Source of the DNA: a virus
DNA: 64,000 nucleotides
Strand: one strand, 5' to 3'
UHGV virus genome: UHGV-0073881
In this document: positions 1-64,000 of the stretch, piece after piece
How positions within the stretch are numbered: the first letter of the stretch is position 1
Layout of the letters: the number at the start of each line of letters is the position of its first letter
Made by a program: the position numbers and the translations under genes
Notes under the pieces: model-generated
What the model saw: the letters and a program-made list of their open reading frames with translations, nothing else
Database searches by the model: none
Told to the model about the DNA's origin: nothing

Positions 1-148
1 CCATCCCCTCTTACTCCCCTTCCTCCCAAAAGTCAAGAGAAAAATTTGTAGAGAACTGAAAAATAATTCTTGACTAGTTTTCTGTTTTCTGTTAGTTGCG
101 TACACGCGTTTCATTCACAACTTTCCAAAAATATTTTTAAAAATTTTC

Positions 149-177
149 TTGACTCTATGAATCCAGTTTTGTAGTAT
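149..177 (+). promoter_or_regulatory. sigma70-like promoter, TTGACT-N17-TAGTAT
   Basis: -35 TTGACT 149-154, 17-nt spacer, -10 TAGTAT 172-177; upstream of first early ORF. Confidence 0.45.
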
Positions 178-230
178 TTGCATCAACGGGGCAAGCAAGC
201 CCCAACAATCCTAAACTGGAGAATCTAAAA

Positions 231-614
231 ATGAAAAAATACTACATGCCTAAATTCATCAAGAAAGAAAACTTTCGTAATGCTCTGGAAAAATCTATGG
301 GCGAACAATTCAAAGGAAAAATAATTGTTGTTCACGCTTACAATTTTAAGTATGATGTGAATGGAAACAAGATAAACCATTATACCGCTACAATGTTAGA
401 TGGTACACTATCAGGAGAAAAAGCCGTCATAAATGCACTTGCTGGACGTGGAAAAACTCTCATCCGTTGCGATAAACGCCGCTATCAGGGTAGTGCTTAT
501 GGTTATGAAGATGCAATCTATCATCTTGATAACATGGGTTACAATGTCGAAAAAGCTGGCGTATCTCAAATGATTGGCAGTGATGGCTATGTAACAATCT
601 TTGAAATTAACTAA
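231..614 (+). CDS. hypothetical early protein (127 aa)
   Basis: ORF track; ATG preceded by conserved leader CCTAAACTGGAGAATCTAAAA with GGAG RBS. Confidence 0.6.
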   Translation: MKKYYMPKFIKKENFRNALEKSMGEQFKGKIIVVHAYNFKYDVNGNKINHYTATMLDGTLSGEKAVINALAGRGKTLIRCDKRRYQGSAYGYEDAIYHLDNMGYNVEKAGVSQMIGSDGYVTIFEIN

Positions 615-616
615 TA

Positions 617-680
617 AAGTACTTTACATGGGGTTTATAGTTCGATAGGATAAGCCCCAGATAAAGAACTTTATCACTAA
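617..680 (+). repeat. conserved intergenic cassette type A (G4/C4 hairpin, promoter-like TTTACA-N17-TAGGAT)
   Basis: ACTTTACATGGGGTTTAT...ATAAGCCCCAGATAAAG; one of 7 near-identical copies. Confidence 0.6.
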
Positions 681-700
681 CCTAAACTGGAGTTTTAAAA

Positions 701-958
701 ATGGCTACCATTAAAAACATCGTAATTACTGCAAAATCCCGTGATGACGCTCGCGCAACTGCTAAAAAATTAAATGGTAAAGTAGTTGACAACGGAAAAA
801 GTTCTGCTGTAAGATGGGGCGTAAAGACAGACAAGGAATTAACCTTGAAACATAGCTCTAAAAACCTGTTTAAAGGTGTACAGACTATCGGTAAAACAAA
901 TGTATTTACAAAACAAGGTTATAAAATGCACTTGGCATTAACTGACAATTTAATCTAA
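701..958 (+). CDS. hypothetical early protein (85 aa)
   Basis: ORF track; conserved leader and RBS. Confidence 0.6.
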   Translation: MATIKNIVITAKSRDDARATAKKLNGKVVDNGKSSAVRWGVKTDKELTLKHSSKNLFKGVQTIGKTNVFTKQGYKMHLALTDNLI

Positions 959-1025
959 AAAGTACTTTACATGGGGTTTATAAATTGCTAGTATAAGCCC
1001 CAGATAAAGAGCTTTACCACTAAAC
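958..1025 (+). repeat. conserved intergenic cassette type A (hairpin, TTTACA-N17-TAGTAT)
   Basis: same cassette as 617-680; stem GGGGTTTATA/TATAAGCCCC. Confidence 0.6.
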
Positions 1026-1049
1026 AATCCTAAACTGGAGAATCTAAAA

Positions 1050-1562
1050 ATGAAATTTGTTGAAAGTACCTTTGAAGTTCAAAAAGAAAAATTCACCATT
1101 ATCTATGAGGCAATGAATATTTGTGAGCCTTCCCATTGTGTGGATAACTGGCAATTTACTGATGAGCATAAAGGCGGGGTTACAATCAAAGTTAAGAATG
1201 CAGAACGTAACAGCTACAAATATGCAATTCCCACACATTACCCGCTTTCACAACTTACCAGTGACTACGCAAAACAGGGAAGGGATAACCCGTCATTGGA
1301 AGCTTACAAGAGCTTACAGGATGAGCTAGAAAGGGATTTACAGGCTAATAACTACATCTTGTATGCCTCAGTAGTTGACGCTGAAGGCAACACGGTTTTA
1401 AATAGTTTTTCCCTTGCGTATGGTTTCGATTGGTGCTATCTTGACGGGGAAGATTTAGATTCACGCTTAAAAGAGGAAGTCAGTAATTCAGGTGCTGAAG
1501 AGGAAGTTTTAGAGCGTTTGGAAGATTTAAAAGACAGTGTGATGAATATCTTTAACATTTAA
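1050..1562 (+). CDS. hypothetical early protein (170 aa)
   Basis: ORF track; conserved leader and RBS. Confidence 0.6.
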   Translation: MKFVESTFEVQKEKFTIIYEAMNICEPSHCVDNWQFTDEHKGGVTIKVKNAERNSYKYAIPTHYPLSQLTSDYAKQGRDNPSLEAYKSLQDELERDLQANNYILYASVVDAEGNTVLNSFSLAYGFDWCYLDGEDLDSRLKEEVSNSGAEEEVLERLEDLKDSVMNIFNI

Positions 1563-1625
1563 AAGTACTTTACATGGGGTTATCAGGCTGATAAGATAGC
1601 CCCAGATAAAGAGCTTTACCCAATA
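1562..1625 (+). repeat. conserved intergenic cassette type A (hairpin, TTTACA-N17-TAAGAT)
   Basis: same cassette; stem GGGGTTATC/GATAGCCCC. Confidence 0.6.
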
Positions 1626-1646
1626 ACCTAAACTGGAGATTCTAAA

Positions 1647-1943
1647 ATGTTTATCGCTGCAAATGTACGTTCCAAATTGAGCAAGCTTTTACAAGATATC
1701 AAATTTGTAGAATCTATGCGCCGCACTCATGAAGTAACGGAGTGGTATCATGGGAAAATAAATGGTAAAGAAGTTGTTATTTGTATTTGGAATTTTTGTA
1801 AAGAATACAAAAAGCCGTTGCTTCAGGTGGATATCTATGATAATGCAAATAAAAATTCTGTTAAGTCTACAAGGGATATGATAGATTCTTTTGAGATTAG
1901 CCACACTGGCAGACTATTTCACAAAGGAAAATCATCATGCTAA
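1647..1943 (+). CDS. hypothetical early protein (98 aa)
   Basis: ORF track; conserved leader. Confidence 0.55.
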   Translation: MFIAANVRSKLSKLLQDIKFVESMRRTHEVTEWYHGKINGKEVVICIWNFCKEYKKPLLQVDIYDNANKNSVKSTRDMIDSFEISHTGRLFHKGKSSC

Positions 1944-2260
1944 TTTCTGGAGTTGCCTTACTCATTGCTATTTTAGCACTGTATAAATCATGTAAAGCAC
2001 ATCATGCGGCAAGTGATGCAATCACAAGACAAATCAATAATAAACTTGTGACGTCCTTTCTAGAGCGTTTAAACGTGGAACAACTGAAGCGCTTAGAGAT
2101 GGGCTTCAGATTCAAGGCTGATACGTATCAGGTTAGCGACATTCTAAGCGGTGATTTTCAATTGATTGATGATTATAACGCTTTATTAAATGCTTTAAAT
2201 ATCAGTGACTTGAAAGATTATCATGCTGTTATTGTTCACGAAATAAGCAAACGAAAATAA
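1937..2260 (+). CDS. hypothetical protein with N-terminal hydrophobic helix (107 aa)
   Basis: ORF track; ATG 1937 overlaps upstream stop; N-terminus LISGVALLIAILALY. Confidence 0.55.
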   Translation: MLISGVALLIAILALYKSCKAHHAASDAITRQINNKLVTSFLERLNVEQLKRLEMGFRFKADTYQVSDILSGDFQLIDDYNALLNALNISDLKDYHAVIVHEISKRK

Positions 2261-2353
2261 ATTACTAAAAAGGGCTTGCAACTGATAGCAAAAACAAGTA
2301 AATTACTAATCAGACGGGCAAACAAGCCCACTTCCTAAACTGGAGAATCTAAA

Positions 2354-2626
2354 ATGTATACTACCAACAATAGCCGAACTTTAAATGTAACTTTAAAGCA
2401 CTATGTAGAGGGTGTATTAAACTTTGAAGACTTGCAAGCAGAACAGCACTTGTTAGGTTGGCAAGTAGCAGGATTACAAAAAACTGCCACCGGATATGGG
2501 AAGAAAATCCCTACATCGTGGAAAGTGCGCTATTTAGGCAAGTTACGTAGAATTTATCAAGATGTTTATAGCAATAGTGGTGTAAGTTACATTATTGTTA
2601 ACGGTAAGAAGTTGTATTTAATCTAA
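2354..2626 (+). CDS. hypothetical early protein (90 aa)
   Basis: ORF track; conserved leader. Confidence 0.55.
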   Translation: MYTTNNSRTLNVTLKHYVEGVLNFEDLQAEQHLLGWQVAGLQKTATGYGKKIPTSWKVRYLGKLRRIYQDVYSNSGVSYIIVNGKKLYLI

Positions 2627-2629
2627 TAA

Positions 2630-2693
2630 ATTGCTTTACATGGGGTTATCAGGCTGATAAGATAGCCCCAGATAAAGAGATTTACCCAATAAC
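2630..2693 (+). repeat. conserved intergenic cassette type A
   Basis: near-identical to 1562-1625. Confidence 0.6.
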
Positions 2694-2712
2694 CTAAACT
2701 GGAGATTCTAAA

Positions 2713-3114
2713 ATGACTGCTAATCGTGATATCGCTATTCTGAAAGCACGATTGACTGTAAATCGTATTAATTCTATCACATCCACAGCACCCGATGAGA
2801 CATTGCATAACATTATCGGTAAAATTCAAGGTGTAATTTTAGACGTAGAAAACATCAAAAATTCACTTGCAAACGTTGCAAATGGTGCTACACTTGACGG
2901 CGCACAATATGAAATGGCTGATATGTTAGCCAAATCAAAAGTAATGAATAAAGAACTTGATTTGAAAATGTTTCGATTTGCTGTTAAAGTGTGGCTAGCT
3001 ATTGAGTTCGATGCTAATTTTGCAATTGCTGATTTCTTTGCTACATGGTTACAACGTAACCTGTCAAAACAAGACTTTGAAGATATCTGCGACACAATTT
3101 ACGCAGAACTTTAA
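2713..3114 (+). CDS. hypothetical early protein (133 aa)
   Basis: ORF track; conserved leader. Confidence 0.6.
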   Translation: MTANRDIAILKARLTVNRINSITSTAPDETLHNIIGKIQGVILDVENIKNSLANVANGATLDGAQYEMADMLAKSKVMNKELDLKMFRFAVKVWLAIEFDANFAIADFFATWLQRNLSKQDFEDICDTIYAEL

Positions 3115-3217
3115 AAAACGTTTGACACTAATTTTTAGATAGATTAAAGTACTAATCAGACGGGTATGCAATAACCTCCCCAGTAAGTGAAGTCCTTAAA
3201 CTAGGAGATTCTAAAAA

Positions 3218-3421
3218 ATGGCTATTATTAACGGCTTAACCATCGAAAAAACACACATCAAAGACATTAAAGTTGGGGATACAGTTCTTTTTCACGGCGT
3301 AGAAAAAACTGTCACCGCAAAAGATATCAAAGAAGATTCTTTCATGGGTGTGACTCTATTCGGCGACTCTTATCGCTTAGGATACCTTGCAGTTTTAAAA
3401 GTTATCAAAAATAACCGATAA
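3218..3421 (+). CDS. hypothetical early protein (67 aa)
   Basis: ORF track; leader variant CTTAAACTAGGAGATTCTAAAAAATG. Confidence 0.55.
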   Translation: MAIINGLTIEKTHIKDIKVGDTVLFHGVEKTVTAKDIKEDSFMGVTLFGDSYRLGYLAVLKVIKNNR

Positions 3422-3487
3422 AGTACTTTACAGGGGGCTTAAAAGTTGATACCTTAAGCCCCAGATAAAGAGCTTTACCAAATCAAT
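3421..3487 (+). repeat. conserved intergenic cassette type A (hairpin GGGGCTTAA/TTAAGCCCC)
   Basis: same flanking arms AGTACTTTACA ... CCCCAGATAAAGAGCTTTACC. Confidence 0.55.
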
Positions 3488-3507
3488 CCTAAACTGGAGA
3501 TTCTAAA

Positions 3508-4065
3508 ATGAAATGCTTTCACGGTACTACTCAAGAAAACTTTTTAAACCTCATCAATGGCGGCGAAAAACCTACAGGTGCTTGGAATTGCTCTGATATG
3601 GATGGTTATTTTTACGTATACCCTGTCAGTAAGTTCTGCGACGTAGAAGAGATGGACGAAGAACAAATCACAAATGAAGGGTTGCGCAATGCTCTTGATA
3701 GTGCTACAATCACAGCAGCTATCCAAATGAAAACTCAAAATATTGTTATCTTAGAACTTGAAATTCCAGAAGATGAGTTACAAGATGATTGGTCTTGTGA
3801 GAATATGAGTGACATCGCAAGCTTTACAGAGCACTTTGATAAAGATTGGGTTAAAAAGGTTTATACAACTGAATTCAATGCAATGTATTCACCGTTTTTT
3901 GTTCCTAACTTACAAAATCGTAATTTGGGATATATTGATGAAAAGCTTGAAGAGGTTGCAACATTCATCCAAAATGCCGATGATAGCTCAATCATCTATT
4001 GCAATATGCTGGACGCAATGCAAGAAAGCTTAACAGAAAGCGTTTTAAGCGACGTTTTAGCGTAA
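3508..4065 (+). CDS. hypothetical acidic early protein (185 aa)
   Basis: ORF track; conserved leader. Confidence 0.6.
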   Translation: MKCFHGTTQENFLNLINGGEKPTGAWNCSDMDGYFYVYPVSKFCDVEEMDEEQITNEGLRNALDSATITAAIQMKTQNIVILELEIPEDELQDDWSCENMSDIASFTEHFDKDWVKKVYTTEFNAMYSPFFVPNLQNRNLGYIDEKLEEVATFIQNADDSSIIYCNMLDAMQESLTESVLSDVLA

Positions 4066-4128
4066 ACCATACAATCACACTAACGACATTCAAAAGCCCC
4101 GCATAGGGGCTTACAAGGGGATTAAATC

Positions 4129-4365
4129 ATGTTAACAACAATCTATCTCATGCTTGCCGTTTGCTCTGGTGCAAATAATTGTCATTATGGCATTATGGAA
4201 TCTTTCGAAGGCACTAAACAAAATGCAGTAGAGGCTTGCAATATTGCTAGACAGGACTACCCGAAATCGTCTATAATGGACTGTTATGTCTCACAAGGTG
4301 AAGACGAAAGCACAGAATACTACGAAAACGTTAATGAAGATGAATTTTTAGAGATTTACAAATAA
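4129..4365 (+). CDS. hypothetical small protein with N-terminal signal-like segment (78 aa)
   Basis: ORF track; N-terminus MLTTIYLMLAVCSG; RBS AAGGGGA. Confidence 0.5.
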   Translation: MLTTIYLMLAVCSGANNCHYGIMESFEGTKQNAVEACNIARQDYPKSSIMDCYVSQGEDESTEYYENVNEDEFLEIYK

Positions 4366-4423
4366 AGTACTTTACATGGGGCTTAAAAGCTTGATACCAT
4401 AAGCCCCAGATAAAGAGCTTTCC
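4366..4423 (+). repeat. conserved intergenic cassette type A
   Basis: AGTACTTTACATGGGGCTTAAAAGCTTGATACCATAAGCCCCAGATAAAGAGC. Confidence 0.55.
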
Positions 4424-4441
4424 TAAACTGGAGTTTTCACA

Positions 4442-4588
4442 ATGTCAAATATAGTTGAAATGGTTTTTAATAATCCGGTATTCTCAGAGATGATTTTCTC
4501 GTTTATCATGATGTTACTTGTTAAAACCATGAAAAAAGCCGAAAAATTACACTCAAAGAAAAAAGCTATTGCAAACCGTTTTAAGTAA
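4442..4588 (+). CDS. hypothetical small membrane protein (about 49 aa)
   Basis: ATG 4442 behind leader CCTAAACTGGAGTTTTCACA; hydrophobic translation; not in ORF track. Confidence 0.35.
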   Translation: MSNIVEMVFNNPVFSEMIFSFIMMLLVKTMKKAEKLHSKKKAIANRFK

Positions 4589-4635
4589 AGATATAGTATC
4601 AATCAAGCCCACTTCCTAAACTGGAGAATCTAAAA

Positions 4636-4977
4636 ATGGCATACGTAACAATTATCACTGATAAAGAAAACTCTTCTTGGTCCACACAAGTAAGCGATAA
4701 AATGTCGCCTATGCAATGCCTCAAATACTTTGAGCAATGGAACAGGGGGGAAGATGTAAGCCCTTTCCAAGTAATGCAGGTTGTACATGTTGACAATGAC
4801 GGCAACAAAACTACCCTTAACACTGAATACTATGCTACACGTTTTGAGACTCGCAAAGAAGCTATGCGGGAACTAAGAGAAAAGGGCTATAGTCACATTG
4901 CCGCTTTGATTTGGTCTGATTTGCTTAAAAAACAAGCATTAACCTACGTCAAGCCTGAAAAAATCTTTATAAACTAA
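4636..4977 (+). CDS. hypothetical early protein (113 aa)
   Basis: ORF track; conserved leader. Confidence 0.6.
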   Translation: MAYVTIITDKENSSWSTQVSDKMSPMQCLKYFEQWNRGEDVSPFQVMQVVHVDNDGNKTTLNTEYYATRFETRKEAMRELREKGYSHIAALIWSDLLKKQALTYVKPEKIFIN

Positions 4978-5199
4978 TCAACAACTTACAAAATTCTTTG
5001 AAAAAACTGTTGACATTGCCCCTTGACAATAGTACATTTGTTCGAGGGGGTTTATCTAAAGGGATTCACTTAAAAGATTCTTTATAGATAAGCGAAAAAG
5101 TACTTGCAATCAGATTTCAAAACAAGTAAATTACTAAGCAACGGGGAGGGGATGACCTTCCCCACTAAGTAAAGTCCTTAAACTAGGAGATTCTAAAAA

Positions 5200-5448
5200 A
5201 TGTATACTAAAACACAACTCAAAAGCATGGTAAACAGTGGTTTAATGAATGATGTTTATAAGGATTGCAGACGTTACGGGGAAATAAGAGAGATAATTGA
5301 TTATGAGTATACTCACACAATAAATTTCAAAACTAATGAAAAACGGACTGACTTTATAACTGTAGTGATTATTGAATACAAAAATTTATTGTGGACTTTT
5401 GAGCTGGTGAAAGGTGAGTGTATAGAAATCGAATACAAGGCCGCTTAA
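5200..5448 (+). CDS. hypothetical early protein (82 aa)
   Basis: ORF track; leader variant with AGGAG. Confidence 0.55.
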   Translation: MYTKTQLKSMVNSGLMNDVYKDCRRYGEIREIIDYEYTHTINFKTNEKRTDFITVVIIEYKNLLWTFELVKGECIEIEYKAA

Positions 5449-5500
5449 AAGTACTTTATAGGGGGATTAAAAGCTGACACCTTAAGCCCCCAAACACCTT
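5448..5500 (+). repeat. conserved intergenic cassette type A (degenerate copy)
   Basis: AAGTACTTTATAGGGGGATTAAAAGCTGACACCTTAAGCCCCC. Confidence 0.45.
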
Positions 5501-5504
5501 TACA

Positions 5505-5537
5505 GCCCCTTTTGTCTCTCTCATAGGGGCTTTTTTT
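5505..5537 (+). terminator. rho-independent terminator ending the early block
   Basis: stem GCCCCT/AGGGGC, 14-nt loop, then TTTTTTT. Confidence 0.6.
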
Positions 5538-7100
5538 ACGTCTATGTAATAGCCCCTCTCAAATGCTTATATAAACCCTTCCCCTGTCCTTTCCAGAATC
5601 TTACAAGACCTTAAAAAGCAATAACTCTATAGCTTACTCTATAACCTCTTATCAAATCAACTTAAATATAAGCCCATAACCCGAAAGGGAAGGGCAATCC
5701 CTTAAACGCTCTATAACGCTCTATAACGGCTTATCAACTCAACTTAACCAATCATATTAACCCACTCTTAAAAGCCCTCTATAGAGCTTCATAGACCCTT
5801 AAAAGAATCTTATAAGGGGTGTAAGCTTTATCATCTCGTTAGTATCTTGTGAATAGTTAAACAGGGGGCTTGTTATTAGCTTAAAAGTATGTTATAGGGG
5901 CTTAAAAGTAGCTATAAAGTTACGTAAAAGTATCGTAAATGCTAGCCCCCTTAACATTTCTTTAACAATTTCTTAACAATCCCTACATAGTTATGCTTAT
6001 TAGAGACTTGTTAGCACCTTGTTAAATCTCTGTTAAGACTATGTTACAACCTTGTTAGATTCTTTGGAGTCCCTATATAAGCCCCTGTAAAGGGCTATAA
6101 AGAGCTATACAGTCAGTTGGGCTATAGTTACTATGGAGAACCTTAGAAATGGCTGTATAGAGCTATACAGGGCTTTTAAGAGGGCTTTTAAGAGAATCAC
6201 TGAGAAAGATAGGGAACTATAGACCAAGAGATAGTGACATGTTAACAGCTTGTTAAAAAGGTTAAACACTTGTTAGGAACTTGTTAATAATCTTAACAAA
6301 ATAACTCTTAACATTTAACTACTCAACTCTTGTTAGCAATCTGTTAAGACTCTGTAAAGACTATGCAACAACTGTTAAGCACTTGTTACAATCTTGTTAG
6401 CTCTGTTAAGGGTCTATTAAGAACTCTGAAGAGATGTTAAGAGGATGTAGTAACTGTTAAGAAATTGTTAATGATATTTTAAGATTTTGCAAAGGGTATG
6501 TTACAGGGATGTTAAGGGCTACCAAGCAGATATACACCCTAGACAGATATTTTTCAGTTCCTTCAAAGAACCTAAATAAAACACTTGACAGTCTATTTTA
6601 TAAAAATTTTATAGAACTGAATAACTATCTATACACTATCTAGTATAAAACAGGTAATAACAGGCTTATAAGATACCTTGTTAGTACCGTGTTAGACCTT
6701 GTAGGATAAGCCTTAGAAGGGAATACCTGTTTAGTGCTATATAACAGTCTATATAGAGGCTTAGTAAACCCTAGTGAACCATCTATAGAGAGTCACATAG
6801 TTAACATAGAGATTAAGATGGGTATAGGAGCTTCTAAGGGGTTGTTAAGATGTTAGGAAGGGGGTTGTATAGGTGGTTAAGAAGGCTTGTTAGAGAGCTT
6901 GTTAGAGGGCTATTTAGAAGGGGCTATACAGTTCACTATATCGAATCACTAGAAAGAGACTAAGAGGCTATATAGATACTATATAATACTATATAGAGAG
7001 TATGCTTAGATAGGTTGTTTAGAAGGGCTAGATATTTTATCACATATCATGGTGACCCAAGATGAACGTAGTGAATCCAAATTTTATAAAATTATAAATT
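5538..7100. repeat. ORF-free repeat-dense region (short TTGTTA / CTGTTAAG / CTTGTTAG and CTATACAG / CTATATAG repeats)
   Basis: no ORF of 60 aa or more on either strand; dozens of short direct and palindromic repeats, densest 5930-6480 and 6650-7000. Confidence 0.6.
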
Positions 7101-7114
7101 TCGTAAATTTTACT

Positions 7115-7165
7115 CAATAAAAAGCCCCTATGAGATAGATTCTATCGAATCCATATTAAGGGGCT
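7115..7165 (-). terminator. terminator-like hairpin ending the leftward block
   Basis: minus strand: stem AGCCCCT...AGGGGCT followed by TTTTATT; long loop. Confidence 0.4.
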
Positions 7166-7417
7166 GTAAAGTTCTTAGCAAAGGTTATCTATGATAGCCT
7201 GAATAGCTGGAATAGTTGTGTGATAAAAATGAGTGTTTCCATTATGAGCTTCTCTCTCTTGTAACATGATAGAGTGACCCTTTACAGGGAAGCATTGAAT
7301 GTGATAACGATTCCCGTTAAATATTGCTCCACCACCTGAACAGAAACCTTCCAAGACTGACTTAGCAAGGAACTCATTTTCGCTACCTCTAAAGAGGGGC
7401 TGTTACACCCCTTTAAA

Positions 7418-7654
7418 TCACTCTTCAGTCTTCTTCTCATCAGACTTTTTAGTTTTCTTATCAACTTTCTTAGGCTTCTCTTCAACCTTAGCTTCTGGTT
7501 CATTTTGAGTTGCCTGAATAGCAATGTCCAGAAGTTTTGCCAAGTCTGATTTAATCACCGTAACAGGTTGCTCATTGTAGTAGCTCTTGTCAAGGTGCTC
7601 TTTCAGTTCATTAAGAGAGCTAAAGCCGAATGGCTGGATAGGTGTCTTAATCAT
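7418..7654 (-). CDS. hypothetical protein with K/E-rich C-terminus (78 aa)
   Basis: ORF track; preferred over overlapping 7282-7524. Confidence 0.5.
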   Translation of the reverse strand: MIKTPIQPFGFSSLNELKEHLDKSYYNEQPVTVIKSDLAKLLDIAIQATQNEPEAKVEEKPKKVDKKTKKSDEKKTEE

Positions 7655-7728
7655 TCATTACTCCTTATAAGCATCTTCCAAAATGTGTTTATTAATCATC
7701 TCTGCAATTGCATAACGAATACAGATAA

Positions 7729-8235
7729 CTAGAATTTTAGGTTGCATTCTTTACTCACTTCTTCAAATTTCTGTTCATGTTCCAAGGCTTTCTTCCTGTG
7801 GAACCTCATTCTTAAGTAGGCTGCAATCATACCACCTACAGGAAGCACATACAAGAACCAAATTTCTTCGATTTTGTTTATTGACTGCTTAATAGTCATT
7901 TCTTGACCGTAAAAAGCTGTTATAGCCACTGCACAGACCATGATAAAGAACATTGCCAAGAATACAATCATTCCTGCATAGGCTCTTACGTGCTGTTCTG
8001 ATAAAGTCTGCTTGTTCTTTGCATCAATCAGTCCGTTGTAGTCATTTGAAAAGTCCCTGTAGAAAGCTTTCAAGTATTCTCGGCTATAACCTTCAAAACA
8101 ACCTGTGCCAAACCAATCATCCCCTCCAAAGTGGGAAATTACACCCGTTTCACCGTTTGCTTTAACAATCTTGATAGAAACATGGTGCTTAGATTTTGTA
8201 TGGGAAATCTGGTCTCTTTCTTCTAACATAATCAT
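7729..8235 (-). CDS. hypothetical membrane protein (168 aa)
   Basis: ORF track; ATG start; two hydrophobic segments in C-terminal half. Confidence 0.6.
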   Translation of the reverse strand: MIMLEERDQISHTKSKHHVSIKIVKANGETGVISHFGGDDWFGTGCFEGYSREYLKAFYRDFSNDYNGLIDAKNKQTLSEQHVRAYAGMIVFLAMFFIMVCAVAITAFYGQEMTIKQSINKIEEIWFLYVLPVGGMIAAYLRMRFHRKKALEHEQKFEEVSKECNLKF

Positions 8236-8453
8236 TGTTTAATCCTCTCTAAACGTGCATTCCACTCAATGTCAATCATTTTCTTAAAAGTTTTTCCCCT
8301 TGGGGTTACATTTGGAATGCCTTCATCTGCTGTGCAATAGAGAATATCCCCTCTTGCTGCTTTACCGTAGCACTGTTTGATTTTCTTGGCTCTCCTGTAT
8401 GACTCTGCTGCTGCAATCATCCAGTACTCACCTAAAGTTGTAAACTTTTTCAT
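8232..8453 (-). CDS. hypothetical protein (73 aa)
   Basis: ORF track; overlapping start-stop with neighbours. Confidence 0.5.
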   Translation of the reverse strand: MKKFTTLGEYWMIAAAESYRRAKKIKQCYGKAARGDILYCTADEGIPNVTPRGKTFKKMIDIEWNARLERIKQ

Positions 8454-9151
8454 TCGTTCACCATTGCGTTGTAAAACTGTCTTTGAATTTCTTCAGCAAT
8501 TTGATGAGGTGTCAAACCAGCTTTCAGCATCATTCTCACGGTGTATTCAATATTTCCGTGGTTTACTACTCTGTCAGCGATAAAGGCAGCCTCTTTAAAC
8601 TCTTCAGCTTTCTTCTTAGCGTCTTCACATGCCCCTGTCAAGAGGGAAGAAAACTTTTTATGTGGTGGTAACCAATGATGGTGTGGATTGTTGGAAGTAA
8701 ATGCTTTGAAGAACTCTCCAACATGGTCAACAACTCTTGAATCTCCACCTTTTACATTCAGTTCTGTGGTGTAACGGTTTTCATGCTTTGGTAAATCTTC
8801 AATCTGAAGAATCTTATGAGTAGGCTCAATAGTCACGTCTACAGAACGAATCTTTGGAGTTGTCTGAGATTCTTCGTGACGAATGAACAGAATGTCTTTA
8901 AACTGCCCTGTGAACTGACCACTTGAGTACTCATCAGTAGAGTAGATGATACCTGCGTGTAACACTCCGAGAGTACCTTGTGGGTTATGTCGATAATCTT
9001 TAAACATCAGTTTCTTAAGTGGTCTGAAAAAGATACGCCCAGATTCTGCTACGTGCGTAATCTCAGCCTGAGTAGAATCTTGACCATTGTAACGGTTTCC
9101 TAAAGAAACCTGAATAGTAATCTTGTCACCAGCTTTTGGTTTAGTGTTCAT
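8450..9151 (-). CDS. hypothetical protein (about 233 aa)
   Basis: ORF track 8450-9166; start moved to ATG with GAGGA RBS (MNTKPK). Confidence 0.6.
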   Translation of the reverse strand: MNTKPKAGDKITIQVSLGNRYNGQDSTQAEITHVAESGRIFFRPLKKLMFKDYRHNPQGTLGVLHAGIIYSTDEYSSGQFTGQFKDILFIRHEESQTTPKIRSVDVTIEPTHKILQIEDLPKHENRYTTELNVKGGDSRVVDHVGEFFKAFTSNNPHHHWLPPHKKFSSLLTGACEDAKKKAEEFKEAAFIADRVVNHGNIEYTVRMMLKAGLTPHQIAEEIQRQFYNAMVNE

Positions 9152-9224
9152 TTTCTTTCCTCGCATATGAAAAAGGGAACTACCTTTCGATAGTTCCCAT
9201 GTTATACGTTTTTATGTATCACTG

Positions 9225-9827
9225 TCAAGTGTGTTTTTTAGGCAGTAATGCACTTCTTTTATCCCTGACATTATCAAGAATACCAATAAAGGTATCTTTA
9301 GCACCTTTCCAAGGGCTGAAGTCTGGGATGTACTCTCGAATTCCTTCGATAACAACCTTCAAAGCATTGTTCTTCATCCACCAATCAGGACTTGAAGCAG
9401 ACATGACATAGAACTGTTTATCGTCTGTCAAAATAGGTTCTTCAGTCATCGGTGAGATGTAAGTTGTAACAACTGCACCACTATTCATGTAGTAAGTACG
9501 TTTTGTAACCTTACTCAATGTTTTGTGCAGGTCTGCAAACAGTGTCACAACATCTTTGTGGTCAATGTCTTTTTCAAGGTCGATACGATACTTCAATAGA
9601 GCCTCATCAACCTCTTTATCAGTAAACTTGAAGTACTGCACCTCATCAATAAGGCAAACAGACACGTTGTTTACGTTAAAGGTTTGTTTAACAACCTTTG
9701 CAGGTGACGTTATAGTTGGCTGAAAAGCTGCAATCAGACCTTCAATGTTTCCGTAGAAACTTACAAGCTGAACTTGAGGCTGTTGAATGTACTCATCAGG
9801 GGCATTTTTATTTTCTATTTCTGACAT
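9225..9827 (-). CDS. hypothetical protein (200 aa)
   Basis: ORF track; ATG start. Confidence 0.6.
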   Translation of the reverse strand: MSEIENKNAPDEYIQQPQVQLVSFYGNIEGLIAAFQPTITSPAKVVKQTFNVNNVSVCLIDEVQYFKFTDKEVDEALLKYRIDLEKDIDHKDVVTLFADLHKTLSKVTKRTYYMNSGAVVTTYISPMTEEPILTDDKQFYVMSASSPDWWMKNNALKVVIEGIREYIPDFSPWKGAKDTFIGILDNVRDKRSALLPKKHT

Positions 9828-9828
9828 G

Positions 9829-10173
9829 TTACAATTTCCTTACAAGATATTTCTTAAGTGGGGTGTTAGGCTTTTCGAAGACCTCCAGAGAATCTATCTT
9901 AATATGTTCACCTCTCATACCTGTGGCTTGATAGATGTAATATTCAAGCATACCAACCTGTTTAGCTGGTAAGTCATGTTTTACAAACACAACAACTTTA
10001 TCTCTGGATTTATAGATGATTGTACCATCTTTGAAACTTAGTTTCTTAGGTCTCTCATAATCACCTAGTTCACACATAATGAAGAGTTTTGACAGATAGT
10101 TGTCAATTTGTGAAGTCAAAGCTTCTGGGATATCTGCAAAACTCTTGTAAACGACCACATGCAACTTAATCAT
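9829..10173 (-). CDS. hypothetical protein
   Basis: ORF track 9829-10218; start moved to internal Met (MIKLHVV) to reduce overlap. Confidence 0.45.
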   Translation of the reverse strand: MIKLHVVVYKSFADIPEALTSQIDNYLSKLFIMCELGDYERPKKLSFKDGTIIYKSRDKVVVFVKHDLPAKQVGMLEYYIYQATGMRGEHIKIDSLEVFEKPNTPLKKYLVRKL

Positions 10174-10459
10174 CGCGGTATTCCCTGACGAAGAAGTAGT
10201 TAACCTTGTTGCCACCAACTAAAAGGTTAAAGCAGGTGTTTTCAAACTTGACGTTTGCTGCATCGTATGTGTTATACGGGTCTGCAACCTGCTCTGTTGA
10301 GACTTTCTTATTTTGGGGATTCAAGAGGCCACCATAAAGTTTCTTGATAGCCTCTGAAACAACTTCCCAAATCACCTCATCAGTAATTTCTTCGAACAGG
10401 TCAAATTCACGTTCAAGACGAAAGTCACAAATCGGGAATACAACCTGTATCTTACTCAT
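10166..10459 (-). CDS. hypothetical acidic protein (97 aa)
   Basis: ORF track. Confidence 0.5.
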   Translation of the reverse strand: MSKIQVVFPICDFRLEREFDLFEEITDEVIWEVVSEAIKKLYGGLLNPQNKKVSTEQVADPYNTYDAANVKFENTCFNLLVGGNKVNYFFVREYRDD

Positions 10460-10839
10460 TAGCGGATTACCTGAGATACCTGAATAGCTTCTGTTACAGA
10501 AATGTCACCGACCTTTTCTTCAGTGATAAAAGTGAAGGTAACAAGAGATTCTTCAACTTTTTCTTCTTCAAGTGGTACTCCGTTAAGCTCATCAAAGATT
10601 GCTTGTGTAGTCCAATCTTCCTGACCATCTGGGTAATGAATGGCATACAGTGGGAATCCTGTAGCATACCAACCAAATACTGGACAGCCATCTTCATCGT
10701 CACGGAATCTACGTAGAGTTGAACCTGAGCCTGTGAAACGAAGACTTAGATTACCATTGCATTGGAAAATTGTTGCCTCAGCAAGACCTGCGTTGTCATG
10801 AGCATATGTATCAACTTTTACATGAATCTCTTTATTCAT
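10459..10839 (-). CDS. hypothetical protein (about 126 aa)
   Basis: ORF track 10459-10938; start moved to internal ATG (MNKEIHV) next to upstream stop. Confidence 0.5.
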   Translation of the reverse strand: MNKEIHVKVDTYAHDNAGLAEATIFQCNGNLSLRFTGSGSTLRRFRDDEDGCPVFGWYATGFPLYAIHYPDGQEDWTTQAIFDELNGVPLEEEKVEESLVTFTFITEEKVGDISVTEAIQVSQVIR

Positions 10840-11230
10840 AATAACCTCTCTCAGCTTTCTCAATTTTATCCAGAAGTTTGATGCACTGGTTGTTGTGATA
10901 AGTTGCCTCACGGTTGTGCATTGCTTTCTGTCTCTCAAGTAGAGCTTTATAGTAACCTGCTAACTGCTCTCTTGTCAAGGGTTGCTCTGAAATAATATCT
11001 AAAGAACTTTCTCCAAGTGAGCAAAACATACCGTCATCGTTGACTTCATAGAGTTCATTTGTAAAGAAACCCTTGTTAGCCATCGTGATAGGTGAACGAT
11101 TGATAACCTCAATGATAAACTTGGTAACAACCTCCTCACCATAAGTGATTAGCTTGCTTCCATAGATACGTACCTTCATACCACTTCTCGTGTACTTGAA
11201 AGTCCCAACATCACTAGCCCAAATCTTCAT
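10832..11230 (-). CDS. hypothetical protein (132 aa)
   Basis: ORF track; RBS before ATG. Confidence 0.55.
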   Translation of the reverse strand: MKIWASDVGTFKYTRSGMKVRIYGSKLITYGEEVVTKFIIEVINRSPITMANKGFFTNELYEVNDDGMFCSLGESSLDIISEQPLTREQLAGYYKALLERQKAMHNREATYHNNQCIKLLDKIEKAERGYYE

Positions 11231-11281
11231 AACTTTTCTCCATAGAAATAAAAAAGGCTCCCGAAGGAGCCTCTGAATATA

Positions 11282-11746
11282 TTACTTTGGGTATACAGCG
11301 TCAAGATAAATTTTTGCTTCCATTCTACGTCTGTTTTTCAGACCCTTAGAAGGTACTTTCTTACCTTTGACTGTAATCTTGTTCCACCATTGCATAGCTT
11401 CTGCGCATCCAACTTTATCTCCAGCATTATGACGCTTGATAAATGTCGAGGCTTGCATAGCTGCAATACCAATGTTATAAGTCTCAATGACAAGAGCATC
11501 AAACTCATTCTGTGTAGTAGGAACTTTAATCGCTCTTGCTACAGCACCAATGTAGTTTTCAACATCTGCCAGAAGATACTGTTCAGCTTGTTCAGCAGTA
11601 ATCTTCATACCCATAGTTACTGGTTTTCCGTGGATACGGATTGTACCGTATCCAATTGTAGGAATTCCAGCAGAGTCTGGATATGCTTCTAGCTCAAGCC
11701 CTTCAAAGAACTTGATAGCATCAAGACCTTTCTGTGAGAGCCTCAT
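11282..11746 (-). CDS. endolysin, GH24 lysozyme family (T4 e / lambda R-like muramidase)
   Basis: N-terminal FEGLELEAYPDSAGIPTIGYG matches the GH24 lysozyme catalytic motif (Glu ... TIGYG); 154 aa. Confidence 0.85.
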   Translation of the reverse strand: MRLSQKGLDAIKFFEGLELEAYPDSAGIPTIGYGTIRIHGKPVTMGMKITAEQAEQYLLADVENYIGAVARAIKVPTTQNEFDALVIETYNIGIAAMQASTFIKRHNAGDKVGCAEAMQWWNKITVKGKKVPSKGLKNRRRMEAKIYLDAVYPK

Positions 11747-12381
11747 TATTCACCTCCAACTGCATTAACGACAACTGTTGCGGTATTTGAAGTAACACTT
11801 CCACCAGCACCAGTTACAACACATGTGTAAGCTCCTGCATCATCAGCAGTTGTTGCATTTTCTTTAGTATACGTTGCAGATGTAGCAGAAGGGATGTTCA
11901 CATTGTCTTTCTTCCACTGATAGCCAGTAGCATTTGAGGCAACAACCTGTAGAGTCAGAGTATCACCTTCATTAACCGTCTGGTCAGTTGGTTGTGTAGT
12001 AATTGTTGGAGGAACTACAGCATCTTTCAACTTAGCATTCAGCATCGAGAAAGGTTTAACTCTTGCAAGCCATTCATAGTAAATGGTGTCAACATCTTTA
12101 CCATTGATAATTGCATATTGCAAATCCATGAAGAAGTCAGCAGTCCTCATCTGTGAGCCAATTGCATATAGCAACTCTTCATTAAATGGAACGTCATAGT
12201 CTGGAACGTATGTGAAGTTTGTCACTTCAGCAATATCAGCTTCAGGCCAAGGTGAACTGTATGTGAGTGGCAATACAGCAGCTTGGTAAGTTCTGAAGTC
12301 ATATCTTTTACCAGCTTTAACATTCGCAATAAAACCTTTCACGAATTCTTTAAAGTCTGGATATGTTTTTGCTTTAATCAT
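11746..12381 (-). CDS. hypothetical protein with C-terminal Ig-like domain; paralog of the next gene
   Basis: C-terminus TITTQPTDQTVNEGDTLTLQV...YTCVVTGAGGSVTSNTATVVV is Ig/I-set-like; N-terminal 120 aa resembles 12378-12746. Confidence 0.6.
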   Translation of the reverse strand: MIKAKTYPDFKEFVKGFIANVKAGKRYDFRTYQAAVLPLTYSSPWPEADIAEVTNFTYVPDYDVPFNEELLYAIGSQMRTADFFMDLQYAIINGKDVDTIYYEWLARVKPFSMLNAKLKDAVVPPTITTQPTDQTVNEGDTLTLQVVASNATGYQWKKDNVNIPSATSATYTKENATTADDAGAYTCVVTGAGGSVTSNTATVVVNAVGGE

Positions 12382-12746
12382 TTATTAGCCTCTAATCTAG
12401 CATTTAATCTAAAATAACCTCTGTGGTGAGGGGAAACATCACCAACCACAATACCACCAATCTTATAACCTTTCCCCATGACGTATTGAATATCCATTAA
12501 GAAAGTCCCAAGACCAACAATGTGAAACATTGGGTAAAGTAATTCTTCAGAATCTGGTAAGTCAATTACAGGGGTATAATTAAAGGTGTTTAGAGTGGGG
12601 TTGATATCTTCTTCAGGCCATTGGCTATCACGCCATGTTAAGGGTGTTGGAAGTACATCATCAAGATTATACCTTTCACCTTTTTGAACACTTTGAACAT
12701 AAGATTGTAGGAAGCAGTAAAAGTCCTTTCCACTCTTTGCTTTCAT
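12378..12746 (-). CDS. hypothetical protein, tandem paralog of 11746-12381 N-terminal domain
   Basis: shared pattern MxKAKxxxDF...KGxRYxxxxxxxxPLTxxxSxWPExDI...FxYxPxxDxPxxEELLY. Confidence 0.55.
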   Translation of the reverse strand: MKAKSGKDFYCFLQSYVQSVQKGERYNLDDVLPTPLTWRDSQWPEEDINPTLNTFNYTPVIDLPDSEELLYPMFHIVGLGTFLMDIQYVMGKGYKIGGIVVGDVSPHHRGYFRLNARLEANK

Positions 12747-12789
12747 TATCTTTCCTTAACAAAGAAAAGGGGCTTTCGCCCCAAATCAC

Positions 12790-13380
12790 TTAAGCCATAG
12801 TCTTAAGCATGTTTTTAAGTTTTTTGAGATTCATAGCCTCATCTAACTTAAATCCAAATCCATTGACATACTCAATGAAATCAGATTTCTTACTCAGAGA
12901 GAGTGCATAACTCATATCAAAGTCATTACTAGGAGTTGACTCTGGAGAAGTGTTCACATCGAAAGAAATCTCAGTGGCTGTTGACTCTTCCTCTCTCATG
13001 TTATCAATTACAACACACGTATAGTTGGCTGGAGAGAAGTTTGTTGAACCTTCCACATAGATATACTTTTCGTTGTGAATAAGGTTTGAGAATACCTTGA
13101 AGAAAGTTTCAGAATCGTGGCAGACGAGTTTAAATTCACTCTTTCCACCAAGAGCCATAAGTGAATATGGGTTTTCACCATCAATGTTGTAAGCAGGGTT
13201 CATACACTGAACTGTCACACGCATGAGGTTGTTTGCAATAGTCTTCTGTTTAAAAGAATTAGGAACGTAGTGCATACCTCTTGCACACTGATTAACTAAT
13301 TCCTTTAGAAGGTCATCGGAGTATGGCGAAGTGATAGATACAGACCCATCACCATTATAATTAAAACTTACATTTAACAT
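12790..13380 (-). CDS. hypothetical protein (196 aa)
   Basis: ORF track; ATG start. Confidence 0.55.
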   Translation of the reverse strand: MLNVSFNYNGDGSVSITSPYSDDLLKELVNQCARGMHYVPNSFKQKTIANNLMRVTVQCMNPAYNIDGENPYSLMALGGKSEFKLVCHDSETFFKVFSNLIHNEKYIYVEGSTNFSPANYTCVVIDNMREEESTATEISFDVNTSPESTPSNDFDMSYALSLSKKSDFIEYVNGFGFKLDEAMNLKKLKNMLKTMA

Positions 13381-13607
13381 TTGTTAGTTCTCCTACGATT
13401 AATAATTTTGCTGCAATAGAGAAATGAAGCAAATTCACTGGAAGAAACCATTAAAACTTGTTCACTAGATTGAGCTACAGCCCTGAAGTAAATTGCTGTC
13501 AAAGCATCATAGTGTTTATTCTTTCCTACTGAAGTGAAATATCCATGACTCTTTGCAGTTTGATACAAATCTATAATATCTGTGATTTCTAATTGGGAGC
13601 TACACAT
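13374..13607 (-). CDS. hypothetical protein (77 aa)
   Basis: ORF track; ATG start. Confidence 0.4.
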   Translation of the reverse strand: MCSSQLEITDIIDLYQTAKSHGYFTSVGKNKHYDALTAIYFRAVAQSSEQVLMVSSSEFASFLYCSKIINRRRTNKC

Positions 13608-13999
13608 AATAAATCCTCTTGTCTTCTATAATTCTGGAAGTACAGGTACAAACCAATTTCAGAGGACGAATAGTGGATTGCTTCCACACGTTTTGATTCC
13701 TTACAGTGATTGGTATTATTACCTTTCTTCTTTTTGGTAGTTTTTCTCATTAAGTCTCCTTTGTAGAAAGGCAGACCTACAGCTTTAGTAAGATGGTACA
13801 GCAATCCATACAACAAGTCAAGAAAAATTACAATATCAAAATTTTACTTGACAAGCCTCTTGACAAGGTGTAAGTTAATAAAACACTTAGAAGATAACTT
13901 AAAAGACTCTTCTAAAAAGGCTATTTAAACAGATATCTTTCTGGATATCTATCTCTTATCTTAAAAGCCTTTTAAGAAGTCTTCATAGTAGGAGTCCCA

Positions 14000-14374
14000 A
14001 TGACCAAAAGAACAAACAAAGGCCAATTCAAAAAAGGCCAATCTGGTAACCCATCAGGGAGACCAAAAGGTTCCCGTAACAAGAGTTCTCTTGTAAAAGC
14101 CCAATTAACCATTGACAACTCAGCAGAGTTTGCTGCAAAGTTGTTTGAAGCAATCGTCACCAGAGACCCTGTAAAACTTGCAGAGTTTGGTCTTTCACCA
14201 AATGATGTTCAGTTAAAATCTATGATGGAGGCTGGTAAGGTCATCATGACCCACTCAGCAGGTGAGATGAAAGCTATTGCGGTTGATAACAAGAAGAACC
14301 CTGATAACATCGGTGGTAATACTCCACAGGAGAATAAACCAACGTTCTCTCCAGTGGCAGCGATTAAAAGATAA
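14000..14374 (+). CDS. hypothetical basic protein with GNPSGRPKGS motif (124 aa)
   Basis: ORF track; RBS TAGGAG 7 nt before ATG. Confidence 0.6.
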   Translation: MTKRTNKGQFKKGQSGNPSGRPKGSRNKSSLVKAQLTIDNSAEFAAKLFEAIVTRDPVKLAEFGLSPNDVQLKSMMEAGKVIMTHSAGEMKAIAVDNKKNPDNIGGNTPQENKPTFSPVAAIKR

Positions 14375-14454
14375 TTTAAAAAGGTGTTGACAGACTTTAT
14401 TGGTTACTTTAGAGTCTGTCACATCAAACAACAAATGAGAGAAGAGAGATAAAC

Positions 14455-15870
14455 ATGAGCGAATTATTTGACCACTCAAACCTTCATCAAGGTCGTACTG
14501 AAAATGGTGCTGTAAACCACACCTCTTCAATGTCAGCCTCGGTAGACTTCTACAAAGCTGCTGGCTCTAGCCGCAACTACGTAGAGAAACTTCCAAATCT
14601 TTTCTACAAAGCTTTACGGGAAGATATTGATGTTGCTGTACGAATCCTGCTTCATATGCGAGATGCACGAGAAGGTATGGGTGAGCGTAAAGCGTTCAGA
14701 ACTGTTTTGACTGAATCCATCAAAAGCAACATCCTAGACTCTTTCCAAGTTCTACGTATCATGGAAAAGATTTCTGAACTAGGCCGTTATGATGACTTTA
14801 AAATCTTCGTAGGTACTCGATACGAAACAGATGCTTTCAAACAACTTGAAGCAGCACTGTTAGACCCTAACACTGCACAGTTAGCTGCAAAGTGGTTGCC
14901 AAGGGTTAAGCGTCGTCATATGAACTTTGTAAACCGCTTCTGTAAGTTTGCAAAGCTAAGTCAGAAAGAGTACCGACTGTTACTGTCAGCCTTGTCTGAT
15001 ACGGTTGAGCAGAAGATTTCTGCAAATGCTTTTGGAGAGATTGATTACAGTAAAATCCCTTCACTGGCTGCTGCACGTTACCAGAAGCTTTTCGGTCGTA
15101 AAGATGGTGAGCGTTACAAAGCATACATTGAAGCTCTTACTAAAGGTGAGACCAAGATTAATGCTGGTGCAGTTTACCCATACGATGTGATTAAGTCAGT
15201 AAATTACGGAAACGCTACAGTTGCCAATGAACAATGGAAAGCTTTATCAAACTGGATGGCAGATGGTGAAAACATTCTCTGCATGACAGACGTATCAAGC
15301 TCTATGACTTGGGAAAGACACGGTGCAGTTACTGCTTTAGATATTGGTATGTCTCTTGCATTATACGTCGCAGAACGCAACACAGGTTGTTTTAAAGATG
15401 AGTTAATGGTTTACTCCAGCAGACCTCACTTTATTACACTGAGTGGAGATTTAGCACAACGTAAGCGTCAGGTAATGTCTCATGTTGAGTATGGTTCAAC
15501 TAACCTTCAAGCAGCATTTGACAGAATTCTTGAAATTGGTGTTAAAAATGGCTTGACACAAGAAGCTATGCCAAGTAAGCTTATTATCTTCTCTGATATG
15601 GAATTCAATCAGGTTGATGGTGCAAATGGTCTTACTAACTTTGAAGCAATTCAGAGTAAGTACAAAAAAGCTGGATATGAGATGCCACAACTGGTATTCT
15701 GGTACTTAGCTGACCGTAACGGTAATTGCGAAGTATCTGTAAAGGATAACGGAGTAGCAATGGTTTCAGGTTTCTCTCCAGCCACCTTAAAAGCTTTGCT
15801 TGGTGGTGAGAAGTTTGACCCTATCAGCGTAATGCTCAAAGCAGTAATGATTGAACGCTACGATTGGTAA
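14455..15870 (+). CDS. vWA-domain protein with Ro60/TROVE-like architecture (471 aa)
   Basis: C-terminal vWA with MIDAS motif DVSSSM, GSTN and IIFSDMEF segments; order and spacing resemble the Ro60 C-terminal half; N-terminal 270 aa helical domain unassigned. Confidence 0.7.
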   Translation: MSELFDHSNLHQGRTENGAVNHTSSMSASVDFYKAAGSSRNYVEKLPNLFYKALREDIDVAVRILLHMRDAREGMGERKAFRTVLTESIKSNILDSFQVLRIMEKISELGRYDDFKIFVGTRYETDAFKQLEAALLDPNTAQLAAKWLPRVKRRHMNFVNRFCKFAKLSQKEYRLLLSALSDTVEQKISANAFGEIDYSKIPSLAAARYQKLFGRKDGERYKAYIEALTKGETKINAGAVYPYDVIKSVNYGNATVANEQWKALSNWMADGENILCMTDVSSSMTWERHGAVTALDIGMSLALYVAERNTGCFKDELMVYSSRPHFITLSGDLAQRKRQVMSHVEYGSTNLQAAFDRILEIGVKNGLTQEAMPSKLIIFSDMEFNQVDGANGLTNFEAIQSKYKKAGYEMPQLVFWYLADRNGNCEVSVKDNGVAMVSGFSPATLKALLGGEKFDPISVMLKAVMIERYDW

Positions 15871-15888
15871 AAAGTTTTAAAAAGGGTA

Positions 15889-15917
15889 TTGACAAAGTGT
15901 TTAATACCCTTTAATAT
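15889..15917 (+). promoter_or_regulatory. sigma70-like promoter upstream of tRNA array (TTGACA-N17-TAATAT)
   Basis: -35 TTGACA 15889-15894, 17-nt spacer, -10 TAATAT 15912-15917; inside a hairpin AGGGTATT/AATACCCT. Confidence 0.5.
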
Positions 15918-15978
15918 GTTCTACATAGAAACGAAAAAGAAGTTTTCTGAAATAAATCAAATTATTTTAAAAAACCTC

Positions 15979-16008
15979 TTGACAAACACTAAAAAATAGT
16001 GTTATAGT
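15979..16008 (+). promoter_or_regulatory. sigma70-like promoter upstream of tRNA array (TTGACA-N17-TTATAG)
   Basis: -35 TTGACA 15979-15984, -10 TTATAGT at 16002-16008, about 28 nt before first tRNA. Confidence 0.5.
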
Positions 16009-16035
16009 TGTTACATAGGTTGTTAAAAAGATTAT

Positions 16036-16112
16036 CTCTGTTTAGCTCAGTTTGGTAGAGCGTTCCGTTTGGGGCGGTAAGGCCAGAGGTTCAAGTCCTC
16101 TAACAGAGACCA
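16036..16112 (+). tRNA. tRNA-Pro (anticodon TGG), isotype tentative
   Basis: acceptor CTCTGTT/AACAGAG, D-stem GCTC/GAGC, T-arm AGAGG-TTCAAGT-CCTCT, anticodon loop TTTGGGG, CCA encoded. Confidence 0.7.
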
Positions 16113-16119
16113 AATTAAT

Positions 16120-16194
16120 GTCGTAGAAGGCAAATGGTTAGCCACCTGACCTTCAATCAGTTGCTCGCGGGTTCGAATCCCGTCTACGACTCCA
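16120..16194 (+). tRNA. tRNA, anticodon TTC (Glu?), isotype uncertain
   Basis: acceptor GTCGTAG/CTACGAC, T-arm GCGGG-TTCGAAT-CCCGT, CCA encoded; anticodon loop CCTTCAA has C at position 33. Confidence 0.6.
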
Positions 16195-16200
16195 AATTTG

Positions 16201-16269
16201 ACAGAAGACCAAATACAGCAAACAACTTTTACTTTTCGCGCATAGAAAACATAAAAAGCTTGGTCTGGT
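16201..16269 (+). repeat. tRNA-array spacer module A (ACAGAAGACC ... ACAGCAA ... GGTCTGGT)
   Basis: conserved 5-prime ACAGAAGACC and 3-prime GGTCTGGT ends with AT-rich core; 4 copies in array. Confidence 0.6.
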
Positions 16270-16279
16270 CATTAAGAAT

Positions 16280-16356
16280 TGCGGGTATAGAGAAAGGGCG
16301 TCTCACATGTCTCATTAGCATGGTATCGGTAGGTTCGACTCCTGCACCCGCCTCCA
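16280..16356 (+). tRNA. tRNA-Met-like (anticodon CAT)
   Basis: acceptor TGCGGGT/ACCCGCC (1:72 mismatch), T-arm GTAGG-TTCGACT-CCTGC, loop CTCATTA, CCA encoded; weak D-stem. Confidence 0.6.
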
Positions 16357-16361
16357 AATTT

Positions 16362-16425
16362 ACAGAAGACCGTTTACAGCAATTCAAACAATTTTATCGG
16401 AAAATTAAAATGAATACGGTCTGGT
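16362..16425 (+). repeat. tRNA-array spacer module B
   Basis: ACAGAAGACCGTTTACAGCAA ... ACGGTCTGGT. Confidence 0.6.
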
Positions 16426-16437
16426 AATGTTAAACAT

Positions 16438-16514
16438 GGTTAGGAAGCACATAAGGCATGTGCGGTCGGCTGTTAACCGAATGGCACAGGGTTCGAATCC
16501 CTGACTAACCGCCA
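16438..16514 (+). tRNA. tRNA-Asn (anticodon GTT)
   Basis: acceptor GGTTAGG/ACTAACC, D-stem GCAC/GTGC, T-arm CAGGG-TTCGAAT-CCCTG, loop CTGTTAA, CCA encoded. Confidence 0.75.
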
Positions 16515-16524
16515 AAATTTAAAT

Positions 16525-16612
16525 GCGTCGTTATCCCGTAGATGGAAGCGGTGGTGACTGTAAATCACTTGTCATTACGACTCGGTAGGTTCGACTCCTT
16601 CACGGCGCACCA
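16525..16612 (+). tRNA. tRNA-Tyr (anticodon GTA), class II with long variable arm
   Basis: 88 nt; acceptor GCGTCGT/ACGGCGC, anticodon stem GGTGA/TCACT loop CTGTAAA, T-loop TTCGACT, CCA encoded. Confidence 0.7.
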
Positions 16613-16618
16613 AATAAA

Positions 16619-16696
16619 GGTTATGTAGTTTAATCTGGTTAAAATACCTCCCTGTCACGGAGGAAGATGTGGGTTCGAATCCCATCGTAACCGCCA
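16619..16696 (+). tRNA. tRNA-Asp (anticodon GTC)
   Basis: acceptor GGTTATG/CGTAACC, anticodon stem CCTCC/GGAGG loop CTGTCAC, T-arm GTGGG-TTCGAAT-CCCAT, CCA encoded. Confidence 0.75.
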
Positions 16697-16754
16697 ATTT
16701 TGAGAAGGGCTTTTTAGCCCCTCCCTTAAAGAGTTCTTGCGAGTATTCTTTAAA

Positions 16755-16835
16755 GGAGCAGAAGACCAAATTCAGCAAGCAACAAAAATATTTCAAGCCA
16801 ATTAATTTGAAAAATTTAAAACTTGGTCTGGTTCC
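16755..16835 (+). repeat. tRNA-array spacer module C
   Basis: GCAGAAGACCAAATTCAGCAA ... CTTGGTCTGGT. Confidence 0.55.
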
Positions 16836-16844
16836 AACAAATTT

Positions 16845-16969
16845 ACAGAAGACCGTTTACAGCAAGTTAAACAATCTAATTCTCTATGAAAGAAAGGGCG
16901 AAGGTTCGATTCCTTCACACGTTACGGCGTGTTGGTGTAATGGCAGCACTTAAGATGATACGGTCTGGT
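16845..16969 (+). repeat. tRNA-array spacer module D, carrying a tRNA-like T-arm and acceptor-like hairpin
   Basis: ACAGAAGACCGTTTACAGCAA ... GAAGG-TTCGATT-CCTTC (16900-16916), ACACG-TTACGG-CGTGT hairpin (16917-16932) ... ACGGTCTGGT; no full cloverleaf. Confidence 0.55.
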
Positions 16970-17118
16970 AATCCTCTTTGCAGTGACTTATGGAGCTAAT
17001 ATATCGTCCCATGAGTGCCGATGAATCTCTTGAGCATGATTCTAGATTAGCTTACTAAGAGATGACTCTACAAACCCTTTAGCAAGGTTTGCGTAGGTTA
17101 CTGCAAAGATGATTTAAT

Positions 17119-17194
17119 GGAAGTGTAGCAGAATGGTGATGCGGCAGACTTTTAATCTGACAGGCGATGGGTTCGAATCCCTCCACTTCTACCA
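17119..17194 (+). tRNA. tRNA-Lys (anticodon TTT)
   Basis: acceptor GGAAGTG/CACTTCT, anticodon loop CTTTTAA, T-loop TTCGAAT, CCA encoded. Confidence 0.7.
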
Positions 17195-17279
17195 AATTCG
17201 CCCTTAATTGAAGAATACCTACTTCGCGGCTGGAAACACCCACGAAAAATCAATTCTTCTCCAAAGGGCAACTTATTAC

Positions 17280-17356
17280 GGTTCAGTCGCAGATAAGGTA
17301 ATGCAAGGGTTTCATAAGCCCTATGAATGTGGGTTCGACTCCCATCTGAACCTCCA
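17280..17356 (+). tRNA. tRNA with anticodon CAT (Met or Ile2)
   Basis: acceptor GGTTCAG/CTGAACC, anticodon stem AGGGT/GCCCT loop TTCATAA, T-arm GTGGG-TTCGACT-CCCAT, CCA encoded. Confidence 0.75.
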
Positions 17357-17358
17357 AT

Positions 17359-17433
17359 TGTGGGTTAGCATAAATGGTAATGCAAACGGCTGATAACCGT
17401 TAGAAGAGGGTTCGATACCCTCACCTACAACCA
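17359..17433 (+). tRNA. tRNA-Ile (anticodon GAT)
   Basis: acceptor TGTGGGT/ACCTACA, D-stem GCA/TGC, anticodon stem AACGG/CCGTT loop CTGATAA, T-arm GAGGG-TTCGATA-CCCTC, CCA encoded. Confidence 0.75.
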
Positions 17434-17448
17434 ATTCCAATAAAGTTG

Positions 17449-17477
17449 TTGACATTAACATGTGACCACTTTATAGT
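17449..17477 (+). promoter_or_regulatory. strong sigma70-like promoter inside tRNA array (TTGACA-N17-TATAGT)
   Basis: -35 TTGACA 17449-17454, 17-nt spacer, -10 TATAGT 17472-17477; followed by about 320 nt with no ORF and no canonical tRNA. Confidence 0.55.
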
Positions 17478-17801
17478 AACTAAAATACTTCATAATATGT
17501 ATAATTCAAACACCAATACATGAGCGTTAGACGTAACACAATGTGGGGAAATTTGTTGTACATATTCTGAATAGTTTTCGTTAGTGTAGCGTCTATTTTG
17601 CAAACTTAAAAATAAATGCAAACGATAATGTTTTTCTGGCAGTAGCTTAATAGGCTAAACACCAGTGAGGTCTTCCAATCCCTCATCAAAGAATTTGGCG
17701 TACTAGCCCACGGTATGATTAATAAAGTGGGCGACATTCTAAAGGGTATCCCTTATGGGGCTTGGCTTAAATGCAATGAGTACCCTTTAAAATGTTAATT
17801 A

Positions 17802-17883
17802 CGGGGCGTATCTCAGCGGTCTTCTAAACCGCCGTTAACCGAGTAAGTGGAGTATGCGGGTTCGAGTCCTGCCGCCTCGACCA
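17802..17883 (+). tRNA. atypical tRNA-like gene (Arg TCT-like anticodon arm), possible pseudogene
   Basis: acceptor CGGGGCG/CGCCTCG, T-arm GCGGG-TTCGAGT-CCTGC, CCA encoded; stem GCGGT/ACCGC with loop CTTCTAA but no canonical D-arm and a 23-nt segment before the T-arm. Confidence 0.4.
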
Positions 17884-17898
17884 ATTTTGGATGAAATC

Positions 17899-18246
17899 AT
17901 GAAGACTTGTATTAGGTGCAAACTTAGCAAGGATGAAAATGATTTCTACATGAAAGATGGTAGGAGAACTCATTCATACTGTAAAAAGTGTGTTAATGAG
18001 CAAACCATAGAAAGACAAAGAGCACTTAAACTTTCAGCTGTTGAGTACAAAGGTGGGGTTTGTCATGATTGTGGTAAAAGGTATCATCCAGCAGTGTATG
18101 ACTTCCATCATTTGAATCCTTCAGAGAAAGATTTTAACATTGGTCATAGAAAAAGTCTTAAGTTCTCTCAGGAGCTAAAGAACGAACTTGACAAATGTGT
18201 TTTGCTATGTTCAAATTGCCATAGGGTAAGACATGCAAAGTATTAG
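17899..18246 (+). CDS. HNH endonuclease (zinc-finger plus HNH) embedded in tRNA array
   Basis: CxxC...CxxC and FHHLNPSEKD...LLCSNCHRVRH motifs; ORF track 17854 start lies inside the tRNA, so start moved to ATG 17899. Confidence 0.8.
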   Translation: MKTCIRCKLSKDENDFYMKDGRRTHSYCKKCVNEQTIERQRALKLSAVEYKGGVCHDCGKRYHPAVYDFHHLNPSEKDFNIGHRKSLKFSQELKNELDKCVLLCSNCHRVRHAKY

Positions 18247-18383
18247 TTAGCAGATTGCTTAGACGACCTTAACGGGTCTCCTGTAAGGAGGTGGTCTGTA
18301 TCTCATGTTTCCAGAGCATGTAAAAATATTCTGAGAAGGGGCTTTACAGTGTTGTGATAATACGGTAAGCTTCGAATTATAAT

Positions 18384-18466
18384 ATGGGACGATGTTAAGA
18401 CTCTAAGGCATGAGCAACGGCTTCCAACACCGTTTCAAAGGGGTTCAACTCCTCCGTCCCATGCCA
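18384..18466 (+). tRNA. tRNA, possibly Trp (anticodon CCA); atypical
   Basis: acceptor ATGGGAC/GTCCCAT, T-loop TTCAACT, CCA encoded; stem AACGG/CCGTT around TTCCAAC; extra nucleotides between acceptor and D region. Confidence 0.45.
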
Positions 18467-18478
18467 AAGTCTTATTAG

Positions 18479-18567
18479 GGGTAGGTAGCGGCTAATGGTA
18501 GCCAAACTGTCTTGAAAACAGTTGCCACTGTAGAGATACGGTGAGGGTTCGACTCCTTTACTTACCG
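18479..18567 (+). tRNA. tRNA-Ser (anticodon TGA), class II
   Basis: acceptor GGTAGGT/ACTTACC, D-stem GGC/GCC, anticodon stem ACTGT/ACAGT loop CTTGAAA, long variable arm, T-loop TTCGACT; CCA not encoded. Confidence 0.7.
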
Positions 18568-18817
18568 CCTAATAAGATTTAAAGCCGCGCTTCGTTCGGA
18601 TGTTGCGTTAGGTTTCACTTCGTGTATTGTCGTACACGATGTTGAGAAAGCACCTAGTAGGTGTCACGGAGAAGAGATAGCATCAAGCTCTCCAAAGGTT
18701 CTAGTCACCGGATTAAACAAGACTATGCAAAGACTGATTAGGTCTTTTTAGATAACTTCTGAGGCAAACTATACCATTGTTGCTTTGGGTCTTGGAAGTT
18801 CTCTACAAAGATTTAAT

Positions 18818-18894
18818 GCACCTATAGCCCAATTGGAAGAGGCAGCAGACTTAGAATCTGTTCAGTGTGAGTTCGACTCTCTCTAGGTGTACCA
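18818..18894 (+). tRNA. tRNA with anticodon TAG (Leu-type anticodon, class I length)
   Basis: acceptor GCACCTA/TAGGTGT, D-arm CCCAATTGGAAGAGG, anticodon stem GCAGA/TCTGT loop CTTAGAA, T-loop TTCGACT, CCA encoded. Confidence 0.6.
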
Positions 18895-18901
18895 AATTAA
18901 T

Positions 18902-18977
18902 GCAGGTGTAGCAAAATGGTTATGCGGCTGACTCTTAATCAGTAAGACGATGGGTTCAATTCCCTCCACCTGTACCA
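18902..18977 (+). tRNA. tRNA with anticodon CTT (Lys?)
   Basis: acceptor GCAGGTG/CACCTGT, anticodon stem GCTGA/TCAGT loop CTCTTAA, T-loop TTCAATT, CCA encoded. Confidence 0.6.
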
Positions 18978-18983
18978 AACATT

Positions 18984-19059
18984 GGGGATGTAGTTTACAT
19001 GGTTAAAACATAAGTTTTGCAAACTTAAGTACAGGGTTCAATTCCATGCTTCTCCACCA
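18984..19059 (+). tRNA. tRNA-Ala (anticodon TGC)
   Basis: acceptor GGGGATG/CTTCTCC with G3:U70 identity pair, anticodon stem TAAGT/ACTTA loop TTTGCAA, T-loop TTCAATT, CCA encoded. Confidence 0.75.
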
Positions 19060-19065
19060 ATTAGT

Positions 19066-19140
19066 GCATCCATAGTTTAAACGGGAAAATTACAGTCTTC
19101 CAAACTGAGGTTGAGGGTTCGATTCCCTCTGGATGCTCCA
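19066..19140 (+). tRNA. tRNA-Gly (anticodon TCC)
   Basis: acceptor GCATCCA/TGGATGC, T-arm GAGGG-TTCGATT-CCCTC, anticodon loop CTTCCAA, CCA encoded. Confidence 0.75.
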
Positions 19141-19146
19141 ATTCAT

Positions 19147-19222
19147 GCTCCTATCGTATAACTGGCTATTACGGTTGTCTTGTAAGCAACTTATCAGGGT
19201 TCGAATCCTTGTGGGAGCACCA
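19147..19222 (+). tRNA. tRNA-Thr (anticodon TGT)
   Basis: acceptor GCTCCTA/TGGGAGC, D-stem CGTA/TACG, anticodon stem GTTGT/GCAAC loop CTTGTAA, T-arm CAGGG-TTCGAAT-CCTTG, CCA encoded. Confidence 0.7.
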
Positions 19223-19316
19223 ATTTGAGGTCAAGTGAAAGACCGCTTGAGTCAACTGAAGACCGTAACAAATTCCACGGAGTTGAGTTAGCGGCACAAC
19301 TTCAGACCTCTTTAAA

Positions 19317-19391
19317 GCTCGCTTAGTTTATATGGTAAAGCCCCATCCTTACAAGTTGGTGAAGAAGGTTCAAGTCCTTCAGCGAGTACCA
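19317..19391 (+). tRNA. tRNA-Val (anticodon TAC)
   Basis: acceptor GCTCGCT/AGCGAGT, T-arm GAAGG-TTCAAGT-CCTTC, anticodon loop CTTACAA, CCA encoded. Confidence 0.7.
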
Positions 19392-19392
19392 A

Positions 19393-19470
19393 GTTCCAGT
19401 ATCCCAATTGGCAGAGGATGCAAGCTCAAACCTTGTATTAGTGACGGTTCGAATCCGTCTTGGAACACCA
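19393..19470 (+). tRNA. tRNA with anticodon CAA (Leu-type anticodon, class I length)
   Basis: acceptor GTTCCAG/TTGGAAC, D-stem ATCC/GGAT with loop CAATTGGCAGA, anticodon stem GCAAG/CTTGT loop CTCAAAC, T-arm GACGG-TTCGAAT-CCGTC, CCA encoded. Confidence 0.65.
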
Positions 19471-19487
19471 AATTTTAGGAGATTCCT

Positions 19488-19700
19488 ATGAAGCCTTATG
19501 GTAGACACGGTAAAGTTGAAATTGCAAGTTGTGGTTGCTGTGCTTCTCACGATGGTGAAGAAGATTACTACAAGTGGCGTACAGACCATCGTAGACGCTT
19601 TCTCAGAAGAGATAAGAAGAAAGCTAGACAGGAATCTCGAAAAGATATTGCAGAATTAGTTCAAATGGATAGAGCAGCAACCTACGAAGTTGTTAGTTAG
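19488..19700 (+). CDS. hypothetical small basic protein (70 aa); 3-prime end overlaps tRNA-Arg
   Basis: ORF track; RBS AGGAG 7 nt before ATG; last 50 nt overlap the tRNA at 19650. Confidence 0.35.
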   Translation: MKPYGRHGKVEIASCGCCASHDGEEDYYKWRTDHRRRFLRRDKKKARQESRKDIAELVQMDRAATYEVVS

Positions 19701-19723
19701 GGGTTCGAATCCCTTATTCTGCA
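19650..19723 (+). tRNA. tRNA-Arg (anticodon ACG)
   Basis: acceptor GCAGAAT/ATTCTGC, D-stem GTTC/GAGC, anticodon stem GCAAC/GTTGT loop CTACGAA, T-arm AGGGG-TTCGAAT-CCCTT; CCA not encoded. Confidence 0.75.
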
Positions 19724-19744
19724 CAAATTTTAGAAGGTAATTAT

Positions 19745-19972
19745 ATGCGTAAACTCATTATTGAAAGGCATAAAGATGCTGACAAGATTGAAACAACACA
19801 AGTTGGGGACACTGACTTCATTCTTGTAGGTTGGAAATGTGACCCAATAGCAGCTATGAAGGTTGTTCATGGTTTTGCAGGAATTGAATTTAATCAAATC
19901 ATATTTGAAACGCTATTACCAGAAAATCAGGATACGTGTAATAACGCATATATCCTGACAAGAGTTCGTTAG
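19745..19972 (+). CDS. hypothetical protein (75 aa) between tRNA genes
   Basis: ORF track; ATG start; stop abuts tRNA-Gln. Confidence 0.4.
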   Translation: MRKLIIERHKDADKIETTQVGDTDFILVGWKCDPIAAMKVVHGFAGIEFNQIIFETLLPENQDTCNNAYILTRVR

Positions 19973-20046
19973 GGGATTAGTTTACAAGGTTAAAACCTCG
20001 GTCTTTGAAATCGAAGAAGTTGGTTCAATTCCAACATCCCCCGCCA
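19971..20046 (+). tRNA. tRNA-Gln (anticodon TTG)
   Basis: acceptor AGGGGAT/ATCCCCC (1:72 mismatch), anticodon stem TCGGT/ATCGA loop CTTTGAA, T-arm GTTGG-TTCAATT-CCAAC, CCA encoded. Confidence 0.7.
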
Positions 20047-20048
20047 AT

Positions 20049-20127
20049 GCTCCATTACTCCAATTGGCAGAGAGGCCAGACTTAAAATCTGTGTTATGTA
20101 TCGGTTCGAATCCGATATGGAGTACCA
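20049..20127 (+). tRNA. tRNA with anticodon TAA (Leu-type anticodon, class I length)
   Basis: acceptor GCTCCAT/ATGGAGT, D-arm CCAATTGGCAGAG, anticodon loop CTTAAAA, T-arm ATCGG-TTCGAAT-CCGAT, CCA encoded. Confidence 0.65.
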
Positions 20128-20133
20128 AATATT

Positions 20134-20209
20134 AGCAGTGTAGCATAACTGGCAATGCTCCAGCCTCTGAAGCTGAAAGATTAAGGTTCAAATCCTTACA
20201 CTGCTGCCA
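20134..20209 (+). tRNA. tRNA with anticodon CTG (Gln)
   Basis: acceptor AGCAGTG/CACTGCT, D-stem GCAT/ATGC, anticodon loop CTCTGAA, T-arm TTAAG-GTTCAAAT-CCTTA, CCA encoded. Confidence 0.65.
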
Positions 20210-20240
20210 CTTCTAAGGGTTCTTACGAGAGTCCTTAAAT

Positions 20241-20317
20241 GTGGCCTTATCATAAATGGATAATGACCCATGCTGTGAACATGGTCTATACGGGTTCGAT
20301 TCCCGTAGGTCACCCCA
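20241..20317 (+). tRNA. tRNA-His (anticodon GTG)
   Basis: acceptor GTGGCCT/AGGTCAC with C73, D-stem TCAT/ATGA, anticodon stem CCATG/CATGG loop CTGTGAA, T-arm ACGGG-TTCGATT-CCCGT, CCA encoded. Confidence 0.75.
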
Positions 20318-20324
20318 ATTTTAA

Positions 20325-20401
20325 TAGCTCAATTAGCTTATATGGTTAAAGCGCGTGTCTGAAAAACATGAGAACAGGGTTCAAATCCCGATGGGCTACC
20401 A
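20325..20401 (+). tRNA. tRNA-Phe (anticodon GAA), irregular acceptor/D junction
   Basis: anticodon stem CGTGT/ACATG loop CTGAAAA, D-stem GCTT/AAGC, acceptor TAGCTCA/TGGGCTA, T-loop TTCAAAT, CCA at 20399-20401. Confidence 0.6.
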
Positions 20402-20417
20402 ACTTTATAGGTGCATA

Positions 20418-21152
20418 ATGAAAGAGATGACAGGACAAGGTAAAGAGATTTTCAATCTCCTTAAATCCGGTAACGGGTTCTCTAACCCTCTTATTACTGG
20501 TGCAGCAGTTCTTGGTGGTACAGTTGCTGCTTCTCAGTCATTAATCACTTCAATTAGTTCTGTATCAGACCCAGCTACCCAGCAAATCCTTATTGCTGCT
20601 GGCTTGACAACTGCCTTACTAAGCAGCTTTACAACAAGCCTTGGTAGCACCACTTCAACGACAACTACTTTAACTGACTATGGACAGAAGTCTGTAGATG
20701 AGTTTTCACAGCGTATGCAGGTAGCCAAAGGATACTCTAATGTTATGGGAGCAGCGGGTGAACAAGTTGGATGTACACCGTTTAGTGGAATCATGGGAGT
20801 TGCTACTGAATACGGTAACAAGGCTATGGATTTGATTAACACCTCCATAGATGCCGTAAACAGCGTTCTAAGCGACTTACAGGATGCAATTGATAAAGGA
20901 CTAGCAACCATCTCTGACCTCGCTACACAAGCTGTTACAGCGATTAATGAAGGTATGGCAAAGATTACTGCCTACGCTAATGAAGTGGCTCAGATGATTG
21001 CAGACGAAGCAGCAATGATTGCAGAGTATCTAAAAACCAATATTAATGGTTTCCTTGCAAATGTTTTACCAGATTGGTTTAACGATGATTGTAAGACGGG
21101 TGTAATTGATACAATTGCAACTCCAGAGATGAAAGAAGCTCTAAACAAATAA
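20418..21152 (+). CDS. hypothetical Ala/Ser/Thr-rich protein embedded in tRNA operon (about 244 aa)
   Basis: ORF track 20355-21152; start moved to first ATG after tRNA-Phe (MKEMTGQ) with AGGTG RBS. Confidence 0.6.
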   Translation: MKEMTGQGKEIFNLLKSGNGFSNPLITGAAVLGGTVAASQSLITSISSVSDPATQQILIAAGLTTALLSSFTTSLGSTTSTTTTLTDYGQKSVDEFSQRMQVAKGYSNVMGAAGEQVGCTPFSGIMGVATEYGNKAMDLINTSIDAVNSVLSDLQDAIDKGLATISDLATQAVTAINEGMAKITAYANEVAQMIADEAAMIAEYLKTNINGFLANVLPDWFNDDCKTGVIDTIATPEMKEALNK

Positions 21153-21155
21153 TTT

Positions 21156-21248
21156 GGAAGATTAACCCTAAAAGGTAAGGGAGCAGTTTGCTAAACTGCC
21201 AGTAGCTGAGAAATTGGTGTACCAGTTCAAGTCTGGTATCTTCCTCCA
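21156..21248 (+). tRNA. tRNA-Ser (anticodon GCT), class II
   Basis: 93 nt; acceptor GGAAGAT/ATCTTCC, D-stem CCC/GGG, anticodon stem GCAGT/ACTGC loop TTGCTAA, long variable arm, T-arm ACCAG-TTCAAGT-CTGGT, CCA encoded. Confidence 0.75.
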
Positions 21249-21254
21249 AATTTT

Positions 21255-21330
21255 GCATTGGTGTCAGAAATGGATATGTACCTGTCTGCAAAACAGGTTT
21301 ATGAGGGTTCGAGTCCCTTCCAATGCTCCA
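21255..21330 (+). tRNA. tRNA-Cys (anticodon GCA)
   Basis: acceptor GCATTGG/CCAATGC, anticodon stem CCTGT/ACAGG loop CTGCAAA, T-arm GAGGG-TTCGAGT-CCCTT, CCA encoded. Confidence 0.8.
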
Positions 21331-21364
21331 ATTTACTTTAATATCTCTCTCTCAAAGTATATAT

Positions 21365-21426
21365 GCCCTGCTATGAGTATTCTCCCTTTCGCTACCGGAG
21401 AGTATTTTTAGACAGGGCTTTTTTAT
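21365..21426 (+). terminator. terminator-like nested hairpin after tRNA array
   Basis: outer stem GCCCTG...CAGGGC followed by TTTTTTAT; inner CTCC/GGAG hairpin; large loop. Confidence 0.4.
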
Positions 21427-21490
21427 AGAGTTATACTTTATAGGAAAGACCTATACAGTATGTCTCTGACATACATTGTGGTTTCTCCTT

Positions 21491-21515
21491 GACGGTCTCT
21501 GCGCCGTCTTTTTTC
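21491..21515 (+). terminator. rho-independent terminator
   Basis: stem GACGG/CCGTC, loop TCTCTGCG, then TTTTTTC. Confidence 0.6.
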
Positions 21516-21552
21516 AGGGGAACCATTAACTTATTATCTTTGGAGAAATACA

Positions 21553-21753
21553 ATGAACGAGACTAACATTTATAAAGATTTTTACGAAGCACAGCAGCAA
21601 GTTAATCTGCTGAAAAATACTATCATGTCTATTGCTGAACGTCTAATTACGGCTACCGGTATTAAACCAGAAGAAGCAACAATGGACAGTCTTCTTGATG
21701 CTGTAGATGCCAAGTTTGGTGTATGTAAAGAAGAAGAAGCTAAACCTGAATAA
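21553..21753 (+). CDS. hypothetical small protein upstream of terminase (66 aa)
   Basis: ORF track; RBS GGAGAAATACA before ATG. Confidence 0.5.
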   Translation: MNETNIYKDFYEAQQQVNLLKNTIMSIAERLITATGIKPEEATMDSLLDAVDAKFGVCKEEEAKPE

Positions 21754-21774
21754 TTCTATTTGCAGAGGTGCTTA

Positions 21775-23376
21775 ATGGATTTAAATGCTATTAAGCAGAA
21801 GCGAGTGGAAGATGTAAGGAAAGTCCTAGCTGGAGAGTTGGGGCTTTCTGAAGAAGTAAAAGAAATTATCAAATCATTTGGTAAAGACCCGTCTAAATTC
21901 CTTCCTACTCAGATTCTGACTTTATTAAGATATTCACCAGACCAAGTAAGACTCATCTTTAAATTGATGACTGACAAGAACTACGTAGCTCCACAGCCTG
22001 GGTCTCAGGAAGTATTCTTGAACACTAATGCTGACTTGGTGCTATATGGTGGTGCTGCTGGTGCTGGTAAAACGGCTGCCCTTTTAATGGACTCATTACG
22101 ATTCATTGAAGACCCTAACTATAATGCTGTATATTTCCGTCGAAATACTACGCAGCTACAAGGGGGTTTATGGCCTGCTGCTAAAAAGCTATTTGGTAAG
22201 TTTGGTGGTACTCCACACGAACAGAAAATGACTATTACATTCCCTTCAGGAGCTACTATTAAGTTTACTTACTTGGAACTTGAAAAACACTCAGAAGGTC
22301 ACCAAGGGATTGAATACTCTGCTATCTACTTTGACGAAGGTACACACTTCTCAGCTTCACAGATTTCATATCTGCAAACACGTTTACGTTCTGGTGCTGA
22401 AGGTGACTCATACATGAAGATTTCTATGAACCCTGATAGAGACCACTTCATCTATGATTGGGTAGAACCTTTCCTTGATGAAGACGGTTATCCAGACCCT
22501 GACAAGTGCGGTAGAATTCGTTGGTATGTTATGAATGATGGTGTGATGGTTTCTGATTGGGACAGAGATAAGATTCTCGAAATGTTTCCTCTTGAGATTC
22601 CTCAAACATATACCTTCATTTCTGGTACAATTGATGATAACCCAATCCTTGACTTCTTGGAGCCTAAGTATCGTGGTAAGCTTGAAAACAACACTCCAGT
22701 TAACGTAGCAAGACTTCGTTTTGGTAACTGGAAAGCTCGTGCTGAAGGTTCTAACTATTGGCAAAGGCAATGGTGTGAGATTGTTGACAGTGTTCCACCA
22801 GATATCTTTGATGTTCGAGCATGGGACTTAGCGGCTACTTTACCATCTGAAGTCAACCCTAACCCTGACTGGACAGCGGGTGTCAGAATGGCTAAATCTA
22901 AAAAAGATGGTTGCTATTATGTCATGAACGTAGTAAGATTTAGGGATAGACCTTCTGGAGTCGAGACACAAATTAACTTGACTGCTGAAAGCGACGGTAA
23001 GCGCACAGGTATTTTTATCCCTCAAGACCCCGGCGCTGCTGGTAAATCCTACGCAACATCCCTTATCAGAAAGCTTGCTGAGAAAGGCTACAGAGCAAGA
23101 GCAAAACCAACAAACAAAGATAAAGTCACCCGTTTTGCGGGTTTCTCTGCTGCTTCTGAAGCAGGATTGGTTAAGATTGTCAGAGGTAGCTGGAACGAAG
23201 CTTACTTCCAAGAACTAGAAGGTTTTTGTGGAGATGGTAAGACCAAGGATGACCAAGTGGATGCTACAAGTGATGCTTTCAACAGTCTCAATGAGGTAAA
23301 ACTGTTTAAGCCACCTTCAATGGGAACTCACACAGATTTAGTGAGAAATAACCCTTATGAGGGACTTAGACGCTAA
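21775..23376 (+). CDS. terminase large subunit
   Basis: Walker A LYGGAAGAGKTAAL and Walker B-like IYFDEGTHF; start moved from TTG 21760 to ATG 21775 with GAGGTG RBS; heads the morphogenesis module. Confidence 0.85.
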   Translation: MDLNAIKQKRVEDVRKVLAGELGLSEEVKEIIKSFGKDPSKFLPTQILTLLRYSPDQVRLIFKLMTDKNYVAPQPGSQEVFLNTNADLVLYGGAAGAGKTAALLMDSLRFIEDPNYNAVYFRRNTTQLQGGLWPAAKKLFGKFGGTPHEQKMTITFPSGATIKFTYLELEKHSEGHQGIEYSAIYFDEGTHFSASQISYLQTRLRSGAEGDSYMKISMNPDRDHFIYDWVEPFLDEDGYPDPDKCGRIRWYVMNDGVMVSDWDRDKILEMFPLEIPQTYTFISGTIDDNPILDFLEPKYRGKLENNTPVNVARLRFGNWKARAEGSNYWQRQWCEIVDSVPPDIFDVRAWDLAATLPSEVNPNPDWTAGVRMAKSKKDGCYYVMNVVRFRDRPSGVETQINLTAESDGKRTGIFIPQDPGAAGKSYATSLIRKLAEKGYRARAKPTNKDKVTRFAGFSAASEAGLVKIVRGSWNEAYFQELEGFCGDGKTKDDQVDATSDAFNSLNEVKLFKPPSMGTHTDLVRNNPYEGLRR

Positions 23377-23392
23377 TGAAGCGGTGAGATGA

Positions 23393-24859
23393 ATGACAGA
23401 TATTACAGAAACACAAGAAAGCCTACCACCATTTAGAATGGGTGAGGTTGGGAGTCTTGGTATCAAAGTTCGTAATGGAAGAATCTATGAAGAACCTAGA
23501 CAAGCCTTAAGATTCCCAGAAAGTATCAAGACTTTCCAACTTATGATGCGTGACCCTGCTGTAGCAGCATCTGTAAACATTATTAAGATGTTTGTTAGAA
23601 AAGTCAACTGGAGATTTGTTCCACCGAAAGGTAAAGAGCAAGACCAGAAGATGATTGAGCGAGCAGACTTCTTTAACTCTCTGATGGATGACATGGAGCA
23701 TGATTGGGCTGACTTTATTAACTCTGTAATGTCATTCTGTACTTACGGATTCTGCGTGAATGAGAAAGTTTACAAGAAGCGTCAGGGTAATAAAGGGAAA
23801 TATCCTTCAAGATATAATGACGGATTAATTGGTTGGGCTAAACTCCCAATTAGAAATCAGTCAACTCTTGATAAGTGGTATTTTGACGAAGACTACAGAA
23901 AAGTAATTGGTGTTAGACAGAACCTTAGAAATGTTTCACATATTGCTGGAGCAATTAATCTTGGAGAAAGACCTCTGACAAGGAAACTTCCAAGAAGTAA
24001 ATTTATGCTGTTCAAATATGACGACGAATATGGAAACCCAGAGGGACGTTCACCATTACTTAATGCTTATGTACCTTGGAAATATAAAGTTCAGATTGAA
24101 GAGTACGAAGCTGTAGGTGTTTCCAGAGACTTAGTAGGTATGCCAAAGATTGGTTTACCACCTGATTATCTGGATGAGAATGCAGAACCTGAAAAGAAAG
24201 CTTTCGTAGAATACTGCAAAGCTGTAGTAAATGATATGATTGCAAATGACCGAGCAGGTTTAATCTGGCCTAGATTTATCGACCCAGAAACTAAAGAGGA
24301 TATTTTCGAGTTCTCCCTAGTTTCTAGACAGGGTGCTAAAGCATACGACACAGGGGCTATCATTGACCGTTATTCAAAACAGATTATGATGGCGTTTATG
24401 TCCGATGTACTTGCAATGGGACAATCAAAGTACGGTTCATTCTCTTTGGCAGATTCTAAGACAAGCTTACTGGCAATGTCTGTAGATATTCTTCTGAAAC
24501 AAATTAAGAACGTTATTAATCGTGACCTAGTAGCACAGACTTATGCTCTTAATATGTGGGATGATGAAGAACACGTCGAAATTGTCTATGACGATATTGA
24601 AACCCCAGACCTAGAAGCTATCGGTGCTTATATTCAGAAGACCGTTGCAGTTGGTGCTATGGAAGTTGACAAGCAATTGTCAGATAAGCTTAGAGAGAAT
24701 ATTGGCTTGCCACCTGCTGATGAATCTAAACCTGTGTCTGAAGCTTTATCTCCAAATACTCAGAGTCGTTCTGGTGATGGTTATAAGACTGCTGGAGAGG
24801 GAACTGCTAAGACTCCTTCAGCAAAAGACCCAAGTACAGCTAATAAGGCAAACAAATAA
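23393..24859 (+). CDS. portal protein (putative)
   Basis: 488 aa ORF immediately after large terminase; position and size; no motif verified. Confidence 0.7.
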   Translation: MTDITETQESLPPFRMGEVGSLGIKVRNGRIYEEPRQALRFPESIKTFQLMMRDPAVAASVNIIKMFVRKVNWRFVPPKGKEQDQKMIERADFFNSLMDDMEHDWADFINSVMSFCTYGFCVNEKVYKKRQGNKGKYPSRYNDGLIGWAKLPIRNQSTLDKWYFDEDYRKVIGVRQNLRNVSHIAGAINLGERPLTRKLPRSKFMLFKYDDEYGNPEGRSPLLNAYVPWKYKVQIEEYEAVGVSRDLVGMPKIGLPPDYLDENAEPEKKAFVEYCKAVVNDMIANDRAGLIWPRFIDPETKEDIFEFSLVSRQGAKAYDTGAIIDRYSKQIMMAFMSDVLAMGQSKYGSFSLADSKTSLLAMSVDILLKQIKNVINRDLVAQTYALNMWDDEEHVEIVYDDIETPDLEAIGAYIQKTVAVGAMEVDKQLSDKLRENIGLPPADESKPVSEALSPNTQSRSGDGYKTAGEGTAKTPSAKDPSTANKANK

Positions 24860-25359
24860 TGGCAGAAGTTATCTCTATTTCCAATGCTACGAGAGTGCAT
24901 TCTTATAGAGGTGTCTTAGTCATTACTGACAATTTAACTGTGGAGGCTGGCTCAAGGGTCAGCCTTACAGGGTTTGTTAGTGATGGTGGAACCTCGAATG
25001 TTTTCACAATTTGCAGGTTACTTGATGCTCTAATGAGCGGAAAATCGTTTATTTCACAAAATTGTTACGAAATTGTTAAAATTCCATTTGACAGTTCATG
25101 CCTTTTGGGTGTAAAGTTATATAACTGTGAGAATAAACGTATTAACGTTAACAGCGTTGAAGCTGCTTTCATTACCATTGACACAGCATTTCAATCCCCT
25201 ATGACAGTAAACAAAGAGACTAACAGACTTGAATACATTTTTTCACAAAATGATTACAAAGTACTTGTCAAAGGTAAAGTTTATGATATGATTGTAAATG
25301 TGGTGGATGAATCTGGTAACCATTCAACAGCCCTTAAACAGAAAGTAAGGTTTAATTAA
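24859..25359 (+). CDS. hypothetical head-module protein (166 aa)
   Basis: ORF track; ATGA start-stop overlap with portal. Confidence 0.55.
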   Translation: MAEVISISNATRVHSYRGVLVITDNLTVEAGSRVSLTGFVSDGGTSNVFTICRLLDALMSGKSFISQNCYEIVKIPFDSSCLLGVKLYNCENKRINVNSVEAAFITIDTAFQSPMTVNKETNRLEYIFSQNDYKVLVKGKVYDMIVNVVDESGNHSTALKQKVRFN

Positions 25360-25691
25360 TGGGAACATTAACTATTGATGGTAAGAATAAAATCCTAGCC
25401 ACACTAACCCCGACGACAATTGTTTTACACAATGTAGACCCAACGGCAGACCCTACAGCAAACAAGGTTACTCAGCCAGTGGCTATTCTATTTTCAGAAC
25501 CTAACAACGGGCTAATTGCCTCAGAAGATGCAGTTAATATTACTGTACCAGCTTCTGCTACGGTTTCTCATTATAGCCTGTGGGATGACAATAACAAGTG
25601 CATGGCAACGGGTGCTTTAAGTAGTCCTCAATTCTTTGCTGAAGAAGGTATTTATGTTATCTCTTCAGTATCTGTGGATTTAAACAAATAG
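25359..25691 (+). CDS. hypothetical head-module protein (110 aa)
   Basis: ORF track; coupled to upstream ORF. Confidence 0.55.
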   Translation: MGTLTIDGKNKILATLTPTTIVLHNVDPTADPTANKVTQPVAILFSEPNNGLIASEDAVNITVPASATVSHYSLWDDNNKCMATGALSSPQFFAEEGIYVISSVSVDLNK

Positions 25692-25702
25692 GGTGAAAAA
25701 GA

Positions 25703-27040
25703 ATGAGTTCGAATATCTTCAGACTTGCTGATAGATTATTCAACCAGCCTTTACTAGCCACAGAATCACTAGCTCACTCAGCAGCGACTTATGTTAATAA
25801 CCGTCTGTTAGGTGAAGTTCAAGCAGCAGTAAACTTTGACAAACCTAAAGGTGAAGCAAGAAGTCTTTTAAAAGTAAAAGATGACATTGCTATTATCCCT
25901 ATTATGGGTGGCCTTACACATCGTATGACCTTTATGGATGCTATGTGTACTGGTGGTCTAAGTTCTTATGAAGGTTTACGCAGAGGCTTCGACGAAGCTT
26001 TAGCAGATGAATCTATCAATACTATCTTGCTGCATATTGATTCAGGTGGTGGTGAAGCGTCAGGTTGTTTTGAGTTGGCACGTCATATCATGGCCTCAAG
26101 AGGCAAAAAGAAAATTATTGCTTATGTAGATGAGTTCGCATGTTCCGCTGCATATGCTCTTGCATCTTCTGCTGACGAAGTTATTGCTTCTCCAGATGCT
26201 GATGTTGGTTCAATTGGTGTAATTATGGTTCACCAAGAATTAACTAAGGCATTTGAAAAGAATGGCGTAACAATTAACGTTATTAAAGCTGGAGAATTTA
26301 AAGGTATGGGTTCCCCATTCCAAACTCTCTCAGAAGAAAGTAAAGCAAGACTTCAGAAACGTATTGACGACACCTACTCAACCTTTACAGGTTTTGTTGC
26401 AGAATCTCGTAATATCTCTGAAGAAGCTGTAAAGAATACTGAGGCGAATGTTTATTCTGCTCAGGAAGCTCTTGAACTTGGTTTAATTAATTCAATCATG
26501 TCTCAAGATGATTTCTTAAATTACTTACAAGGTTCTGAAGAAGCTCCTGTAAGTTTAAACGTTAACAATTCAGGTGAAGAAATGACTGAACAAGAAAAGC
26601 AAGAACTAGAAGCTTTGCGTCTTCAGGTTGCTCAAATGAAAGCTAAAGAACAAGAAGCTGCTCTGTCAGATTTAACTGGCAAGATTTCTGCTTCTGCCGA
26701 AGCTTTTGGGTTTGATGCAAAAGAAGCTGCAACAGCTATTTTAGGTGCTGGTCTTGATAACCCTCTGAGTGTTCTGTTTATGAATGCTATGGAAGGTGCT
26801 AACCAGAAACTTAATGAAACTATCGCGTCCCATGCTTCTGCCATGTCTGAGAAGGACACAGAAATCACTAAGCTGAAAGAAACTGCTGGTGCTGTTCTGG
26901 AACACTCAAACGCAATGGAAGAACTTGGCAATGACGGTGAAGCAGAACTTGAAGTTGAAAAACCAGCTTCCGAAGCAAATGCTGAACCTGACCAACGCAA
27001 ACTGGCTCTCCAGAATGCTTTGAAATCTCTTATCAAATAA
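25703..27040 (+). CDS. prohead protease (S49/ClpP-like) fused to scaffold-like C-terminal domain
   Basis: N-terminal half has ClpP/SppA-like segments (LLHIDSGGGEASG, AYALASSADE); C-terminal 150 aa Ala/Glu-rich coiled-coil-like. Confidence 0.7.
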   Translation: MSSNIFRLADRLFNQPLLATESLAHSAATYVNNRLLGEVQAAVNFDKPKGEARSLLKVKDDIAIIPIMGGLTHRMTFMDAMCTGGLSSYEGLRRGFDEALADESINTILLHIDSGGGEASGCFELARHIMASRGKKKIIAYVDEFACSAAYALASSADEVIASPDADVGSIGVIMVHQELTKAFEKNGVTINVIKAGEFKGMGSPFQTLSEESKARLQKRIDDTYSTFTGFVAESRNISEEAVKNTEANVYSAQEALELGLINSIMSQDDFLNYLQGSEEAPVSLNVNNSGEEMTEQEKQELEALRLQVAQMKAKEQEAALSDLTGKISASAEAFGFDAKEAATAILGAGLDNPLSVLFMNAMEGANQKLNETIASHASAMSEKDTEITKLKETAGAVLEHSNAMEELGNDGEAELEVEKPASEANAEPDQRKLALQNALKSLIK

Positions 27041-27052
27041 GGAACACAAATA

Positions 27053-27430
27053 ATGGCATATCAAGGTTTTACACACTTGGGTAACAGAGAACCTCTGAAT
27101 GATATCATCCTATGGGAACAGATTACTCCAACTGGTCACTCTCGTAAAGAGTATGCTCCTGTAGCGAGCACAGAATACCGTGTAGGTGAAGTTCTGAAAG
27201 CTGACGGCTCTAAAGTAGCTGCTGGTCAAGAAGCTCAGGCTGATTCTATCTGTATCGTAAACTTCTACGCAGACCTACAACTGTCTTATCATGGTCAGTT
27301 GAAAGTTGTTGGTATCTACCGTGACGCCGAACTGAAGGACATGCTGACACTTGAAGATGGTGTTGACGCTGCTGCTGTTAAAGCTGCCCTGAAAGCGAAA
27401 GGCATTGATTTTGTACCAACTGGCCTGTAA
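27053..27430 (+). CDS. head decoration protein (putative)
   Basis: 125 aa ORF between protease/scaffold and capsid gene, the position of decoration genes in lambda-type head modules. Confidence 0.45.
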   Translation: MAYQGFTHLGNREPLNDIILWEQITPTGHSRKEYAPVASTEYRVGEVLKADGSKVAAGQEAQADSICIVNFYADLQLSYHGQLKVVGIYRDAELKDMLTLEDGVDAAAVKAALKAKGIDFVPTGL

Positions 27431-27461
27431 TTAATTATAAGACATTCTGGAGAATTTTATA

Positions 27462-28571
27462 ATGGCATTAACTAATTCTGAAAAAAGCAGATTTTTCCTT
27501 GCTGACCTGACTGGCGAAGTTCAGTCTATCCCAAATACTTACGGTTATATTTCCGGTTTGGGTCTTTTCCGTTCTGCTCCACAGACTCAGACAACTTTCC
27601 TGATGGACTTGACTGATTGGGACATTAGCTTGCTTGACGCTGTAGACCGTACCAGCCGTAAGGCTGAAACAAGCTCTCCAGAGAGAGTTAAGCAGATTAG
27701 CTTCCCAATGATGTATTTCAAGGAAGTTGAAAGCATTACTCCTGATGAGATTCAGGGTGTACGTCAGCCAGGCACTGCAAACGAACTGACTACTGAAGCT
27801 ATCGTTCGTGCTAAGAAGCTGATGAAGATTCGTACCAAGTTCGATATTACTCGTGAGTTCTTGTTCATGCAAGCTCTGAAGGGTAAAGTAATCGACGCTA
27901 ACGGTGTTCTGTACGCTGACCTGTACAAGCAGTTCGATGTTACTAAGAAGACTATCTACTTCGACCTTGACAACCCTAACTCTGATATCGATGCGCACAT
28001 TGAAGACCTGCGTATGCACATGGAAGACGAAGCTAAGACAGGTACTGTAATCAACGGTGAAGAAATTCATATCGTTGTTGACAGAACTTTCTTCAGTAAG
28101 CTTATCAAGCATCCGAAGATTCGTGATGCGTATCTGGCTCAACAGACTCCTCTGGCATGGCAACAGATTACTGGCTCTCTGAGAACTGGTGGTGCTGATG
28201 GTGTTCAGGCTCATATGAACACGTTCTACTATGGTGGTGTTAAGTTTGTCCAGTACAACGGTAAGTTCAAAGATAAGCGTAACAAGACCCACACTCTGGT
28301 GAGCATTGATGGTGTTGCTCAGGATGGAACTGTAGGTGTAGGTCACGCATTCCCTAACGTAGCAATGTTGGGTGAAGCTAACAACATCTTTGAAGTGGCT
28401 TACGCTCCATGTCCTAAGATGGGTTATGCAAATACTCTTGGTCAGGAACTGTACGTATTTGAATACGAAAAAGACCGTGACGAAGGTATTGATTTCGAAG
28501 CTCACTCTTACATGCTGCCATACTGCACACGCCCTCAGTTACTGGTAGACGTTCGTTCTGACGCTGCTTAA
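27462..28571 (+). CDS. major capsid protein (putative)
   Basis: 369 aa ORF after protease/scaffold and decoration genes; strong RBS CTGGAG; call by position and size. Confidence 0.75.
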   Translation: MALTNSEKSRFFLADLTGEVQSIPNTYGYISGLGLFRSAPQTQTTFLMDLTDWDISLLDAVDRTSRKAETSSPERVKQISFPMMYFKEVESITPDEIQGVRQPGTANELTTEAIVRAKKLMKIRTKFDITREFLFMQALKGKVIDANGVLYADLYKQFDVTKKTIYFDLDNPNSDIDAHIEDLRMHMEDEAKTGTVINGEEIHIVVDRTFFSKLIKHPKIRDAYLAQQTPLAWQQITGSLRTGGADGVQAHMNTFYYGGVKFVQYNGKFKDKRNKTHTLVSIDGVAQDGTVGVGHAFPNVAMLGEANNIFEVAYAPCPKMGYANTLGQELYVFEYEKDRDEGIDFEAHSYMLPYCTRPQLLVDVRSDAA

Positions 28572-28591
28572 GACTTGAAAGGAGGGTTATA

Positions 28592-29041
28592 ATGTGTTAT
28601 ACAGGCGACCCCGCCAATAACCCTCTTGATAGAGTTAGAATTCTCTGCACCGACACTAATAATGATGAAATTCTTATTGAGCAATCGGTGCTAGAGTGGT
28701 TCTACCAAGAATCTGGAAAGGATGAAAAGAAAGCAGCCATCAAAGCTCTTAAATATTTACTCTTTCAAGTAGCCAAGATGGGAGATGAGAAAGTTGGTGG
28801 TGTTTATTTACGTAACTCTTCCAGATTCAAATCTCTGAAAGCTGTTTATGACGACCTTATTAAAAGCTCTGTTTCAGGACTACCCTATGTAGGTGGTATT
28901 AATCAGTGTGATATTAATATGCGTAGTCAAAATCCTTGCTCTGTCAAGAAATATACTGAATATGGCGATGCTGCAAGATACGAGGGTAGAGATTACTGCA
29001 ATCGTGTTAATGGCGTATTTGTAATTGAGCGAGATGAATAA
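28592..29041 (+). CDS. hypothetical head-tail joining module protein (149 aa)
   Basis: ORF track; RBS GGAGGG. Confidence 0.55.
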   Translation: MCYTGDPANNPLDRVRILCTDTNNDEILIEQSVLEWFYQESGKDEKKAAIKALKYLLFQVAKMGDEKVGGVYLRNSSRFKSLKAVYDDLIKSSVSGLPYVGGINQCDINMRSQNPCSVKKYTEYGDAARYEGRDYCNRVNGVFVIERDE

Positions 29042-29523
29042 TGGTAAAAAGGGTTATTCACCCCGCTAGAGCTAAATTAGTCGGGGCTATGAAGAACTTG
29101 CAAACGGCTAATGCTCAAGTTGGGTATTTTCAAGAACAAGGTCAACATAGCTCTGGTTTTTCTTATCCTGCTTTAATGTACTTACACGAAGTTATAGGGG
29201 TTCCCTCAGCTTCTGGTAAGGTTTATCGTAGGCTGTTTGAAATCACTATGATGCTACACAAACAGACCTTGTTAGAGCAGACTAAGAAGAATCTCTATAA
29301 GCAACTAAACAGTCTTACTGTAGACCCTTCAAATACCTTGGAAGCATTCGCAAAGAGTGCTCAAGGGGCAATTAAAAGAGGTTTTGGTAATACTGCTATC
29401 CTTCCTCCTAACGCACCTTCCACAGTAGCTAAAAAAGGTTTTAACGCTCCACTTGTGGAAACAGGTGACTTAAGAGAAAACCTTGCTTATAAAATTTCTA
29501 CTAAAAAGGGCATTAAGAAATGA
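29041..29523 (+). CDS. hypothetical head completion/neck protein (160 aa)
   Basis: ORF track; overlapping start-stop. Confidence 0.5.
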   Translation: MVKRVIHPARAKLVGAMKNLQTANAQVGYFQEQGQHSSGFSYPALMYLHEVIGVPSASGKVYRRLFEITMMLHKQTLLEQTKKNLYKQLNSLTVDPSNTLEAFAKSAQGAIKRGFGNTAILPPNAPSTVAKKGFNAPLVETGDLRENLAYKISTKKGIKK

Positions 29524-29921
29524 GACTCTTAAACAGACACAGCTTTGTAGTTAAACGCAAAGTATCTGAAGACGGCTATTACAATAACGATGGTGATTGG
29601 ATTGCTTCTCAAGATATTGTTGAGGTAAACTGCAAAGGTAATATTCAACCTTATATTAAGGGTTCTGTAAAGAATGGTACACAGATTGTTTTACCTGAAG
29701 GTATCAGACTGACAGATACAAGAATCCTTTTCACTGTAGCTGAGTTAAGAACGTCAGATGACGTTGATTGGACTGAGGCTGATATTGTTATGATTAAAGG
29801 ACACGAATACGAAGTCTTTATGACAATGGATTGGTCAGAACAGTTAGCTCACACATCCCATTATGAATATATCATCATTAGAAGGGATAAGATGAATGCA
29901 GTTAGAAACAGCAGAACTTGA
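29520..29921 (+). CDS. hypothetical neck/tail completion protein (133 aa)
   Basis: ORF track; 4-nt overlap. Confidence 0.5.
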   Translation: MRLLNRHSFVVKRKVSEDGYYNNDGDWIASQDIVEVNCKGNIQPYIKGSVKNGTQIVLPEGIRLTDTRILFTVAELRTSDDVDWTEADIVMIKGHEYEVFMTMDWSEQLAHTSHYEYIIIRRDKMNAVRNSRT

Positions 29922-30495
29922 GAAAGGGATTGTCAGAACTTTGGTTGATGTTATTGGTCACCGTCTAGCACGAGATAAGAATAACAGACCAAACGTTATC
30001 AGGGCATACCCATCTGACAACTCAAATGATAAAGGTCTAAAACCTGACCAGCCATTTATTACAGTTTACTGTCAAGATGCTACAACGCCTTATGGGTGGG
30101 TACTTGATAAATTCGTGGAAGATGATGTAGTTTGTTATAGAATTGCTTTTCAGATTCCAGTGTTAATTACTGTGAATGGTAAAGGTGCTCATAGTATTAT
30201 GCTAGAGCTAAAACAGAGATTAGAGATGAGTTCCACAAGGGATTTATTAGCTGAGGAAACAGGAGCATCTGTTCTTGATACCGGAGCTATCCCAAATGAT
30301 TACACTTATCTTAATACAGACTTTGAAAATTCTGCACCTCTTGTTGTAACACTCGTAAAAAATTCAGTATTAAAAGATGAACGTGGAAGTATTATTGAAC
30401 GTGTCATTGTTGATGGTGAGTTAGTTTATGAGGAAGGACAGGAGCCACCAGAATATACTATCCATCTAGATGTAGACTCCAAAGGGGTAAAATAA
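29896..30495 (+). CDS. hypothetical neck/tail completion protein (199 aa)
   Basis: ORF track. Confidence 0.5.
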   Translation: MQLETAELEKGIVRTLVDVIGHRLARDKNNRPNVIRAYPSDNSNDKGLKPDQPFITVYCQDATTPYGWVLDKFVEDDVVCYRIAFQIPVLITVNGKGAHSIMLELKQRLEMSSTRDLLAEETGASVLDTGAIPNDYTYLNTDFENSAPLVVTLVKNSVLKDERGSIIERVIVDGELVYEEGQEPPEYTIHLDVDSKGVK

Positions 30496-31848
30496 ATGTG
30501 GAATCCAATTGTTAATGTAGATATTACATTGAACACAGCAGGGACTACGAGAGAAGGTTTTGGACTGCCATTATTCTTAGCTTCAACAGATAACTTTGAA
30601 GAAAGAATTCGTGGTTATACTTCACTAACTGAAGTTGCCGAAGACTTTGATGAAAGTTCTGCTGCATACAAAGCTGCAAAACAGCTATGGAGTCAGACTC
30701 CAAAAGTAACTCAACTTTATATTGGTAGACGTTCTATGCAGTATACCGTTGCTGTTCCTGATGCCGTTGCTGAGAGCACAGAATACTCTCTTACAGTTGC
30801 TGTAGGTGGTGGTGTATCTCAGCCATTCCAGTACACAGCTAAGGCCGATGATACAGCCCTGATTGTTCTGAATGAATTTAAAACTCAGATTGAAGCAAGC
30901 CCTGCTGTTAAAGATGATGTTCAGGTTAATGTAACAGGTGCTGGTGACTCAGCTACAATGATTATCTCCAAAGCAGGTGATAATGATTTCGTAAAAGTTA
31001 CCACAACTGGTAAGACTCTTTCAATCTCTTCTACGACTGCTGACAGTGCATCAACTGCTCTCTCTGCAATTGAAACGTACTCAACAGATTGGTACTTCAT
31101 TGCAACAGAAGACAGAACTTCACAGTTTGTCTTGGCAATGGCATCTGAAATTCAGGCTCGTAAGAAGATTTTCTTCACAGCTAACTCTGATGTGAAAGCT
31201 CTACAGGGAACCGACCTAGCTTCTGCTACAGACGTACCAGCACAGCTTGCTAAATCCAAGTACACTCGTACAGTTTGCTTGTGGCATCACACTGCAAGAT
31301 ACGACTACCCAGAAATGGCTTACATTGCTTACGGTGCTCCATATGACGCAGGTTCCATTGCTTGGGGTAACGCTCAGTTGACGGGTGTTGAAACATCTTA
31401 TCAGCCAGCTAACAAGAGACCTCTGACAAGCATTCAGAAATCTGCACTAGATGCACGTAGCTGTAACTTCATTGACCTTGATGGTGGTGTTCCGGTTGTG
31501 CGTAGAGGTATCACTTCAGGTGGGGAATGGATTGATATCGTTCGTGGTGTCGATTGGCTGACTTCTGACTTGAAAACTTCTCTGAGAGACTTGCTAATTA
31601 ATCAGAAGGGTGGTAAGATTACTTATGATGATACTGGTATTACTCGTATTCGTCAAGTCATTGAAACATCTCTTCAGAGAGCGGTTAACAGAAACTTTTT
31701 ATCATCTTACACCGTTAATGTACCTAAAGCTTCTCAGGTTTCTTTAGCAGACAAGAAAGCACGTATCCTGAAAGATATTACCTTCCACGGTATTATCGCA
31801 GGTGCTATCTTGGATGTTGACCTGAAAGGTACAGTGGCTTACGAATAA
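30496..31848 (+). CDS. tail sheath protein (putative)
   Basis: 450 aa ORF followed by a 148 aa ORF, two chaperone-sized ORFs and a tape measure gene, the usual contractile-tail order. Confidence 0.55.
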   Translation: MWNPIVNVDITLNTAGTTREGFGLPLFLASTDNFEERIRGYTSLTEVAEDFDESSAAYKAAKQLWSQTPKVTQLYIGRRSMQYTVAVPDAVAESTEYSLTVAVGGGVSQPFQYTAKADDTALIVLNEFKTQIEASPAVKDDVQVNVTGAGDSATMIISKAGDNDFVKVTTTGKTLSISSTTADSASTALSAIETYSTDWYFIATEDRTSQFVLAMASEIQARKKIFFTANSDVKALQGTDLASATDVPAQLAKSKYTRTVCLWHHTARYDYPEMAYIAYGAPYDAGSIAWGNAQLTGVETSYQPANKRPLTSIQKSALDARSCNFIDLDGGVPVVRRGITSGGEWIDIVRGVDWLTSDLKTSLRDLLINQKGGKITYDDTGITRIRQVIETSLQRAVNRNFLSSYTVNVPKASQVSLADKKARILKDITFHGIIAGAILDVDLKGTVAYE

Positions 31849-31863
31849 TAGGAGTACTTTGGA

Positions 31864-32310
31864 ATGGCTATGTATCAGCAATATTCCCCTAAAGACGTAG
31901 TTTGTAGCTGGAATGGTATTGCCATCGAAGGCTTTGCTCCAGACTCTTTCCTACGCCTACAGAGAACATCACCACTTGTTACACCAGTTGTTGGTGCAGG
32001 TGGTCAGGTAGCTCTGACAAGAAACGCAGATAAGACAGGCACTATTGAGATTGAGCTAATGCAGACCTCTCTATCTAACCAGATTCTTTCTGCGATTCAA
32101 GCTAAACAGGACGATATGGAACTTGAAGAAGATATCTCTTCTAACTTCGTAATCTATGACCCTTCGGGGTCTGTAATGGCAACTGGTATTAATGCTTGGT
32201 TGCAAGAACTTCCACAGGTTGAGTTAGGTCGTGACCAGAACTCTAAGACGTGGATTTTCGGATGCGAACGTTTAGACTATACTTCTACAGTACCAGCGTC
32301 AAGCGTTTAA
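31864..32310 (+). CDS. tail tube protein (putative)
   Basis: 148 aa ORF directly after putative sheath; RBS TAGGAG. Confidence 0.5.
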   Translation: MAMYQQYSPKDVVCSWNGIAIEGFAPDSFLRLQRTSPLVTPVVGAGGQVALTRNADKTGTIEIELMQTSLSNQILSAIQAKQDDMELEEDISSNFVIYDPSGSVMATGINAWLQELPQVELGRDQNSKTWIFGCERLDYTSTVPASSV

Positions 32311-32388
32311 TAAATCCTAATAAGGGGGAGACTGTAAAAGGTCTTCCCCTTTTGTGTTTTTGTACACCAATAATTTTAAGGAATCACA

Positions 32389-32796
32389 ATGAAGACTCAA
32401 ACCAAACACATTAATGGAAAGAAAGTAACTATTATTCTTTTAGGTGCAAGAGAAGGTATTAAAATGTCTATGAAGCTCGGTAAAGTAGTTGTACCGACAT
32501 TTGCACAGATGCTTTCTAGTTTAACTGGAAATAAAGAAGCTGAAGAAGCTCCGAAGGTTCCATTTAAAGAACTTGTAGAAGCTTGCTTTGACAGAATTGA
32601 TGAGTTGGATATTGACTCAATGGCAGAATTACTATTTCAGGGGGCAACAGTTGATGACTTCCCACTGAAAGTTGACTCTTACTTCCAAGGAAACTACGGA
32701 GAATTTATTGACTTCTTAGCATTTGCTCTGGAGGCTAATTTCGGAAGTTTTTTCGAGGCAAGCATTTTCAAAAGCCTAACTTCTCAGGAAGCTTAA
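32389..32796 (+). CDS. tail assembly chaperone (putative)
   Basis: 135 aa acidic ORF immediately upstream of tape measure region. Confidence 0.5.
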   Translation: MKTQTKHINGKKVTIILLGAREGIKMSMKLGKVVVPTFAQMLSSLTGNKEAEEAPKVPFKELVEACFDRIDELDIDSMAELLFQGATVDDFPLKVDSYFQGNYGEFIDFLAFALEANFGSFFEASIFKSLTSQEA

Positions 32797-32804
32797 GATA
32801 TGCT

Positions 32805-33032
32805 ATGCAGACCCCACTGACTGATGGGGCTGTAGAAGCAACTTATGAAGAAGCAGATGAGATGAAATTTGTGCTTGCTATTTACGGTATGGAAGGGTGC
32901 AAAGAAACACTTGACCAACTTTTCTCTATGTCCTTCACTGACCTACTATCATTACGTCAGTATCTGGAAATCCAGAGGTCATACAAAGAGGAAATTGCTT
33001 ACAACGAACTTAGAAAGGCAGGTAAAATTTAA
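32805..33032 (+). CDS. second tail assembly chaperone ORF (putative)
   Basis: 75 aa ORF in a different frame between chaperone and tape measure gene. Confidence 0.4.
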   Translation: MQTPLTDGAVEATYEEADEMKFVLAIYGMEGCKETLDQLFSMSFTDLLSLRQYLEIQRSYKEEIAYNELRKAGKI

Positions 33033-35239
33033 TGGCACAATATACAGTTGATAGTTTTATTGTTGAGTTGGGCTTTAGTGAAAAGGTTGTGAAGGGTTTA
33101 CAAAGAGTTGAAAAGATGGCTATGCAATCTGCACAACGAATTGAAAGAAACCTGAATAAAGCCTTTGCTGTGAAGCCAAATAAAAACTCTCAAGAAGCTT
33201 TAAACAGACTTGTTAAAAACGCTCAGACTGCTTCGGGCAGAATCAATAAAGCCCTGAACAACTCCCTTAACTTAGACTCCCAAGGTGCAAAGTCTCTGAA
33301 GAAATTAGAGACACAAGGTAAGAAGACTGCCAAAGAAATTAATAAGGCTCTAAGACAGGCTATGAATGTTGATGGTAAAGTCAAGATTCGTGGTGTTGGT
33401 AGAGGCCGTGGTAATTCTAATCCTCCAATTGGTGGAGGTTCACCAAGAGTTAGACCTGATATTGCTCAGAGACAAATGGAAAGAATGTTTAATAACAATT
33501 TCTACTCTGGCCTTACTCGTCGTCTTGAAACTATTGGTGGACAGGGTAACCAAATGGCTGCTTCTTTCAGAGGCAACTTGCAAGGAATCTATAACAAGTA
33601 TAAAGGGAGTGGTAAGGTTGGTGAATATGAGATGGAAGTTAAAAAACTCATTGACACAACCAAAAGATGGGTAATTGCAGAAAATGCTAGACTTAAGGCA
33701 GTCAAAGAATCAGCATGGCTACAGGATAGAGCAAACTCTTCACTAAGACAACTAGTAGGTGGTTTTGTTTCTGCATACGCTATGTTAGAATTGGCTCAGA
33801 AGACTATTGATGCAGGTGTTAAAAGACAATCTGCACAGTTAGCTTCTACGGCAATCTTTGGAGCAGATACACAGCAAGCTAGAATGTTCGCTGCATCGTT
33901 CGCTCACCAGATTGGACAGAACTACACAGACACTATGAAGCAGTATTCAAACTTTGCTGCTGGTGCTCAACCAACACTTGGTTTCCAAGGTACTCAAGAG
34001 TTCTATAAGAATGCTGCTATGTTTGCCCGTATTAGAGGGGCATCTGACGAAGACCTGAAAGGTATCATGGTTGCTTTCCAACAGATGGCTTCTAAGGGTA
34101 AGATTCAGGCTGAAGAACTTCGTGGACAGTTAGGTGACCGTTTAGCTGGTGCTGTACAACTGTTTGCTGACGCGATTGGTAAGACCCCACAGGAACTGGA
34201 TAAACTGATGAAGGATGGTAAACTTCTTGCTAAAGACGTTCTTCCTCAAGTTTCTGAGAAGATGAGAGAGTTAGTAGAAGCAGCAGGTGGTATGAATGCC
34301 GTGTCTAAGCAGACAGCTACTTCTATGGGTCAAGCAAAAGCTATGTGGGACAATACCCTCGTAGCACTGTTTAACAACTCTAGTGAAGGTATTTCACAGT
34401 TGTCTAACTCAATTTCAATGTTCTTACAAGGTTCCCTTGGTACTGCTGAAGCTTTAGGTACTGGTATTGGATACCTGTTAAAAGGTGCTGGAAACTTACT
34501 TGATTTCATTACAGACATTATGTATAGAATCTCTGGGCTGTACTACCTATCTATGGGTTATTACAACGAATTAGATGCTAGTCAACAGAAACTTGTAAAA
34601 GAAGCTTCTGAGTTCCTTGCAACAGTTATTGCTATTGGTGCTGCTGTAGCAACGGTCGCTAAAGTGGCGAAGCTTATCACTGGATTCTTTGATACAGCAA
34701 TTGTACGAAAGATTCTTCAGAGATTTGGCATTGAGGTGGCTGAGAAAGTTGCACCAAGAGCAGCTCCATTTTTAATGCCACCTCAAGTAAAGGTGGCCTT
34801 GGCAACAATTGCACTATCTAGGTCTTCTGACCCTAATGCTGGAAAGAGATACAATGAGGTCACTCTTCCAAAACCTTTTGAAGATGCTGTATCAAGTGTT
34901 ACCAACGCTAAACGCCCAATGTTCTTTGACCAGAATGGACAGTTGCAGTTTGCACAATATACGACTGACACTGATGGTAACATCCAAAGAGTTGATAATG
35001 GTATGTCAAATTGGGATATCATTATGAACAACTTGTCAGAGTCTTTAAACAACTTTGCAAACAAGTTCAATCAGACCCCTATGATGATGACACCTTCTGG
35101 ATTACCTATGCAAACTAAGCAGACTCTTAATGTCACGTTTAACCTTGATGGTAACCAGATTGCTACTAAGATGGTCGATATTACTAACAAGAACCAAGAA
35201 GATATTTTGTTAAACTCAGCTTACCCAGAGGATAATTAA
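33032..35239 (+). CDS. tail tape measure protein
   Basis: 735 aa, long low-complexity helical protein with Gly-rich segments, after chaperone ORFs. Confidence 0.8.
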
Positions 35240-36050
35240 TGTTATGGGATAACAACATGCAAATCAAGTACTCTGGAAAGGATGGTATTTATTTCCATCT
35301 TAGAGATAATGTAGACGCATTCTTGACATTATCTGCAACAGAGCAAATGGAGTATGATTCACCTATGTTGGTGACTACTCAAGCAATGCAAAGTGGTCAG
35401 ACTATTACTGACAACGTGCAACGTTCCCCTAAGACAATTTCTATTTCTGGTGTTGTGGTAGTTGGCTACGAAGGTAGCCTTCTACGTACTCGTCAAGGCC
35501 AATTAGTAGAAAACTTTATTTCAACTGTAGAGACTTGGAGAGACCAGAAGCAAATTATTTCAATCGTCTGTAAAGATGGTATTAAGATTGACGACGCTGT
35601 AATTACCCAATTTAAAGCTTCTAAAGAACACACAATTTCTAATGGTCTTCGTATTCAGATGACCTTCCAAGAAATTAACTTTAAAGCCGTTGTAGGGACT
35701 ACAGATGTTAGTGCAGCAACTGGTAAAACATCCACAACTAAAGATGACGGTGTAACTTCTAAAAAGAACACTGGTAATACTACAACATCTCTTGGAAGTG
35801 GTAAATTGAATTGTCAATTGCTTTATGATATCCAAGCAAGTGGTGTGAGGATTCTTTCTAGTGCAGAGCAAAAAGCACTAGGTAACTGTGGTTTATCTGC
35901 AAACACTAATAAAGGTGTAACCACATTTAGTGACAAAGCTAATGCTGGAGCAGCTAATGCAATCAGACAAACCTCAGCCAACCAATCAGCAGGTAAAGGG
36001 AATGCTTTACAGACTCATTCAGTAAATCCTAACAAGAAAGGAAATTATTA

Positions 36051-36051
<1 letters not shown>
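35239..36051 (+). CDS. baseplate/tail hub module protein (270 aa)
   Basis: ORF track; ATGA overlap with tape measure stop. Confidence 0.5.
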
Positions 36052-37368
<1,317 letters not shown>

Positions 37369-37369
<1 letters not shown>

Positions 37370-38010
37370 TGAAATCCCCTGTAACAAGAATGTCAGGGTA
37401 CGTTACTGAGTGTTTGGATGAATTTAAAAAGGAACTCTACACTGGTTTACCAGCTATTATTGTTTCCTATGATGCTAAAACACAATCTGCAACGGTAAGG
37501 CCATTATATTCTATTGATGGTCTTCCAATGCCAGAGATTACAGGTGTTCCAGTTCAGTTCCCTAGTGGTGGTGGAGCATCTTTAACGTTCCCTGTAAAGA
37601 CAAATGACAGATGCTGGTTAGCATTCTCTATGCTTCCACTTGATGACTATGTAGTTAATGACAAGAACGTACAGATGGAAACAAATCTAAGAAGAACACA
37701 TGATATGACTGACTGTGTAGCTTTTGTAGGTATCTGTACAAGAACTCAGAACTTTAATCCTGACCCAACAGCAGTCAGATTACACTACGGAGATTCAGTA
37801 TTAAGAATCACTGATGATGGTAATTTTTGGTTCACTGGTGATGTTCATATTTCTAAGAATCTTTACGTTGAAGAAGATGTAATTGCCAAAGGTGAAGTTC
37901 ATGGTTCAGATTTTGTCAGTGATACTACAGGTGTTAGTTTCAATGAGCATAACCACCATTATTACTGGACTGACGGTGGCGGTGAAGCTGATACAACAGA
38001 GGCACAATAA
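37369..38010 (+). CDS. baseplate spike/assembly protein V-like (putative)
   Basis: 213 aa; size and position. Confidence 0.4.
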
Positions 38011-38426
38011 TGAAGACAGATTTTGCAATTAACCTTGGTGGAGACTACGTAGCTAAAATGGGTTCAGACTCTGTTTACGTAGCCCACGGAGACTTAAAAA
38101 TTATTGGTAACCAAATTAGAATTATCCCTGAAGATGATAAAGCTACACAGGTTGCACAAAGATTACATATTAGATGTTTACTAAGGGCTGGAGAAGTATT
38201 CTTTAATACGTCTGCTGGATTCCCTTATTTGCAACTTGCTAAGTTCAAACAGAGAACATCAATTTTTGACAACTATATGAAAGGCTATCTTGTTGAAACG
38301 AGAGATGTGACAAACATCTACAATTATTCTTCAACAATCGATAGTGCCATGAGAAAAGTTTCAGTTAGCTTTAGTGCAACTACAACTGCTGATACTGTAG
38401 AAATTAATGAAGAGGTAAACATTTAA
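38010..38426 (+). CDS. baseplate wedge protein W/gp25-like (putative)
   Basis: 138 aa ORF between V-like and J-like ORFs. Confidence 0.4.
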
Positions 38427-39895
38427 TGGCTGGATTAACTACAACTGGTTTGCAGACAAAAAGATATCAAGAAATCTTAGATGATATTAAAGAAAGACTA
38501 TACAGAGATATTTCACCTAACCTTGACGTATCTGAAGATAGCCAGCTTGGACTCTTCTTAGCTTCTGTTTGTAGAGCCTTGGCAGATGCACATGAAATCT
38601 TGTCAGAAATCTATGACGGTGGCACTATTGACAAAGCTGAGGGATTTAGCCTTGATGATGTAACAGCACTGAATGCTGTATACAGATATGTTGCACAAGC
38701 TACGAGAGGTCAGGCTGAGTTTACTGGTGCATCCGGTTCTCCAGTTCCATCTACAACAAGGCTGAGAAGTACAGCAGGTAATATTTTCTACCCTGTATCA
38801 ACATTTACGCTAACTCCGTCTTACTGCGTTGAAGCAAATTTGGAAGTTAACTCTTTACGTACTGACTCAAACTATGTTATTATTATTGATAACGTTGAAT
38901 ACTCATATCAACCAACAAGCTCAGATACTGTTACAACACTTTTACAGCACTTAGCAGACTCTATCAATGGTGGTCTCGTTGCTAAAGCGGAAGTTGTTAA
39001 TGATGGTTCTGTGTTGAAAATCTATAAAGACACTGGAGATATTGTTGCCAGAACAAACCCTATGGTTGTAACTGCAACAACCTTCTTGACATTCACAAAG
39101 ATTACTACAATTAATGATGTAGTGGCTGAACAGACAGGTGCTTTACCAACTCTGGCAGGAACACTTATTGAGATTGAAACAACTGTAGATGGTCTTGACG
39201 GTGTATTTAACAGGTATGACCTAGTAACTGGACGTGATGAAGAGTCTGATACAGAACTACGTCAGCGTTACCTAGAATCTTTAGCAGTTACTGGTGTGGG
39301 TACTTTAGATGCTATCGTTGCTGCTGTCAAGAGAGTTCAAGGTGTATCTGATGCTTCTGGTGTAGAAAATGACACAGAGACTACTTCTTCTGATGAGTTA
39401 CCTCCAAAGTCTTTCAAGATTGTCGTTGTAGGTGGTCAGAACGACAACGTAGCACAGGCTATCTGGGATGCTAAACCTGCTGGTATTAGAGCATACGGCT
39501 CTATCTTTGGAACAGCTTATGACTTAGGTGACTTACCACATAATGTCTACTTTAGCAGACCAATGCCTAAGTATGTTTTTGTCAAGGTAAAATACTCAAT
39601 GTACGATGAAGAATCTTTGAACATCCCTGAACAGGATATCCATGACAGAATTGTGCAGGGTATTAACGCTTATGGTAGAACCTTGAAAGTTGGTAATGAC
39701 GTTATCCCTAACAGAATCTATGGATATGTTTATGACGTTATCCAAGGTATTGAGATTAATGAAATCAAAGTAGCCTTGGCAAATAACCAATCAGTTCCTC
39801 CAGCAGATGACCAGTACACAACTGCAAGAATCACAGTTGATGGTGACCAGTATACCGTATGGGAAAGCAGTCAGTATACCATTACTAAGGAATAA
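38426..39895 (+). CDS. baseplate J-like protein (putative)
   Basis: 489 aa; position in coupled baseplate operon. Confidence 0.45.
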   Translation: MAGLTTTGLQTKRYQEILDDIKERLYRDISPNLDVSEDSQLGLFLASVCRALADAHEILSEIYDGGTIDKAEGFSLDDVTALNAVYRYVAQATRGQAEFTGASGSPVPSTTRLRSTAGNIFYPVSTFTLTPSYCVEANLEVNSLRTDSNYVIIIDNVEYSYQPTSSDTVTTLLQHLADSINGGLVAKAEVVNDGSVLKIYKDTGDIVARTNPMVVTATTFLTFTKITTINDVVAEQTGALPTLAGTLIEIETTVDGLDGVFNRYDLVTGRDEESDTELRQRYLESLAVTGVGTLDAIVAAVKRVQGVSDASGVENDTETTSSDELPPKSFKIVVVGGQNDNVAQAIWDAKPAGIRAYGSIFGTAYDLGDLPHNVYFSRPMPKYVFVKVKYSMYDEESLNIPEQDIHDRIVQGINAYGRTLKVGNDVIPNRIYGYVYDVIQGIEINEIKVALANNQSVPPADDQYTTARITVDGDQYTVWESSQYTITKE

Positions 39896-39898
39896 TTA

Positions 39899-40756
39899 AT
39901 GTTACAAAAAATTGACAACATCTATGAAAAGACGTTGGACGAGAGAACTGTAACACAATTCAAAGACAAGTTTATTTACACAAGTCTATTGAAATCTATC
40001 ACAGATGAGTTACAATTGATTGAGGATATTAGTTTTCAGTTATACACTGAACGTAATATTCGTACAGGTGTAGGCCAGCAATTAGATAACATTGGGGCTT
40101 TGATTAAAGTCCCTAGACCTATTGGTGCTACAGATGAAGCTTACAGAGCTATCCTATATATCCAAATCTTTCTAAGACGTTCTGACACAACTCCAACGTT
40201 TCTTCAAAGAGCTATTATGACTCTTTACAATGCTACGTTCAGTCAAATCTTTGAGCATATTACTCCTATGACTGGCGGTATTGTTATAAGAGTTAATACC
40301 AGAAACAACGTTGTAGATACAGCATACACACTTTCAAAGATTGCTGCAACAACTATTGGTTCAGCAGTTATCTTGAGAGATGTGACTTTGAATGGTACTG
40401 CATGGACACCTGTAGAGGTTGCTGACTCAGCTTTAGCAATCACTGATGACAAGAATAGCTGGTTCGTTACAGATAACAACAAAGGTCTTGTAACAAACAA
40501 CACAGGTGGCTCTCTTGAGGCAAACTTACTAGGAAGTTTAGCAGATGCTGGTGTAAAGGATGGCTACATGAGGGTTGATAAAACTGGTGGGAGTACCAGT
40601 AAAGACTACTTCAAAGTCTCTAAGACAGCAAACGGTAATGACTATTTCATTGCTGGTAAAGAAACAGTCGCAGGTGGTGATTACGGTGTAATGGCTGAGG
40701 TTGCACAAATCATCAAAGGCAGAAAAGATAAATCCCAACAAGAAGGAAGTTCATAA
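39899..40756 (+). CDS. baseplate/tail fiber attachment protein (putative)
   Basis: 285 aa; precedes tail fiber genes. Confidence 0.4.
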
Positions 40757-41058
40757 TGGCAGATTTAAATTGGGCTACAGGCTCAGTAGATGCTGATGGT
40801 AACCAGCTTAAAGTATTACCACCACCAGAAGTTCAAGCAACTGGCCTTTTAAGGGGTGAACCTATGGGCCGTCAGTGGTTTAACTATATCTTAAACTACC
40901 TTCTGGTAAAAGTAAACGGGACGGTAGGTGAAGTCAAATCTTTTGCCACTGAACAACCTGATTTAGTTGAAAGTGGTTGGACGCTTATTAAAACAGAAAC
41001 AGGTACTGCAACAACATCGACAACAAACCTATACACATATGAATATGTAGGGAGCTAA
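40756..41058 (+). CDS. hypothetical protein (100 aa), possibly fiber-associated
   Basis: ORF track; coupled. Confidence 0.45.
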
Positions 41059-41060
41059 TA

Positions 41061-42269
41061 ATGGCAGTTGGTGAAATTCAAATTAGTGCATTACCTCAAG
41101 CCTCTCTACCAATCGGGCTTAGTGATATTTTTCACTTGAAGCAGGGTATTGAGGATAAAAGGTGTACACTAGAGCAATTACTTGCTCCACACGCATCTTT
41201 AAAGAATAACCCACACGAAGTTACAAAAAATCAGGTTGGTTTGAGTAGTGTTATTAACGCACTCCAATTAGTTGCTGCTAATAACTTGTCAGATGTTGTT
41301 AATGTTCAGGAAGCAAGAGCAAACTTAGGAATCCTTTCAAGTGACCAAGTTAATGCTCTTATTCAGACTCACATTGATGACAAGAATAACCCTCACAATA
41401 CTACGAAGGGTCAAGTTGGATTAGGTAACCTCCAGAACTGGACATACTCCAATTCATACTCTGAAGATGCTGACAAATATGCTACAGCAAGGGCTGTAAA
41501 CGCACTGTACAGGGCTATTCAGAATAGTTACCCGATTGGTTCTATTCACCTGACTGTGAACCCTGCAAACCCCACTACGTACCTTCTTTGTGGGGGTACT
41601 TGGGAACTTGTCTCTAAAGGTAGAGCACTTGTAGGTTATGATACAGATTCCAGACCAGTTGATTCAACATTTGGTAGTCAGAATGTGACATTGAACAGTA
41701 ACCACTTACCTGCTCACAGCCACTCAATTTACCTAACTGGTGGTACTCACAAGCATGGTAATAGTGTTTCTGTATCAAGCTTTGACTACGGAACAAGAAC
41801 TACAAGTGGTTTTGACTATGGCACAAAGGCTACTAGTGGTTTTGACTATGGAAGCAAATCAACGACTCCATTTGATTATGGAAACAAATCTACGGATTAT
41901 AGTGGCGACCATACCCATACGATTCCAGATTTTCCTGCTTATGAATGGAAAAATGCCACCGACAATGGTCGTTACAGAATGGGGATTAACACTAGAGATG
42001 GGGTAACAGGCTCATCCGGGAATCACGCGCATACAGTCTATATTGGTGCTCATAGCCATTCTGTGTATATCGGTGCTCACAACCACACACTTGATATCGG
42101 TGCTCACAACCATACTTTGGCAATTGGTGCTCACACACATACAGTAACTGTAGACATTGAAGATGCTGACCATACACACTCTGGTACAACTGGTAACACT
42201 GGTAGTGGACAAGCTTTTAGTGTGGAGCAACCTTCCTATGTAGTTTACATCTGGAAGAGAGTAGCTTAA
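41061..42269 (+). CDS. tail fiber protein with tandem FDYG repeats and His-x-His C-terminal repeats
   Basis: four tandem (S/G)FDYG(T/S)K repeats; C-terminal GAHSHSVYIGAHNHTLDIGAHNHTLAIGAHTHTV resembles metal-binding HxH motifs of T4-type fiber tips. Confidence 0.7.
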   Translation: MAVGEIQISALPQASLPIGLSDIFHLKQGIEDKRCTLEQLLAPHASLKNNPHEVTKNQVGLSSVINALQLVAANNLSDVVNVQEARANLGILSSDQVNALIQTHIDDKNNPHNTTKGQVGLGNLQNWTYSNSYSEDADKYATARAVNALYRAIQNSYPIGSIHLTVNPANPTTYLLCGGTWELVSKGRALVGYDTDSRPVDSTFGSQNVTLNSNHLPAHSHSIYLTGGTHKHGNSVSVSSFDYGTRTTSGFDYGTKATSGFDYGSKSTTPFDYGNKSTDYSGDHTHTIPDFPAYEWKNATDNGRYRMGINTRDGVTGSSGNHAHTVYIGAHSHSVYIGAHNHTLDIGAHNHTLAIGAHTHTVTVDIEDADHTHSGTTGNTGSGQAFSVEQPSYVVYIWKRVA

Positions 42270-42315
42270 TTATTTTTAAGGGGGCTGTAAAGCCCTCTAT
42301 TAAGAGGATTGATAA

Positions 42316-44664
42316 ATGGCTGAATACAAACTAAGTGAACTAAACAGTATTGATACAGTTCGCTCAGACGACCTATTACATTTGAGAGTTATTAAAAGAC
42401 CTGAAATGTTAGGTGACGAAGACCGTAAAATTACTTACGCAAATTTTCTAGCCTCATTTAGACTTGAAAGATTCCTGCAATTATCTGGTGGAACTATGAC
42501 AGGTAATTTGGGAATTGTGAAGTTAACTTACGGTGGAAAAGATTTATTTGACCCTACAAATTCTTCTGAAATTTCTATTGGGGATACTGCAAAGACTTTT
42601 AAAGTTAATGCAAATGGTCTTGCTTTAAAAGTTGCCGATGCAACAAGAACTGCATTTGTTTATCACACTCTGAATAAACCAAGCCCAGCAGATTTGGGTA
42701 TGAGAACAAATGCTGAAAATGATGCAAGATATGCTATTAAGAATGCAGATAACACCTTTGCAGCTAGGCAGATTGTTAATATCAACGGTGCTGGTATTAC
42801 CCTGAAAAGTATCTTCCCAGATGCTGGAGCATATTTTGAAGCAAGAGACTCTAACAATGCTTTGAGATTTACTGTAGGTAACTTGGATGCAAGTTCAGAT
42901 GTTACTTTAGTAAATAGCAAGGGTGCTAAGTTGACTCTTGGGACAAACGCTGTTAGTGTTGATAAGGATTTTGCAATTACTGGTCAAGTATTACCAAGTG
43001 ATTTGTCTAACTTCGATGCAAGATACTACACTCAGAATGCTGCTGACCAGAGATTTGCAAGACTGACTGCAAATAACACCTTCTCAGGTACTAACAATTT
43101 CACAAACTATCAGACAATCACTTCTGATGGGGCTTTGCTGAGATTGAAGCCAGCTACAGCAAATGGTGCAGTGTTTGTTCAAGCTTATGCAGGTTCTGGC
43201 TCAGAGTCTTGGTATCTTGGTCAACCTGACGGGACTAAGCAGGATGTTAACTTGTTTAACCAGATGACAGGTGCAACTATGAGACTCTCTACAGAGTTCT
43301 TCTTCAGTAAAGCACTAAACGTTACTGGACAGGTTAAGCCAAGTGACTACAACAACTTTGACTCAAGATACCTGCCAGCTTCTTTAGGTAGCACACTTGC
43401 TAGGACTAACTCTGCAAATACTTTTAATGGTATTCAGACTATCCTATCTGATGAAACTCCGCTTCTACTGAAGAATAATACACTTAATGCACCATTGTAT
43501 ATTTCAGGGATTAATGCAAACAACATTAGAAGATGGTATCTTGGTAATGGAGACCGTTACAATCCAGAATCCCTATTTTTGTCTAATGACACAACAGGTG
43601 CAGCGATTGTATTAAGTAACACCATTAATATGACTAAGACCATTAATGTTACTGGTCAGGTTCAACCAAGTGATTTGTCTAACTTTGATGCAAGATACTT
43701 CTTAAAAGGTTATTTCATTGGTCAATCAGTTATGACAAGAACGGTCAATGCTCTTGACAAACCAAACACTTTTGACATTAACTACGCAGGGTTTGTGAGA
43801 GCAAATGGTATGATTGATGGGTTAGGCTCTTTAGCTATTCATGTTCCACACTCTGCTGGTTGTGAGCATGGTAGAGGCATTAGTTTTGACTATGGAAGTG
43901 TGGGTTCGGGTCTTGGTCTAGGCACATATGCCTATGATGCAAGTGGTAATTACCGTGGTTCAGCAGAAATCTACACAACTGCCAGAAAACCAACAACTGC
44001 GGAGTTAGGTGTGTACAGTAAAGCAGAAACTGACCAGAGAATTGCAACAGCTATCACAAACTCAACAGACCTAAACAAGATTTACCCTGTAGGTATGGTT
44101 ACACTGTTTGCTTCTAATGTCAACCCTAACGTAGCCTTTGCAGGAACTACTTGGGCTTACTTGGCAAATGGACAGTTTAGAACTATCCGTATTGCATCGT
44201 CAACTGGTGAAGATGTTGGTTCGGTTGGTGGTTCAGATACTAAGAGTATTGCCGTTGGGCATCTTCCAAACCACACGCACAGTTTCTCAGGTACTGTATC
44301 GACATTTGACCACGGAACAATTGGTACTTCACTAAACGGTTGGCATGGTCACTCTGTGAGTGGCTCTACTGCTGCTGCTGGTGCTCACAACCACACATCA
44401 TTTGCACTTGGTTGGCAGAAGGGATGGGGTTTCCCAGCCGGTAACCAGAACATGGGTGAGTATGCAAAACCAACGTCAACTAATGGTGAACACGCTCACT
44501 CATTCTCCGGCACTGCTGCTGGCGATGGTAACCACACTCACACTGTTCCAGTTGGTGCTCACAACCATACTTTCAGTGGTAACACTGGTGGTACGGGTTC
44601 TGGTTCAGCATTTGACGTTACTAACGCATTCATTAAATTGATGGCATGGGTTAGAACTGCGTAA
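42316..44664 (+). CDS. long tail fiber protein with His-x-His C-terminal repeats
   Basis: 782 aa; repeated PSDxxNFDxRY motif three times; C-terminal HTHSFSG...GAHNHT...GEHAHSFSG...GNHTHTVPVGAHNHT. Confidence 0.75.
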   Translation: MAEYKLSELNSIDTVRSDDLLHLRVIKRPEMLGDEDRKITYANFLASFRLERFLQLSGGTMTGNLGIVKLTYGGKDLFDPTNSSEISIGDTAKTFKVNANGLALKVADATRTAFVYHTLNKPSPADLGMRTNAENDARYAIKNADNTFAARQIVNINGAGITLKSIFPDAGAYFEARDSNNALRFTVGNLDASSDVTLVNSKGAKLTLGTNAVSVDKDFAITGQVLPSDLSNFDARYYTQNAADQRFARLTANNTFSGTNNFTNYQTITSDGALLRLKPATANGAVFVQAYAGSGSESWYLGQPDGTKQDVNLFNQMTGATMRLSTEFFFSKALNVTGQVKPSDYNNFDSRYLPASLGSTLARTNSANTFNGIQTILSDETPLLLKNNTLNAPLYISGINANNIRRWYLGNGDRYNPESLFLSNDTTGAAIVLSNTINMTKTINVTGQVQPSDLSNFDARYFLKGYFIGQSVMTRTVNALDKPNTFDINYAGFVRANGMIDGLGSLAIHVPHSAGCEHGRGISFDYGSVGSGLGLGTYAYDASGNYRGSAEIYTTARKPTTAELGVYSKAETDQRIATAITNSTDLNKIYPVGMVTLFASNVNPNVAFAGTTWAYLANGQFRTIRIASSTGEDVGSVGGSDTKSIAVGHLPNHTHSFSGTVSTFDHGTIGTSLNGWHGHSVSGSTAAAGAHNHTSFALGWQKGWGFPAGNQNMGEYAKPTSTNGEHAHSFSGTAAGDGNHTHTVPVGAHNHTFSGNTGGTGSGSAFDVTNAFIKLMAWVRTA

Positions 44665-44750
44665 TCAACTTATTGACTAATTGTTAAGATGGTGTTAATA
44701 TTTCTTAGTAGGTATTCTCACCATCTTGGCTTAAGAAGTAAGGTGATTAA

Positions 44751-44945
44751 ATGCCAACTATCCTAGCAATCCTCTTAAAAAACCTTGGGGCATTCTTCTG
44801 GAAGCTTGCACTTTCTCTTCTAAGTGAATACATGATTGAAAAAGCATTCTTCAGACTTGCAAGATACCTTGCGAGTAAGACTGATACGCCTATCGACGAT
44901 GAATTTGTAGATAACTTGGAAAAAGCTTTTAAAGGTGAGAAATAA
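44751..44945 (+). CDS. hypothetical small protein (64 aa), possible membrane protein
   Basis: ORF track; hydrophobic N-terminal half. Confidence 0.45.
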   Translation: MPTILAILLKNLGAFFWKLALSLLSEYMIEKAFFRLARYLASKTDTPIDDEFVDNLEKAFKGEK

Positions 44946-45319
44946 TGAAGTGGTTAGAAGATGCTTTCAAGAATAATATCGGTGCAATTGTTGTAGGTAT
45001 TTTCAGTGTAATTGGGATGTACACTACAATGCAGGTCTCTGACGGAAAGCAAGAAGTTTCTATCAACACAAAGTTACAACAGTTGGATAGTTACTCAAAA
45101 GGTAACTATTCATCTATTCGTGATTTGCAGTCTGATATGAGACTTCTTCAGTTAGGTATGGAGAACCAGAAGGTACAGCTAGAGAACGTTAAGGGGGAAA
45201 ACGCTAAGTTGACCAAAACCCTTGATAAATTCTCAGATAGTGTGAACAACTTAGCACAGTCTGTATCAGCTTTACAAGCAATTACCGAACAAAATACACA
45301 AAGCACTAAGAAAAAATAA
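44945..45319 (+). CDS. hypothetical protein with N-terminal transmembrane helix and coiled-coil C-terminus (124 aa)
   Basis: IGAIVVGIFSVIGMYTTM hydrophobic segment, then Q/L-rich heptad-like region. Confidence 0.5.
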   Translation: MKWLEDAFKNNIGAIVVGIFSVIGMYTTMQVSDGKQEVSINTKLQQLDSYSKGNYSSIRDLQSDMRLLQLGMENQKVQLENVKGENAKLTKTLDKFSDSVNNLAQSVSALQAITEQNTQSTKKK

Positions 45320-45323
45320 TGTT

Positions 45324-45352
45324 AAGGCTCCCGTAAAAAGGAGCCTTTTTCT
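45324..45352. terminator. bidirectional rho-independent terminator between convergent blocks
   Basis: stem AAGGCTCC/GGAGCCTT, loop CGTAAAA, flanked by A-run and T-run. Confidence 0.6.
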
Positions 45353-45355
45353 TAT

Positions 45356-46255
45356 CTACTTACCAACTGACAAGGGAGCTTCAATCTTCCCTGCATGACG
45401 GTAATCTTTCAAGCCACCTATGAAGTCACTTGCAGTTTTATGTTTAATGTCTTCAAGGCATTTCAAGTCTTGAACAATCTCAAATTTAGGTGCTGGAAAC
45501 TCTTCATTACCTAGCAACTGGAAAACCTGAGACATATGGTTTTGATAAATTTGAGTATCCCCAAAAGTGCCTACCAAGTATCTTGGAGTGTACCCTGTCA
45601 TCTTACACAGAACATGCAAAATAAAACCATATGATGCAATATTAAATGGTAAACCTAAGAAGGTGTCACATGACCTTTGATACCATTTCAAATCCATCTC
45701 TCCAGTATTCGAAACATAAATCTGGAAAAGAACATGACAAGGTGCTAATGCCATAGAACCACTTGCAATATCTGCTGCATTCCAAGCATTAACCAGCATG
45801 TAACGGTCTGTAGGAGACTTTTTAACCTTATCAATAAGAATGTCTAACTGGTCAACTACAACGCCACCATGACCTTCTGAAGCCCTCCACTGGACACCAT
45901 AGATTCGTCCACCTGCATCTTCCAGCCAATCCTTCTCAGTCGCATAAGAAGTCTTCAACCAACGCTTGAAGTCATCTGTCCAGATAGTCCAACGTTCTCC
46001 GTCATTCTCTCCCCAAGTTCTGTATCGAAGAGTTCCAAGGGTGTTTTCACCATTTAAGAACCAAAGTGCTTCCCCAATTACCTGACGCATGAAGGTTTGC
46101 TTTGAAGTGATTAATGGGAATCCAGAACGCATATCAAAGCGAAACTCTGGTGGAGCAAAGGTGGTAACAACTTTACCAGTTCGTGTATCACGCTGCTCAC
46201 CGACTGTTAAAACATGGTTCAAAATATTCTTGTAACTTACATCTGCTTGTGACAT
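45356..46255 (-). CDS. thyA: thymidylate synthase (ThyA type)
   Basis: RDTRTGKVVTTFAPPEFRFDMRSGFPLITSK, active-site MALAPCH and YQRSCDTFLGLPFNIASY motifs. Confidence 0.9.
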   Translation of the reverse strand: MSQADVSYKNILNHVLTVGEQRDTRTGKVVTTFAPPEFRFDMRSGFPLITSKQTFMRQVIGEALWFLNGENTLGTLRYRTWGENDGERWTIWTDDFKRWLKTSYATEKDWLEDAGGRIYGVQWRASEGHGGVVVDQLDILIDKVKKSPTDRYMLVNAWNAADIASGSMALAPCHVLFQIYVSNTGEMDLKWYQRSCDTFLGLPFNIASYGFILHVLCKMTGYTPRYLVGTFGDTQIYQNHMSQVFQLLGNEEFPAPKFEIVQDLKCLEDIKHKTASDFIGGLKDYRHAGKIEAPLSVGK

Positions 46256-46256
46256 A

Positions 46257-46802
46257 TCAGAAACGTCCTCTTACTTGTGGAACATAAATGTTGAATACAA
46301 CGCTGTCATCCTTCGATGGTTTTGACTGTATTCTAGCAAAAGTTGACTCATCATACAAGTACTCAAAGAAACCCTTGTAAGGAAGCTTCACAGTTGCTTC
46401 TTCAGTCACTTCACGAATATATGTTTGACAAACTGCATCTGCATATGGTAAAGCTTGGATTAGAATGCTTGCCCCGCCAATTATACAAACATCTTGCTCG
46501 ATACTATTATCAAGATGTTTTAAGAATGCCCCAAAAGCGTCTGAATGAACCTTAGCAAACATTACATCTTCTCTACCAAAATCTATACCTTCATACGGTA
46601 ATGAGTTTGTCAGAACAATATTATCACGGTCTGGTAAAGGTTTGCTTCCAAGACTCTTGAAAGTGTCATTACCCATAACTACCAATTGACCTGTGGTAAT
46701 CTTTTTGAACTCTTGCATGTCTTGCTTATTACGAGGCCAAGGCATACCAGAAGGACAACCAAACTCCCCGTTAAGACCATTTGCAAAAACTAATTTAATC
46801 AT
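46257..46802 (-). CDS. folA: dihydrofolate reductase
   Basis: MPW ... VVMGNDTFKSLGSKPLPDRDNIVLTN pattern of DHFR; adjacent to thyA. Confidence 0.85.
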   Translation of the reverse strand: MIKLVFANGLNGEFGCPSGMPWPRNKQDMQEFKKITTGQLVVMGNDTFKSLGSKPLPDRDNIVLTNSLPYEGIDFGREDVMFAKVHSDAFGAFLKHLDNSIEQDVCIIGGASILIQALPYADAVCQTYIREVTEEATVKLPYKGFFEYLYDESTFARIQSKPSKDDSVVFNIYVPQVRGRF

Positions 46803-47071
46803 TGTGTGAACCCCTTTACAATAAACCAGTTAGCAATATTTTTAACAAATTTAACTGGGTGAAATACTAAATGTGGTTGTGGTTCATAACCACCATAAGC
46901 CCAGAAAGAGATAATGTTATTACAATCCGTGCAACGTGTATACTCTTCGGCTACATTACCTGCGACAATCTCTGTAATCTCACCTTGGAAATTTGTACCT
47001 CCACAATGTGGGCATTTTAAAGGTTCGCCGTCTTGACTGTAACAGTGTTCAAACTTCTCAAACAGTTTCAT
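46799..47071 (-). CDS. hypothetical zinc-ribbon protein (90 aa)
   Basis: CPHCGG ... CTDCNN cysteine pairs. Confidence 0.5.
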   Translation of the reverse strand: MKLFEKFEHCYSQDGEPLKCPHCGGTNFQGEITEIVAGNVAEEYTRCTDCNNIISFWAYGGYEPQPHLVFHPVKFVKNIANWFIVKGFTQ

Positions 47072-47589
47072 TTTTTGTTTACCTTAAAAGTTTGCTGGAT
47101 ATCAACTACGAAGTCTAAATCATCACACTCACTTGATAGGAAATCTTCAAAGTGTTTTGGTATAAAACTTAGGAAATCCATAGAACCCAAATCACCTACT
47201 AAGCGAATGTAATAATCGTTCTCGCAAGTTGCATTAACTAAATGCCGTCCTATGTATGGCTTCACAATATCTCTTATATCATCTACGAAGATATTCAAAA
47301 GAGCTTTGAAGGATTTAGGGTACTGAGTTCCTCCATACAAGTCAATGCTTGCTTCAGTCTTTACAGAGATTGATTTAGCATCTCTGAACTCAGTTGAGAA
47401 AAGATGAGCAGGGAGAATACAAAGTGAATCTCCAGTATCTTCATCAACCAACTCAATAGTTCCTGCATCATAGTTTGTTTCAATCAGTATTTCACCCTCT
47501 TGTATCTTTCTTGCTTCAAGGTGAGTTGTGATAATACCTCTCAGTATTGATGCTTCAGGGAGAAATAAGTTGATTCCTATTTTCTGCAT
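47068..47589 (-). CDS. hypothetical protein (173 aa)
   Basis: ORF track; coupled. Confidence 0.5.
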   Translation of the reverse strand: MQKIGINLFLPEASILRGIITTHLEARKIQEGEILIETNYDAGTIELVDEDTGDSLCILPAHLFSTEFRDAKSISVKTEASIDLYGGTQYPKSFKALLNIFVDDIRDIVKPYIGRHLVNATCENDYYIRLVGDLGSMDFLSFIPKHFEDFLSSECDDLDFVVDIQQTFKVNKK

Positions 47590-47590
47590 A

Positions 47591-48094
47591 TCAAACCTCT
47601 ACAAATGTTTGCTTCATGTTATCGTATGAATAGAATTTTATACACTTTTGAGTATTCCAGTCAACCTTTTCTTTGTAAGAAAGACCTTTTGAGATTCGCT
47701 TACCAAGAGTCTGATAGACGATATCTCGAAGCTTTCTGTACTCAGGTGCATCATCTAAAGCTTTTGCATCTGTAGTTGCCTTGTAACCGTCTATAGAACG
47801 TTGATTCCAATCCTGCTGAGTTGGTGACATTGGCTTGTAAAGCTGTGGCAGATGATTGTAAAGCATGTTACCTTCTTCTAAAGCAAGCTTCAGTTGGTGA
47901 AGGTACTCATTCAAACGACCATCCTCTTCAAGCCACTCATACAGAGACTGTAAAGCCCCTAGATTGTTGTTGTAATGGGCAGCACGTTTTACAGAACCCT
48001 TGTCAGTACGATAAGGTGACTTTGGAAGACTCAGTATCTGACCTTTCAAAACGTTGAATCCAAAGACCAAATCTATTTTCATGGGAAGAGACAT
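47591..48094 (-). CDS. hypothetical protein (167 aa)
   Basis: ORF track. Confidence 0.5.
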   Translation of the reverse strand: MSLPMKIDLVFGFNVLKGQILSLPKSPYRTDKGSVKRAAHYNNNLGALQSLYEWLEEDGRLNEYLHQLKLALEEGNMLYNHLPQLYKPMSPTQQDWNQRSIDGYKATTDAKALDDAPEYRKLRDIVYQTLGKRISKGLSYKEKVDWNTQKCIKFYSYDNMKQTFVEV

Positions 48095-48438
48095 TTGATA
48101 TCCTCATTTTTAAAAGTGAATGTTGTGTAGATAGTACCTTCAACATCTAACCAGATAGCAGTGGCATCCACACCATCAAGGTTATTGAAAAGTTCTTTGA
48201 TGAACGAGTTACGAATATCCTTTGCACAGGTTGTCTCAAGTTTAATGTTTGAGATTGCTGAACCAATTGCCATATAGCCTTTGACACGATTCTTCTCAGA
48301 ATGCTTGATATCACCTTTCTGTAGTTTAGCAATCATCTCTACAAGAATCTCATGCCCCCATACCTTCTCAGCCTCTGTAGGCTTACTATAAAAACCAATT
48401 GCAAAGTTACCTTTAAAGATTGCATTTTCACGTTTCAT
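48079..48438 (-). CDS. hypothetical protein (119 aa)
   Basis: ORF track. Confidence 0.5.
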   Translation of the reverse strand: MKRENAIFKGNFAIGFYSKPTEAEKVWGHEILVEMIAKLQKGDIKHSEKNRVKGYMAIGSAISNIKLETTCAKDIRNSFIKELFNNLDGVDATAIWLDVEGTIYTTFTFKNEDIKCLFP

Positions 48439-48439
48439 A

Positions 48440-48739
48440 CTAATCTACCTTACTTAAGTTGAAGTTTAAGCCAAGTTTATCACAAACACTAATCATGTAG
48501 TCAAGAGATACTTTCCCACTACCATTCAGGATGTTTGAGACTCTGGCTTGAGATATTTCACAAATCTTTGCTACCTGAATCTGTGAAAGGTTGTTTCTTT
48601 TCATGTGTATGTTTAACTTTTTAGAGATGTAAAACTTCATCTCATCAACATCCATTCCTGCTATATAAGCTTCCATTTCGGCCTCTCTATCTGCCTCCCA
48701 ATCATCTTGAGGTGCATAAGGGTCAAAGATACTATTCAT
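48440..48739 (-). CDS. helix-turn-helix (XRE-like) DNA-binding protein
   Basis: LSQIQVAKICEISQARVSNILNG is a typical HTH_XRE segment. Confidence 0.65.
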   Translation of the reverse strand: MNSIFDPYAPQDDWEADREAEMEAYIAGMDVDEMKFYISKKLNIHMKRNNLSQIQVAKICEISQARVSNILNGSGKVSLDYMISVCDKLGLNFNLSKVD

Positions 48740-48935
48740 CTTTCTTTCTCCGTTTACGAGAAGTGTCGATTAACGAATCAAGGTTAGTAGCTCTAACTTG
48801 TTCACGAGTACCATTGATGTAGTTATCAAGGGACTCTACAACAGTGTTGAAGTCTTTAGCCCAAACTCTGTAAATAACTACGCCGTCATCGTCAATAACT
48901 TCACCATAGTCTACTCTACAGATATTCTTCTTCAT
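48732..48935 (-). CDS. hypothetical protein (67 aa)
   Basis: ORF track. Confidence 0.45.
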   Translation of the reverse strand: MKKNICRVDYGEVIDDDGVVIYRVWAKDFNTVVESLDNYINGTREQVRATNLDSLIDTSRKRRKKDE

Positions 48936-49312
48936 TGTGGAAGACCCATGCAGTGACGGTTAATGATAAAGTGTTCAACACCGTCTAAAGCACCCTGAGA
49001 AACGTGCTCTTTCACAACTTCAATTTCAGTAATCTGCTCAGGGTTAAGAACGTCAATGTTTTCTGTAACCATCATATCAGAAACATCAAGGTAGTACTGC
49101 CCCATTGTGTGGTAATTGAAATCAATTATCTTGTCAGTTAATTCAGAAACAGTGTCTTGAGAAATCGGCTTTGTCAATTCTCCAGCTTTAGAAACAACCT
49201 TTTGAGCAACCTGACAAGCTTCTACTCTGACGTTGTTGTAATCAATCTTTGGCATATCTGCATAAGCATTGAAGCTTAGTGCGGCAAAGATACATAGTAC
49301 AATCTTTTTCAT
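48932..49312 (-). CDS. hypothetical secreted protein with signal peptide (126 aa)
   Basis: N-terminus MKKIVLCIFAALSFNAYA. Confidence 0.55.
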   Translation of the reverse strand: MKKIVLCIFAALSFNAYADMPKIDYNNVRVEACQVAQKVVSKAGELTKPISQDTVSELTDKIIDFNYHTMGQYYLDVSDMMVTENIDVLNPEQITEIEVVKEHVSQGALDGVEHFIINRHCMGLPQ

Positions 49313-49486
49313 AACTTACTCCTATATAATATTTTGTATACCTACGAGTATAAAAATAAGCTATAACACCTGACTTGTCAACAGATTTTATAGCTTATTT
49401 GGCAGATTTTTTATAAAGCTACTGCCATCCTTCCATACCTTACCACACAAGACCAAACCATGCCGTACTCCACTTCACAGGACCAA

Positions 49487-49527
49487 GCATCACTTAAAAA
49501 TCCTCTTAGAAGACTCTTAAGTGATGC
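49487..49527. promoter_or_regulatory. 41-bp palindrome GCATCACTTAA-N19-TTAAGTGATGC (candidate operator or terminator)
   Basis: perfect 11-bp inverted arms; near-identical copy at 51022-51062. Confidence 0.45.
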
Positions 49528-49685
49528 AATCGAATTTTAATGTAGCTCCGATTAACTACCCATACCTGACCGAACCTTACCGAGCCTTACCAGACACTAC
49601 AGAACAGGACCGCACCGCACCTCATTAAAAGACCCTCTTTAAAGACCTTTTAATAAGGAGCCTCCGAAGAGGCTACCTAGTCAAC

Positions 49686-50126
49686 TTAGAAGGGTTTTCT
49701 ACGTTGCTTGTTAATATTAGCTTTCATAGCAGCTAAGTGGTTTTGCTGTTCAATCAGTCGTGAACGTTCTTGATGGCTAAGTGTCATAGTGTTCACATTC
49801 TCAATTGCTTGAGTGGCTTGTTTTAAAGCACGACCAATCTTACCAGACATTTTACGTTTTGCAATAGTTGCTTGATGTTTTGGCTCAACTACTCGATAAC
49901 CGACACCCATTGAAGCAACCAGATAAATCTTCTCTTCTTTAAGAAGCTTCTCAATAAACTTCTCAAGTCGATTTAGGCGTGTAAGTGCGTAAGCCTTCAT
50001 TTCATCTTCGTACTTAACAATGTCACCTTGATAAGTTGGCTTCACAATACCTAAGAAGGTGTCCATCTCAGAATGTGATACGGTGTCACCGTAACTAAAC
50101 TTTGCTGCTAATGCTTTTGTATTCAT
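49686..50126 (-). CDS. hypothetical protein (146 aa)
   Basis: ORF track; flanked by paralogous intergenic regions. Confidence 0.55.
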   Translation of the reverse strand: MNTKALAAKFSYGDTVSHSEMDTFLGIVKPTYQGDIVKYEDEMKAYALTRLNRLEKFIEKLLKEEKIYLVASMGVGYRVVEPKHQATIAKRKMSGKIGRALKQATQAIENVNTMTLSHQERSRLIEQQNHLAAMKANINKQRRKPF

Positions 50127-50128
50127 AA

Positions 50129-50734
<606 letters not shown>

Positions 50735-51021
50735 TTAGTTGATTGTTAAGTTGTTTGTAAAGAACCCTCAACAGAAGACTCTTTAGAAACTTGGTAGATT
50801 TTTAACGTGGCTACTACCATCCACCCATATCATACCAAACCTGACCAAATCTTACCGCACCCAACATCGCCTAACCTTACCACACCTCATTAAAAGACCC
50901 TGTTTAAAGACCTTTTAAAAAGGTAAGTCTCATTTTAATGTAGCTGAGACTAACTACCCATACTAAACCTCACCGCACCTCACCGAGCCGCGCATTACCA
51001 AACCAGACCAAACCTTGCCTC

Positions 51022-51062
51022 ACATCACTTAAAAATCCTCTTAGAAGACTCTTAAGTGATGC
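51022..51062. promoter_or_regulatory. second copy of palindrome (ACATCACTTAA-N19-TTAAGTGATGC)
   Basis: 10 of 11 arm positions paired; same loop as 49487-49527. Confidence 0.45.
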
Positions 51063-51125
51063 TGGTGAGTACCCGTTGGTTTATGCTGCTTAGTATACTC
51101 ACCAAATTTTCTAGGTCAACAACTT

Positions 51126-52229
51126 TTATTCATAGTCTCGAATAACTAACCCAACAGGGAACTGTAAAGACCCCTTGCGAGTCATCTTCTGGAACTGAAC
51201 CGTTAAAGGTTTCCCGATAAACTCTTCAGGGTGTTCAGCAAGATACTGTTTCTTCTCATGGGTAGTTTTCCATGAAACATCTACAAAGACATTTGGAAGT
51301 GTCTCTACAACAAACTTACCATGACCCCGCTTATCGGTCTTCACACCAGTAATTTTAAACTCCTCTGTGTGCATCTTCTTATGTTTAATCAGGAAGTATG
51401 AACGGTGACCACACTCATAGAAGGACTCTGGAGAGATTGAGCGGTACATTGCACCTTCAAACTTAGCTTCAACCCACTTATCATGAGCTTCATCAAACTC
51501 TTCCCAAGAATTTACACGACGAGATTTAACAGGGACAACTCTACAGCCATCTCTAAAGTCATTCAATGGTGAAGTCTCAATAATACTTCTACGCTCAGGC
51601 CATGTCTTAGTGCTGTCACAGATATCATACCAGTAAAACTTGAGTAAATGTCGGTCAGGATTGTCTTCATTTTTAATCATGGAGACAATATCTTCTAAGT
51701 CCAACCCATGAGCATAGATTTCACCATCAAATTCATCAACGTCTTTATGGAGCCTCAACATTGCCATAATGTCAGGTATTAGCTCAGTAGGAATTTTATA
51801 AATAGTGTTCTCACGAGAATATGCTGTAAATACACTGCCAATACTTAAGTGTCTTGAAATCCTACAACGTACACCATCCAGTTTTGGTTGAGCATCAGCA
51901 GGAAATTTCAGATACTTTGCATGACTAACCTTTGCAGCATCATGAGCAAGCTGTACACCTACCTTCTCAGTATTCTGTGCAGACTCTTTTGTGTAAGCGT
52001 AACCTTTACGGTCTACTTGTTTCTTGTACTTAGCAGAAACTTCAAAGAGAGCTTGCTGTTCAGCATTACGCTCATTCTTTTTACCGATGTTCTTAGGCTC
52101 TGCTGTGTACTCTTCAAACATCATCTTGCCATTTTCTTTACCGTAGGTTGTAACCACCTTATCACCTACAGCAACACACGACCAAACGTTAAAAGAGCCA
52201 TCTTTATTTTGTTTGTACAGAATTGTCAT
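51126..52229 (-). CDS. ATP-dependent DNA ligase (putative)
   Basis: nucleotidyltransferase motif I KLDGVR (QPKLDGVRCRI); 367 aa, similar in size to T7-type ligases. Confidence 0.7.
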   Translation of the reverse strand: MTILYKQNKDGSFNVWSCVAVGDKVVTTYGKENGKMMFEEYTAEPKNIGKKNERNAEQQALFEVSAKYKKQVDRKGYAYTKESAQNTEKVGVQLAHDAAKVSHAKYLKFPADAQPKLDGVRCRISRHLSIGSVFTAYSRENTIYKIPTELIPDIMAMLRLHKDVDEFDGEIYAHGLDLEDIVSMIKNEDNPDRHLLKFYWYDICDSTKTWPERRSIIETSPLNDFRDGCRVVPVKSRRVNSWEEFDEAHDKWVEAKFEGAMYRSISPESFYECGHRSYFLIKHKKMHTEEFKITGVKTDKRGHGKFVVETLPNVFVDVSWKTTHEKKQYLAEHPEEFIGKPLTVQFQKMTRKGSLQFPVGLVIRDYE

Positions 52230-52483
52230 TTTCTCTTACCACCAATCTCTACGTCGATAACTTGAGTGTCTCCACAAACATCAAACTTGTGAATGACATT
52301 TTCTACAGTGTAAGTCCAACCATCAATCCTTACCCACTCACCTTCTCGTGGTACGATAGGGTTACGTTGGGCAACTGTAGTAGTTGAGTGTATAACGTCA
52401 TATAGGTGAATAAAGTTTACCAGTACTTGCATCTTAATATCCTTCGTCAATAACGGTGATGTGTTGAGTGCTTGACTTACCAT
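52226..52483 (-). CDS. hypothetical protein (85 aa)
   Basis: ORF track. Confidence 0.45.
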   Translation of the reverse strand: MVSQALNTSPLLTKDIKMQVLVNFIHLYDVIHSTTTVAQRNPIVPREGEWVRIDGWTYTVENVIHKFDVCGDTQVIDVEIGGKRK

Positions 52484-52679
52484 ACCTGTAAGAAGTTGTT
52501 GTCTGTGAATTTGGGCAACGGACTACTATTAAGTCATATTTAAATGTTGACCAATTAAGTTTGTATATTGAACAATCTCTCATCTCTGGAGGTAACTCAT
52601 AGCTACTGTCTTGTTTGTCATAACTTGGGTTACAGCCAGTTAGAAAAAGCACTCCAAGTGCAATGATTGTTTTCCACAT
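52434..52679 (-). CDS. putative lipoprotein (81 aa)
   Basis: N-terminus MWKTIIALGVLFLTGCNP with lipobox LTGC. Confidence 0.5.
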   Translation of the reverse strand: MWKTIIALGVLFLTGCNPSYDKQDSSYELPPEMRDCSIYKLNWSTFKYDLIVVRCPNSQTTTSYRYGKSSTQHITVIDEGY

Positions 52680-52900
52680 AGTTGATTTCCTTTTTCACAG
52701 TTTTCTTCGTAACCTTCTTGGACGGTCTTGTAAAGTTCCTTGAAAGTTTCTTCTTTCACTGGCTCTACAGACTTTGTTTTACACAAGTCCAAGTACCATT
52801 GATAGTCTAACCCACGACACCATGCTTCAGACACAAAAGAAATCTGAGGGTTTATGTTTCGGATTATTGCTAAACCAGCTTCTTCTTTACTGCTCATCAA
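52640..52900 (-). CDS. hypothetical protein (86 aa)
   Basis: ORF track; overlaps lipoprotein ORF start region. Confidence 0.4.
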   Translation of the reverse strand: MMSSKEEAGLAIIRNINPQISFVSEAWCRGLDYQWYLDLCKTKSVEPVKEETFKELYKTVQEGYEENCEKGNQLCGKQSLHLECFF

Positions 52901-53026
52901 ACTTAACCTCTCTAAAAGTTCTTAAGTAATATAGTTTGTAGTAAACTATTTCGCAACTACGAACGTTTGTTTTCAAAAGGTTCCAATCAAAACCTTCACC
53001 CATACTTCCCCAGATGCTGTAGAGCT

Positions 53027-53230
53027 TCACTGTAAAATGCTCCATCCAGTTTTCTGCCAATCACACCCACGATACCATGTAGCCATTGGGTAACCCATTT
53101 CACAGACAATCTTCCCATCTTTCATTTCGAAGAACTCATCAGATGTGAAATTTTCATTACGTACTTTGTGACCACTCTTCATGGCTTCAATAGCTTCTTC
53201 ATAAGTCATTTTGATTTCTCCAATACTCAA
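53027..53230 (-). CDS. hypothetical protein (67 aa)
   Basis: ORF track. Confidence 0.45.
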   Translation of the reverse strand: MSIGEIKMTYEEAIEAMKSGHKVRNENFTSDEFFEMKDGKIVCEMGYPMATWYRGCDWQKTGWSILQ

Positions 53231-53439
53231 AAGTTAATGTCAATGCGTTCACCCTTAAGGACTCCAGTGTGGTCTTTTGCAATCTTACCATCAACAATAA
53301 GGATATGTGCAAACCTTAAAGAGTCACGATTAAAACCTTTTACGAACTTACTAGGCATCACTACAATAAGCATCTCCTGAATCAACTCTGGAGTATAGCA
53401 ATTGTCGTGAAGTTGTTGGATAACGTCTGAAAGTGTCAT
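53227..53439 (-). CDS. hypothetical protein (70 aa)
   Basis: ORF track. Confidence 0.45.
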   Translation of the reverse strand: MTLSDVIQQLHDNCYTPELIQEMLIVVMPSKFVKGFNRDSLRFAHILIVDGKIAKDHTGVLKGERIDINF

Positions 53440-53490
53440 AAATCCTCCTATACAAGATATAGTATAAGGTACTCTTCCATGAGCACCTTG

Positions 53491-54003
53491 TCAACTTAGT
53501 TTTGCAAACTCTCCGTGGAGTTTCATAGCAGCTTCACAGTAAGCTTCATGGGCTTCTTCAGGGGTGTCATACATCCCAAGATGATAATTCTTACCTTGTA
53601 AACGAATCATTGCCCTAAACCTTTTCCCTATCTTCTGTACACCTTTTGGTAAACCTGATATGGACTTTCTAGACCGATTGCAAGAGTTTTGTGAAGCCGT
53701 ACAAACCCTCAAATTCAAATACCTATTATCCCAACCATCACAATTCTTGTGGTCAACCTGTAAGGTTTTATCAGGTAGGTATCCATCCATATACAAGATA
53801 ACTAAACGATTTGCTTGGTAACTCCTTCCATCAATCAGCAATTGGACAGACTTGTGACCATCAGTGTTTGTTCTGTAGTTTCCAGCCCTCTTACCTCCAA
53901 ATCTAGAGTTAAAGTTTGCATTACCTTCTCTAAATTTCCAAGTAAAGACCCCTGTATCGGGGTCGTACTCTAAAAGCTCCTTTAAACGAATTTCTGTAAT
54001 CAT
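53491..54003 (-). CDS. HNH homing endonuclease (NUMOD4-like N-terminus, HNH, AP2-like C-terminus)
   Basis: LKELLEYDPDTGVFTW, VDHKNCDGWDNRYLNLRVCTASQN, GVQKIGKRFRAMIRLQGKNYHLGMYDTPEEAHEAY; start moved from TTG 54042 to ATG 54003. Confidence 0.85.
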   Translation of the reverse strand: MITEIRLKELLEYDPDTGVFTWKFREGNANFNSRFGGKRAGNYRTNTDGHKSVQLLIDGRSYQANRLVILYMDGYLPDKTLQVDHKNCDGWDNRYLNLRVCTASQNSCNRSRKSISGLPKGVQKIGKRFRAMIRLQGKNYHLGMYDTPEEAHEAYCEAAMKLHGEFAKLS

Positions 54004-54013
54004 TTCAACACCA

Positions 54014-56713
54014 TCAATGTACTTCCAACCAGCTCTTACCAACCTTACCAGTACCTGTAACCATAGTTTCTTTTCTTAGACCAAGGTTTTTAGAAGCCTG
54101 CCCGTACATCCAGTCAGTGATAGCTTTAACCTCTTGAGTCATACTTTCTGGACATTCCCAACTATTTTCATCGTGATATGCCAGAAGAAGTCTAGCTCCA
54201 ATAGCTGGCTTACGTCCATTCAGCTTCATCAACCCTTCATCATAGGCTCTACGACATGCAAGGTTAATTGCTTCATTCTGTACTTGACTTTCTGAACCCA
54301 TCAAAAGGTAATTTAACAGCTTGTGTGGAGACTTACACCATAACCAAGCTCCAGCAACCTTTACAAAACCCCCTTTAGAGATTGCAGCAGTCTTACCAAA
54401 GACCTCTTCAAGAGCCTTCTTAGTCGCTTTAAAGTCAGCTTCTAAGTTATCAATCAGTTTCTTAATCTTCGGCAAACGAACGAAGTAAGTCTGTTTAGTC
54501 AATGCACCCTCCTGAGTAGTTGCTGCTTTAATGGTCTTAGCAAACTTCTCATCCCCTGCACCAAACAGCAGTGCATAGATGCCATTCTTAGCTTTCTTAC
54601 GACCTTTACTGATTTCGTGAAGAAGATTTTCATCCTGAGTCATACGACAAGTCAAGATATCCTGCTCATCATTCAAGCTGAAGTAGATACTGTTCAGTGT
54701 GTGAGCATCAGTGCCTGAGTAAACTACGTACAAGTCGTTTTCAGAGTCATAACGCAGATACTTGTCAACCTCTGGATTCAGGTATTCGTCAAAGTGTTTG
54801 CAGTAGTAGCGACCATCTTCTTGACGAACAAATTCAATCTCTTCTTTACCTTCGGTTACCGCTTTGGTGAACTCTTTATCACCCATAAAGTTACACAGTA
54901 AAACAAGCTGTGCAGAGTTCATATCCACAGAGACTACGTTGGTTCCCTTCTCACAAATCCAAACTGCCCTCATTGGTTCACCATAAACAGCAGCACCGGA
55001 AGGTACGTTTACAATACCATACTGTGTCATACGTCCAGTGGATGTACCAAACACCATTGCACCAGCACTTAAACGACCATCTGGACGAATCTGATTCAAC
55101 CAACCTTTCTCATCATCCTTTGAGTTCTCAATAGTTCTGCGTCGGTGCATCAAAGTATAGTACTTCGCAATCTTCTGCCCAAGTTCACCTTCGATAGTGT
55201 CATAAGAAGATTCAGTCAGTTTTGGTGAAGTACGAATCAAGCAAGGTTCAAGAACATCTGTGTATTTCTTCACAGACCAATTATGCTCGATGTACTGTAC
55301 CCCTTCATGCTCAACGTAGTTTAAACCACAACGTTCAACCATTTCATCCCACTTAGGATGTTTACGAATCATCTTCTTATTATCTTTGAAGCGACAAACC
55401 TTAACAGGACGACCATCTGAGTCTTTCTTGTAGTTCCAATCATCAGGAATCCAACCAACAGATTTCAGATACTCTTTAACTACTGCAACCTGAGTCATGC
55501 GTGAAACTTCAAACTCAATCGGTGTATATGGTGCATCAATCAAACCCGTGTAACGACTTGACTCAAGTTCAAAGTGATTAACAACATGATTGTTGTAGTA
55601 CTTGACAATCTTAACAGTTTTAACTGGCTTCCAATCTTTGCACTTCTTGTCAACCTTCGCATTTAGCTCATTACATACTGCACGAGCATCTTTCATTGCC
55701 ACGAAACCTTCTTTGTACTCTTCTCCGGTTACCGTGTTAGTTGGTGTGTAGCAGTTACGTTTCTCTACGCTGAAAATCTTGGTAGTTGGTTTACCAAATG
55801 GCTTAATAGGATAACTTTGCATTTCCCCATTACGAACCTGCTGACGATACTTTGTCTTAGGATACTTGGTAATACGTTTCAAACCATCTGCTTCACCAAA
55901 AGTTTCAACATACTCATTCCAAGCTTTTGCAAATTCTTCACCAGTAACTTTCCCTTTTGTCTTGATAGTTGGTGGTAAGAATGGCTCAACCTCTGAAGCA
56001 AGGTCAGCAGTCATCTTATCAAGTTCTTTAACACAACTCTTCATCATGTTAATGTCAGCTTTCCAACCATTGATAGCTTGCTGGCTCATCCAGAAAGATG
56101 TTTCTTTAGCTCGCATGTAGGTTTCGTAGGTATCCACACCACACTTCTTCAGCTTCACATACTCATTATCAAGAGCACGTTTAGTTTTGGCGTTGATTCG
56201 AATATCTTCAACAACACGAGTTAAGATTTCAGCGTTCCAAACTCCCCACTCTTCAATCTCAGGCTTACGGACACCAACACGAGCACCCCATGCAGCCAAA
56301 CCATGAGAACCCTTGTAACCTTTCGGTGTAGGTCTATCCATCCACTGAACACGAGATTGGATAAGTGAATCTTGGAAGAAATTACTCCAAGGCTTACATT
56401 TAGGGTTATCAAAGTTCCACAGGTCAGGTGCAATGTGGTTGAACACCCACCAGTCATAACCAAGACCGTTGTGAATGCAAAGACGTTTCGCCTTTAAAGC
56501 AAACTCAACACCCTCTCTTAAGCCACCCTTGATATACTTGGTGTACTTGTGACCAAGAATAGGCTCATCAGTGAATACCCACACAGGTGGTTCATCACTG
56601 TCATCTTTGTAATCTGCAAAAGCCATTACGTGAGCTTTAGTGAACTCAAGCAGCAATCCGTCAGTTTCTGTATCGCCTACCAGATGCAAATTTTTAAAGT
56701 CTACGTTTTCCAT
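54014..56713 (-). CDS. DNA polymerase, family A with 3-5 exonuclease domain
   Basis: exo motif HLVGDTETDGL, polymerase motif B-like KNGIYALLFGAGDEKF and motif C YHDE; start at ATG 56713 (MENVDF) with GAGGGAG RBS. Confidence 0.9.
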   Translation of the reverse strand: MENVDFKNLHLVGDTETDGLLLEFTKAHVMAFADYKDDSDEPPVWVFTDEPILGHKYTKYIKGGLREGVEFALKAKRLCIHNGLGYDWWVFNHIAPDLWNFDNPKCKPWSNFFQDSLIQSRVQWMDRPTPKGYKGSHGLAAWGARVGVRKPEIEEWGVWNAEILTRVVEDIRINAKTKRALDNEYVKLKKCGVDTYETYMRAKETSFWMSQQAINGWKADINMMKSCVKELDKMTADLASEVEPFLPPTIKTKGKVTGEEFAKAWNEYVETFGEADGLKRITKYPKTKYRQQVRNGEMQSYPIKPFGKPTTKIFSVEKRNCYTPTNTVTGEEYKEGFVAMKDARAVCNELNAKVDKKCKDWKPVKTVKIVKYYNNHVVNHFELESSRYTGLIDAPYTPIEFEVSRMTQVAVVKEYLKSVGWIPDDWNYKKDSDGRPVKVCRFKDNKKMIRKHPKWDEMVERCGLNYVEHEGVQYIEHNWSVKKYTDVLEPCLIRTSPKLTESSYDTIEGELGQKIAKYYTLMHRRRTIENSKDDEKGWLNQIRPDGRLSAGAMVFGTSTGRMTQYGIVNVPSGAAVYGEPMRAVWICEKGTNVVSVDMNSAQLVLLCNFMGDKEFTKAVTEGKEEIEFVRQEDGRYYCKHFDEYLNPEVDKYLRYDSENDLYVVYSGTDAHTLNSIYFSLNDEQDILTCRMTQDENLLHEISKGRKKAKNGIYALLFGAGDEKFAKTIKAATTQEGALTKQTYFVRLPKIKKLIDNLEADFKATKKALEEVFGKTAAISKGGFVKVAGAWLWCKSPHKLLNYLLMGSESQVQNEAINLACRRAYDEGLMKLNGRKPAIGARLLLAYHDENSWECPESMTQEVKAITDWMYGQASKNLGLRKETMVTGTGKVGKSWLEVH

Positions 56714-56969
56714 TTTCACTCCCTCTCAAACATATGACTCCATACCTTACTGCAAAACGACACAAAAAGCAAGTTGACAAATAACTTGACAGGGTGTTAG
56801 TCTTGTATGCAGTGGGTTTTAACTTAAAAGACTCCCTTTACAGATTAACTATACAGATTCTTTAAAACCCTTAAAAGATTTTAATAGCTTTTAAAAAGCT
56901 TTAAAGTATTACGTATAGAATACGTAAAGAAAGAGATTAAGACTTAATAGAAACTATAAAGAGGCTGCC

Positions 56970-57392
56970 ATGCAGAGAATGTTTGTTCACCCTGACGTAG
57001 CAAATTTCCTAAAAGCTTTGGAGAAGTTAGAAGAACTTGACATAGCTGCTCAGAAGGAATATGCTTACCATCATCGTCGAATGGTTGATGTTCAACACGA
57101 AATAGAACTTTCAGAAGGTTACGACGAAGATTTGAAATGCTCTGTTTTCGAGCATATGAAAGAGATTGCTTCTGATAGGCGTAAAGCAAAAGATACATGT
57201 TTTTTGATAGATGCCTTAAAAAAGAAGTTGCAAAGTGGAACAGACTTGTGTAGTCTAGCAACACTTCTTCAGGATGTTGAGAGTTCTTGGGACAGACATT
57301 ACTTCCCAAGGTCTGAAAAGACACTTGACTTCTCTTCACCGGAAGGATTAAAATTATCACGACTTACATTAAACAAAATGAGAGAGAAATAA
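56970..57392 (+). CDS. hypothetical protein (140 aa)
   Basis: ORF track; RBS AAGAGG. Confidence 0.55.
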   Translation: MQRMFVHPDVANFLKALEKLEELDIAAQKEYAYHHRRMVDVQHEIELSEGYDEDLKCSVFEHMKEIASDRRKAKDTCFLIDALKKKLQSGTDLCSLATLLQDVESSWDRHYFPRSEKTLDFSSPEGLKLSRLTLNKMREK

Positions 57393-57393
57393 T

Positions 57394-58194
57394 ATGAAAA
57401 CTGTAAATGAAATGCTGGCAGAAAAGAACATCAACGAACAATTCCTGTTAACTACTGTGGAAAGCCTTGCTGTAATTTTCCGTAGCAATACGTTCACTCG
57501 TGGCTTTATGCCAGAATCACTTCAAGTTACAGATATTGACAGTGACGAATCTTTCCGCTCAACTGTAGAGTTACTTACCAGCAATCGTAAAATTGCTCTG
57601 ACCTCTATCGTTGTTGGTGTTGACTCTCTGGCTAAATTCCTGTTTGAGAACATGCAGAGTGGTGATTACTCTAGCATGGATGAGCAAAGCATTAATATGC
57701 TGCTTAATGAGATGACTGAACAGCAAATGGTCATGGGTATTGTTGGTGGAGTATCAAGTGTCATGGCTATGCTGGAAAAGCGTATGGAAGATAAATCTTC
57801 ACGCTATGACAAACTTGATTGGGGTTTCAATGTAATCTCTGAACGTGCTAAAGCGCTGGCTATTGAAACTTACCAGAAACTGGAAGACTTGACTAAACAG
57901 GACGCAGATATTAAGCTTGACGACATTCAGGTTATGGTTACTGCTCTGACACCTGCAATCATGACTATCATGAATATTCACGCAATTCTTGAAGTTGCAG
58001 ATTTGCTGAAGTCTCCACCTTCTTTCATTGAAGAAATCAGTGGTGGTGCAAGTGCATCTGCTTTGCAAGATGTTCTTATGCAGACCAACGTAGCAATTGT
58101 ACGTGAGAAGATTGCCATTAACTTTGGCGATGAATTTTTGCAGCAGATTGAAGCAATGGCTGAAAAGAACGGTGAAGATATTACAATTCACTAA
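57394..58194 (+). CDS. hypothetical protein (266 aa)
   Basis: ORF track; coupled to upstream ORF. Confidence 0.6.
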   Translation: MKTVNEMLAEKNINEQFLLTTVESLAVIFRSNTFTRGFMPESLQVTDIDSDESFRSTVELLTSNRKIALTSIVVGVDSLAKFLFENMQSGDYSSMDEQSINMLLNEMTEQQMVMGIVGGVSSVMAMLEKRMEDKSSRYDKLDWGFNVISERAKALAIETYQKLEDLTKQDADIKLDDIQVMVTALTPAIMTIMNIHAILEVADLLKSPPSFIEEISGGASASALQDVLMQTNVAIVREKIAINFGDEFLQQIEAMAEKNGEDITIH

Positions 58195-58209
58195 TTGTTA
58201 ATACCCAAA

Positions 58210-58238
58210 TAGCCTCCTTAATTGGGGGCTTTTTATTA
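58210..58238 (+). terminator. rho-independent terminator-like hairpin
   Basis: stem AGCCTCC/GGGGGCT, loop TTAATT, then TTTTATT. Confidence 0.5.
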
Positions 58239-58252
58239 TGGAGAGGTTGAGT

Positions 58253-58993
58253 ATGAAAAGTATTATTGCATTCACTGGTAAGGCTCGTTCTGGAAAAGAC
58301 ACTTCCTGTACTCTGGTAAGAAATGCCTTGACTGAGAAAGGTTACAAAGTTAAAGTTTTTGCGTTTGCAGATAACCTTAAAAACACTGCTGGAGATATCT
58401 TCAACCTGACTTGGGAAGATTTGTATGGAGACACAAAAGAAACTCCACAGGTCTTCACACTGACTCATTCAGCATTATCTTCACAGGTTATTTGGGCTTT
58501 TTACAGACACATGCAAGATAAGGATATCCACAAGGATTTAAAGCTGTGTGGTGAATTAACCGACAAACTAATCAAAGAATTGAAAAAGGTTGGTAAACCG
58601 ACATTACTCACCAGACTCGGCTTGCGTAATGAATATAAAATCTCTTCACGTCAAATCCAACAAGTTTGGGGAAGTGAAGTTGTCCGTAAAATCTTGGGTG
58701 AAAGGTTCTGGATTATTGACTTAGCAGAACGCATGGAGAAGTTCTTTGGTGAATGCCATACAGAAGACCATGAAGGTATTGCACTAATCTGTGATTTAAG
58801 ATTTGACATTGAGGCTGAGTTTCTTCAAAGTTATGACAGTAAAATCATTGAGGTGAAGAGGGACAATACTACACAAGTTGCTTCACATCATTCTGAGAAA
58901 GGTATTTCAACCTTGTTTGAGCGTGACATTATTCAAAACAATGGCACAATGGATGAGCTTGAAAGTAAACTAAAAGCTATCATTGGAATTTAA
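58253..58993 (+). CDS. deoxynucleoside monophosphate kinase (T4 gp1-like, putative)
   Basis: P-loop FTGKARSGKDT resembles the T4 dNMP kinase N-terminus; start taken at ATG 58253. Confidence 0.65.
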   Translation: MKSIIAFTGKARSGKDTSCTLVRNALTEKGYKVKVFAFADNLKNTAGDIFNLTWEDLYGDTKETPQVFTLTHSALSSQVIWAFYRHMQDKDIHKDLKLCGELTDKLIKELKKVGKPTLLTRLGLRNEYKISSRQIQQVWGSEVVRKILGERFWIIDLAERMEKFFGECHTEDHEGIALICDLRFDIEAEFLQSYDSKIIEVKRDNTTQVASHHSEKGISTLFERDIIQNNGTMDELESKLKAIIGI

Positions 58994-59201
58994 AAAGAGA
59001 GATATTAAGATGAGAGTAGATAATTTAAAAGTAATTGACCACCGTTCTGTAGAACTCTCATCTCTTTCTAAGGAAGTAATGATGGAGCGACTTGAAAGGG
59101 TCACTTCACGAAGGAAAGAGATTGCTGAAGAAATTCATGAACTAGACAAGATTGAAAATGGTTTAAAAGCTGAACTGCAACGTAGAGGTGCTAATGTCTA
59201 A
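58983..59201 (+). CDS. hypothetical protein (72 aa)
   Basis: ORF track. Confidence 0.45.
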   Translation: MEFKKRDIKMRVDNLKVIDHRSVELSSLSKEVMMERLERVTSRRKEIAEEIHELDKIENGLKAELQRRGANV

Positions 59202-61179
59202 AGGTCGTAAATTGAAAGAGGCTGGTCAGTTTGTTGGTCACTGTGCATGTCCTAAGTGTGGTTCATCAGATGCAGGGTCTATCTATCATCATGACGATGA
59301 TTCTTATTCGATGACTTGCTTTAGCTGTAACAAAGGGTTTCCAGAGTGGGATTTTGATAAGGGTCAGATTGTGAGCACATATTCTACAGGTTCTGATAAT
59401 AATAGCCGTACTTTCCGTGGTATGGATTTAGATGAAGTAAAAGAGAACCTTGAAGCAATGGATTTAAAAGACAGGAAGATTCCTGCAAAGGTTCTTGAAC
59501 GTCTTGGTATTAAGGTTGACATTGATGAAAACGGTGATATTGACGCTCACTTTTACCCAACTTATAAGAAAGATGAAAATGGGAAGCTGAAGCATGTTGG
59601 TTATCGTGTTCGCCACAAATACCCTGAAGACCATCCTAAAGAGCATCTTCGTGGCAAGTTAAAAGACTTCTCAGGTGGTGTAGGAGATATTAAAGGTGAA
59701 CTGGCTATGTTCGGTTCATGGATTGCTCCAGAAGGTGGTAACCGTCTTTTCATTTGGGAAGGAGAGATGGAATGTGCTACAGCAATCTATATGACTTCTT
59801 TGGCAATCAAAGATAAGTCACGTAGAAAGAATTACTGTCACGTTTCTGTACCATCTGGTGCAAACATTAAGTCTATCAAAGAAAACTATCAGTACATTAC
59901 ATCGTTTGATGAGATTTACCTGTGCTTTGATAATGACGAAGCTGGAGCCAAAGTAACTAAAGAAGCTGCTGGTATTCTGCCTATTGAGAAGGTTCGTTTA
60001 TTCCAGTACCCAGAAGGTGTTAAAGACCTTAGCGAGTGGTGGACTAAATTCTTCAAAGACAAAGATACAGTCCTTGAAGGGTTTAAGCAGAGAATTTACA
60101 ATGCACCTCGTTACTGCCCTGCTGGTATCAAGAACTTCGCAGATGGTTTTGAGGCTATGAAGAATCGTGGTCAGATTCCACTGATTCCCTTCCCAGATTC
60201 CTTCGGAGACCTTAACAGGTTGACTTATGGAGGTTATGGCTTAGGGGAAATTACAACTCTGGCTGCACCATCTTCAGTTGGTAAATCTGCATACACTCGT
60301 GAAATGATTTACACAGCTTGGAAAGAAACTGACTACAATATCGGTGTAATTCCTGTGGAAGACACCTATGAAGAGTTAATGGAAATGCTCTGTGCAATTC
60401 ACCTGAGTAAGCAGATTTCAGAAATTAATTATGATGAACGGGATTGGGATGAAATCAAAGTTGCACATGCTGAGTTGTCTGCTGGTCGTCGTATCCATAT
60501 CGTTGACCACCAAGGGGCAATTGACCAAGACAACCTTCTAGAGTTTGTTGACTATCTGGTTAACAGTCTAGGTTGCAAGATTATTATTCTTGACCCTATT
60601 ACGTTGGCACTGTCACGTTCTGATACAGATGAAGAAGAAGTTCTGTCTGAGTTACTTCGTCGTTGTAAGCGTTATCAATACGCTCAAGTAAACGTCTGTC
60701 ACGTTCGTAAGAGTGCAGGTGGTCAGAAAGCTAACTCTGAAGGTGGAGATATCTCTGAAGAGGATATCAAGGGTTCTGGTGCATACTTCCAGATTTCTAT
60801 GAACAACATTCTGTTAATGCGTAACAAGGTTGACCCAGACCCTGTTAAGAAAAACTTGACTAAAATCAAGTTAACAAAATGTCGTCGTCATGGTAAGTCA
60901 ACTGGTATTGCTGGTCACACTTGGTATAACCCAGATACAGGTCGTCTTATCAAGGCTGCTGGTAGTGGTGTTGATATTGACGGTGCAGCAGAGAATATCC
61001 GTCAGCAATTTGGTATCGGTGAACCGGAAGACCACTATGATGATTCTATGCCACACTATGAAGATGGAGACTTTGACAAAGATACTGGTGAAATCTACAC
61101 TGAAGAACAACGTCAAAGTTCTACCATTCCACCTGTGATTAATGAGGATGATGATGACTGCCCGTTTGAAACTGAATGA
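59194..61179 (+). CDS. primase-helicase (zinc-finger primase fused to DnaB-like helicase, T7 gp4-type)
   Basis: N-terminal CACPKCGSS...CFSCNKGF zinc ribbon; Walker A LAAPSSVGKSAYT; 663 aa; start ATG 59194 with AGAGGTG RBS. Confidence 0.85.
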   Translation: MSKGRKLKEAGQFVGHCACPKCGSSDAGSIYHHDDDSYSMTCFSCNKGFPEWDFDKGQIVSTYSTGSDNNSRTFRGMDLDEVKENLEAMDLKDRKIPAKVLERLGIKVDIDENGDIDAHFYPTYKKDENGKLKHVGYRVRHKYPEDHPKEHLRGKLKDFSGGVGDIKGELAMFGSWIAPEGGNRLFIWEGEMECATAIYMTSLAIKDKSRRKNYCHVSVPSGANIKSIKENYQYITSFDEIYLCFDNDEAGAKVTKEAAGILPIEKVRLFQYPEGVKDLSEWWTKFFKDKDTVLEGFKQRIYNAPRYCPAGIKNFADGFEAMKNRGQIPLIPFPDSFGDLNRLTYGGYGLGEITTLAAPSSVGKSAYTREMIYTAWKETDYNIGVIPVEDTYEELMEMLCAIHLSKQISEINYDERDWDEIKVAHAELSAGRRIHIVDHQGAIDQDNLLEFVDYLVNSLGCKIIILDPITLALSRSDTDEEEVLSELLRRCKRYQYAQVNVCHVRKSAGGQKANSEGGDISEEDIKGSGAYFQISMNNILLMRNKVDPDPVKKNLTKIKLTKCRRHGKSTGIAGHTWYNPDTGRLIKAAGSGVDIDGAAENIRQQFGIGEPEDHYDDSMPHYEDGDFDKDTGEIYTEEQRQSSTIPPVINEDDDDCPFETE

Positions 61180-61432
61180 GTGTTATCTGAAGGAGGGTTT
61201 CACGCCCTTCTATTCAGAAGAGACTACTAAAAAATTCGCAAAAGAGTGCTTGACTAAGATTGAACAGTTCGCTAAAGTACTCATCAACAAGGGGCACGAT
61301 GTTACTTTTGAACATGAAAGCCGTAAAGATAAAGACTTGTTTGCACTGTCAATTGACAAAGCTGATACAATTTATCTTTTCACCTTGACTTTAAAAACAT
61401 TTGAATATGAAATATATCGGAGCACAAAATGA
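61142..61432 (+). CDS. hypothetical protein (96 aa)
   Basis: ORF track; overlaps primase-helicase 3-prime end. Confidence 0.4.
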   Translation: MRMMMTARLKLNECYLKEGFTPFYSEETTKKFAKECLTKIEQFAKVLINKGHDVTFEHESRKDKDLFALSIDKADTIYLFTLTLKTFEYEIYRSTK

Positions 61433-61653
61433 AACACTCTAAAGCATTTGAAGCAGTATTTGGCGATTCCATGAAAGCAACTGCTGGTAAGTCTGCTGCA
61501 CATTATGAAGCGAAGCGTGTACGTACTGGCAAGACTGCTCGCAAAGCTGCTAAGAAAGCTGCTTAAAAAGATTTGACAAAGGAGTATGAAGTCTGTAACA
61601 TTGTACTCCTTCGAGTTTGAGTTAAAAGTTTAATTGAGTAAAGAGGTATTAAA

Positions 61654-62496
61654 ATGTCTAAAGTTGTTAAAATGAAATCTCCGGTAGAAAAGTACAACGG
61701 TCAAGAGCGCGAGACAATGCGTTATCTGCTGAAAGATGTTTGGTTCTACTACCTGAACACTATTCCACGCCCGGGAAAAGGTAAGTCAGTAGATAAGAAA
61801 TTCCCAGGCAAAGATTGCAACTACAGCGTTTCAATTCTTGCAAAGGATGGTAACAAGCTGTTTAAAGAGTTTACCAAGACCAAGAAGAGTCCTGAAGGTT
61901 GGGATAAGGTCACCACTGAAGTTGTTGATGCAGATGACTTTGAAGAAAAATTTGGTTGTGAGCCTCCATTTGAAGCTGACACCTATCACATCTTGAAAGT
62001 TAGTCGTGCTGCTGCTTACAAAGATGGTGCTGTGTGGACAGCTAAACAGTCTTTCCCTGTAAGTCTGATTGAAGAAATTAACGGGAAGCGTGTTGCAGTT
62101 AAGCAGCCTATGAAGAAAATCAAAGCGCTTAAATCTGATAAGCACGAAGATGATAAGAACTATGACGTAGTTCACCCAGACATTGCAGTTGGTAACGGTT
62201 CTTTTGGTAGTGTTATCTTGGCAACTCACTTCTACACATTTGAAGGTGCTGTGTTGACGAAACCAATTCAAGAGCAGTTTATCATTGATACTCTGGTTCC
62301 GTACACTGGTGGTACAGGTAGCAACTCTGATACTGAACTGGATGAAGACGAACTGGCAATGCTTGGTCTGGATGGTGTTGAAGATAATGGTACTATCACT
62401 GAAGAAGAACCTACAGAAAATGATGGTGACGACGACGATGATGACCTTCCAACTCCAGACGACGATGACGACGATGACTTTGATACTGAAGAATAA
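61654..62496 (+). CDS. single-stranded DNA-binding protein-like with acidic C-terminal tail
   Basis: C-terminus DGDDDDDDLPTPDDDDDDDFDTEE resembles acidic tails of phage SSBs; sits between helicase and FEN genes. Confidence 0.55.
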   Translation: MSKVVKMKSPVEKYNGQERETMRYLLKDVWFYYLNTIPRPGKGKSVDKKFPGKDCNYSVSILAKDGNKLFKEFTKTKKSPEGWDKVTTEVVDADDFEEKFGCEPPFEADTYHILKVSRAAAYKDGAVWTAKQSFPVSLIEEINGKRVAVKQPMKKIKALKSDKHEDDKNYDVVHPDIAVGNGSFGSVILATHFYTFEGAVLTKPIQEQFIIDTLVPYTGGTGSNSDTELDEDELAMLGLDGVEDNGTITEEEPTENDGDDDDDDLPTPDDDDDDDFDTEE

Positions 62497-62511
62497 TCGT
62501 TAAAACTAATA

Positions 62512-62542
62512 CTAAGCCCTGTACTATGTATGGGGCTTTTTC
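62512..62542 (+). terminator. terminator-like hairpin
   Basis: stem AGCCC/GGGCT with 15-nt loop (CTGTACTATGTATGG), then TTTTT. Confidence 0.45.
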
Positions 62543-62556
62543 GTATGGAGATTAAA

Positions 62557-63603
62557 ATGGAAAAGTATACACTTACAAAACTCCCAGATACTGTGACACA
62601 CGTCTTTATTGACTCTGATAGCATTGCCTATAAAGGTGCTTGTGTAGTTGAGAAAGCAAAGTACAAGTATGTGAACAAAATCACTGCTGAAGAGTCTGAA
62701 GGGTTTGACAGTGCAAAGCTTGCTAATCAATGGTTGTCAGACCAGAGAACTTTGACAGAAGAACTTGGCCTCAGCTTTGATGAAGATGAATGGGAAAGAC
62801 AAACTTGGAAAGAAGCTAAGAGTGAAAAAGAAGCTATTATGGCAACTCAACAAGTTCTTCAAGAATGGTTGAAGGTTGTCGGAAAAGAAAGACATTGGGA
62901 AGGTTACCTCACAGAGAAAGGTGTTCACAAACACAAAGACATTAAAGGTCTTGAACATCAATACCAAGGTAACAGGAAAGATGCTGTAACACCAACGCAC
63001 CTAGTTGCTTGTCGTGAGTATCTTCTGTCACGACCAGAGTTTAAGCTTTTAAAGGGAGGCTTTGAAGCTGACTCTATTGTAATTGCCAAAGCTGAGAAGA
63101 TGGGTAAAAAAGCTGCATTGATGAGTATTGATAAAGACCTTCGTCAAGCTGAAGGCACATACTGCATCGATATGACTTATGAGAAAGCCCCATTAATCTT
63201 TATCGCTGATGGTAATGTGGGAGAGATTTGGGATTGTCCTATCAAATCTAAACCAAAAGCTAAGAAGACGGTTGGAGTAGGCTTCAAATTCCTCTGCTAT
63301 CAAGCTGTAGCAGGTGATAATGCCGATAACTACTTTGGCCTTAAGGGTGCTGGTAAAGTTGCTGTAATGAACGCTCTGGAAGGTAAAACAACCTATAAAG
63401 AGTGTCTTGATGCAATCTATGAACTGTATGCTAAGAAAGACTCTTACACATACGTATCGTGGGACGGTGAAACAATTACAAGAACACCTCTTGAGTTGAT
63501 GGAACAACATTTCTTCTTAGCATACCAAGAGCGAAACAAATCAGATGACTTCTCATTTGAAAAGTATGGTTGGACTCCAAATGTTGACTCAGCAGACACT
63601 TAA
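62557..63603 (+). CDS. 5-3 exonuclease / flap endonuclease (FEN family)
   Basis: VFIDSDSIAYKGA, MSIDKDLRQ and AGDNADNYFGLKGAGKVAV resemble FEN/Pol I 5-prime nuclease motifs; start taken at ATG 62557. Confidence 0.8.
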   Translation: MEKYTLTKLPDTVTHVFIDSDSIAYKGACVVEKAKYKYVNKITAEESEGFDSAKLANQWLSDQRTLTEELGLSFDEDEWERQTWKEAKSEKEAIMATQQVLQEWLKVVGKERHWEGYLTEKGVHKHKDIKGLEHQYQGNRKDAVTPTHLVACREYLLSRPEFKLLKGGFEADSIVIAKAEKMGKKAALMSIDKDLRQAEGTYCIDMTYEKAPLIFIADGNVGEIWDCPIKSKPKAKKTVGVGFKFLCYQAVAGDNADNYFGLKGAGKVAVMNALEGKTTYKECLDAIYELYAKKDSYTYVSWDGETITRTPLELMEQHFFLAYQERNKSDDFSFEKYGWTPNVDSADT

Positions 63604-64000
63604 AGAGTATCTTCATTATGACCCCGAAACAGGGGTCTTTACTTGGTTGAAGAAATCGGCTAATAGGACAGTCATTGGTTCAGTTGCTGGAACACCCCAT
63701 AAAAGGGGCTATATCAGGATTACCATAAAGAGAAAATCATACATGGCTCATGATTTAGCCATTCTTTACACAGAGGGATTCTTACCAGACCGTGTAGACC
63801 ATCGTAACGGAATTACTAATGACAACCGAAGAATGAACTTGAGAGTTTGCACTCAAGCTGAAAATTGTTGGAATAGAAAAATACACTCCAACAATACATC
63901 TGGCGTAAAAGGTGTATCATTCAACAAAGCTTCACAGAGGTGGAGAGCAAGGATTATGGTTCACGGTGTAACACATTTCCTTGGTCTGTTTGACAATGTT
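63581..64000 (+). CDS. HNH homing endonuclease (partial, runs off window end)
   Basis: frame 2 from ATG 63581: LHYDPETGVFTW, VDHRNGITNDNRRMNLRVCTQAEN, GVKGVSFNKASQRWRARIMVHGVTHFLGLF; paralog of 53491-54003. Confidence 0.75.
   Translation, partial: MLTQQTLKEYLHYDPETGVFTWLKKSANRTVIGSVAGTPHKRGYIRITIKRKSYMAHDLAILYTEGFLPDRVDHRNGITNDNRRMNLRVCTQAENCWNRKIHSNNTSGVKGVSFNKASQRWRARIMVHGVTHFLGLFDNV

What the first reader, a model, noticed from the sequence alone, without database searches (positions are those of the whole stretch)
16195..16970. Four copies of a conserved spacer module (ACAGAAGACC ... ACAGCAA ... GGTCTGGT) interleaved with tRNA genes
Modules at 16201-16269, 16362-16425, 16755-16835 and 16845-16969 share 5-prime ACAGAAGACC-N4-(A/T)CAGCAA and 3-prime GGTCTGGT ends. 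The ends are partly complementary (AGACC/GGTCT), so each module, or the tRNA between two modules, could sit in a stem. A partial fifth copy (CTGAAGACCGTAACAA) is at 19257. They are not tRNAs, and while the first motif would translate in one frame to TED(Q/R)xQQ, none has a start codon; function unknown (processing signals, internal promoters, small RNAs or gene remnants).
Basis: seen in the sequence. Interest (0 to 1): 0.65.

Follow-up and report, generated by a model that had tools for sequence, protein, structure and literature searches.

The report
Phage Y-like RNAs beside Ro gene
The four repeated spacers between the tRNA genes are small structured RNAs of an apparently undescribed family that sits beside a Ro60-like protein gene in many unrelated phages, so they are most likely that protein's RNA partners, the phage counterpart of animal and bacterial Y RNAs.

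Summary
Four modules (16199-16271, 16360-16427, 16755-16835, 16843-16971, + strand) share an exact 14-base signature that occurs nowhere else in the window.

Each module folds on itself. It has an outer helix of 4-5 bp, an invariant internal loop (5' AGA, 3' G), and a 7-bp inner helix that differs between copies by compensatory changes. A 2-nt linker and a single-stranded (A/U)CAGCAA box follow.

The gene just upstream (14455-15870) carries Pfam DUF2828 and DUF7788. Its predicted structure matches only Ro60 over its full length.

The same RNA design, a closing stem followed by NCAGCAA, recurs in tandem beside homologues of this gene, on the gene's strand. I found it in Yersinia, Aeromonas, Cronobacter, Campylobacter, Mycobacterium, Listeria, Staphylococcus, Enterococcus, Bacillus and Sinorhizobium phages and in metagenomic viral contigs.

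Module 4 carries a tRNA-like domain in the order T arm, closed acceptor stem, D arm, as in bacterial YrlA. A covariance model trained only on unrelated phages finds it end to end (57 bits, E 7e-10).

Best reading: one YrlA-like and three short Y-like RNAs, cut out of the tRNA precursor and bound by the phage Ro-like protein. No binding or expression data exist.

The short modules also mirror Dictyostelium Class I RNAs. That resemblance is unexplained.

The parts
14455..15870 (+). Gene for a 471-aa Ro60-like protein (Pfam DUF2828 + DUF7788; homologue of Bas63 gp130), the proposed protein partner
   Evidence: Pfam PF25043 at 4.7e-43 and PF11443 at 3.9e-27. PHROG 850 'RNA-binding protein' at 4e-175. 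AlphaFold model with pLDDT 90.7. The 12 best PDB fold matches are all Ro60/Rsr/phage Ro60, full length, E about 1e-8, TM up to 0.68. 83.7% identical to bas63_0130.
15889..16008 (+). Two sigma-70-like promoters (15889-15917 and 15979-16008) ahead of tRNA-Pro; likely start of the tRNA and module transcript
   Evidence: TTGACA-17-TAATAT (10/12) and TTGACA-18-TATAGT with TG (11/12). The next strong promoter-like site is at 17449. Consensus matches only; transcription was not shown.
16199..16271 (+). Module 1 (short type). Outer helix 16199-16202/16268-16271; internal loop AGA 16203-16205 opposite G 16267; inner helix 16206-16212/16260-16266; box ACAGCAA 16215-16221
   Evidence: Syntenic in 8 related phages with conserved ends and a replaced interior. 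Model R2 gives 18.9 bits, E 0.08, with exact boundaries.
16360..16427 (+). Module 2 (short type). Outer helix 16360-16363/16424-16427; loop AGA 16364-16366 opposite G 16423; inner helix 16367-16373/16416-16422; box ACAGCAA 16376-16382
   Evidence: MFE fold z -2.5. R2 gives 25.2 bits, E 0.004. An outer-helix pair covaries among orthologues: A-U in 6 phages, G-C in 3. Rfam Dicty_Class_I_RNA gives 28.4 bits, below its gathering score of 41.5.
16755..16835 (+). Module 3 (short type). Outer helix 16755-16759/16831-16835; loop AGA 16760-16762 opposite G 16830; inner helix 16763-16769/16823-16829; box TCAGCAA 16772-16778
   Evidence: The MFE fold contains both helices, z -2.2. Syntenic in 7 related phages, with the outer pair G-C or G-U. 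R2 gives only 13.3 bits, E 1.2.
16843..16971 (+). Module 4 (long, YrlA-like type). Outer helix 16843-16846/16968-16971; inner helix 16850-16856/16960-16966; box ACAGCAA 16859-16865. It holds a tRNA-like domain: weak anticodon/V-like hairpin 16880-16896, T arm 16900-16916 (loop TTCGATT), closed acceptor-like stem 16917-16921/16928-16932, D arm 16935-16949
   Evidence: R2, trained only on Cronobacter, Mycobacterium, Enterococcus, Bacillus and Sinorhizobium phage RNAs, matches 16846-16971 end to end at 57.3 bits, E 7e-10, the top hit of the window. RNAalifold on 9 long modules recovers the closing stem, T arm and acceptor-like stem, with compensatory changes in 16 of 18 pairs. Among Felixounaviruses the acceptor-like stem switches from ACACG/CGTGT to ACTCG/CGAGT. 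Rfam tRNA gives 26.9 bits, below 29.

Best explanation
The four modules are genes for small noncoding RNAs that work with the Ro60-like protein encoded just upstream. This is a phage version of the Ro60/Y RNA ribonucleoprotein.

Inferred mechanism: the modules are transcribed with the tRNAs from the promoters at 15889 and 15979. They are released from the precursor by the enzymes that cut out the flanking tRNAs (RNase P at the next tRNA's 5' end, then 3' trimming back to the terminal helix).

Shown: each RNA closes on itself through a bulged terminal helix (outer helix, AGA/G internal loop, 7-bp inner helix). This presents a single-stranded (A/U)CAGCAA box.

Inferred from co-occurrence: this invariant helix plus box is the binding site for the Ro-like protein.

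Shown: three modules are short, like bacterial YrlB. Module 4 adds a tRNA-like domain in the order T arm, closed acceptor stem, D arm, as in bacterial YrlA.

Inferred by analogy with YrlA, D. radiodurans Yrn1 and phiLo Yrl: that domain recruits a tRNA-recognising or RNA-degrading or RNA-repairing partner to the Ro ring, or acts as a decoy. The complex probably serves RNA quality control, RNA repair or counter-defence during infection. The Bas63 homologue gp130 is reported to counter the Ppl defence system.
For: 1. The signature is far beyond chance, and all four modules close with a 7-bp helix that differs between copies by compensatory changes.

2. The upstream protein has the Ro60 fold. The 12 best PDB matches are all Ro60, Rsr or phage phiLo Ro60. 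This agrees with the PhageMaP note on Bas63 gp130 (PMC11482910).

3. The same RNA design lies next to homologues of that gene, on the gene's strand. It was found in every one of 12 phage lineages examined by hand, at 31-54% protein identity, usually as 2-9 tandem copies upstream or downstream.

4. In 65 further metagenomic viral loci, a strict structural pattern gives 67 hits on the gene strand. The opposite strand gives 20 and shuffles give 11. Hits cluster near the gene ends.

5. Model R2 was trained without any Felixounavirus sequence. It finds M4 at E 7e-10 and M2 at 0.004 in the window. All 12 of its significant hits in the 65 loci are on the gene strand.

6. The T arm and acceptor-like stem played no part in how modules were selected. 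They show compensatory changes in most pairs.

7. Rfam YrlA matches the tRNA-like domain of long modules in other phages at E 1e-7 to 6e-4, below its gathering score.

8. Eight Felixounavirus and Mooglevirus relatives keep the modules in place, with conserved ends and diverging interiors. An outer-helix pair covaries between A-U and G-C.

9. Erwinia phage Coenus has a syntenic tRNA array but no Ro-like gene at that position. It has no CAGCAA box anywhere in the array.

10. Precedent: bacterial Y RNAs lie within 4 kb of Ro60 on the same strand, one of them tRNA-like (PMC4201824). Phage phiLo Ro60 binds two adjacent Y-like RNAs and host PNPase (PMC12135203).
Against: - There are no binding, expression or end-mapping data for any of these RNAs.
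- The motif that marks the Ro-binding site of known bacterial and phage Y RNAs (GNCGAAN0-1G, or CGAA) is absent.
- No Rfam Y RNA or YrlA model matches the window modules, even at E 10.
- The protein is DUF2828/DUF7788, not Pfam TROVE. Its RNA-binding mode is unknown.
- 28 of the 65 metagenomic loci had no strict-pattern module within 2.5 kb.
- A small model of the short type alone was not significant in the window. M3 is not significant with R2.
- My broad stem statistics are biased, because modules were selected for having a stem.
- In Dictyostelium, a look-alike RNA is bound directly by an RRM protein. The box therefore does not by itself imply a Ro-like partner.
Confidence: 0.7

Rival explanations
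1. The modules are tRNA mimics or small RNAs that act on their own, for example as decoys for tRNA-targeting defence nucleases or as sponges for a host protein. They would merely be co-inherited with the Ro-like gene in an RNA-biology gene neighbourhood.
For: M4 has a tRNA-like domain. The neighbourhood in other phages holds tRNAs, RNA ligases (RtcB-type in Listeria P100plus, Rnl2 in Aeromonas LAh_6) and ROOL RNA. In Dictyostelium a similar RNA is bound directly by an RRM protein (PMC7919456).
Against: The modules are adjacent to the Ro-like gene and on its strand across hosts from Actinobacteria to Campylobacter, whatever the other neighbours are. The three short modules have no tRNA-like part, yet they share the invariant helix and box, which points to one common ligand.
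Confidence: 0.13
2. The modules are processing punctuation for the polycistronic tRNA precursor: stems cut by RNase III or RNase E, with no function as free RNAs.
For: In this window they sit between tRNAs and form helices at the ends.
Against: In Staphylococcus BE02, Mycobacterium MiniMac, Campylobacter F357 and Listeria P100plus the same modules stand in tandem with no tRNA between them. Most tRNA junctions in this window lack them. Erwinia phage Coenus processes a similar array without them. A conserved single-stranded box and a tRNA-like domain are not needed for a cleavage stem.
Confidence: 0.06
3. The modules are cis-regulatory elements through which the Ro-like protein controls its own expression or that of its neighbours.
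For: In Vibrio ValKK3 and Sinorhizobium phiM12 a module-like element lies in the leader at the start codon of the Ro-like gene. In several Gram-positive phages the array lies between the promoter and the gene.
Against: In this window and in MiniMac, BE02 and S13 the modules are downstream of the gene. Here they also lie behind separate promoters. This reading still has the protein binding the RNA, so it extends the main reading more than it competes with it.
Confidence: 0.05
4. The modules are decayed tRNA genes or a small selfish repeat (MITE-like) that spread within the tRNA region.
For: M4 scores 26.9 bits with the tRNA model. There are four similar copies within 800 bp.
Against: The ends and box are conserved while interiors drift. 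Helices are maintained by compensation. There are no target-site duplications and no copies elsewhere in the genome. The family is conserved across phyla of hosts.
Confidence: 0.02
5. The modules encode short peptides beginning TED(Q/R)xQQ.
For: One frame reads through the 5' motif (finding; one search lists ORFs 16134-16427 and 16669-16953).
Against: Those ORFs run through tRNA genes and have no start context. Orthologue lengths differ by non-multiples of 3. Variation is compensatory at the RNA level.
Confidence: 0.01

Closest known systems
Bacterial Y RNAs YrlA and YrlB (Salmonella, Mycobacterium smegmatis and others; Rfam RF02553; Chen et al. 2014, PMC4201824)
   Same: They are encoded next to, and on the strand of, a Ro60-fold protein gene. 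The 5' and 3' ends pair into a terminal helix. One RNA per genome carries a tRNA-like domain in the order T arm, closed acceptor-like stem, D arm, and it is accompanied by shorter RNAs that lack it. The Rfam YrlA model matches the tRNA-like domain of the long modules of related phages.
   Different: The GNCGAAN0-1G (CGAA) Ro-binding motif is absent. A single-stranded (A/U)CAGCAA box next to the 5' strand and an AGA/G internal loop take its place. The protein partner is DUF2828/DUF7788, not Pfam TROVE. The modules are embedded in a tRNA array. No Rfam hit on the window modules.
Thermus phage phiLo Ro60 with Yrl1 and Yrl2 (PMC12135203)
   Same: A phage-encoded Ro60-fold protein with two or more small stem-closed RNAs encoded beside it. 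In that system, binding and a complex with host PNPase were shown experimentally. phiLo Ro60 is among the best fold matches of the window protein.
   Different: phiLo uses a canonical Ro60 and CGAA-type RNAs. Nothing has been tested for the system here.
Dictyostelium Class I RNAs (Rfam RF01414; Kjellin et al. 2021, PMC7919456)
   Same: A short stem joins the ends. The conserved box CCUUACAGCAA follows the 5' strand directly; the phage versions read (C/U)UUACAGCAA, CUACAGCAA or AUACAGCAA. The stem starts with G at its 5' end and its 3' strand ends in C followed by UG. The interior is variable and A/U-rich, and the size is about 50-70 nt. RF01414 is the only non-tRNA Rfam family that picks up the short modules, in three phage lineages at 23-30 bits. 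27 of 34 distinct D. discoideum sequences fit the phage-derived pattern.
   Different: These are eukaryotic, independently transcribed multi-copy genes with their own upstream promoter element. They are reported as unique to Dictyostelia. Their known direct binder is the RRM protein Rnp1A/CIBP. The phage scores are below the gathering score of 41.5. No link to a Ro-like protein is known.
Metazoan Y RNAs (Rfam RF00019)
   Same: They work the same way in outline: a bulged terminal helix formed by the two ends is the Ro60 site, and a variable internal part engages other proteins.
   Different: There is no sequence or model similarity (no Rfam hit). They are Pol III transcripts with no tRNA-like domain.

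Membership tests
Y RNA / YrlA (Rfam RF02553; Chen et al. 2014) | Encoded within a few kb of a Ro60 orthologue, on the same strand | tested here: met
   The modules start 329 nt downstream of the stop of gene 14455-15870, on the same strand. The protein has the Ro60 fold, but by Pfam it is DUF2828/DUF7788, not TROVE.
Y RNA / YrlA (Rfam RF02553; Chen et al. 2014) | The 5' and 3' ends pair into a terminal stem | tested here: met
   Inner helix of 7 bp plus outer helix of 4-5 bp in all four modules. Covariation between copies and between orthologues.
Y RNA / YrlA (Rfam RF02553; Chen et al. 2014) | GNCGAAN0-1G (CGAA) motif in the 5' strand, the presumed Ro60 contact | tested here: not met
   The 5' strands read (A/G)CAGAAGACC(AA/GT), with no CGAA. 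The YrlA model aligns only to the T, acceptor-like and D part of related phage RNAs, not to their outer stem.
Y RNA / YrlA (Rfam RF02553; Chen et al. 2014) | A tRNA-like domain (T arm, acceptor-like stem-loop, D arm) in at least one RNA per genome | tested here: met
   M4: T arm 16900-16916, acceptor-like stem 16917-16932, D arm 16935-16949. R2 gives 57.3 bits. Covariation.
Y RNA / YrlA (Rfam RF02553; Chen et al. 2014) | Reaches the Rfam gathering score (69 bits) | tested here: not met
   No RF02553 hit on 16190-17290 even at E 10. Long modules of other phages score 30-48 bits.
Y RNA / YrlA (Rfam RF02553; Chen et al. 2014) | Bound by the Ro60 protein; tRNA-type modifications such as pseudouridine 55 | not testable with these tools
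   Needs RIP, EMSA and modification mapping.
Dictyostelium Class I RNA (Rfam RF01414) | A short stem joins the 5' and 3' ends, with the conserved 11-nt box CCUUACAGCAA directly after the 5' strand | tested here: inconclusive
   Stem: yes. Box: M2 and M4 share UUACAGCAA (9 of 11), M1 shares UACAGCAA, M3 shares CAGCAA. The five positions that are near-invariant across Dictyostelia (U3, C6, C9, A10, A11) are all present in M2 and M4, and four of five are present in M1 and M3.
Dictyostelium Class I RNA (Rfam RF01414) | Reaches the Rfam gathering score (41.5 bits) | tested here: not met
   M2 28.4 bits, M1 16.9 bits, M3 and M4 no hit. Other phages score 23-30 bits.
Dictyostelium Class I RNA (Rfam RF01414) | Independent genes with the DUSE promoter element about 60 nt upstream; Dictyostelid genomes only | tested here: not met
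   Here the modules lie in a bacteriophage tRNA operon behind sigma-70-like promoters.
tRNA (Rfam RF00005) | Full cloverleaf with an open acceptor end and an anticodon arm; score of at least 29 bits | tested here: not met
   M4 scores 26.9 bits on a partial alignment. ARAGORN calls none of the modules. The acceptor-like stem is closed by a loop.
The interior is variable, with or without a T/acceptor-like/D domain. Tandem copies lie beside the gene on its strand | tested here: met
   All four modules fit. R2, trained on other lineages, gives M4 E 7e-10, M2 E 0.004, M1 E 0.08 and M3 E 1.2. The association is strand-controlled.

The most novel reading that the evidence does not exclude
The short modules and the Class I RNAs of Dictyostelium would be the same kind of RNA. 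Class I RNAs are abundant, developmentally regulated, of unknown mechanism, and published as unique to social amoebae.

Both would be ligands of Ro60-like DUF2828/DUF7788 proteins. That protein family is found in phages, in giant viruses of protists and, according to Pfam's own description, in eukaryotes.

If so, a second, hidden Ro/Y-type ribonucleoprotein system would span phages to eukaryotes. It would give a concrete protein partner to test for Class I RNAs, and an RNA partner for the uncharacterised DUF2828 proteins.

My evidence shows a resemblance in architecture and in a 7-10 nt box that is unlikely to be chance. It does not show that Dictyostelium has such a protein. It also cannot separate common descent from convergence.
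Probability: 0.3. Interest if true: 0.9.

Novelty: new variant of a known kind. Interest (0 to 1): 0.72.

Why it matters
**Candidates for a published guess.** Ro60 and its Y RNAs are a conserved but poorly understood RNA-surveillance system. In phages it has just begun to be linked to counter-defence. The Bas63 homologue of this gene was reported to counter the Ppl defence system, and the authors guessed that some of the phage's tRNA genes might be Y RNAs (PMC11482910). This analysis points instead to the unannotated spacers, with exact boundaries, a defined binding-site candidate (bulged helix plus ACAGCAA box) and a division into one tRNA-like RNA and several short ones.

**Scale.** The protein family occurs in 710 of 50,697 phage records. 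The RNAs are annotated nowhere, or are mis-called as odd tRNAs or hypothetical proteins.

**What follows if confirmed.** The family would be a second sequence class of Ro partners. It would show how RNA recognition co-varies with the Ro fold, and it would explain part of the 'dark' space in phage tRNA regions. The Dictyostelium parallel, if real, would turn two long-standing unknowns, Class I RNAs and DUF2828 proteins, into one testable question.

Tried and rejected
- **Sequence search against PDB.** The protein found nothing. Only the fold comparison was informative.
- **AlphaFold-database fold library.** It was not available, so I could not list eukaryotic, and in particular Dictyostelium, relatives of the protein.
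- **Papers not held.** Avesson 2011 and Aspegren 2004 are not in the library.
- **Dictyostelium pull-down protein.** DDB_G0281243 appears only by name. Family peptide motifs were not found in the truncated proteome files of the Class I paper.
- **Spliced-core covariance model R1.** This model (stem, box, stem, interior removed) was too poor in information. M2 and the 5' part of M4 ranked first and second in the window, but at E 0.08 and 0.5, and on other loci it often mis-paired the 3' strand.
- **MAFFT on full-length short modules.** It aligned the 5' halves but not the 3' strands.
- **Pair statistics on 40 curated modules.** The result (96% paired) is not independent evidence, because a stem was a selection criterion. 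I rely instead on orthologues placed by synteny, on arms not used for selection, and on the strand-controlled counts.
- **nhmmer profile of Dictyostelium Class I RNAs.** It put phage modules in all of its top 15 places. The E-values are weak (0.17 or worse) and the test is partly circular through the shared box.
- **Readings considered and rejected.** The fifth copy at 19255 is rejected as a module.
Full report
**Source of the window.** The window comes from a Felix O1-like myovirus. The tRNA region matches 290 phage records, mostly Felixounavirus and Mooglevirus, at 85-93% identity. The closest relative by protein is Escherichia phage pEC-M719-6WT.1. ARAGORN and Rfam place a tRNA array at 16036-21330 on the + strand.

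**Check of the observation.** The signature AGAAGACC-N5-CAGCAA occurs exactly four times, at 16203, 16364, 16760 and 16847. Even with two mismatches allowed, only one other site in 64 kb matches, against 0.58 expected. GGTCTGGT follows each copy in register. The repeat finder groups the four 5' halves as one family (D8).

**Anatomy of a module.** Reading the sequence with the folds gives the same layout in all four modules:
- an outer helix of 4-5 bp, for example T16199-C16202 with G16268-A16271 in M1;
- an invariant asymmetric internal loop, 5' AGA opposite 3' G;
- an inner helix of 7 bp;
- a 2-nt linker;
- the box ACAGCAA (TCAGCAA in M3);
- an A/U-rich interior of 38-96 nt.

The inner helix is AGACCAA/TTGGTCT in M1 and M3, and AGACCGT/ACGGTCT in M2 and M4. 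Each module therefore pairs with itself, and the two versions differ by compensatory changes. Full spans are 16199-16271, 16360-16427, 16755-16835 and 16843-16971.

**Conservation among close relatives.** Eight related phages were compared: Bas63, FO1a, Sf18, LMP25, JLBYU32, BPS17L1, SP22 and ESCO50. The modules sit at the same places between the same tRNAs. ESCO50 retains only M1 and M2.
- The ends and the box are nearly invariant, while interiors drift or are replaced. M1 has two unrelated interiors.
- Lengths differ by non-multiples of three, which rules out a peptide.
- The second pair of the outer helix covaries in M2: A-U in six phages, G-C in three. In M3 it is G-C or G-U.
- Single changes in the inner helix give G-U pairs (Sf18, SP22).
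- In M4 the internal stem switches from ACACG/CGTGT to ACTCG/CGAGT.

These comparisons place orthologues by synteny, so they are not biased by any search for stems.

**The neighbouring gene.** ORF 14455-15870 ends 329 nt before M1.
- It carries Pfam DUF2828 and DUF7788 and belongs to PHROG 850, 'RNA-binding protein'.
- Sequence search against PDB finds nothing.
- An AlphaFold model built on 45 homologues (pLDDT 90.7) has Ro60 proteins as its 12 best PDB fold matches. These are Xenopus and human Ro60, Deinococcus Rsr and Thermus phage phiLo Ro60. The matches are full length, with E about 1e-8 and TM up to 0.68. Isolated vWA domains follow far behind.
- The protein is 84% identical to Bas63 gp130.
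- A 2024 preprint noted that gp130 resembles Ro60 and counters the Ppl defence system. [quoted passage not shown] No RNA was identified there.

**The same RNA design beside the same gene in distant phages.** tblastn finds the protein family in 710 phage records across many host groups. I examined 12 lineages by hand. A closing stem directly followed by NCAGCAA lies next to the gene, on its strand, usually in tandem:

| Phage | Protein identity | Modules found |
|---|---|---|
| Yersinia P778 | 54% | 4 |
| Aeromonas LAh_6 | 42% | about 9, upstream |
| Cronobacter S13 | 41% | 1 long |
| Campylobacter F357 | 38% | 2, directly upstream |
| Mycobacterium MiniMac | 34% | 3, directly downstream |
| Listeria P100plus | 31% | 3, upstream |
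| Staphylococcus BE02 | 30% | 3, downstream |
| Enterococcus EFGrKN | 32% | 3 |
| Bacillus Thrax3 | 32% | 5 |
| Sinorhizobium phiM12 | 38% | 2-3 |
| Vibrio ValKK3 | 45% | a leader element only |

The twelfth lineage is the Felixounavirus group itself.
- Stems differ freely in sequence but keep pairing.
- The base after the 3' strand is G in 26 of 34 curated modules.
- In several of these phages no tRNA lies between the modules. They are therefore not tRNA-processing signals as such.

**Strand-controlled test on independent loci.** I used 65 metagenomic viral loci at 38-45% protein identity.
- A strict pattern (stem of at least 7 bp, linker of at most 3 nt, NCAGCAA, loop of 15-150 nt) gives 67 hits on the gene's strand. 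The opposite strand gives 20 and shuffles give 11.3.
- 37 loci have at least one hit.
- The plain heptamer ACAGCAA occurs 91 times on the gene's strand against 23 on the opposite strand.
- By my reading of the listed coordinates, most hits lie within about 600 nt of the gene ends.
- 28 loci had none within 2.5 kb. That may reflect the strictness of the pattern or real absence.

**A natural control.** Erwinia phage Coenus has a syntenic tRNA array but no Ro-like CDS at that position. It has not one CAGCAA in the 3.7-kb array. Two short stretches there look like decayed module ends. I checked only that region of its genome.

**Module 4 is the tRNA-like member.** Its interior holds:
- a T arm (GAAGG-TTCGATT-CCTTC, 16900-16916);
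- a stem closed by a loop, where a tRNA has its acceptor stem (16917-16932);
- a D arm (GTGT-AATGGCA-GCAC, 16935-16949).

This is the order in which bacterial YrlA mimics tRNA (PMC4201824).

One such long module occurs in most lineages examined. RNAalifold on nine of them, from six lineages, recovers the closing stem, T arm and acceptor-like stem. Compensatory changes occur in 16 of 18 pairs, and no T-arm pair is broken. Those arms played no part in how I selected modules.

I built covariance model R2 from seven long modules of Cronobacter, Mycobacterium, Enterococcus, Bacillus and Sinorhizobium phages only. In the window it gives:

| Module | Match | Bits | E-value |
|---|---|---|---|
| M4 | 16846-16971, end to end, best hit in 64 kb | 57.3 | 7e-10 |
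| M2 | 16363-16427 | 25.2 | 0.004 |
| M1 | 16202-16271 | 18.9 | 0.08 |
| M3 | 16759-16833 | 13.3 | 1.2 |

On the 65 metagenomic loci, all 12 hits with E below 0.01 lie on the gene strand.

Rfam's YrlA model matches the tRNA-like domain of long modules in other phages. Scores are 30-48 bits, with E from 1e-7 to 6e-4 for the five strongest, below its gathering score of 69. It does not match their outer stems, and it does not match the window's M4 at all.

**How it most likely works.**

Shown:
- the structure and its covariation;
- the Ro60 fold of the neighbouring protein;
- the co-occurrence and co-orientation of RNA and gene across very distant phages;
- the YrlA-type architecture of M4.

Inferred:
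- The RNAs are transcribed with the tRNAs from the promoter-like sites at 15889 and 15979 and freed by tRNA-processing enzymes.
- The invariant bulged helix plus ACAGCAA box is the site bound by the Ro-like protein.
- M4's tRNA-like domain brings in, or distracts, a tRNA-recognising or RNA-degrading partner. This would parallel Y RNA tethering Ro60 to PNPase in Deinococcus and in phage phiLo (PMC4201824; PMC12135203).

RNA ligase genes lie near the gene in Listeria and Aeromonas phages, and gp130 has the reported anti-Ppl role. Both fit a function in RNA surveillance, repair or counter-defence. I put the Ro-partner reading at about 0.7. That these are functional structured RNAs of a conserved family is close to certain.

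**Comparison with what is known.** The system works like Ro60 with YrlA and YrlB. It fails two defining tests of that family: the CGAA-type motif is absent, and the Rfam model does not reach threshold. The protein also belongs to a different Pfam family. I therefore file it as a new variant of the Ro/Y RNA kind, not as a member of the YrlA family. The held literature contains no description of ACAGCAA-box RNAs or of RNA partners for DUF2828 proteins. That library is incomplete, so prior description elsewhere cannot be excluded.

**An unexpected parallel with Dictyostelium.** The only non-tRNA Rfam family that picks up the short modules is Dictyostelium Class I RNA. It scores 28.4 and 16.9 bits in the window, 25.7-29.6 in Aeromonas LAh_6 and 23.1 in Listeria P100plus. 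All are below the gathering score of 41.5.

Class I RNAs are defined by a short stem joining the ends and an 11-nt box, CCUUACAGCAA, next to the 5' strand, with a conserved 5' G and a 3' CUGU (PMC7919456). The curated D. discoideum sequences read GTTGAC-CTT-ACAGCAA...GTCAAC-TG. For comparison:
- Cronobacter S13: GGATGC-CT-ACAGCAA...GCATCC-TG
- Campylobacter F357: GGGTAT-TT-ACAGCAA...ATACCC-TG
- window M2: GACCGT-TT-ACAGCAA...ACGGTC-TG

27 of 34 distinct Dictyostelium sequences fit the pattern derived from phages. My rough estimate is that a shared 7-10 nt box in the same structural position, with the same ends and size, is unlikely to be chance.

Limits of this parallel:
- Class I RNAs are reported as unique to Dictyostelia, and they are bound directly by an RRM protein.
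- One pull-down protein, DDB_G0281243, is of unknown function. I could not obtain its sequence.
- I could not establish whether Dictyostelids encode a DUF2828 protein.
- The fold does occur in giant viruses of protists.

I treat the link as a lead with probability about 0.3.

**Verdict.** It is a tRNA-embedded array of one YrlA-like and three short Y-like RNAs belonging to a widespread, unannotated family tied to Ro60-like DUF2828 genes. The interest is high for phage RNA biology and the Ro field, with a speculative but testable extension to eukaryotes.

Noticed in passing
window 17560-17800 (tag-like frame 17609-17641): The stretch GCA AAC GAT AAT GTT TTT CTG GCA GTA GCT TAA reads as a tmRNA-type tag, ANDNVFLAVA* (E. 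coli, from memory: ANDENYALAA). A strong promoter-like site lies at 17449-17477. Rfam gives only weak tmRNA and permuted-tmRNA hits (25.9 and 13.6 bits), and ARAGORN calls none. The block is conserved in Erwinia phage Coenus (L014, about 6040-6200). This may be a phage tmRNA-like gene.
   Followed up: partly
window 16970-17118 and 17195-17279: Two further non-tRNA spacers fold very strongly: 149 nt at -50 kcal/mol, z -5.9, and 85 nt at -25 kcal/mol, z -5.7. The second has a loop CGCGGCTGGAAACACCCAC that is also present in Yersinia phage P778 (L001, about 8905-8975). No Rfam family matches either.
   Followed up: partly
It forms its own hairpin (GAGGTC...GACCTC, z -3.35) and lacks the CAGCAA box and the 3' strand. 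It may be a decayed module or an unrelated element.
   Followed up: partly
window 16120-16191, 16527-16607, 17802-17880: Three tRNA genes found by Rfam were missed by ARAGORN: tRNA-Glu (53.7 bits), a tRNA-Tyr-like gene with a long variable arm (22.8 bits, below threshold), and one at 31.7 bits.
   Followed up: no
L006 (Cronobacter phage S13) 5896-6016 and 6026-6138: Two genes annotated as a 121-nt 'tRNA-Ser' and a 113-nt 'tRNA-OTHER' are tRNAs of normal order. Their anticodon arm is replaced by an insert carrying a hairpin (CAAACT...AGTTTG) followed by TATTCAGCA(C/T). This is a box-like element in a different topology, just downstream of the Ro-like gene.
   Followed up: no
L009 (Listeria phage P100plus) 926-1477: A ROOL RNA (86 bits, E 8e-16, just below the gathering score of 99) lies between tRNA genes about 1 kb upstream of the module array and the Ro-like gene. 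An RtcB-type RNA ligase gene lies 1.3 kb downstream.
   Followed up: no
L004 (Vibrio phage ValKK3) 3964-3990; L013 (Sinorhizobium phage phiM12) 2392-2434: A module-like 5' half or mini-module (AAGACATTTT-ACAGCAA in ValKK3; 27.5 bits with model R1 in phiM12) sits in the leader right at the start codon of the Ro-like gene. This hints at autoregulation by the protein.
   Followed up: no
L014 (Erwinia phage Coenus) about 4238-4258 and 4905-4940: This phage has no Ro-like gene at the syntenic position and no CAGCAA box in its tRNA array. Two stretches (aactttaatGGTCTGGTcaaat, and gaAAGACtaCCGT...gCCGTCTGGTat) look like relics of module ends, as if the RNAs decayed after the gene was lost.
   Followed up: partly
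L011 (Enterococcus phage EFGrKN) 1860-1905, 2040-2090, 2222-2272: Each of the three modules is preceded by a copy of a repeat of about 45 nt (ggttttgacatatgtcatagttccaacc...ccggaacataaagaa). This may be a promoter or a further structured element.
   Followed up: no

Follow-up and report, generated by a model that had tools for sequence, protein, structure and literature searches.

A circularly permuted tRNA-like RNA downstream of a Ro60-like protein gene in a phage tRNA array

The question posed by this locus is why a perfect T-arm should be found outside any tRNA gene. The window, the whole stretch of 64,000 nucleotides that was analysed, contains 21 perfect T-arms (0.34 expected in shuffles), 20 of which lie inside tRNAs, and the sole orphan belongs to a segment within a 26-gene tRNA array that we call module D (16843-16971, + strand). 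A sequence-only reading had taken this orphan, together with a closed hairpin on its 3' side, for a permuted or truncated tRNA mimic without a cloverleaf, of a kind known as a domain of bacterial Y RNAs. That description stands in part: the sequence elements it named are present, but a D-arm and an anticodon-like arm were missed.

A cloverleaf permuted at position 26/27

Module D has at its core the whole of a class-I tRNA cloverleaf, in a circular permutation that breaks it at position 26/27, in which an anticodon-like arm is followed by a 4-nt variable loop, the T arm, the acceptor stem, U8 and the D arm. The chain enters at position 27 and exits at position 26, and P1, a stem of 7 bp, holds its two ends together. 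Outside P1, a short helix P0 pairs UUAC (16843-46) with GUAA (16968-71) and is followed on the 5' side by the bulge AGA. The P1 strands AGACCGU (16850-16856) and ACGGUCU (16960-16966) account for the brackets already noticed from the letters, ACAGAAGACC at 16845-54 and GGTCTGGT at 16963-70, between which the 7-bp stem AGACCGT/ACGGTCT is formed, and the 3' strand runs on into G-GUAA, giving a conserved CUG(U/G)UA tail. On the inner side of P1 lies the single-stranded UUA-CAGCAA-G (16857-16866), the proposed recognition site of a Ro60-like protein, with CAGCAA in the same position as the GNCGAA/CGAA motif of classical Y RNAs. Next comes the anticodon-arm-like V hairpin AUUCU-CUAUGAA-AGAAA (16879-16895), which has 4 bp plus an A.A mismatch and a 7-nt loop with C32 U33 ... 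A37 A38, and which is aligned as the anticodon arm by the Rfam tRNA model; together with the variable loop GGGC directly 3' of it (16896-99) it refutes the statement that the upstream sequence lacks an anticodon arm. The T-arm GAAGG-UUCGAUU-CCUUC is found as described, at 16900-16916 with U54 U55 C56 ... A58 all present, and so is the closed hairpin, at 16917-16932 (ACACG(T)-TACG-(G)CGTGT in the DNA). This acceptor stem-loop, AS (ACACGU-UACG-GCGUGU), has in the window copy 6 bp including a U.G pair, a UACG tetraloop as cap and no CCA. It is likewise true that no 5' acceptor strand lies upstream, but none is missing, since the 3' strand of the AS hairpin is itself the acceptor 5' strand. Directly after this hairpin, U8-G9 and the D-arm GUGU-AAUGGCA-GCAC follow at 16933-16949 (A14, A15, G18 G19, A21 and U13.G22), overlooked when the element was said to lack a cloverleaf. 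The element as originally delimited ended on the first base of this D-arm. Because all four arms are present, module D is permuted and not truncated, and since its acceptor is sealed by a tetraloop and carries no CCA it is unchargeable.

The nucleotides that mediate tertiary interactions in tRNA are retained as well, namely U8, A14, G18G19, A21, U54U55C56 and A58, and further G53-C61, G10-C25/G45 and U13.G22/G46, while at 15-48 the window copy has A-C and the relatives REP6 and L017 have A-U. ARAGORN finds no tRNA in module D in its native order, whereas moving the acceptor-5'/D-arm segment to the front results in a 74-nt tRNA call in 7/7 tested family members, with differing 'anticodons'. No Rfam family reaches its gathering score over module D in the window, and in 14 related loci only tRNA and GOLLD do so. 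Two other pairings were considered and rejected. An anticodon stem formed by the linkers AUCU (16874-77) and AGAU (16953-56) pairs in Ounavirinae but has no counterpart in the group of locus L014, and the V hairpin is therefore read as the anticodon arm; a pairing of UAACAG with CUGUUA was dropped, as it is not conserved. The thermodynamic fold of the AT-rich module is no better than that of shuffles (z = 0.03).

Conservation in relatives, on which the tRNA-mimic reading could be checked, is extensive, as module D is kept in 246 phage records. In an alignment of 26 distinct sequences pairing holds in 96.7% of the cells and 17 of the 27 pairs show changes on both sides, giving a covariation score of 0.62 for the permuted fold against at most 0.13 for slid controls and at most 0.21 for shuffles. 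P1 is 100% paired in these 26 sequences and compensatory in 5/6 pairs, the covariance model (R1) spanning 6 of its 7 bp, and occurs as AGACCG/CGGTCT, AGGTTC/GAACCT, AGAATCG/CGATTCT and AAGATTG/CAATCTT. Covariation is furthermore seen in 2/5 pairs of the V hairpin, in 3/5 pairs of the T-arm, which is 100% paired, and in 7/7 modelled pairs of AS, variants of which are ACTCGGC/GTCGAGT in Felix-O1 types (a 7-bp stem with a 4-nt loop), ACCCTTC/GAAGGGT in Mooglevirus and CAGTGAG/TTCACTG in L014. The alignment (A7) was made to fit the model, and the pattern that gathered its members required the T-loop and D-arm, so that the conservation of these two arms is inflated; indeed the D-arm is invariant in A7 because the pattern demanded it. 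In loci collected by way of the protein the D stem varies yet stays paired (GCTC/GAGC, GTCT/GGAC, GTCT/AGAC, GTGC/GCAC). The CAGCAA motif is invariant in A7 and in a second alignment, A4. Module D scores 115.9 bits with R1, but its sequence is in the seed of that model. The G.U pairs of module D are compatible with the + strand only, and readings as an integron attC-like site or a promoter were dropped because strand bias, G.U pairs and covariation indicate RNA. We can conclude that every variable helix of the permuted fold is backed by covariation and that module D is a conserved structured RNA on the + strand.

CAGCAA modules and the Ro60-like protein gene

This non-coding RNA of about 130 bases is found 1 kb downstream of a gene for a 471-residue Ro60-like ring protein (14455-15870, + strand), the proposed partner, from which it is separated by 973 nt. 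The protein matches Pfam DUF2828 (3.9e-27) and DUF7788 (4.7e-43) as well as PHROG 850 'RNA-binding protein' (4e-175), a family with members in 710 of about 50,700 phage records, and the MIDAS motif DVSxSM of its vWA domain is invariant. It does not reach the threshold of Pfam TROVE, and PDB sequence searches by phmmer and with a profile returned nothing relevant; the kinship with Ro60 is visible by fold comparison and hhalign only. An AlphaFold2 model from a 45-sequence alignment (pLDDT 90) replaced a discarded single-sequence model (pLDDT 41.6), and its best 10 Foldseek matches in the PDB are all Ro60/Rsr/TROVE structures, among them 2i91 (E 2.8e-8, TMq 0.66) and the phage phiLo Ro60 (9l5y/9kop); the matches to Ro60 structures are full-length, with TMq 0.53-0.66. 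With phage TROVE proteins hhalign gives a probability of 91.5% and an E-value of 8.5e-7 over the C-terminal TROVE and vWA regions. As judged from the predicted model, the protein has the Ro60 fold, a HEAT-repeat ring with a C-terminal vWA domain bearing a MIDAS. It is 84% identical to gp130 of phage Bas63, a Ro60-like protein encoded upstream of tRNA genes that counters the Ppl defence (PMC11482910), and mycobacteriophage homologues are annotated as 'Ro-like RNA binding protein'.

Module D is not alone, since the window carries four modules with P1 and CAGCAA, A-D (16206-16971), all on the + strand. Mini module A (16206-16270; P1 AGACCAA/TTGGTCT with ATA-CAGCAA), found by a strict motif scan, has an AT-rich loop without tRNA-like insert, scores 27.5 bits with R1 (E 1.5e-4) and belongs to the repeat families D8/D19. 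Mini module B (16367-16426; P1 AGACCGT/ACGGTCT with TTA-CAGCAA; R1 39.9 bits, E 1.3e-7) corresponds to module D minus the tRNA-like insert of about 65 nt and is 91% identical to the 5' part of D (D8), and mini module C (16763-16833; P1 AGACCAA/TTGGTCT with ATT-CAGCAA) is a paralogue of A.

In Ounavirinae the Ro60-like gene lies about 1 kb upstream of the element on the same strand. Among 65 IMG/VR loci collected via the protein at 39-45% identity, 54 occurrences of the strict P1+CAGCAA pattern are on the gene strand and 3 on the opposite one. The pattern is found in 35 of these loci, often abutting the gene; its absence from the other 30 reflects either limited sensitivity or true absence. The unconstrained combination of CAGCAA with any 7-bp stem is a weak test, with 31% on the gene strand and 17.5% on the opposite strand where chance gives about 19%, and it is the strict pattern that is informative. 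CAGCAA is found beside the protein gene in enterobacterial, Vibrio-type, Listeria, Campylobacter and Mycobacterium phage loci, with three tandem modules directly upstream of the gene in Listeria Pecentumvirus and two upstream of it in Campylobacter phage CPX. Phage loci with a TROVE-type Ro60 have the same closed-acceptor tRNA-like RNA, but with CGAA/CGGA-type motifs, which occur in TROVE-type loci only, and not CAGCAA. The P1+CAGCAA module thus co-travels with a Ro60-fold protein gene across very distant phages.

The P1 hairpins could instead be processing or punctuation signals of the tRNA precursor, in which case the insert would be incidental and without any tie to the Ro60-like protein. 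Nuclease entry sites, transcript stabilisers or attenuators are the candidate roles. The notion stems from the observations that the hairpins are simple, that each of the four window modules has tRNA genes on both sides, with the 3' end of a tRNA immediately preceding three of the modules, and that about 24 of 60 protein-anchored loci have same-strand tRNAs nearby. We nevertheless find it improbable, since the modules follow the protein gene and not the tRNAs and many loci in which a module abuts the gene are tRNA-free within 6 kb (L149, L156, L165, L167, L191 and L193). In Mycobacterium phage Nicholas, likewise, three modules lie directly downstream of the Ro-like gene, the middle one with a T arm, closed acceptor and D arm, and the sole annotated tRNA of the examined region is 2.7 kb upstream. 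Furthermore, a nuclease site needs no CAGCAA that is invariant from phages of Actinobacteria to those of Enterobacteria. It is on the contrary likely that modules A-D are four phage Y-RNA-like non-coding RNAs of which D is the tRNA-like member, and, as far as sequence comparison goes, module D is most likely the Y RNA partner of the Ro60-like protein. For Bas63, the idea that Y RNAs might be hidden among the annotated tRNAs was put forward by the authors as speculation only (PMC11482910); the Y RNA partner in this phage group, earlier guessed at and never located, would most likely be the candidate described here.

Kinship with Y RNAs and with tRNA genes

In YrlA RNAs the V hairpin, T arm, closed acceptor stem-loop and D arm follow each other in this order within a terminal stem, the gene lies at most 4 kb from rsr on the same strand, and the RNA is recognised by RNase P, TruB and DusA (Chen et al. 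2014, PMC4201824). This arm order, the ARAGORN calls on the un-permuted sequence and the nearby Ro60-fold gene all support the suggestion, made from the letters alone, that module D is a domain of the Y RNA kind. Like YrlA (RF02553), which is found in Salmonella Typhimurium, M. smegmatis and some phages and has Rsr/Ro60 as partner, module D is modular, combines a terminal stem bearing a conserved 5'-side motif with a tRNA-like domain of the same arm order, retains the nucleotides of the tRNA tertiary interactions and lies a few kb from a Ro60-type gene on the same strand; some of its relatives even have a 7-bp acceptor with NCCA, as does the RNase-P-cleaved YrlA of M. smegmatis. The distance and strand used by Chen et al. 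2014 (at most 4 kb, same strand) also hold here, although 'orthologue' is a generous term for a DUF2828/DUF7788 partner.

The presumed protein-binding module differs, consisting here of the 7-bp P1, NUN-CAGCAA and the CUG(U/G)UA tail and in YrlA of GNCGAAN0-1G, the presumed Ro60 contact, which is absent from module D, where UUACAGCAAG is found at the equivalent place. The partner clade is likewise different, being DUF2828/DUF7788 here and Pfam TROVE/vWA_Ro60 for YrlA. Module D furthermore has an intact anticodon arm with the exit at 26/27, whereas in the Rfam YrlA consensus the anticodon stem opens into the Ro-binding stem, and unlike YrlA it is found inside a tRNA array beside three insert-less mini modules. 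The curated Rfam model RF02553 (gathering score 69 bits) has no match at E<=10 in 16690-17125, and among the relatives it gives sub-threshold scores that cover the tRNA-like core only (L140:5770-5880, 38.2 bits; L210:5048-5156, 37.9 bits). The model is narrow, as it also misses the TROVE-adjacent phage RNAs in L007 and L009. Module D is accordingly classed as a Y-RNA-like RNA of the YrlA type, the presumed protein-binding module of which is a different one.

A similar division of labour is found in Yrn1/RYPER of Deinococcus radiodurans and in the Yrl1/Yrl2-phiRo60 system of Thermus phage phiLo, where an internal-loop motif of the stem binds the ring and a second module engages PNPase, reminiscent of the effector proposed below for module D, and the phiLo Yrl RNAs are, as here, phage-encoded next to a Ro60 gene. 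The phiLo Ro60 binds the phage Yrl RNAs as well as host PNPase (PMC12135203). Unlike module D, the Yrn1 and phiLo RNAs use a CGAA-type motif, and the effector module of Yrn1 is only partly tRNA-like.

A decaying tRNA pseudogene, or a deletion relic of two neighbouring tRNA genes that sits passively in the array without function, might also resemble module D. The location among 26 tRNA genes would fit, and the Rfam tRNA model (RF00005) gives 26.9 bits, just below its gathering score of 29, in an alignment with two acceptor mismatches and almost no D arm; one record labels the region as a 131-nt 'tRNA-Thr GGT', and an origin at a tRNA-tRNA junction is plausible, with some relatives keeping N73-CCA and a short spacer within the acceptor 'loop'. 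The missed canonical tRNA that the sequence-only reading named as its own refutation is not found by ARAGORN or Rfam. The acceptor of an ordinary tRNA, formed with upstream sequence (AGCAAGU/ACACGUU), is paired in 36.7% of cells against 35.4% in shuffles, and the upstream 'acceptor strand' is in fact the invariant CAGCAA motif. In addition, P1, V, T and AS are kept by compensatory changes among phages in which identity between the Ro60-like proteins is only about 40%, and the architecture recurs beside Ro60-type genes in unrelated phages. A relic is thus largely refuted by covariation, and we consider it very improbable.

Equally improbable is a genuine permuted or split tRNA, the acceptor loop of which would be opened by RNase P and 3' trimming and receive CCA to yield a decoding product, either in two pieces or as a ligated molecule comparable to those of the permuted tRNA genes of Cyanidioschyzon merolae. 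In its favour, no arm is lacking and the core tertiary nucleotides are retained, Mooglevirus (ACCCTTC-G-CCA-AACA-GAAGGGT) and several metagenomic relatives encode N73-CCA in the loop of a 7-bp acceptor, and YrlA of M. smegmatis is cut by RNase P and gains CCA in vivo (PMC4201824). The window acceptor, however, has 6 bp, a UACG cap and no CCA, the Felix-O1 type has 7 bp and a 4-nt loop, and the 'anticodon' varies between AUG, GGU, GUA, GGA and GAA, with a 6-nt loop in one relative. Furthermore, the break at 26/27 would remain unsealed. By eye a bulge-helix-bulge is not evident at the ends, where the P1/P0 junction has bulges of 3 nt on the 5' and 1 nt on the 3' side and does not resemble the 3-4-3 arrangement of such elements, and these phages are not known to have a splicing endonuclease. 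Permuted tRNA genes of C. merolae and other algae and archaea, and likewise two-piece tmRNA, do share with module D that the 3' part is encoded before the 5' part and that the acceptor strands are joined by a short linker. Precursors of permuted tRNAs are circularised at the bulge-helix-bulge, and the circle is then opened at the acceptor, which yields a normal molecule that can be charged. The window copy differs from these genes in its sealed acceptor without CCA, its unconserved 'anticodon' and its ends, which lie in a protein-associated stem.

Possible functions of the ribonucleoprotein

For modules A-D as Y-RNA-like RNAs we propose that the array is transcribed within the tRNA precursor from a promoter at about 15979-16008 and that the modules may be excised by tRNA-processing nucleases. 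This + strand site, a sigma-70-like TTGACA-18-TATAGT (11/12, with TG) shortly before the first tRNA, stems from a consensus scan that also gave a second promoter-like site at 15889-15917, and it is a lead only, the number of such sites not being above that in shuffles. The Ro60-like ring would bind P1 and CAGCAA in the way that Ro60 contacts Y RNAs through their stem and CGAA-type motif, and a bound module D would then display its tRNA-shaped 'effector' domain, the elbow of which is intact (G18G19-U55C56, U8-A14, U54-A58). This domain may attract, or serve as a decoy for, some factor by which tRNA shape is recognised, such as PNPase or another exoribonuclease, an enzyme of tRNA processing or repair, or a defence nuclease that targets tRNAs, and the ribonucleoprotein could thereby tune the part that the protein plays in RNA surveillance and counter-defence. 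Module D itself most likely arose when the 3' part of one tRNA gene was fused with the 5' part of the next one in the array.

A use of tRNA shape in conflict with the host has parallels in other phage arrays, where, according to the works cited in PMC11482910, tRNAs evade tRNA-targeting defences by anticodon-loop mutations (van den Berg et al. 2023) and tRNA-Tyr of T5 acts against retron Ec78 (Azam et al. 2023). As far as they are described there, these tRNAs have in common with module D the phage array and a tRNA shape usable in such conflict, but they are functional and chargeable, whereas module D is unchargeable and tied to a Ro60-like protein. It should also be mentioned that gp130 alone, without phage RNA, rescues T7 from Ppl (PMC11482910), and the RNA is therefore dispensable for the anti-Ppl activity.

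More tentatively, P1+CAGCAA might be the dedicated recognition element of the whole phage-specific PHROG 850 clade, from Felix-O1-like to Listeria, Campylobacter, Vibrio and Mycobacterium phages, defining very widespread, undescribed, modular phage Y RNAs of which the tRNA-shaped member serves in counter-defence. The inserts would then be interchangeable, some being full tRNA mimics that originated time and again at tRNA-tRNA junctions of phage tRNA arrays. Together with the Ro60-like protein, which is virion-associated and counters Ppl, the tRNA-shaped member would decoy, sense or tether those nucleases or repair enzymes of the host that recognise tRNA. As a whole this joint reading is conceivable, but we regard it as somewhat doubtful.

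Phage Ro60-like proteins are emerging as counter-defence factors, as seen for Bas63 gp130 against Ppl and for phiLo Ro60 on PNPase, and no RNA partner had been identified before for the large DUF2828 clade. The exact candidate RNAs can now be named, four in the window and one in Bas63 (MZ501086:82772-82920), and CAGCAA with the 7-bp stem offers a simple conserved target for mutation, while the cloverleaf permuted at 26/27 offers a structural model. With candidates, motif and model at hand, three questions therefore become directly testable: whether these proteins function as ribonucleoproteins, what the long-unexplained tRNA-like domain of YrlA-type RNAs recruits, and how non-coding RNAs are born from tRNA arrays.

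Such RNAs are routinely mis-annotated as small ORFs or odd tRNAs, the Bas63 counterpart being annotated as a minus-strand hypothetical CDS. That module D is a small protein-coding gene can practically be dismissed, since, although ORFs do overlap it (16886-16999, +, 37 aa; 16669-16953, +, 94 aa; 16802-16918, -, 38 aa) and several GenBank records annotate small hypothetical CDSs (bas63_0137, vse102_041), the annotated strand and frame disagree among records, close relatives differ in length by numbers of nucleotides not divisible by three (AS 16/18/22 nt, V loop 6/7, 3' linker 10-16) and the substitutions are compensatory within helices. A hugely abundant 'possible Y RNA' reported for Listeria phage CKA15 at 26,236-26,727, alongside two other abundant regions (PMC12282133), was set aside as expression evidence, that region being a ROOL RNA instead; the three CAGCAA modules of the same record are found at about 25,290-25,555, behind a promoter-like site of their own.

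Architecture and conservation of the element

The element of about 130 bases designated module D is a real, conserved and structured RNA. The T-arm GAAGG-TTCGATT-CCTTC (16900-16916) and the hairpin ACACGT-TACG-GCGTGT (16917-16932) described in the sequence-only reading are present exactly where they were claimed, the sequences said to bracket them pair as a 7-bp terminal stem, P1 (AGACCGT, 16850-56, with ACGGTCT, 16960-66), and the T-arm is indeed an orphan, being the only one outside tRNAs among the 21 perfect T-arms in the window (chance expectation 0.34). ARAGORN finds no canonical tRNA at the element, and the Rfam tRNA model falls short of its gathering score of 29, arriving at 26.9 bits by taking AGCAAGU as the acceptor 5' strand with two mismatches and with almost no D arm. 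The same reading found neither a D-arm nor an anticodon arm upstream and missed two parts of the element. U8-G9 and a textbook D-arm, GUGU-AAUGGCA-GCAC (16933-16949, with A14, A15, G18G19 and A21 present), follow right after the hairpin; furthermore, a stem of five positions (four base pairs and an A.A) carrying the 7-nt loop CUAUGAA, with the anticodon-loop signature C32-U33...A37-A38, is found at 16879-16895 and is separated from the T-arm by the 4-nt variable loop GGGC. The 5' to 3' order of anticodon-like arm, variable loop, T arm, acceptor 3' strand, tetraloop, acceptor 5' strand, U8-G9, D arm and N26 is that of a class-I cloverleaf with no part missing, its ends moved to 26/27 by circular permutation and its acceptor end sealed, in the window copy by UACG. 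When the acceptor-5'/D-arm segment was placed ahead of the anticodon-like arm in silico (for the window copy also with CCA added and one loop pair borrowed), ARAGORN recognized a 74-nt tRNA in seven of seven family members, the "anticodons" of which are unrelated (AUG, GGU, GUA and GGA; that of the seventh, Michonne, was left undetermined by ARAGORN).

The element is found in 246 phage records at 73-97% identity, and when IMG/VR was scanned for an exact pattern (T-loop, 18-45 nt, D-arm), the closed-acceptor architecture turned up in many unrelated viral contigs. A covariance model was built from 18 of these sequences and 26 distinct sequences were aligned to it, giving 96.7% paired cells and changes on both sides in 17 of 27 pairs, with a covariation score of 0.62 as against at most 0.13 with slid partners and 0.21 in shuffles. 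Covariation extends to all acceptor pairs, five of six in P1, three of five in the T stem and two of five in the anticodon-like hairpin V. The D arm is invariant in this set because the collecting pattern demanded it, yet in loci collected through the neighbouring protein the D stem differs between sequences without losing its pairing (GCUC/GAGC, GUCU/GGAC, GUCU/AGAC, GUGC/GCAC). An ordinary tRNA acceptor pairing stands at chance level (36.7% versus 35.4%), and indels that are not multiples of three speak against the small ORFs annotated here in some records.

Genomic setting and the repeated module

The window derives from a Felix-O1-like phage of the Ounavirinae, the closest records being Shigella phages ESh22/ESh21 (98% over the region). 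About 26 tRNA genes, all on one strand, occupy 16036-21330 (23 by ARAGORN, two by Rfam and a tRNA-Tyr by eye) and are followed by the large terminase gene; the element falls between tRNA-Asp (16619-16696) and tRNA-Lys (17119-17194). Several tRNA genes escaped ARAGORN, namely those at 16120-16191 (Rfam 53.7 bits) and 17802-17880 (31.7 bits) and, at 16526-16615, the tRNA-Tyr(GTA), which has a long variable arm and is annotated as tRNA-Tyr or "Pseudo-GTA" in relatives. A tRNA-like sequence at about 18386-18470 has a good 7-bp acceptor (TGGGACG/CGTCCCA) and a T-arm. Its D region is odd and its anticodon loop apparently has 9 nt, and it is called by neither ARAGORN nor Rfam.

The unit AG-N5 / N3-CAGCAA ... 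N5-CU / G(U/G)UA, that is P1 with its adjoining loop motif, occurs four times in the window, as modules A (16206-16270), B (16367-16426), C (16763-16833) and D (16850-16970), with a single loose match on the opposite strand in 64 kb. A and C are paralogous, as are B and D, D being B with a tRNA-like insert of about 65 nt, and the covariance model picks up B (39.9 bits) and A (27.5 bits) through the stem module alone. The arrangement A-tRNA-Met-B resembles C-D with a tRNA in between, and in Salmonella phage VSe102 (L001 527-751) module D follows directly after tRNA-Met, at the site of module B in the window, while the Asn/Tyr/Asp tRNAs and module C are absent. Such sequence arrangements make it appear that the tRNA array is rearranged through the repeated modules.

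Directly 3' of the element, before tRNA-Lys, comes another structured stretch of about 145 nt (16970-17114, plus strand; MFE -50.4 kcal/mol, z = -4.65), whose long closing stem is maintained by compensatory changes across Ounavirinae (columns 8/151, 16/143 and 23/136 of alignment A8). Neither an Rfam match nor a CAGCAA motif is found in it; it may be another non-coding RNA, and some records annotate a minus-strand hypothetical CDS there.

Genomic coupling to a Ro60-like protein

Just upstream of the array, a plus-strand ORF of 471 aa (14455-15870) encodes a protein with Pfam DUF2828 and DUF7788, assigned to PHROG 850 "RNA-binding protein". Its AlphaFold2 model (pLDDT 90, from a 45-sequence alignment) retrieves Ro60/Rsr/TROVE structures as all of the best ten full-length Foldseek matches in the PDB, including Xenopus Ro60 2i91 (E 2.8e-8, TMq 0.66), Thermus phage phiLo Ro60 and D. 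radiodurans Rsr, and in a profile comparison the protein aligns with three phage TROVE proteins, MIDAS motifs included, at 91.5% probability (E 8.5e-7).

In Ounavirinae the element is preceded by this gene, on the same strand and at a distance of about 1 kb. Among 65 non-Ounavirinae IMG/VR loci collected through the protein (39-45% identity), every covariance-model match is on the gene strand and many directly adjoin the gene, and the strict pattern, present in 35 of the 65, gives 54 matches on the gene strand and 3 opposite. Listeria Pecentumvirus phages have three tandem modules immediately before the gene, Campylobacter phage CPX has two upstream of it, and in Mycobacterium phage Nicholas three come right after the gene for the "Ro-like RNA binding protein", the middle one with T and D arms and a closed acceptor of 9 bp. 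Phage loci with a classical TROVE/vWA_Ro60 protein (L007, L009, L089, L105 and L106) likewise have closed-acceptor tRNA-like RNAs, but with CGAA/CGGA-type motifs and no CAGCAA, so that two protein clades and two RNA motifs go with one common effector-domain design. The element is thus conserved as a permuted tRNA fold on a P1/CAGCAA module, coupled genomically and strand-specifically to a Ro60-fold protein, and is probably the RNA partner of that protein.

Relation to YrlA and possible function

The bacterial Y RNA YrlA is defined by a 5' GNCGAAN0-1G motif, by V, T, AS (closed acceptor) and D stem-loops and by lying no more than 4 kb from rsr, on the strand of that gene; it is modified by TruB and DusA, and M. 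smegmatis YrlA, with a 7-bp acceptor, is cleaved by RNase P and gains CCA (Chen et al. 2014, PMC4201824). The window RNA has this architecture and position, which supports and sharpens the earlier idea of a Y-RNA-like tRNA mimic, but it lacks the GNCGAAN0-1G motif and falls short of the threshold of Rfam RF02553, a model that two relatives match at about 38 bits, in both cases through nothing but the tRNA-like core. No paper on the CAGCAA module, or on any RNA partner of DUF2828 proteins, was found in an incomplete coverage of the literature, and the window RNA is best described as an apparently new Y-RNA-like relative of YrlA.

Many family members carry N73-CCA and a short spacer in the acceptor "loop" (L003 672-693, L007, L140 5369-5522 and 5743-5894, L160 and L176; in Michonne ACCCTTC-G-CCA-AACA-GAAGGGT), and the window and Felix-O1 copies have 4-nt loops without CCA. 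Since such a loop amounts to a tRNA 3' end fused to a tRNA 5' end, the sequences suggest that these RNAs arose from a tRNA-tRNA junction, and the CCA-bearing members may be opened by RNase P.

Bas63 gp130, a Ro60-like protein 84% identical to the ORF product and encoded directly upstream of tRNA genes, is reported to counter the Ppl defence in a study whose authors only speculated that Y RNAs might be hidden among the annotated tRNA genes (PhageMaP preprint, PMC11482910). The Bas63 counterpart of the element (82772-82920 of its record) has no tRNA annotation and is overlapped by a minus-strand hypothetical CDS. Because gp130 by itself also rescues T7 from Ppl (PMC11482910), the RNAs are less likely to be its active principle against Ppl than to gate, target or tether the protein for a different activity. 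The element would be transcribed with the tRNA array from promoter-like sites at 15889-15917 and 15979-16008, a possible start of the array transcript, and excised by tRNA-processing enzymes; the ring protein could then bind P1/CAGCAA, so displaying the tRNA-shaped module to a tRNA-recognising factor.

In Listeria phage CKA15 a homologous protein was detected in purified virions, the "non-coding" transcripts CKA15_059-061 make up as much as about two thirds of phage reads, and the three abundant upstream regions were suggested to be possible Y RNAs (PMC12282133). The most abundant, to which these transcripts belong (L209 1469-2020; OR088597 about 26,195-26,746), matches Rfam ROOL over its full length (90.1 bits, E 7e-18, slightly below the gathering score of 99.1), and the CAGCAA modules adjoin the gene behind a promoter-like site. 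Listeria phage LMTA-57 has a "tRNA-splicing ligase" gene, RtcB-type by name (L208 6808-8019), 1.3 kb downstream of its DUF2828 Ro60-like gene on the same strand, recalling the Salmonella rsr-yrlBA-rtcBA operon. A metagenomic phage tRNA array (L014) holds both a GOLLD RNA (3326-3789, Rfam 215.7 bits) and a CAGCAA-class tRNA-like RNA (4882-5020). Finally, elements following a normal tRNA in other viral contigs (L032 about 7597-7700, L073, L080, L109 and L081/L093/L102/L118) have an acceptor-5'-like strand and a perfect D-arm, with conserved sequences such as GATCCTGACAAGGATAC or AGGAAGTCCGAGACACCGAGAGG in place of the anticodon arm.

Follow-up and report, generated by a model that had tools for sequence, protein, structure and literature searches.

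Comparison across relatives has shown that the non-coding stretch behind a promoter in the tRNA array of this virus encodes a conserved phage RNA derived from tmRNA (SsrA), with no tRNA-like domain (TLD) attached. The window, that is, the whole 64,000-nucleotide stretch of DNA that was analysed (UHGV virus genome UHGV-0073881), is by its sequence a Felix O1-like myovirus (Felixounavirus), and homology searches place the same module in hundreds of unrelated phages and prophages, in the Enterobacterales only. What is new here is a 5′ segment antisense to the host ssrA, carried by a tmRNA derivative that possibly has a new mode of action. The initial annotation had proposed a candidate small RNA of tRNA-like character; a conserved, structured, non-protein-coding RNA gene is indeed present, but it is tmRNA-derived and contains a tag reading frame, and is not tRNA-like.

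The putative promoter, of the sigma-70 type, lies on the plus strand at 17449-17477 and matches the consensus at 11 of 12 positions (TTGACA at 17449-17454, a 17-nt spacer, and TATAGT at 17472-17477), which would place the transcription start near 17484. It had been singled out as the best sigma70-like promoter in the array; it looks real and is conserved, but it is not the sole best, since a site at the head of the tRNA array (15979-16008) equals its score, the best within 15900-21500. Promoter-like sites as a class show no excess over chance (nine found, 11.1 expected), and support for this promoter therefore comes from its conservation. It is kept in Felix O1 and relatives at 96-97% identity, and the Felix O1 genome paper predicted the same promoter as 'P45, 25600-25628', a label taken from the downstream HNH gene (PMC3185647). 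The same -10 box directly precedes GTTTTCG in five Felix-like contigs (L020, L024, L097, L103, and L106). Unrelated phages have promoters of their own (TTGACA-N17-TAGATT or TTGACA-N17-TAATCT) at the equivalent place, directly 5′ of the conserved RNA; altogether, promoters adjoin the module in at least five contexts.

Over the 368 nt that separate tRNA-Ile (17359-17433) from the tRNA-like element 3′ of it, Felix O1 and E. coli O157 phages (e.g., SME50) share 96.5-96.7% identity with the window. The tRNA array of the window comprises 23 tRNAs by ARAGORN, to which Rfam adds 16120-16191 and a weak match at 17802-17880. As initially stated, the stretch contains no canonical tRNA: ARAGORN and Rfam find none between tRNA-Ile and this weak match, and a tRNA match is absent in 17434-17801 even at E ≤ 10 (Rfam, E-value mode). 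The statement that it holds no ORF also stands, as both strands have only ORFs of 25-43 aa, none of them conserved. Some GenBank records annotate minus-strand ORFs of this size in the region as hypothetical proteins. The predicted transcript of 318 nt folds with an MFE of -82.2 kcal/mol, vs. -67.1 ± 5.1 kcal/mol for shuffled sequences (z = -2.98).

Upstream of the module core on the plus strand is a hairpin, U1 (17489-17571), whose stem in the MFE fold pairs AAUAUGUAUAA (17494-17504) with UUGUACAUAUU (17554-17564). This unit of about 88 nt is optional: it is missing from the five Felix-like contigs named above, and by itself (query 65-146) it matches phages 4HA13 and Bp7 in BLAST searches. The anti-ssrA segment, UAGUUUUCGUUAGUGUAGCGUCUAUUUU (17572-17599), matches, imperfectly, the reverse complement of nts 81-106 of E. 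coli tmRNA, from the A-rich element through the resume codon to tag codon 6, and holds the motif GUUUUCG. It is followed by an A-rich linker (17600-17617), which fits the ARAGORN resume consensus and whose 3′ end, AUAAAU, abuts the resume codon; AUAAAUGCAAACGA is nearly invariant. The tag frame, ANDNVFLAVA, occupies 17618-17653 (GCA AAC GAU AAU GUU UUU CUG GCA GUA GCU, then UAA UAG). Helix 5 (17636-17665) encloses the stop codons in its loop and consists of CUGG (17636-17639) paired with CCAG (17662-17665), and UAGC (17643-17646) paired with GCUA (17654-17657). The motif TAGCTTAATAGGCTA (17643-17657), formerly read as D-arm-like, exists, but corresponds to this tmRNA helix.

Two H-type pseudoknots and a terminal hairpin complete the structure. 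PK2 (17666-17698) has stems S1, UGAGG (17666-17670) with CCUCA (17681-17685), and S2, CCAA (17675-17678) with UUGG (17695-17698). The motif taken for a T-arm, GAGGTCTTCCAATCCCTC (17667-17684), is present as well, but is S1 of PK2, with a loop that pairs downstream and with covariation in both stems. PK3 (17701-17732) has stems S1, UAC (17701-17703) with GUA (17713-17715), and S2, GCCCAC (17706-17711) with GUGGGC (17727-17732), and a near-invariant loop, UGAUUAAUAA. The downstream hairpin, U2 (17734-17795), has in the MFE fold a 15-bp stem of ACAUUCUAAAGGGUA (17734-17748) with UACCCUUUAAAAUGU (17781-17795) and a 32-nt insert; the long stem recognized at the outset, AAAGGGTA with TACCCTT, lies within this terminal helix. 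The homologous stem in other phages is formed by CACAACAGGUAAGAGCA with UGCUCUUUCCGUUGUG, a compensatory replacement, and the insert is variable: UAB_Phi87-type relatives retain the stem with a short loop, and the insert of the window recurs 5′ of the module in a lambdoid contig.

Covariation was assessed in an alignment of 103 distinct cores, with shuffled and slid alignments as controls. The covariance analysis across relatives that had been suggested as a check supports the fold: the helices covary, with an overall score of 0.269, whereas shuffles gave 0.140, none of the 500 reaching the observed score, and slid controls did not exceed 0.103. Compensatory changes occur in four helices (outer helix 5, PK2 S1, PK2 S2, and PK3 S1), which are paired at 97-99.7%. 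The outer helix of helix 5 is paired in 97% and has double changes at all four of its pairs (e.g., GC in 61 sequences and AU in 38), PK2 S1 and S2 are paired in 98.6 and 99.5%, each with three compensatory pairs, and PK3 S1 is paired in 99.7% (CG in 80 sequences, UA in 11, GC in 12). PK3 S2 appears compensatory by eye (GCCC/GGGC, GGGAG/CUCCC, and CCCUGAG/CAGGG), its counted pairing of 59% being lowered by the alignment register. A PK1-like fold 5′ of the resume codon is poorly supported, being 69% paired and not kept in short-type variants, and a PK1 pseudoknot at this position is doubtful. Cross-pairing of the U1 and U2 helices that would recreate the tmRNA topology was rejected in the window, where each strand pairs only with its own partner.

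On 17529-17659, Rfam in E-value mode returns tmRNA_permuted at 22.6 bits and tmRNA at 13.6 bits, each against a threshold of 47; the module thus falls short of the curated tmRNA score, and the Rfam matches cover the MLD only. A profile HMM of the module matches genuine two-piece tmRNAs from helix 5 into PK2, which supports descent from the tmRNA coding region. A 64-kb viral contig (L070) encodes a genuine permuted tmRNA with PK2 and PK3 similar to those of the module; when isolated phages were searched with this two-piece tmRNA by blastn, matches to other phage tmRNAs were limited to the T-arm region.

No TLD was found in cis. The search covered the window, Felix O1, HK620, PhiSH19, SP-058, KP591P1, and phiEa104, and a TLD, canonical or permuted, was rejected because ARAGORN at several thresholds and Rfam gave only spurious TLDs from neighbouring tRNAs. 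The two-piece gene order (an acceptor piece with T-arm and CCA, a loop, then GGGG) was not found in the lambdoid, siphophage, Erwinia, or Felix-like copies. Lambdoid copies begin immediately 3′ of the Q-dependent late-promoter terminator, and the upstream hairpin unit was rejected as a permuted acceptor junction, since these copies have at that place the late-promoter terminator only, with no T-arm or CCA. At the other end, N4-like copies have a terminator at the 3′ end of the module.

These results bear on the idea that the region is an ordinary, complete phage tmRNA gene (ssrA), which is extremely unlikely. A tmRNA found by ARAGORN was stated for Moogle and Felix O1 in genome announcements (PMC4319497, PMC4392139), and in the Felix-like contig L106 a permuted tmRNA is predicted by ARAGORN at default settings. 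That prediction, however, extends over 749 nt and takes in parts of neighbouring tRNAs, the default setting is negative for the window and for Felix O1, and the 'TLD' returned for the window at a relaxed threshold is the neighbouring tRNA-Ile. Furthermore, an exhaustive curated search lists no tmRNA from enterobacterial phages (PMC4131195), and in phage Mushroom, reported without a tmRNA, the region is present (89% identity). The brief mentions of 'ssrA' for Felix O1-like phages thus stem from ARAGORN calls assembled with parts of adjacent tRNAs, and the literature is corrected on two points: this 'ssrA' is an incomplete tmRNA, and where relatives were reported to lack it, the absence is a detection artefact.

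A split phage tmRNA, in which a tRNA-like RNA of the phage, either fused and unprocessed or a separate partner, provides the acceptor function, is also improbable. The nearest candidate is the downstream neighbour B (17802-17883, plus strand), a D-armless tRNA-like RNA with anticodon loop CUUCUAA (UCU), G3:U70, A73, CCA, and a variable region of 23 nt. B resembles a TLD in its missing D stem and in the alanine identity pair, which is present in four of five phage families. Other possible acceptors are T-arm hairpin units, which occur beside the module in KP591P1, in four contigs (L051, L009, L014, and L128), and in ViI-like phages, and the permuted tmRNA of L070, with its similar PK2 and PK3, also speaks for a split molecule. 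Against this, B and the module are distributed independently: B stands by itself in PBECO4, phi92-like, KpS8, and T5-like phages, HK620 and others have the module but no B, and sister Felix-like phages have a canonical tRNA-Arg(UCU) where B stands. B was therefore rejected as an obligate partner and is regarded as a neighbour of the module. Complementarity able to hold B and the module together was looked for and none was found, and cross-pairing of the flanking helices is excluded in the window because U1 and U2 pair only with themselves.

The variation in the tag frame shows, by comparison of its copies, selection at the protein level. ARAGORN at a relaxed threshold reports the resume consensus and the window's tag followed by two stops. 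Across the 103 sequences there are zero indels in 33 nt, and entropy at the three codon positions is 5.4, 4.4, and 9.5, such that the third is about twice as variable as the first and second. Codon 10 always encodes Ala, with all four codons in use (GCC, GCU, GCG, and GCA), and codon 11 is UAA in 94 sequences, UGA in seven, and UAG in two. Frame 0 is open in 102 of 103, whereas the other two frames are closed in 99 and 73, and the length of ten codons is retained in 125 of 125 copies. Other tags in the family include ANDDVVLMAA, ANEEMYLAVA, and ANDEQFLAVA. As a negative control, 26 chance pattern matches in bacterial genomes were inspected, none of which has such a tag frame. Decoding of the tag is favored on account of the codon-position pattern, the invariable Ala codon, the interchange of stop codons, and the indel-free frame.

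The frame has no start codon, and an in-frame UAG lies upstream at 17582-17584. An AUG overlapping the resume codon was rejected as a start, as it would give non-conserved peptides of 5-9 aa in a frame that is mostly closed; the T5-like copy lacks an AUG. The coding signature would also be expected if the tag were translated without trans-translation (e.g., by structure-driven internal entry) and its product, a free decapeptide resembling the ssrA tag, competed for SspB, ClpX, or ClpA, and the host-like N-terminus (AND or ANE) and an aromatic or hydrophobic residue at the SspB register are in line with this. We consider it very unlikely, given the lack of a start codon and Shine-Dalgarno sequence, the in-frame stop upstream, and the variable codon two positions 5′ of the resume codon (AUA, ACA, or GUA); it would also leave the antisense segment unexplained. 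To our knowledge, no bacterial mechanism is known for start-less internal translation of such a frame.

The family-invariant GUUUUCG at the 5′ edge of the module prompted a comparison with E. coli ssrA, the sole host target sequence used. In every variant, a 5′ stretch of 28-40 nt can be aligned to the reverse complement of host nts 68-108. These host nucleotides comprise the loop and 3′ strand of PK1, the resume codon with its A-rich upstream element, and tag codons 1-6, and the conserved segment is complementary to the host ssrA beyond chance. In the window, segment 17572-17599 has an antisense score of 27 (0 of 500 shuffles as high), vs. 20 for the best sense score, which lies elsewhere, and a predicted duplex with E. 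coli tmRNA of -25 to -26 kcal/mol. Ten of ten family variants match the reverse complement of ssrA 68-108 (p ≤ 0.004), while their sense alignments score 12-20 at scattered sites; with sense matches so weak and dispersed, the 5′ GUUUUCG was rejected as a homologue of the tmRNA D-loop analogue GGAUUCGAC. For the E. coli MLD window, the predicted duplexes range from -25 to -32 kcal/mol and are more stable than those for 138 of 138 control MLD windows, and in all 103 sequences the 5′ segment favors the host MLD over its own (median -33.6 vs. -17.9 kcal/mol).

Lineages retain differing subsets of one antisense template, in blocks that correspond to host nts 97-105, 87-91, 75-81, and 67-73. In about 6% of shuffles, two RNAs as long as these share a perfect complement of 10 nt, and the case therefore depends on the colinear match of several blocks, retained in all lineages. 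A wobble-bias test gave no excess (six compatible vs. seven disruptive transition states), and the host ssrA target is invariant among the sequences examined; the conserved blocks could owe their conservation to another reason. Salmonella tmRNA has GAA ACC and the tag ANDETYALAA. The Salmonella-type change of AAC to ACC would amount to one mismatch in the best block and weaken the pairing without abolishing it, the modelled duplex still being -22 to -37 kcal/mol. In the primary transcript of the window, the antisense segment is not 5′-terminal, as the 88-nt hairpin comes first.

The preferred reading of these observations, tentative but with a fair amount in its favor, is that the RNA anneals to the host tmRNA, masks the host tag template, and offers its own, with the host Ala-tmRNA-SmpB providing the tRNA-like function. 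The single-stranded 5′ segment would pair with the host MLD along the 3′ strand of PK1 and across the resume codon and tag codons 1-6. This pairing would hide the tag template of the host tmRNA and, as a second step, would tether the phage RNA to the host tmRNA-SmpB complex, the source of the missing alanyl TLD. The phage resume codon would exit 16-21 nt from the intermolecular helix, approximately the distance of the host resume codon from PK1. Stalled ribosomes would thus be rescued and nascent chains tagged with ...LAVA or ...LMAA, not with the host ...ALAA, and the one-piece tmRNA of the host would become a two-piece tmRNA whose coding piece is the phage RNA. The use of the host tmRNA as TLD donor would reconcile a decoded tag frame with an absent TLD, although we know of no precedent for the loading of an MLD that is merely base-paired to the MLD of another tmRNA. 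The fuller version, in which the phage 'coding piece' hijacks the host tmRNA by pairing with its MLD, silences its template, supplies another one to ribosomes already entered by the host Ala-tmRNA-SmpB complex, and lets the phage decide the degradation tag on rescued proteins, is somewhat more doubtful. If true, trans-translation would here be taken over at the RNA level, the first such case, and the hybrid of host and viral RNAs would be without precedent among natural tmRNAs.

The same complementarity to the host MLD also underlies the main rival, in which the RNA is an antisense inhibitor only: an anti-tmRNA sponge that blocks or destabilises the host tmRNA (e.g., through RNase III), with the remainder as scaffold or decoy and the tag unused. 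A T5-like Klebsiella copy fits this account, as it keeps GUUUUCG and GCGAC while its tag is broken by a premature UAG after ANDN. We judge inhibition by itself to be unlikely, because the third-position variability, the constant Ala, the exchange of stops, and a frame open and free of indels in 102 of 103 sequences point to decoding; the conserved resume context would be superfluous in a scaffold.

In comparison with known systems, the module resembles the one-piece tmRNA of Enterobacterales (RF00023) in its GCA resume codon without a start codon and the A-rich element upstream, in a tag that begins AN(D/E), ends in Ala, and has the encoded length of E. coli ANDENYALAA, and in helix 5 with stop codons in the loop and pseudoknots downstream. 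It differs in that it has no acceptor stem, T-arm, CCA, or helix 2, has only two downstream pseudoknots, and carries the anti-ssrA segment at the position of PK1; it is also phage-borne, with its own promoter in tRNA islands or late leaders, and scores below the Rfam threshold. Two-piece tmRNAs (alpha-proteobacteria and others; RF04321 and RF01849) are the best match in Rfam and share a similar resume context, AUAAAUGCAAACGA, and their coding piece is a separate RNA that needs pairing with an acceptor RNA, as proposed for the module. The two-piece tmRNA of L070 and the module have PK2 and PK3 motifs in common, including the loop GAUUAAUAA. In genuine two-piece genes, however, the coding piece starts with GGGG and helix 2 and is preceded by an acceptor piece with a terminal CCA; the module has neither such a start nor such an acceptor piece, and the proposed partner of the module is an intact host tmRNA, contacted through the MLD rather than through the acceptor stem and helix 2.

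Reduced tmRNAs that consist of the TLD only are known from jakobid mitochondria. Among phages, a TLD-only derivative in mycobacteriophage DS6A was proposed to titrate SmpB and so interfere with host trans-translation (PMC4131195). The module is likewise a reduced tmRNA derivative on a phage, but unlike that of DS6A it keeps the tag template and pseudoknots and loses the TLD. AgvB and AsxR of E. coli O157 prophages are short, Hfq-dependent sponges for GcvB and FnrS. They, like the module, are phage or prophage RNAs that base-pair to a host non-coding RNA, the pairing of the module being predicted; in contrast to them, the module would target tmRNA, and it has a translatable tag template and pseudoknots. 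The literature searched contains no description of a TLD-less phage tmRNA module or an anti-tmRNA RNA. Trans-translation is the main bacterial pathway of ribosome rescue and quality control, and lambda-immP22 hybrids, Mu, and P22 are phages that depend on it. A widespread tmRNA derivative of this make-up, with an anti-ssrA segment and no TLD, would mean that phages manipulate this pathway by RNA, and that an MLD could work or interfere when apart from a TLD. It would also account for an unannotated block that is conserved among hundreds of candidate phages for therapy (Felix O1-like, ViI-like, and N4-like) and is present in about 3% of complete E. coli genomes, prophages of O26 EHEC included.

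A further alternative is that the module is non-functional, either a piece of tmRNA in decay or simply a 5′ leader to the tRNA-like and HNH genes that follow it. The missing TLD and the Rfam score of 22.6 vs. 47 bits are compatible with decay, and B and the HNH ORF (17899-18246) could also be expressed from this promoter. We regard this as highly improbable, given that the helices covary, the tag is under selection, promoters abut the module in several lineages, and the core is kept in myo-, sipho-, and podophages and in lambdoid prophages despite differing neighbours. The suggestion of a mere leader, removed from the downstream tRNA by processing, is contradicted by retention of the core where that tRNA differs or is absent; in some phages, the core ends at a terminator.

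In BLAST searches, the core (approximately 17572-17735) extends beyond Felix O1-like phages, and 646 phage records have the module. It is present in ViI-like Ackermannviridae, N4-like Schitoviridae, Erwinia Ounavirinae, siphophages of 45-48 kb from Klebsiella, Salmonella, and E. coli, and a T5-like Klebsiella phage. A pattern scan of IMG/VR yielded at least 120 loci. Among species-representative genomes, true copies occur in Enterobacterales only, in six species besides E. coli. Genomes with prophage copies include those of Rosenbergiella, Erwinia phyllosphaerae, Pantoea eucrina, Rouxiella, Pseudocitrobacter, Klebsiella, and Salmonella. The module of HK620 lies downstream of Q and the late promoter, and among 5426 complete E. 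coli genomes, 157 have an unannotated region of the HK620 type.

The tRNA-like element that neighbors the tmRNA-derived module on its 3' side (element B, window 17802-17883, + strand) has a 7 bp acceptor stem with a G3:U70 pair, as well as A73 and CCA; in place of a D arm, which is absent, there is a 7-nt connector, UAUCUCA. Among its homologs the anticodon stem covaries, while the anticodon loop (CUUCUAA, with the anticodon UCU) and a 23-nt variable region are invariant. These homologs occur in the jumbo phage PBECO4, a phi92-like phage, KpS8, and a T5-like phage, where they are annotated as 'tRNA-Undet' or 'tRNA-OTHER'. In Felix O1, the AGA codon has been described as frequent and the matching tRNA as missing (PMC3185647). 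An AGA-decoding RNA with alanine identity would be remarkable, if element B proves to be one.

Directly 3' of element B is an HNH endonuclease ORF (window 17899-18246), which carries the motif CxxC...HH...CxxCH and has no Pfam match at E <= 0.01. An HNH ORF likewise follows the element in the T5-like phage Roth50 (L136, 698-1207), and sister Felix-like phages have a canonical tRNA-Arg(UCU) at the position of element B. Together, these observations suggest a homing cassette, in which a divergent, cleavage-resistant allele displaces the tRNA-Arg gene.

In many phages, the module is bordered by modular hairpin units with swappable inserts, located here at window 17489-17571 and 17734-17795, and also present in contigs L007, L012, L023, L051, L009, L004, and L128. 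Their closing helix is long and conserved (consensus GGUAAGAGCAUU ... GUGCUCUUUCC(G/A)), and some inserts, which include a T-arm (GGUUCGAAUCC), resemble mini-tRNAs that lack a D arm. The downstream unit of the window has an insert that reappears upstream of the module in the lambdoid contig L007, and phages 4HA13 and Bp7 match the upstream unit alone. The long forms from lambdoid phages and siphophages terminate in a third unit, closed by UGUGGUG ... CACCACA (HK620, L001, 1740-1830; also L004, L016, L051, and L082). This unit looks like a decaying tRNA: it has a degenerate T-arm (GCCGGAGAUCAGCACCGGC) inside, which in some contigs takes the canonical form GCCGGUUCGAUUCCGGC and precedes CGCCACAACC(A). 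PhiSH19 (L002, 1640-1850) and phiEa104 (L125, 600-660) also have uncalled tRNA-like fragments adjoining the module, whose T-arms are good. One PhiSH19 fragment reads GGGG...GGGUUCGACUCCC...GGCUCCACA, with a G3:U70-like start, and one from phiEa104 reads GGGGCGACAAUAGGUCGUGGAGAGGUUCGAAUCC...UCGCCA; the fragments of both phages share a GAGUAAG motif with element B.

A complete permuted (two-piece) tmRNA with the tag ANDTAWALQA is encoded at 9125-9469 of L070, a viral contig of 64 kb and 38% G+C. This tmRNA is similar to the enterobacterial phage module in PK2 and PK3, the GAUUAAUAA loop included, and may be a relative bearing the tRNA-like domain. A divergent module copy in the Klebsiella T5-like phage GArcari-2022a (L129, 668-842) retains both the GUUUUCG and GCGAC blocks; its tag frame is interrupted by a premature UAG (ANDN*YLAVA*), and AUAACU replaces AUAAAU before the resume codon.

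Elsewhere in the window, a tRNA between tRNA-Pro and tRNA-Met (16120-16191; Rfam, 53.7 bits) is missing from the ARAGORN list. Just upstream of the tRNA array, a large ORF (14455-15870) encodes DUF2828 and DUF7788 with a DxSxS-like motif (DVSSSM), and an ORF within the array (20355-21152) encodes DUF7217.
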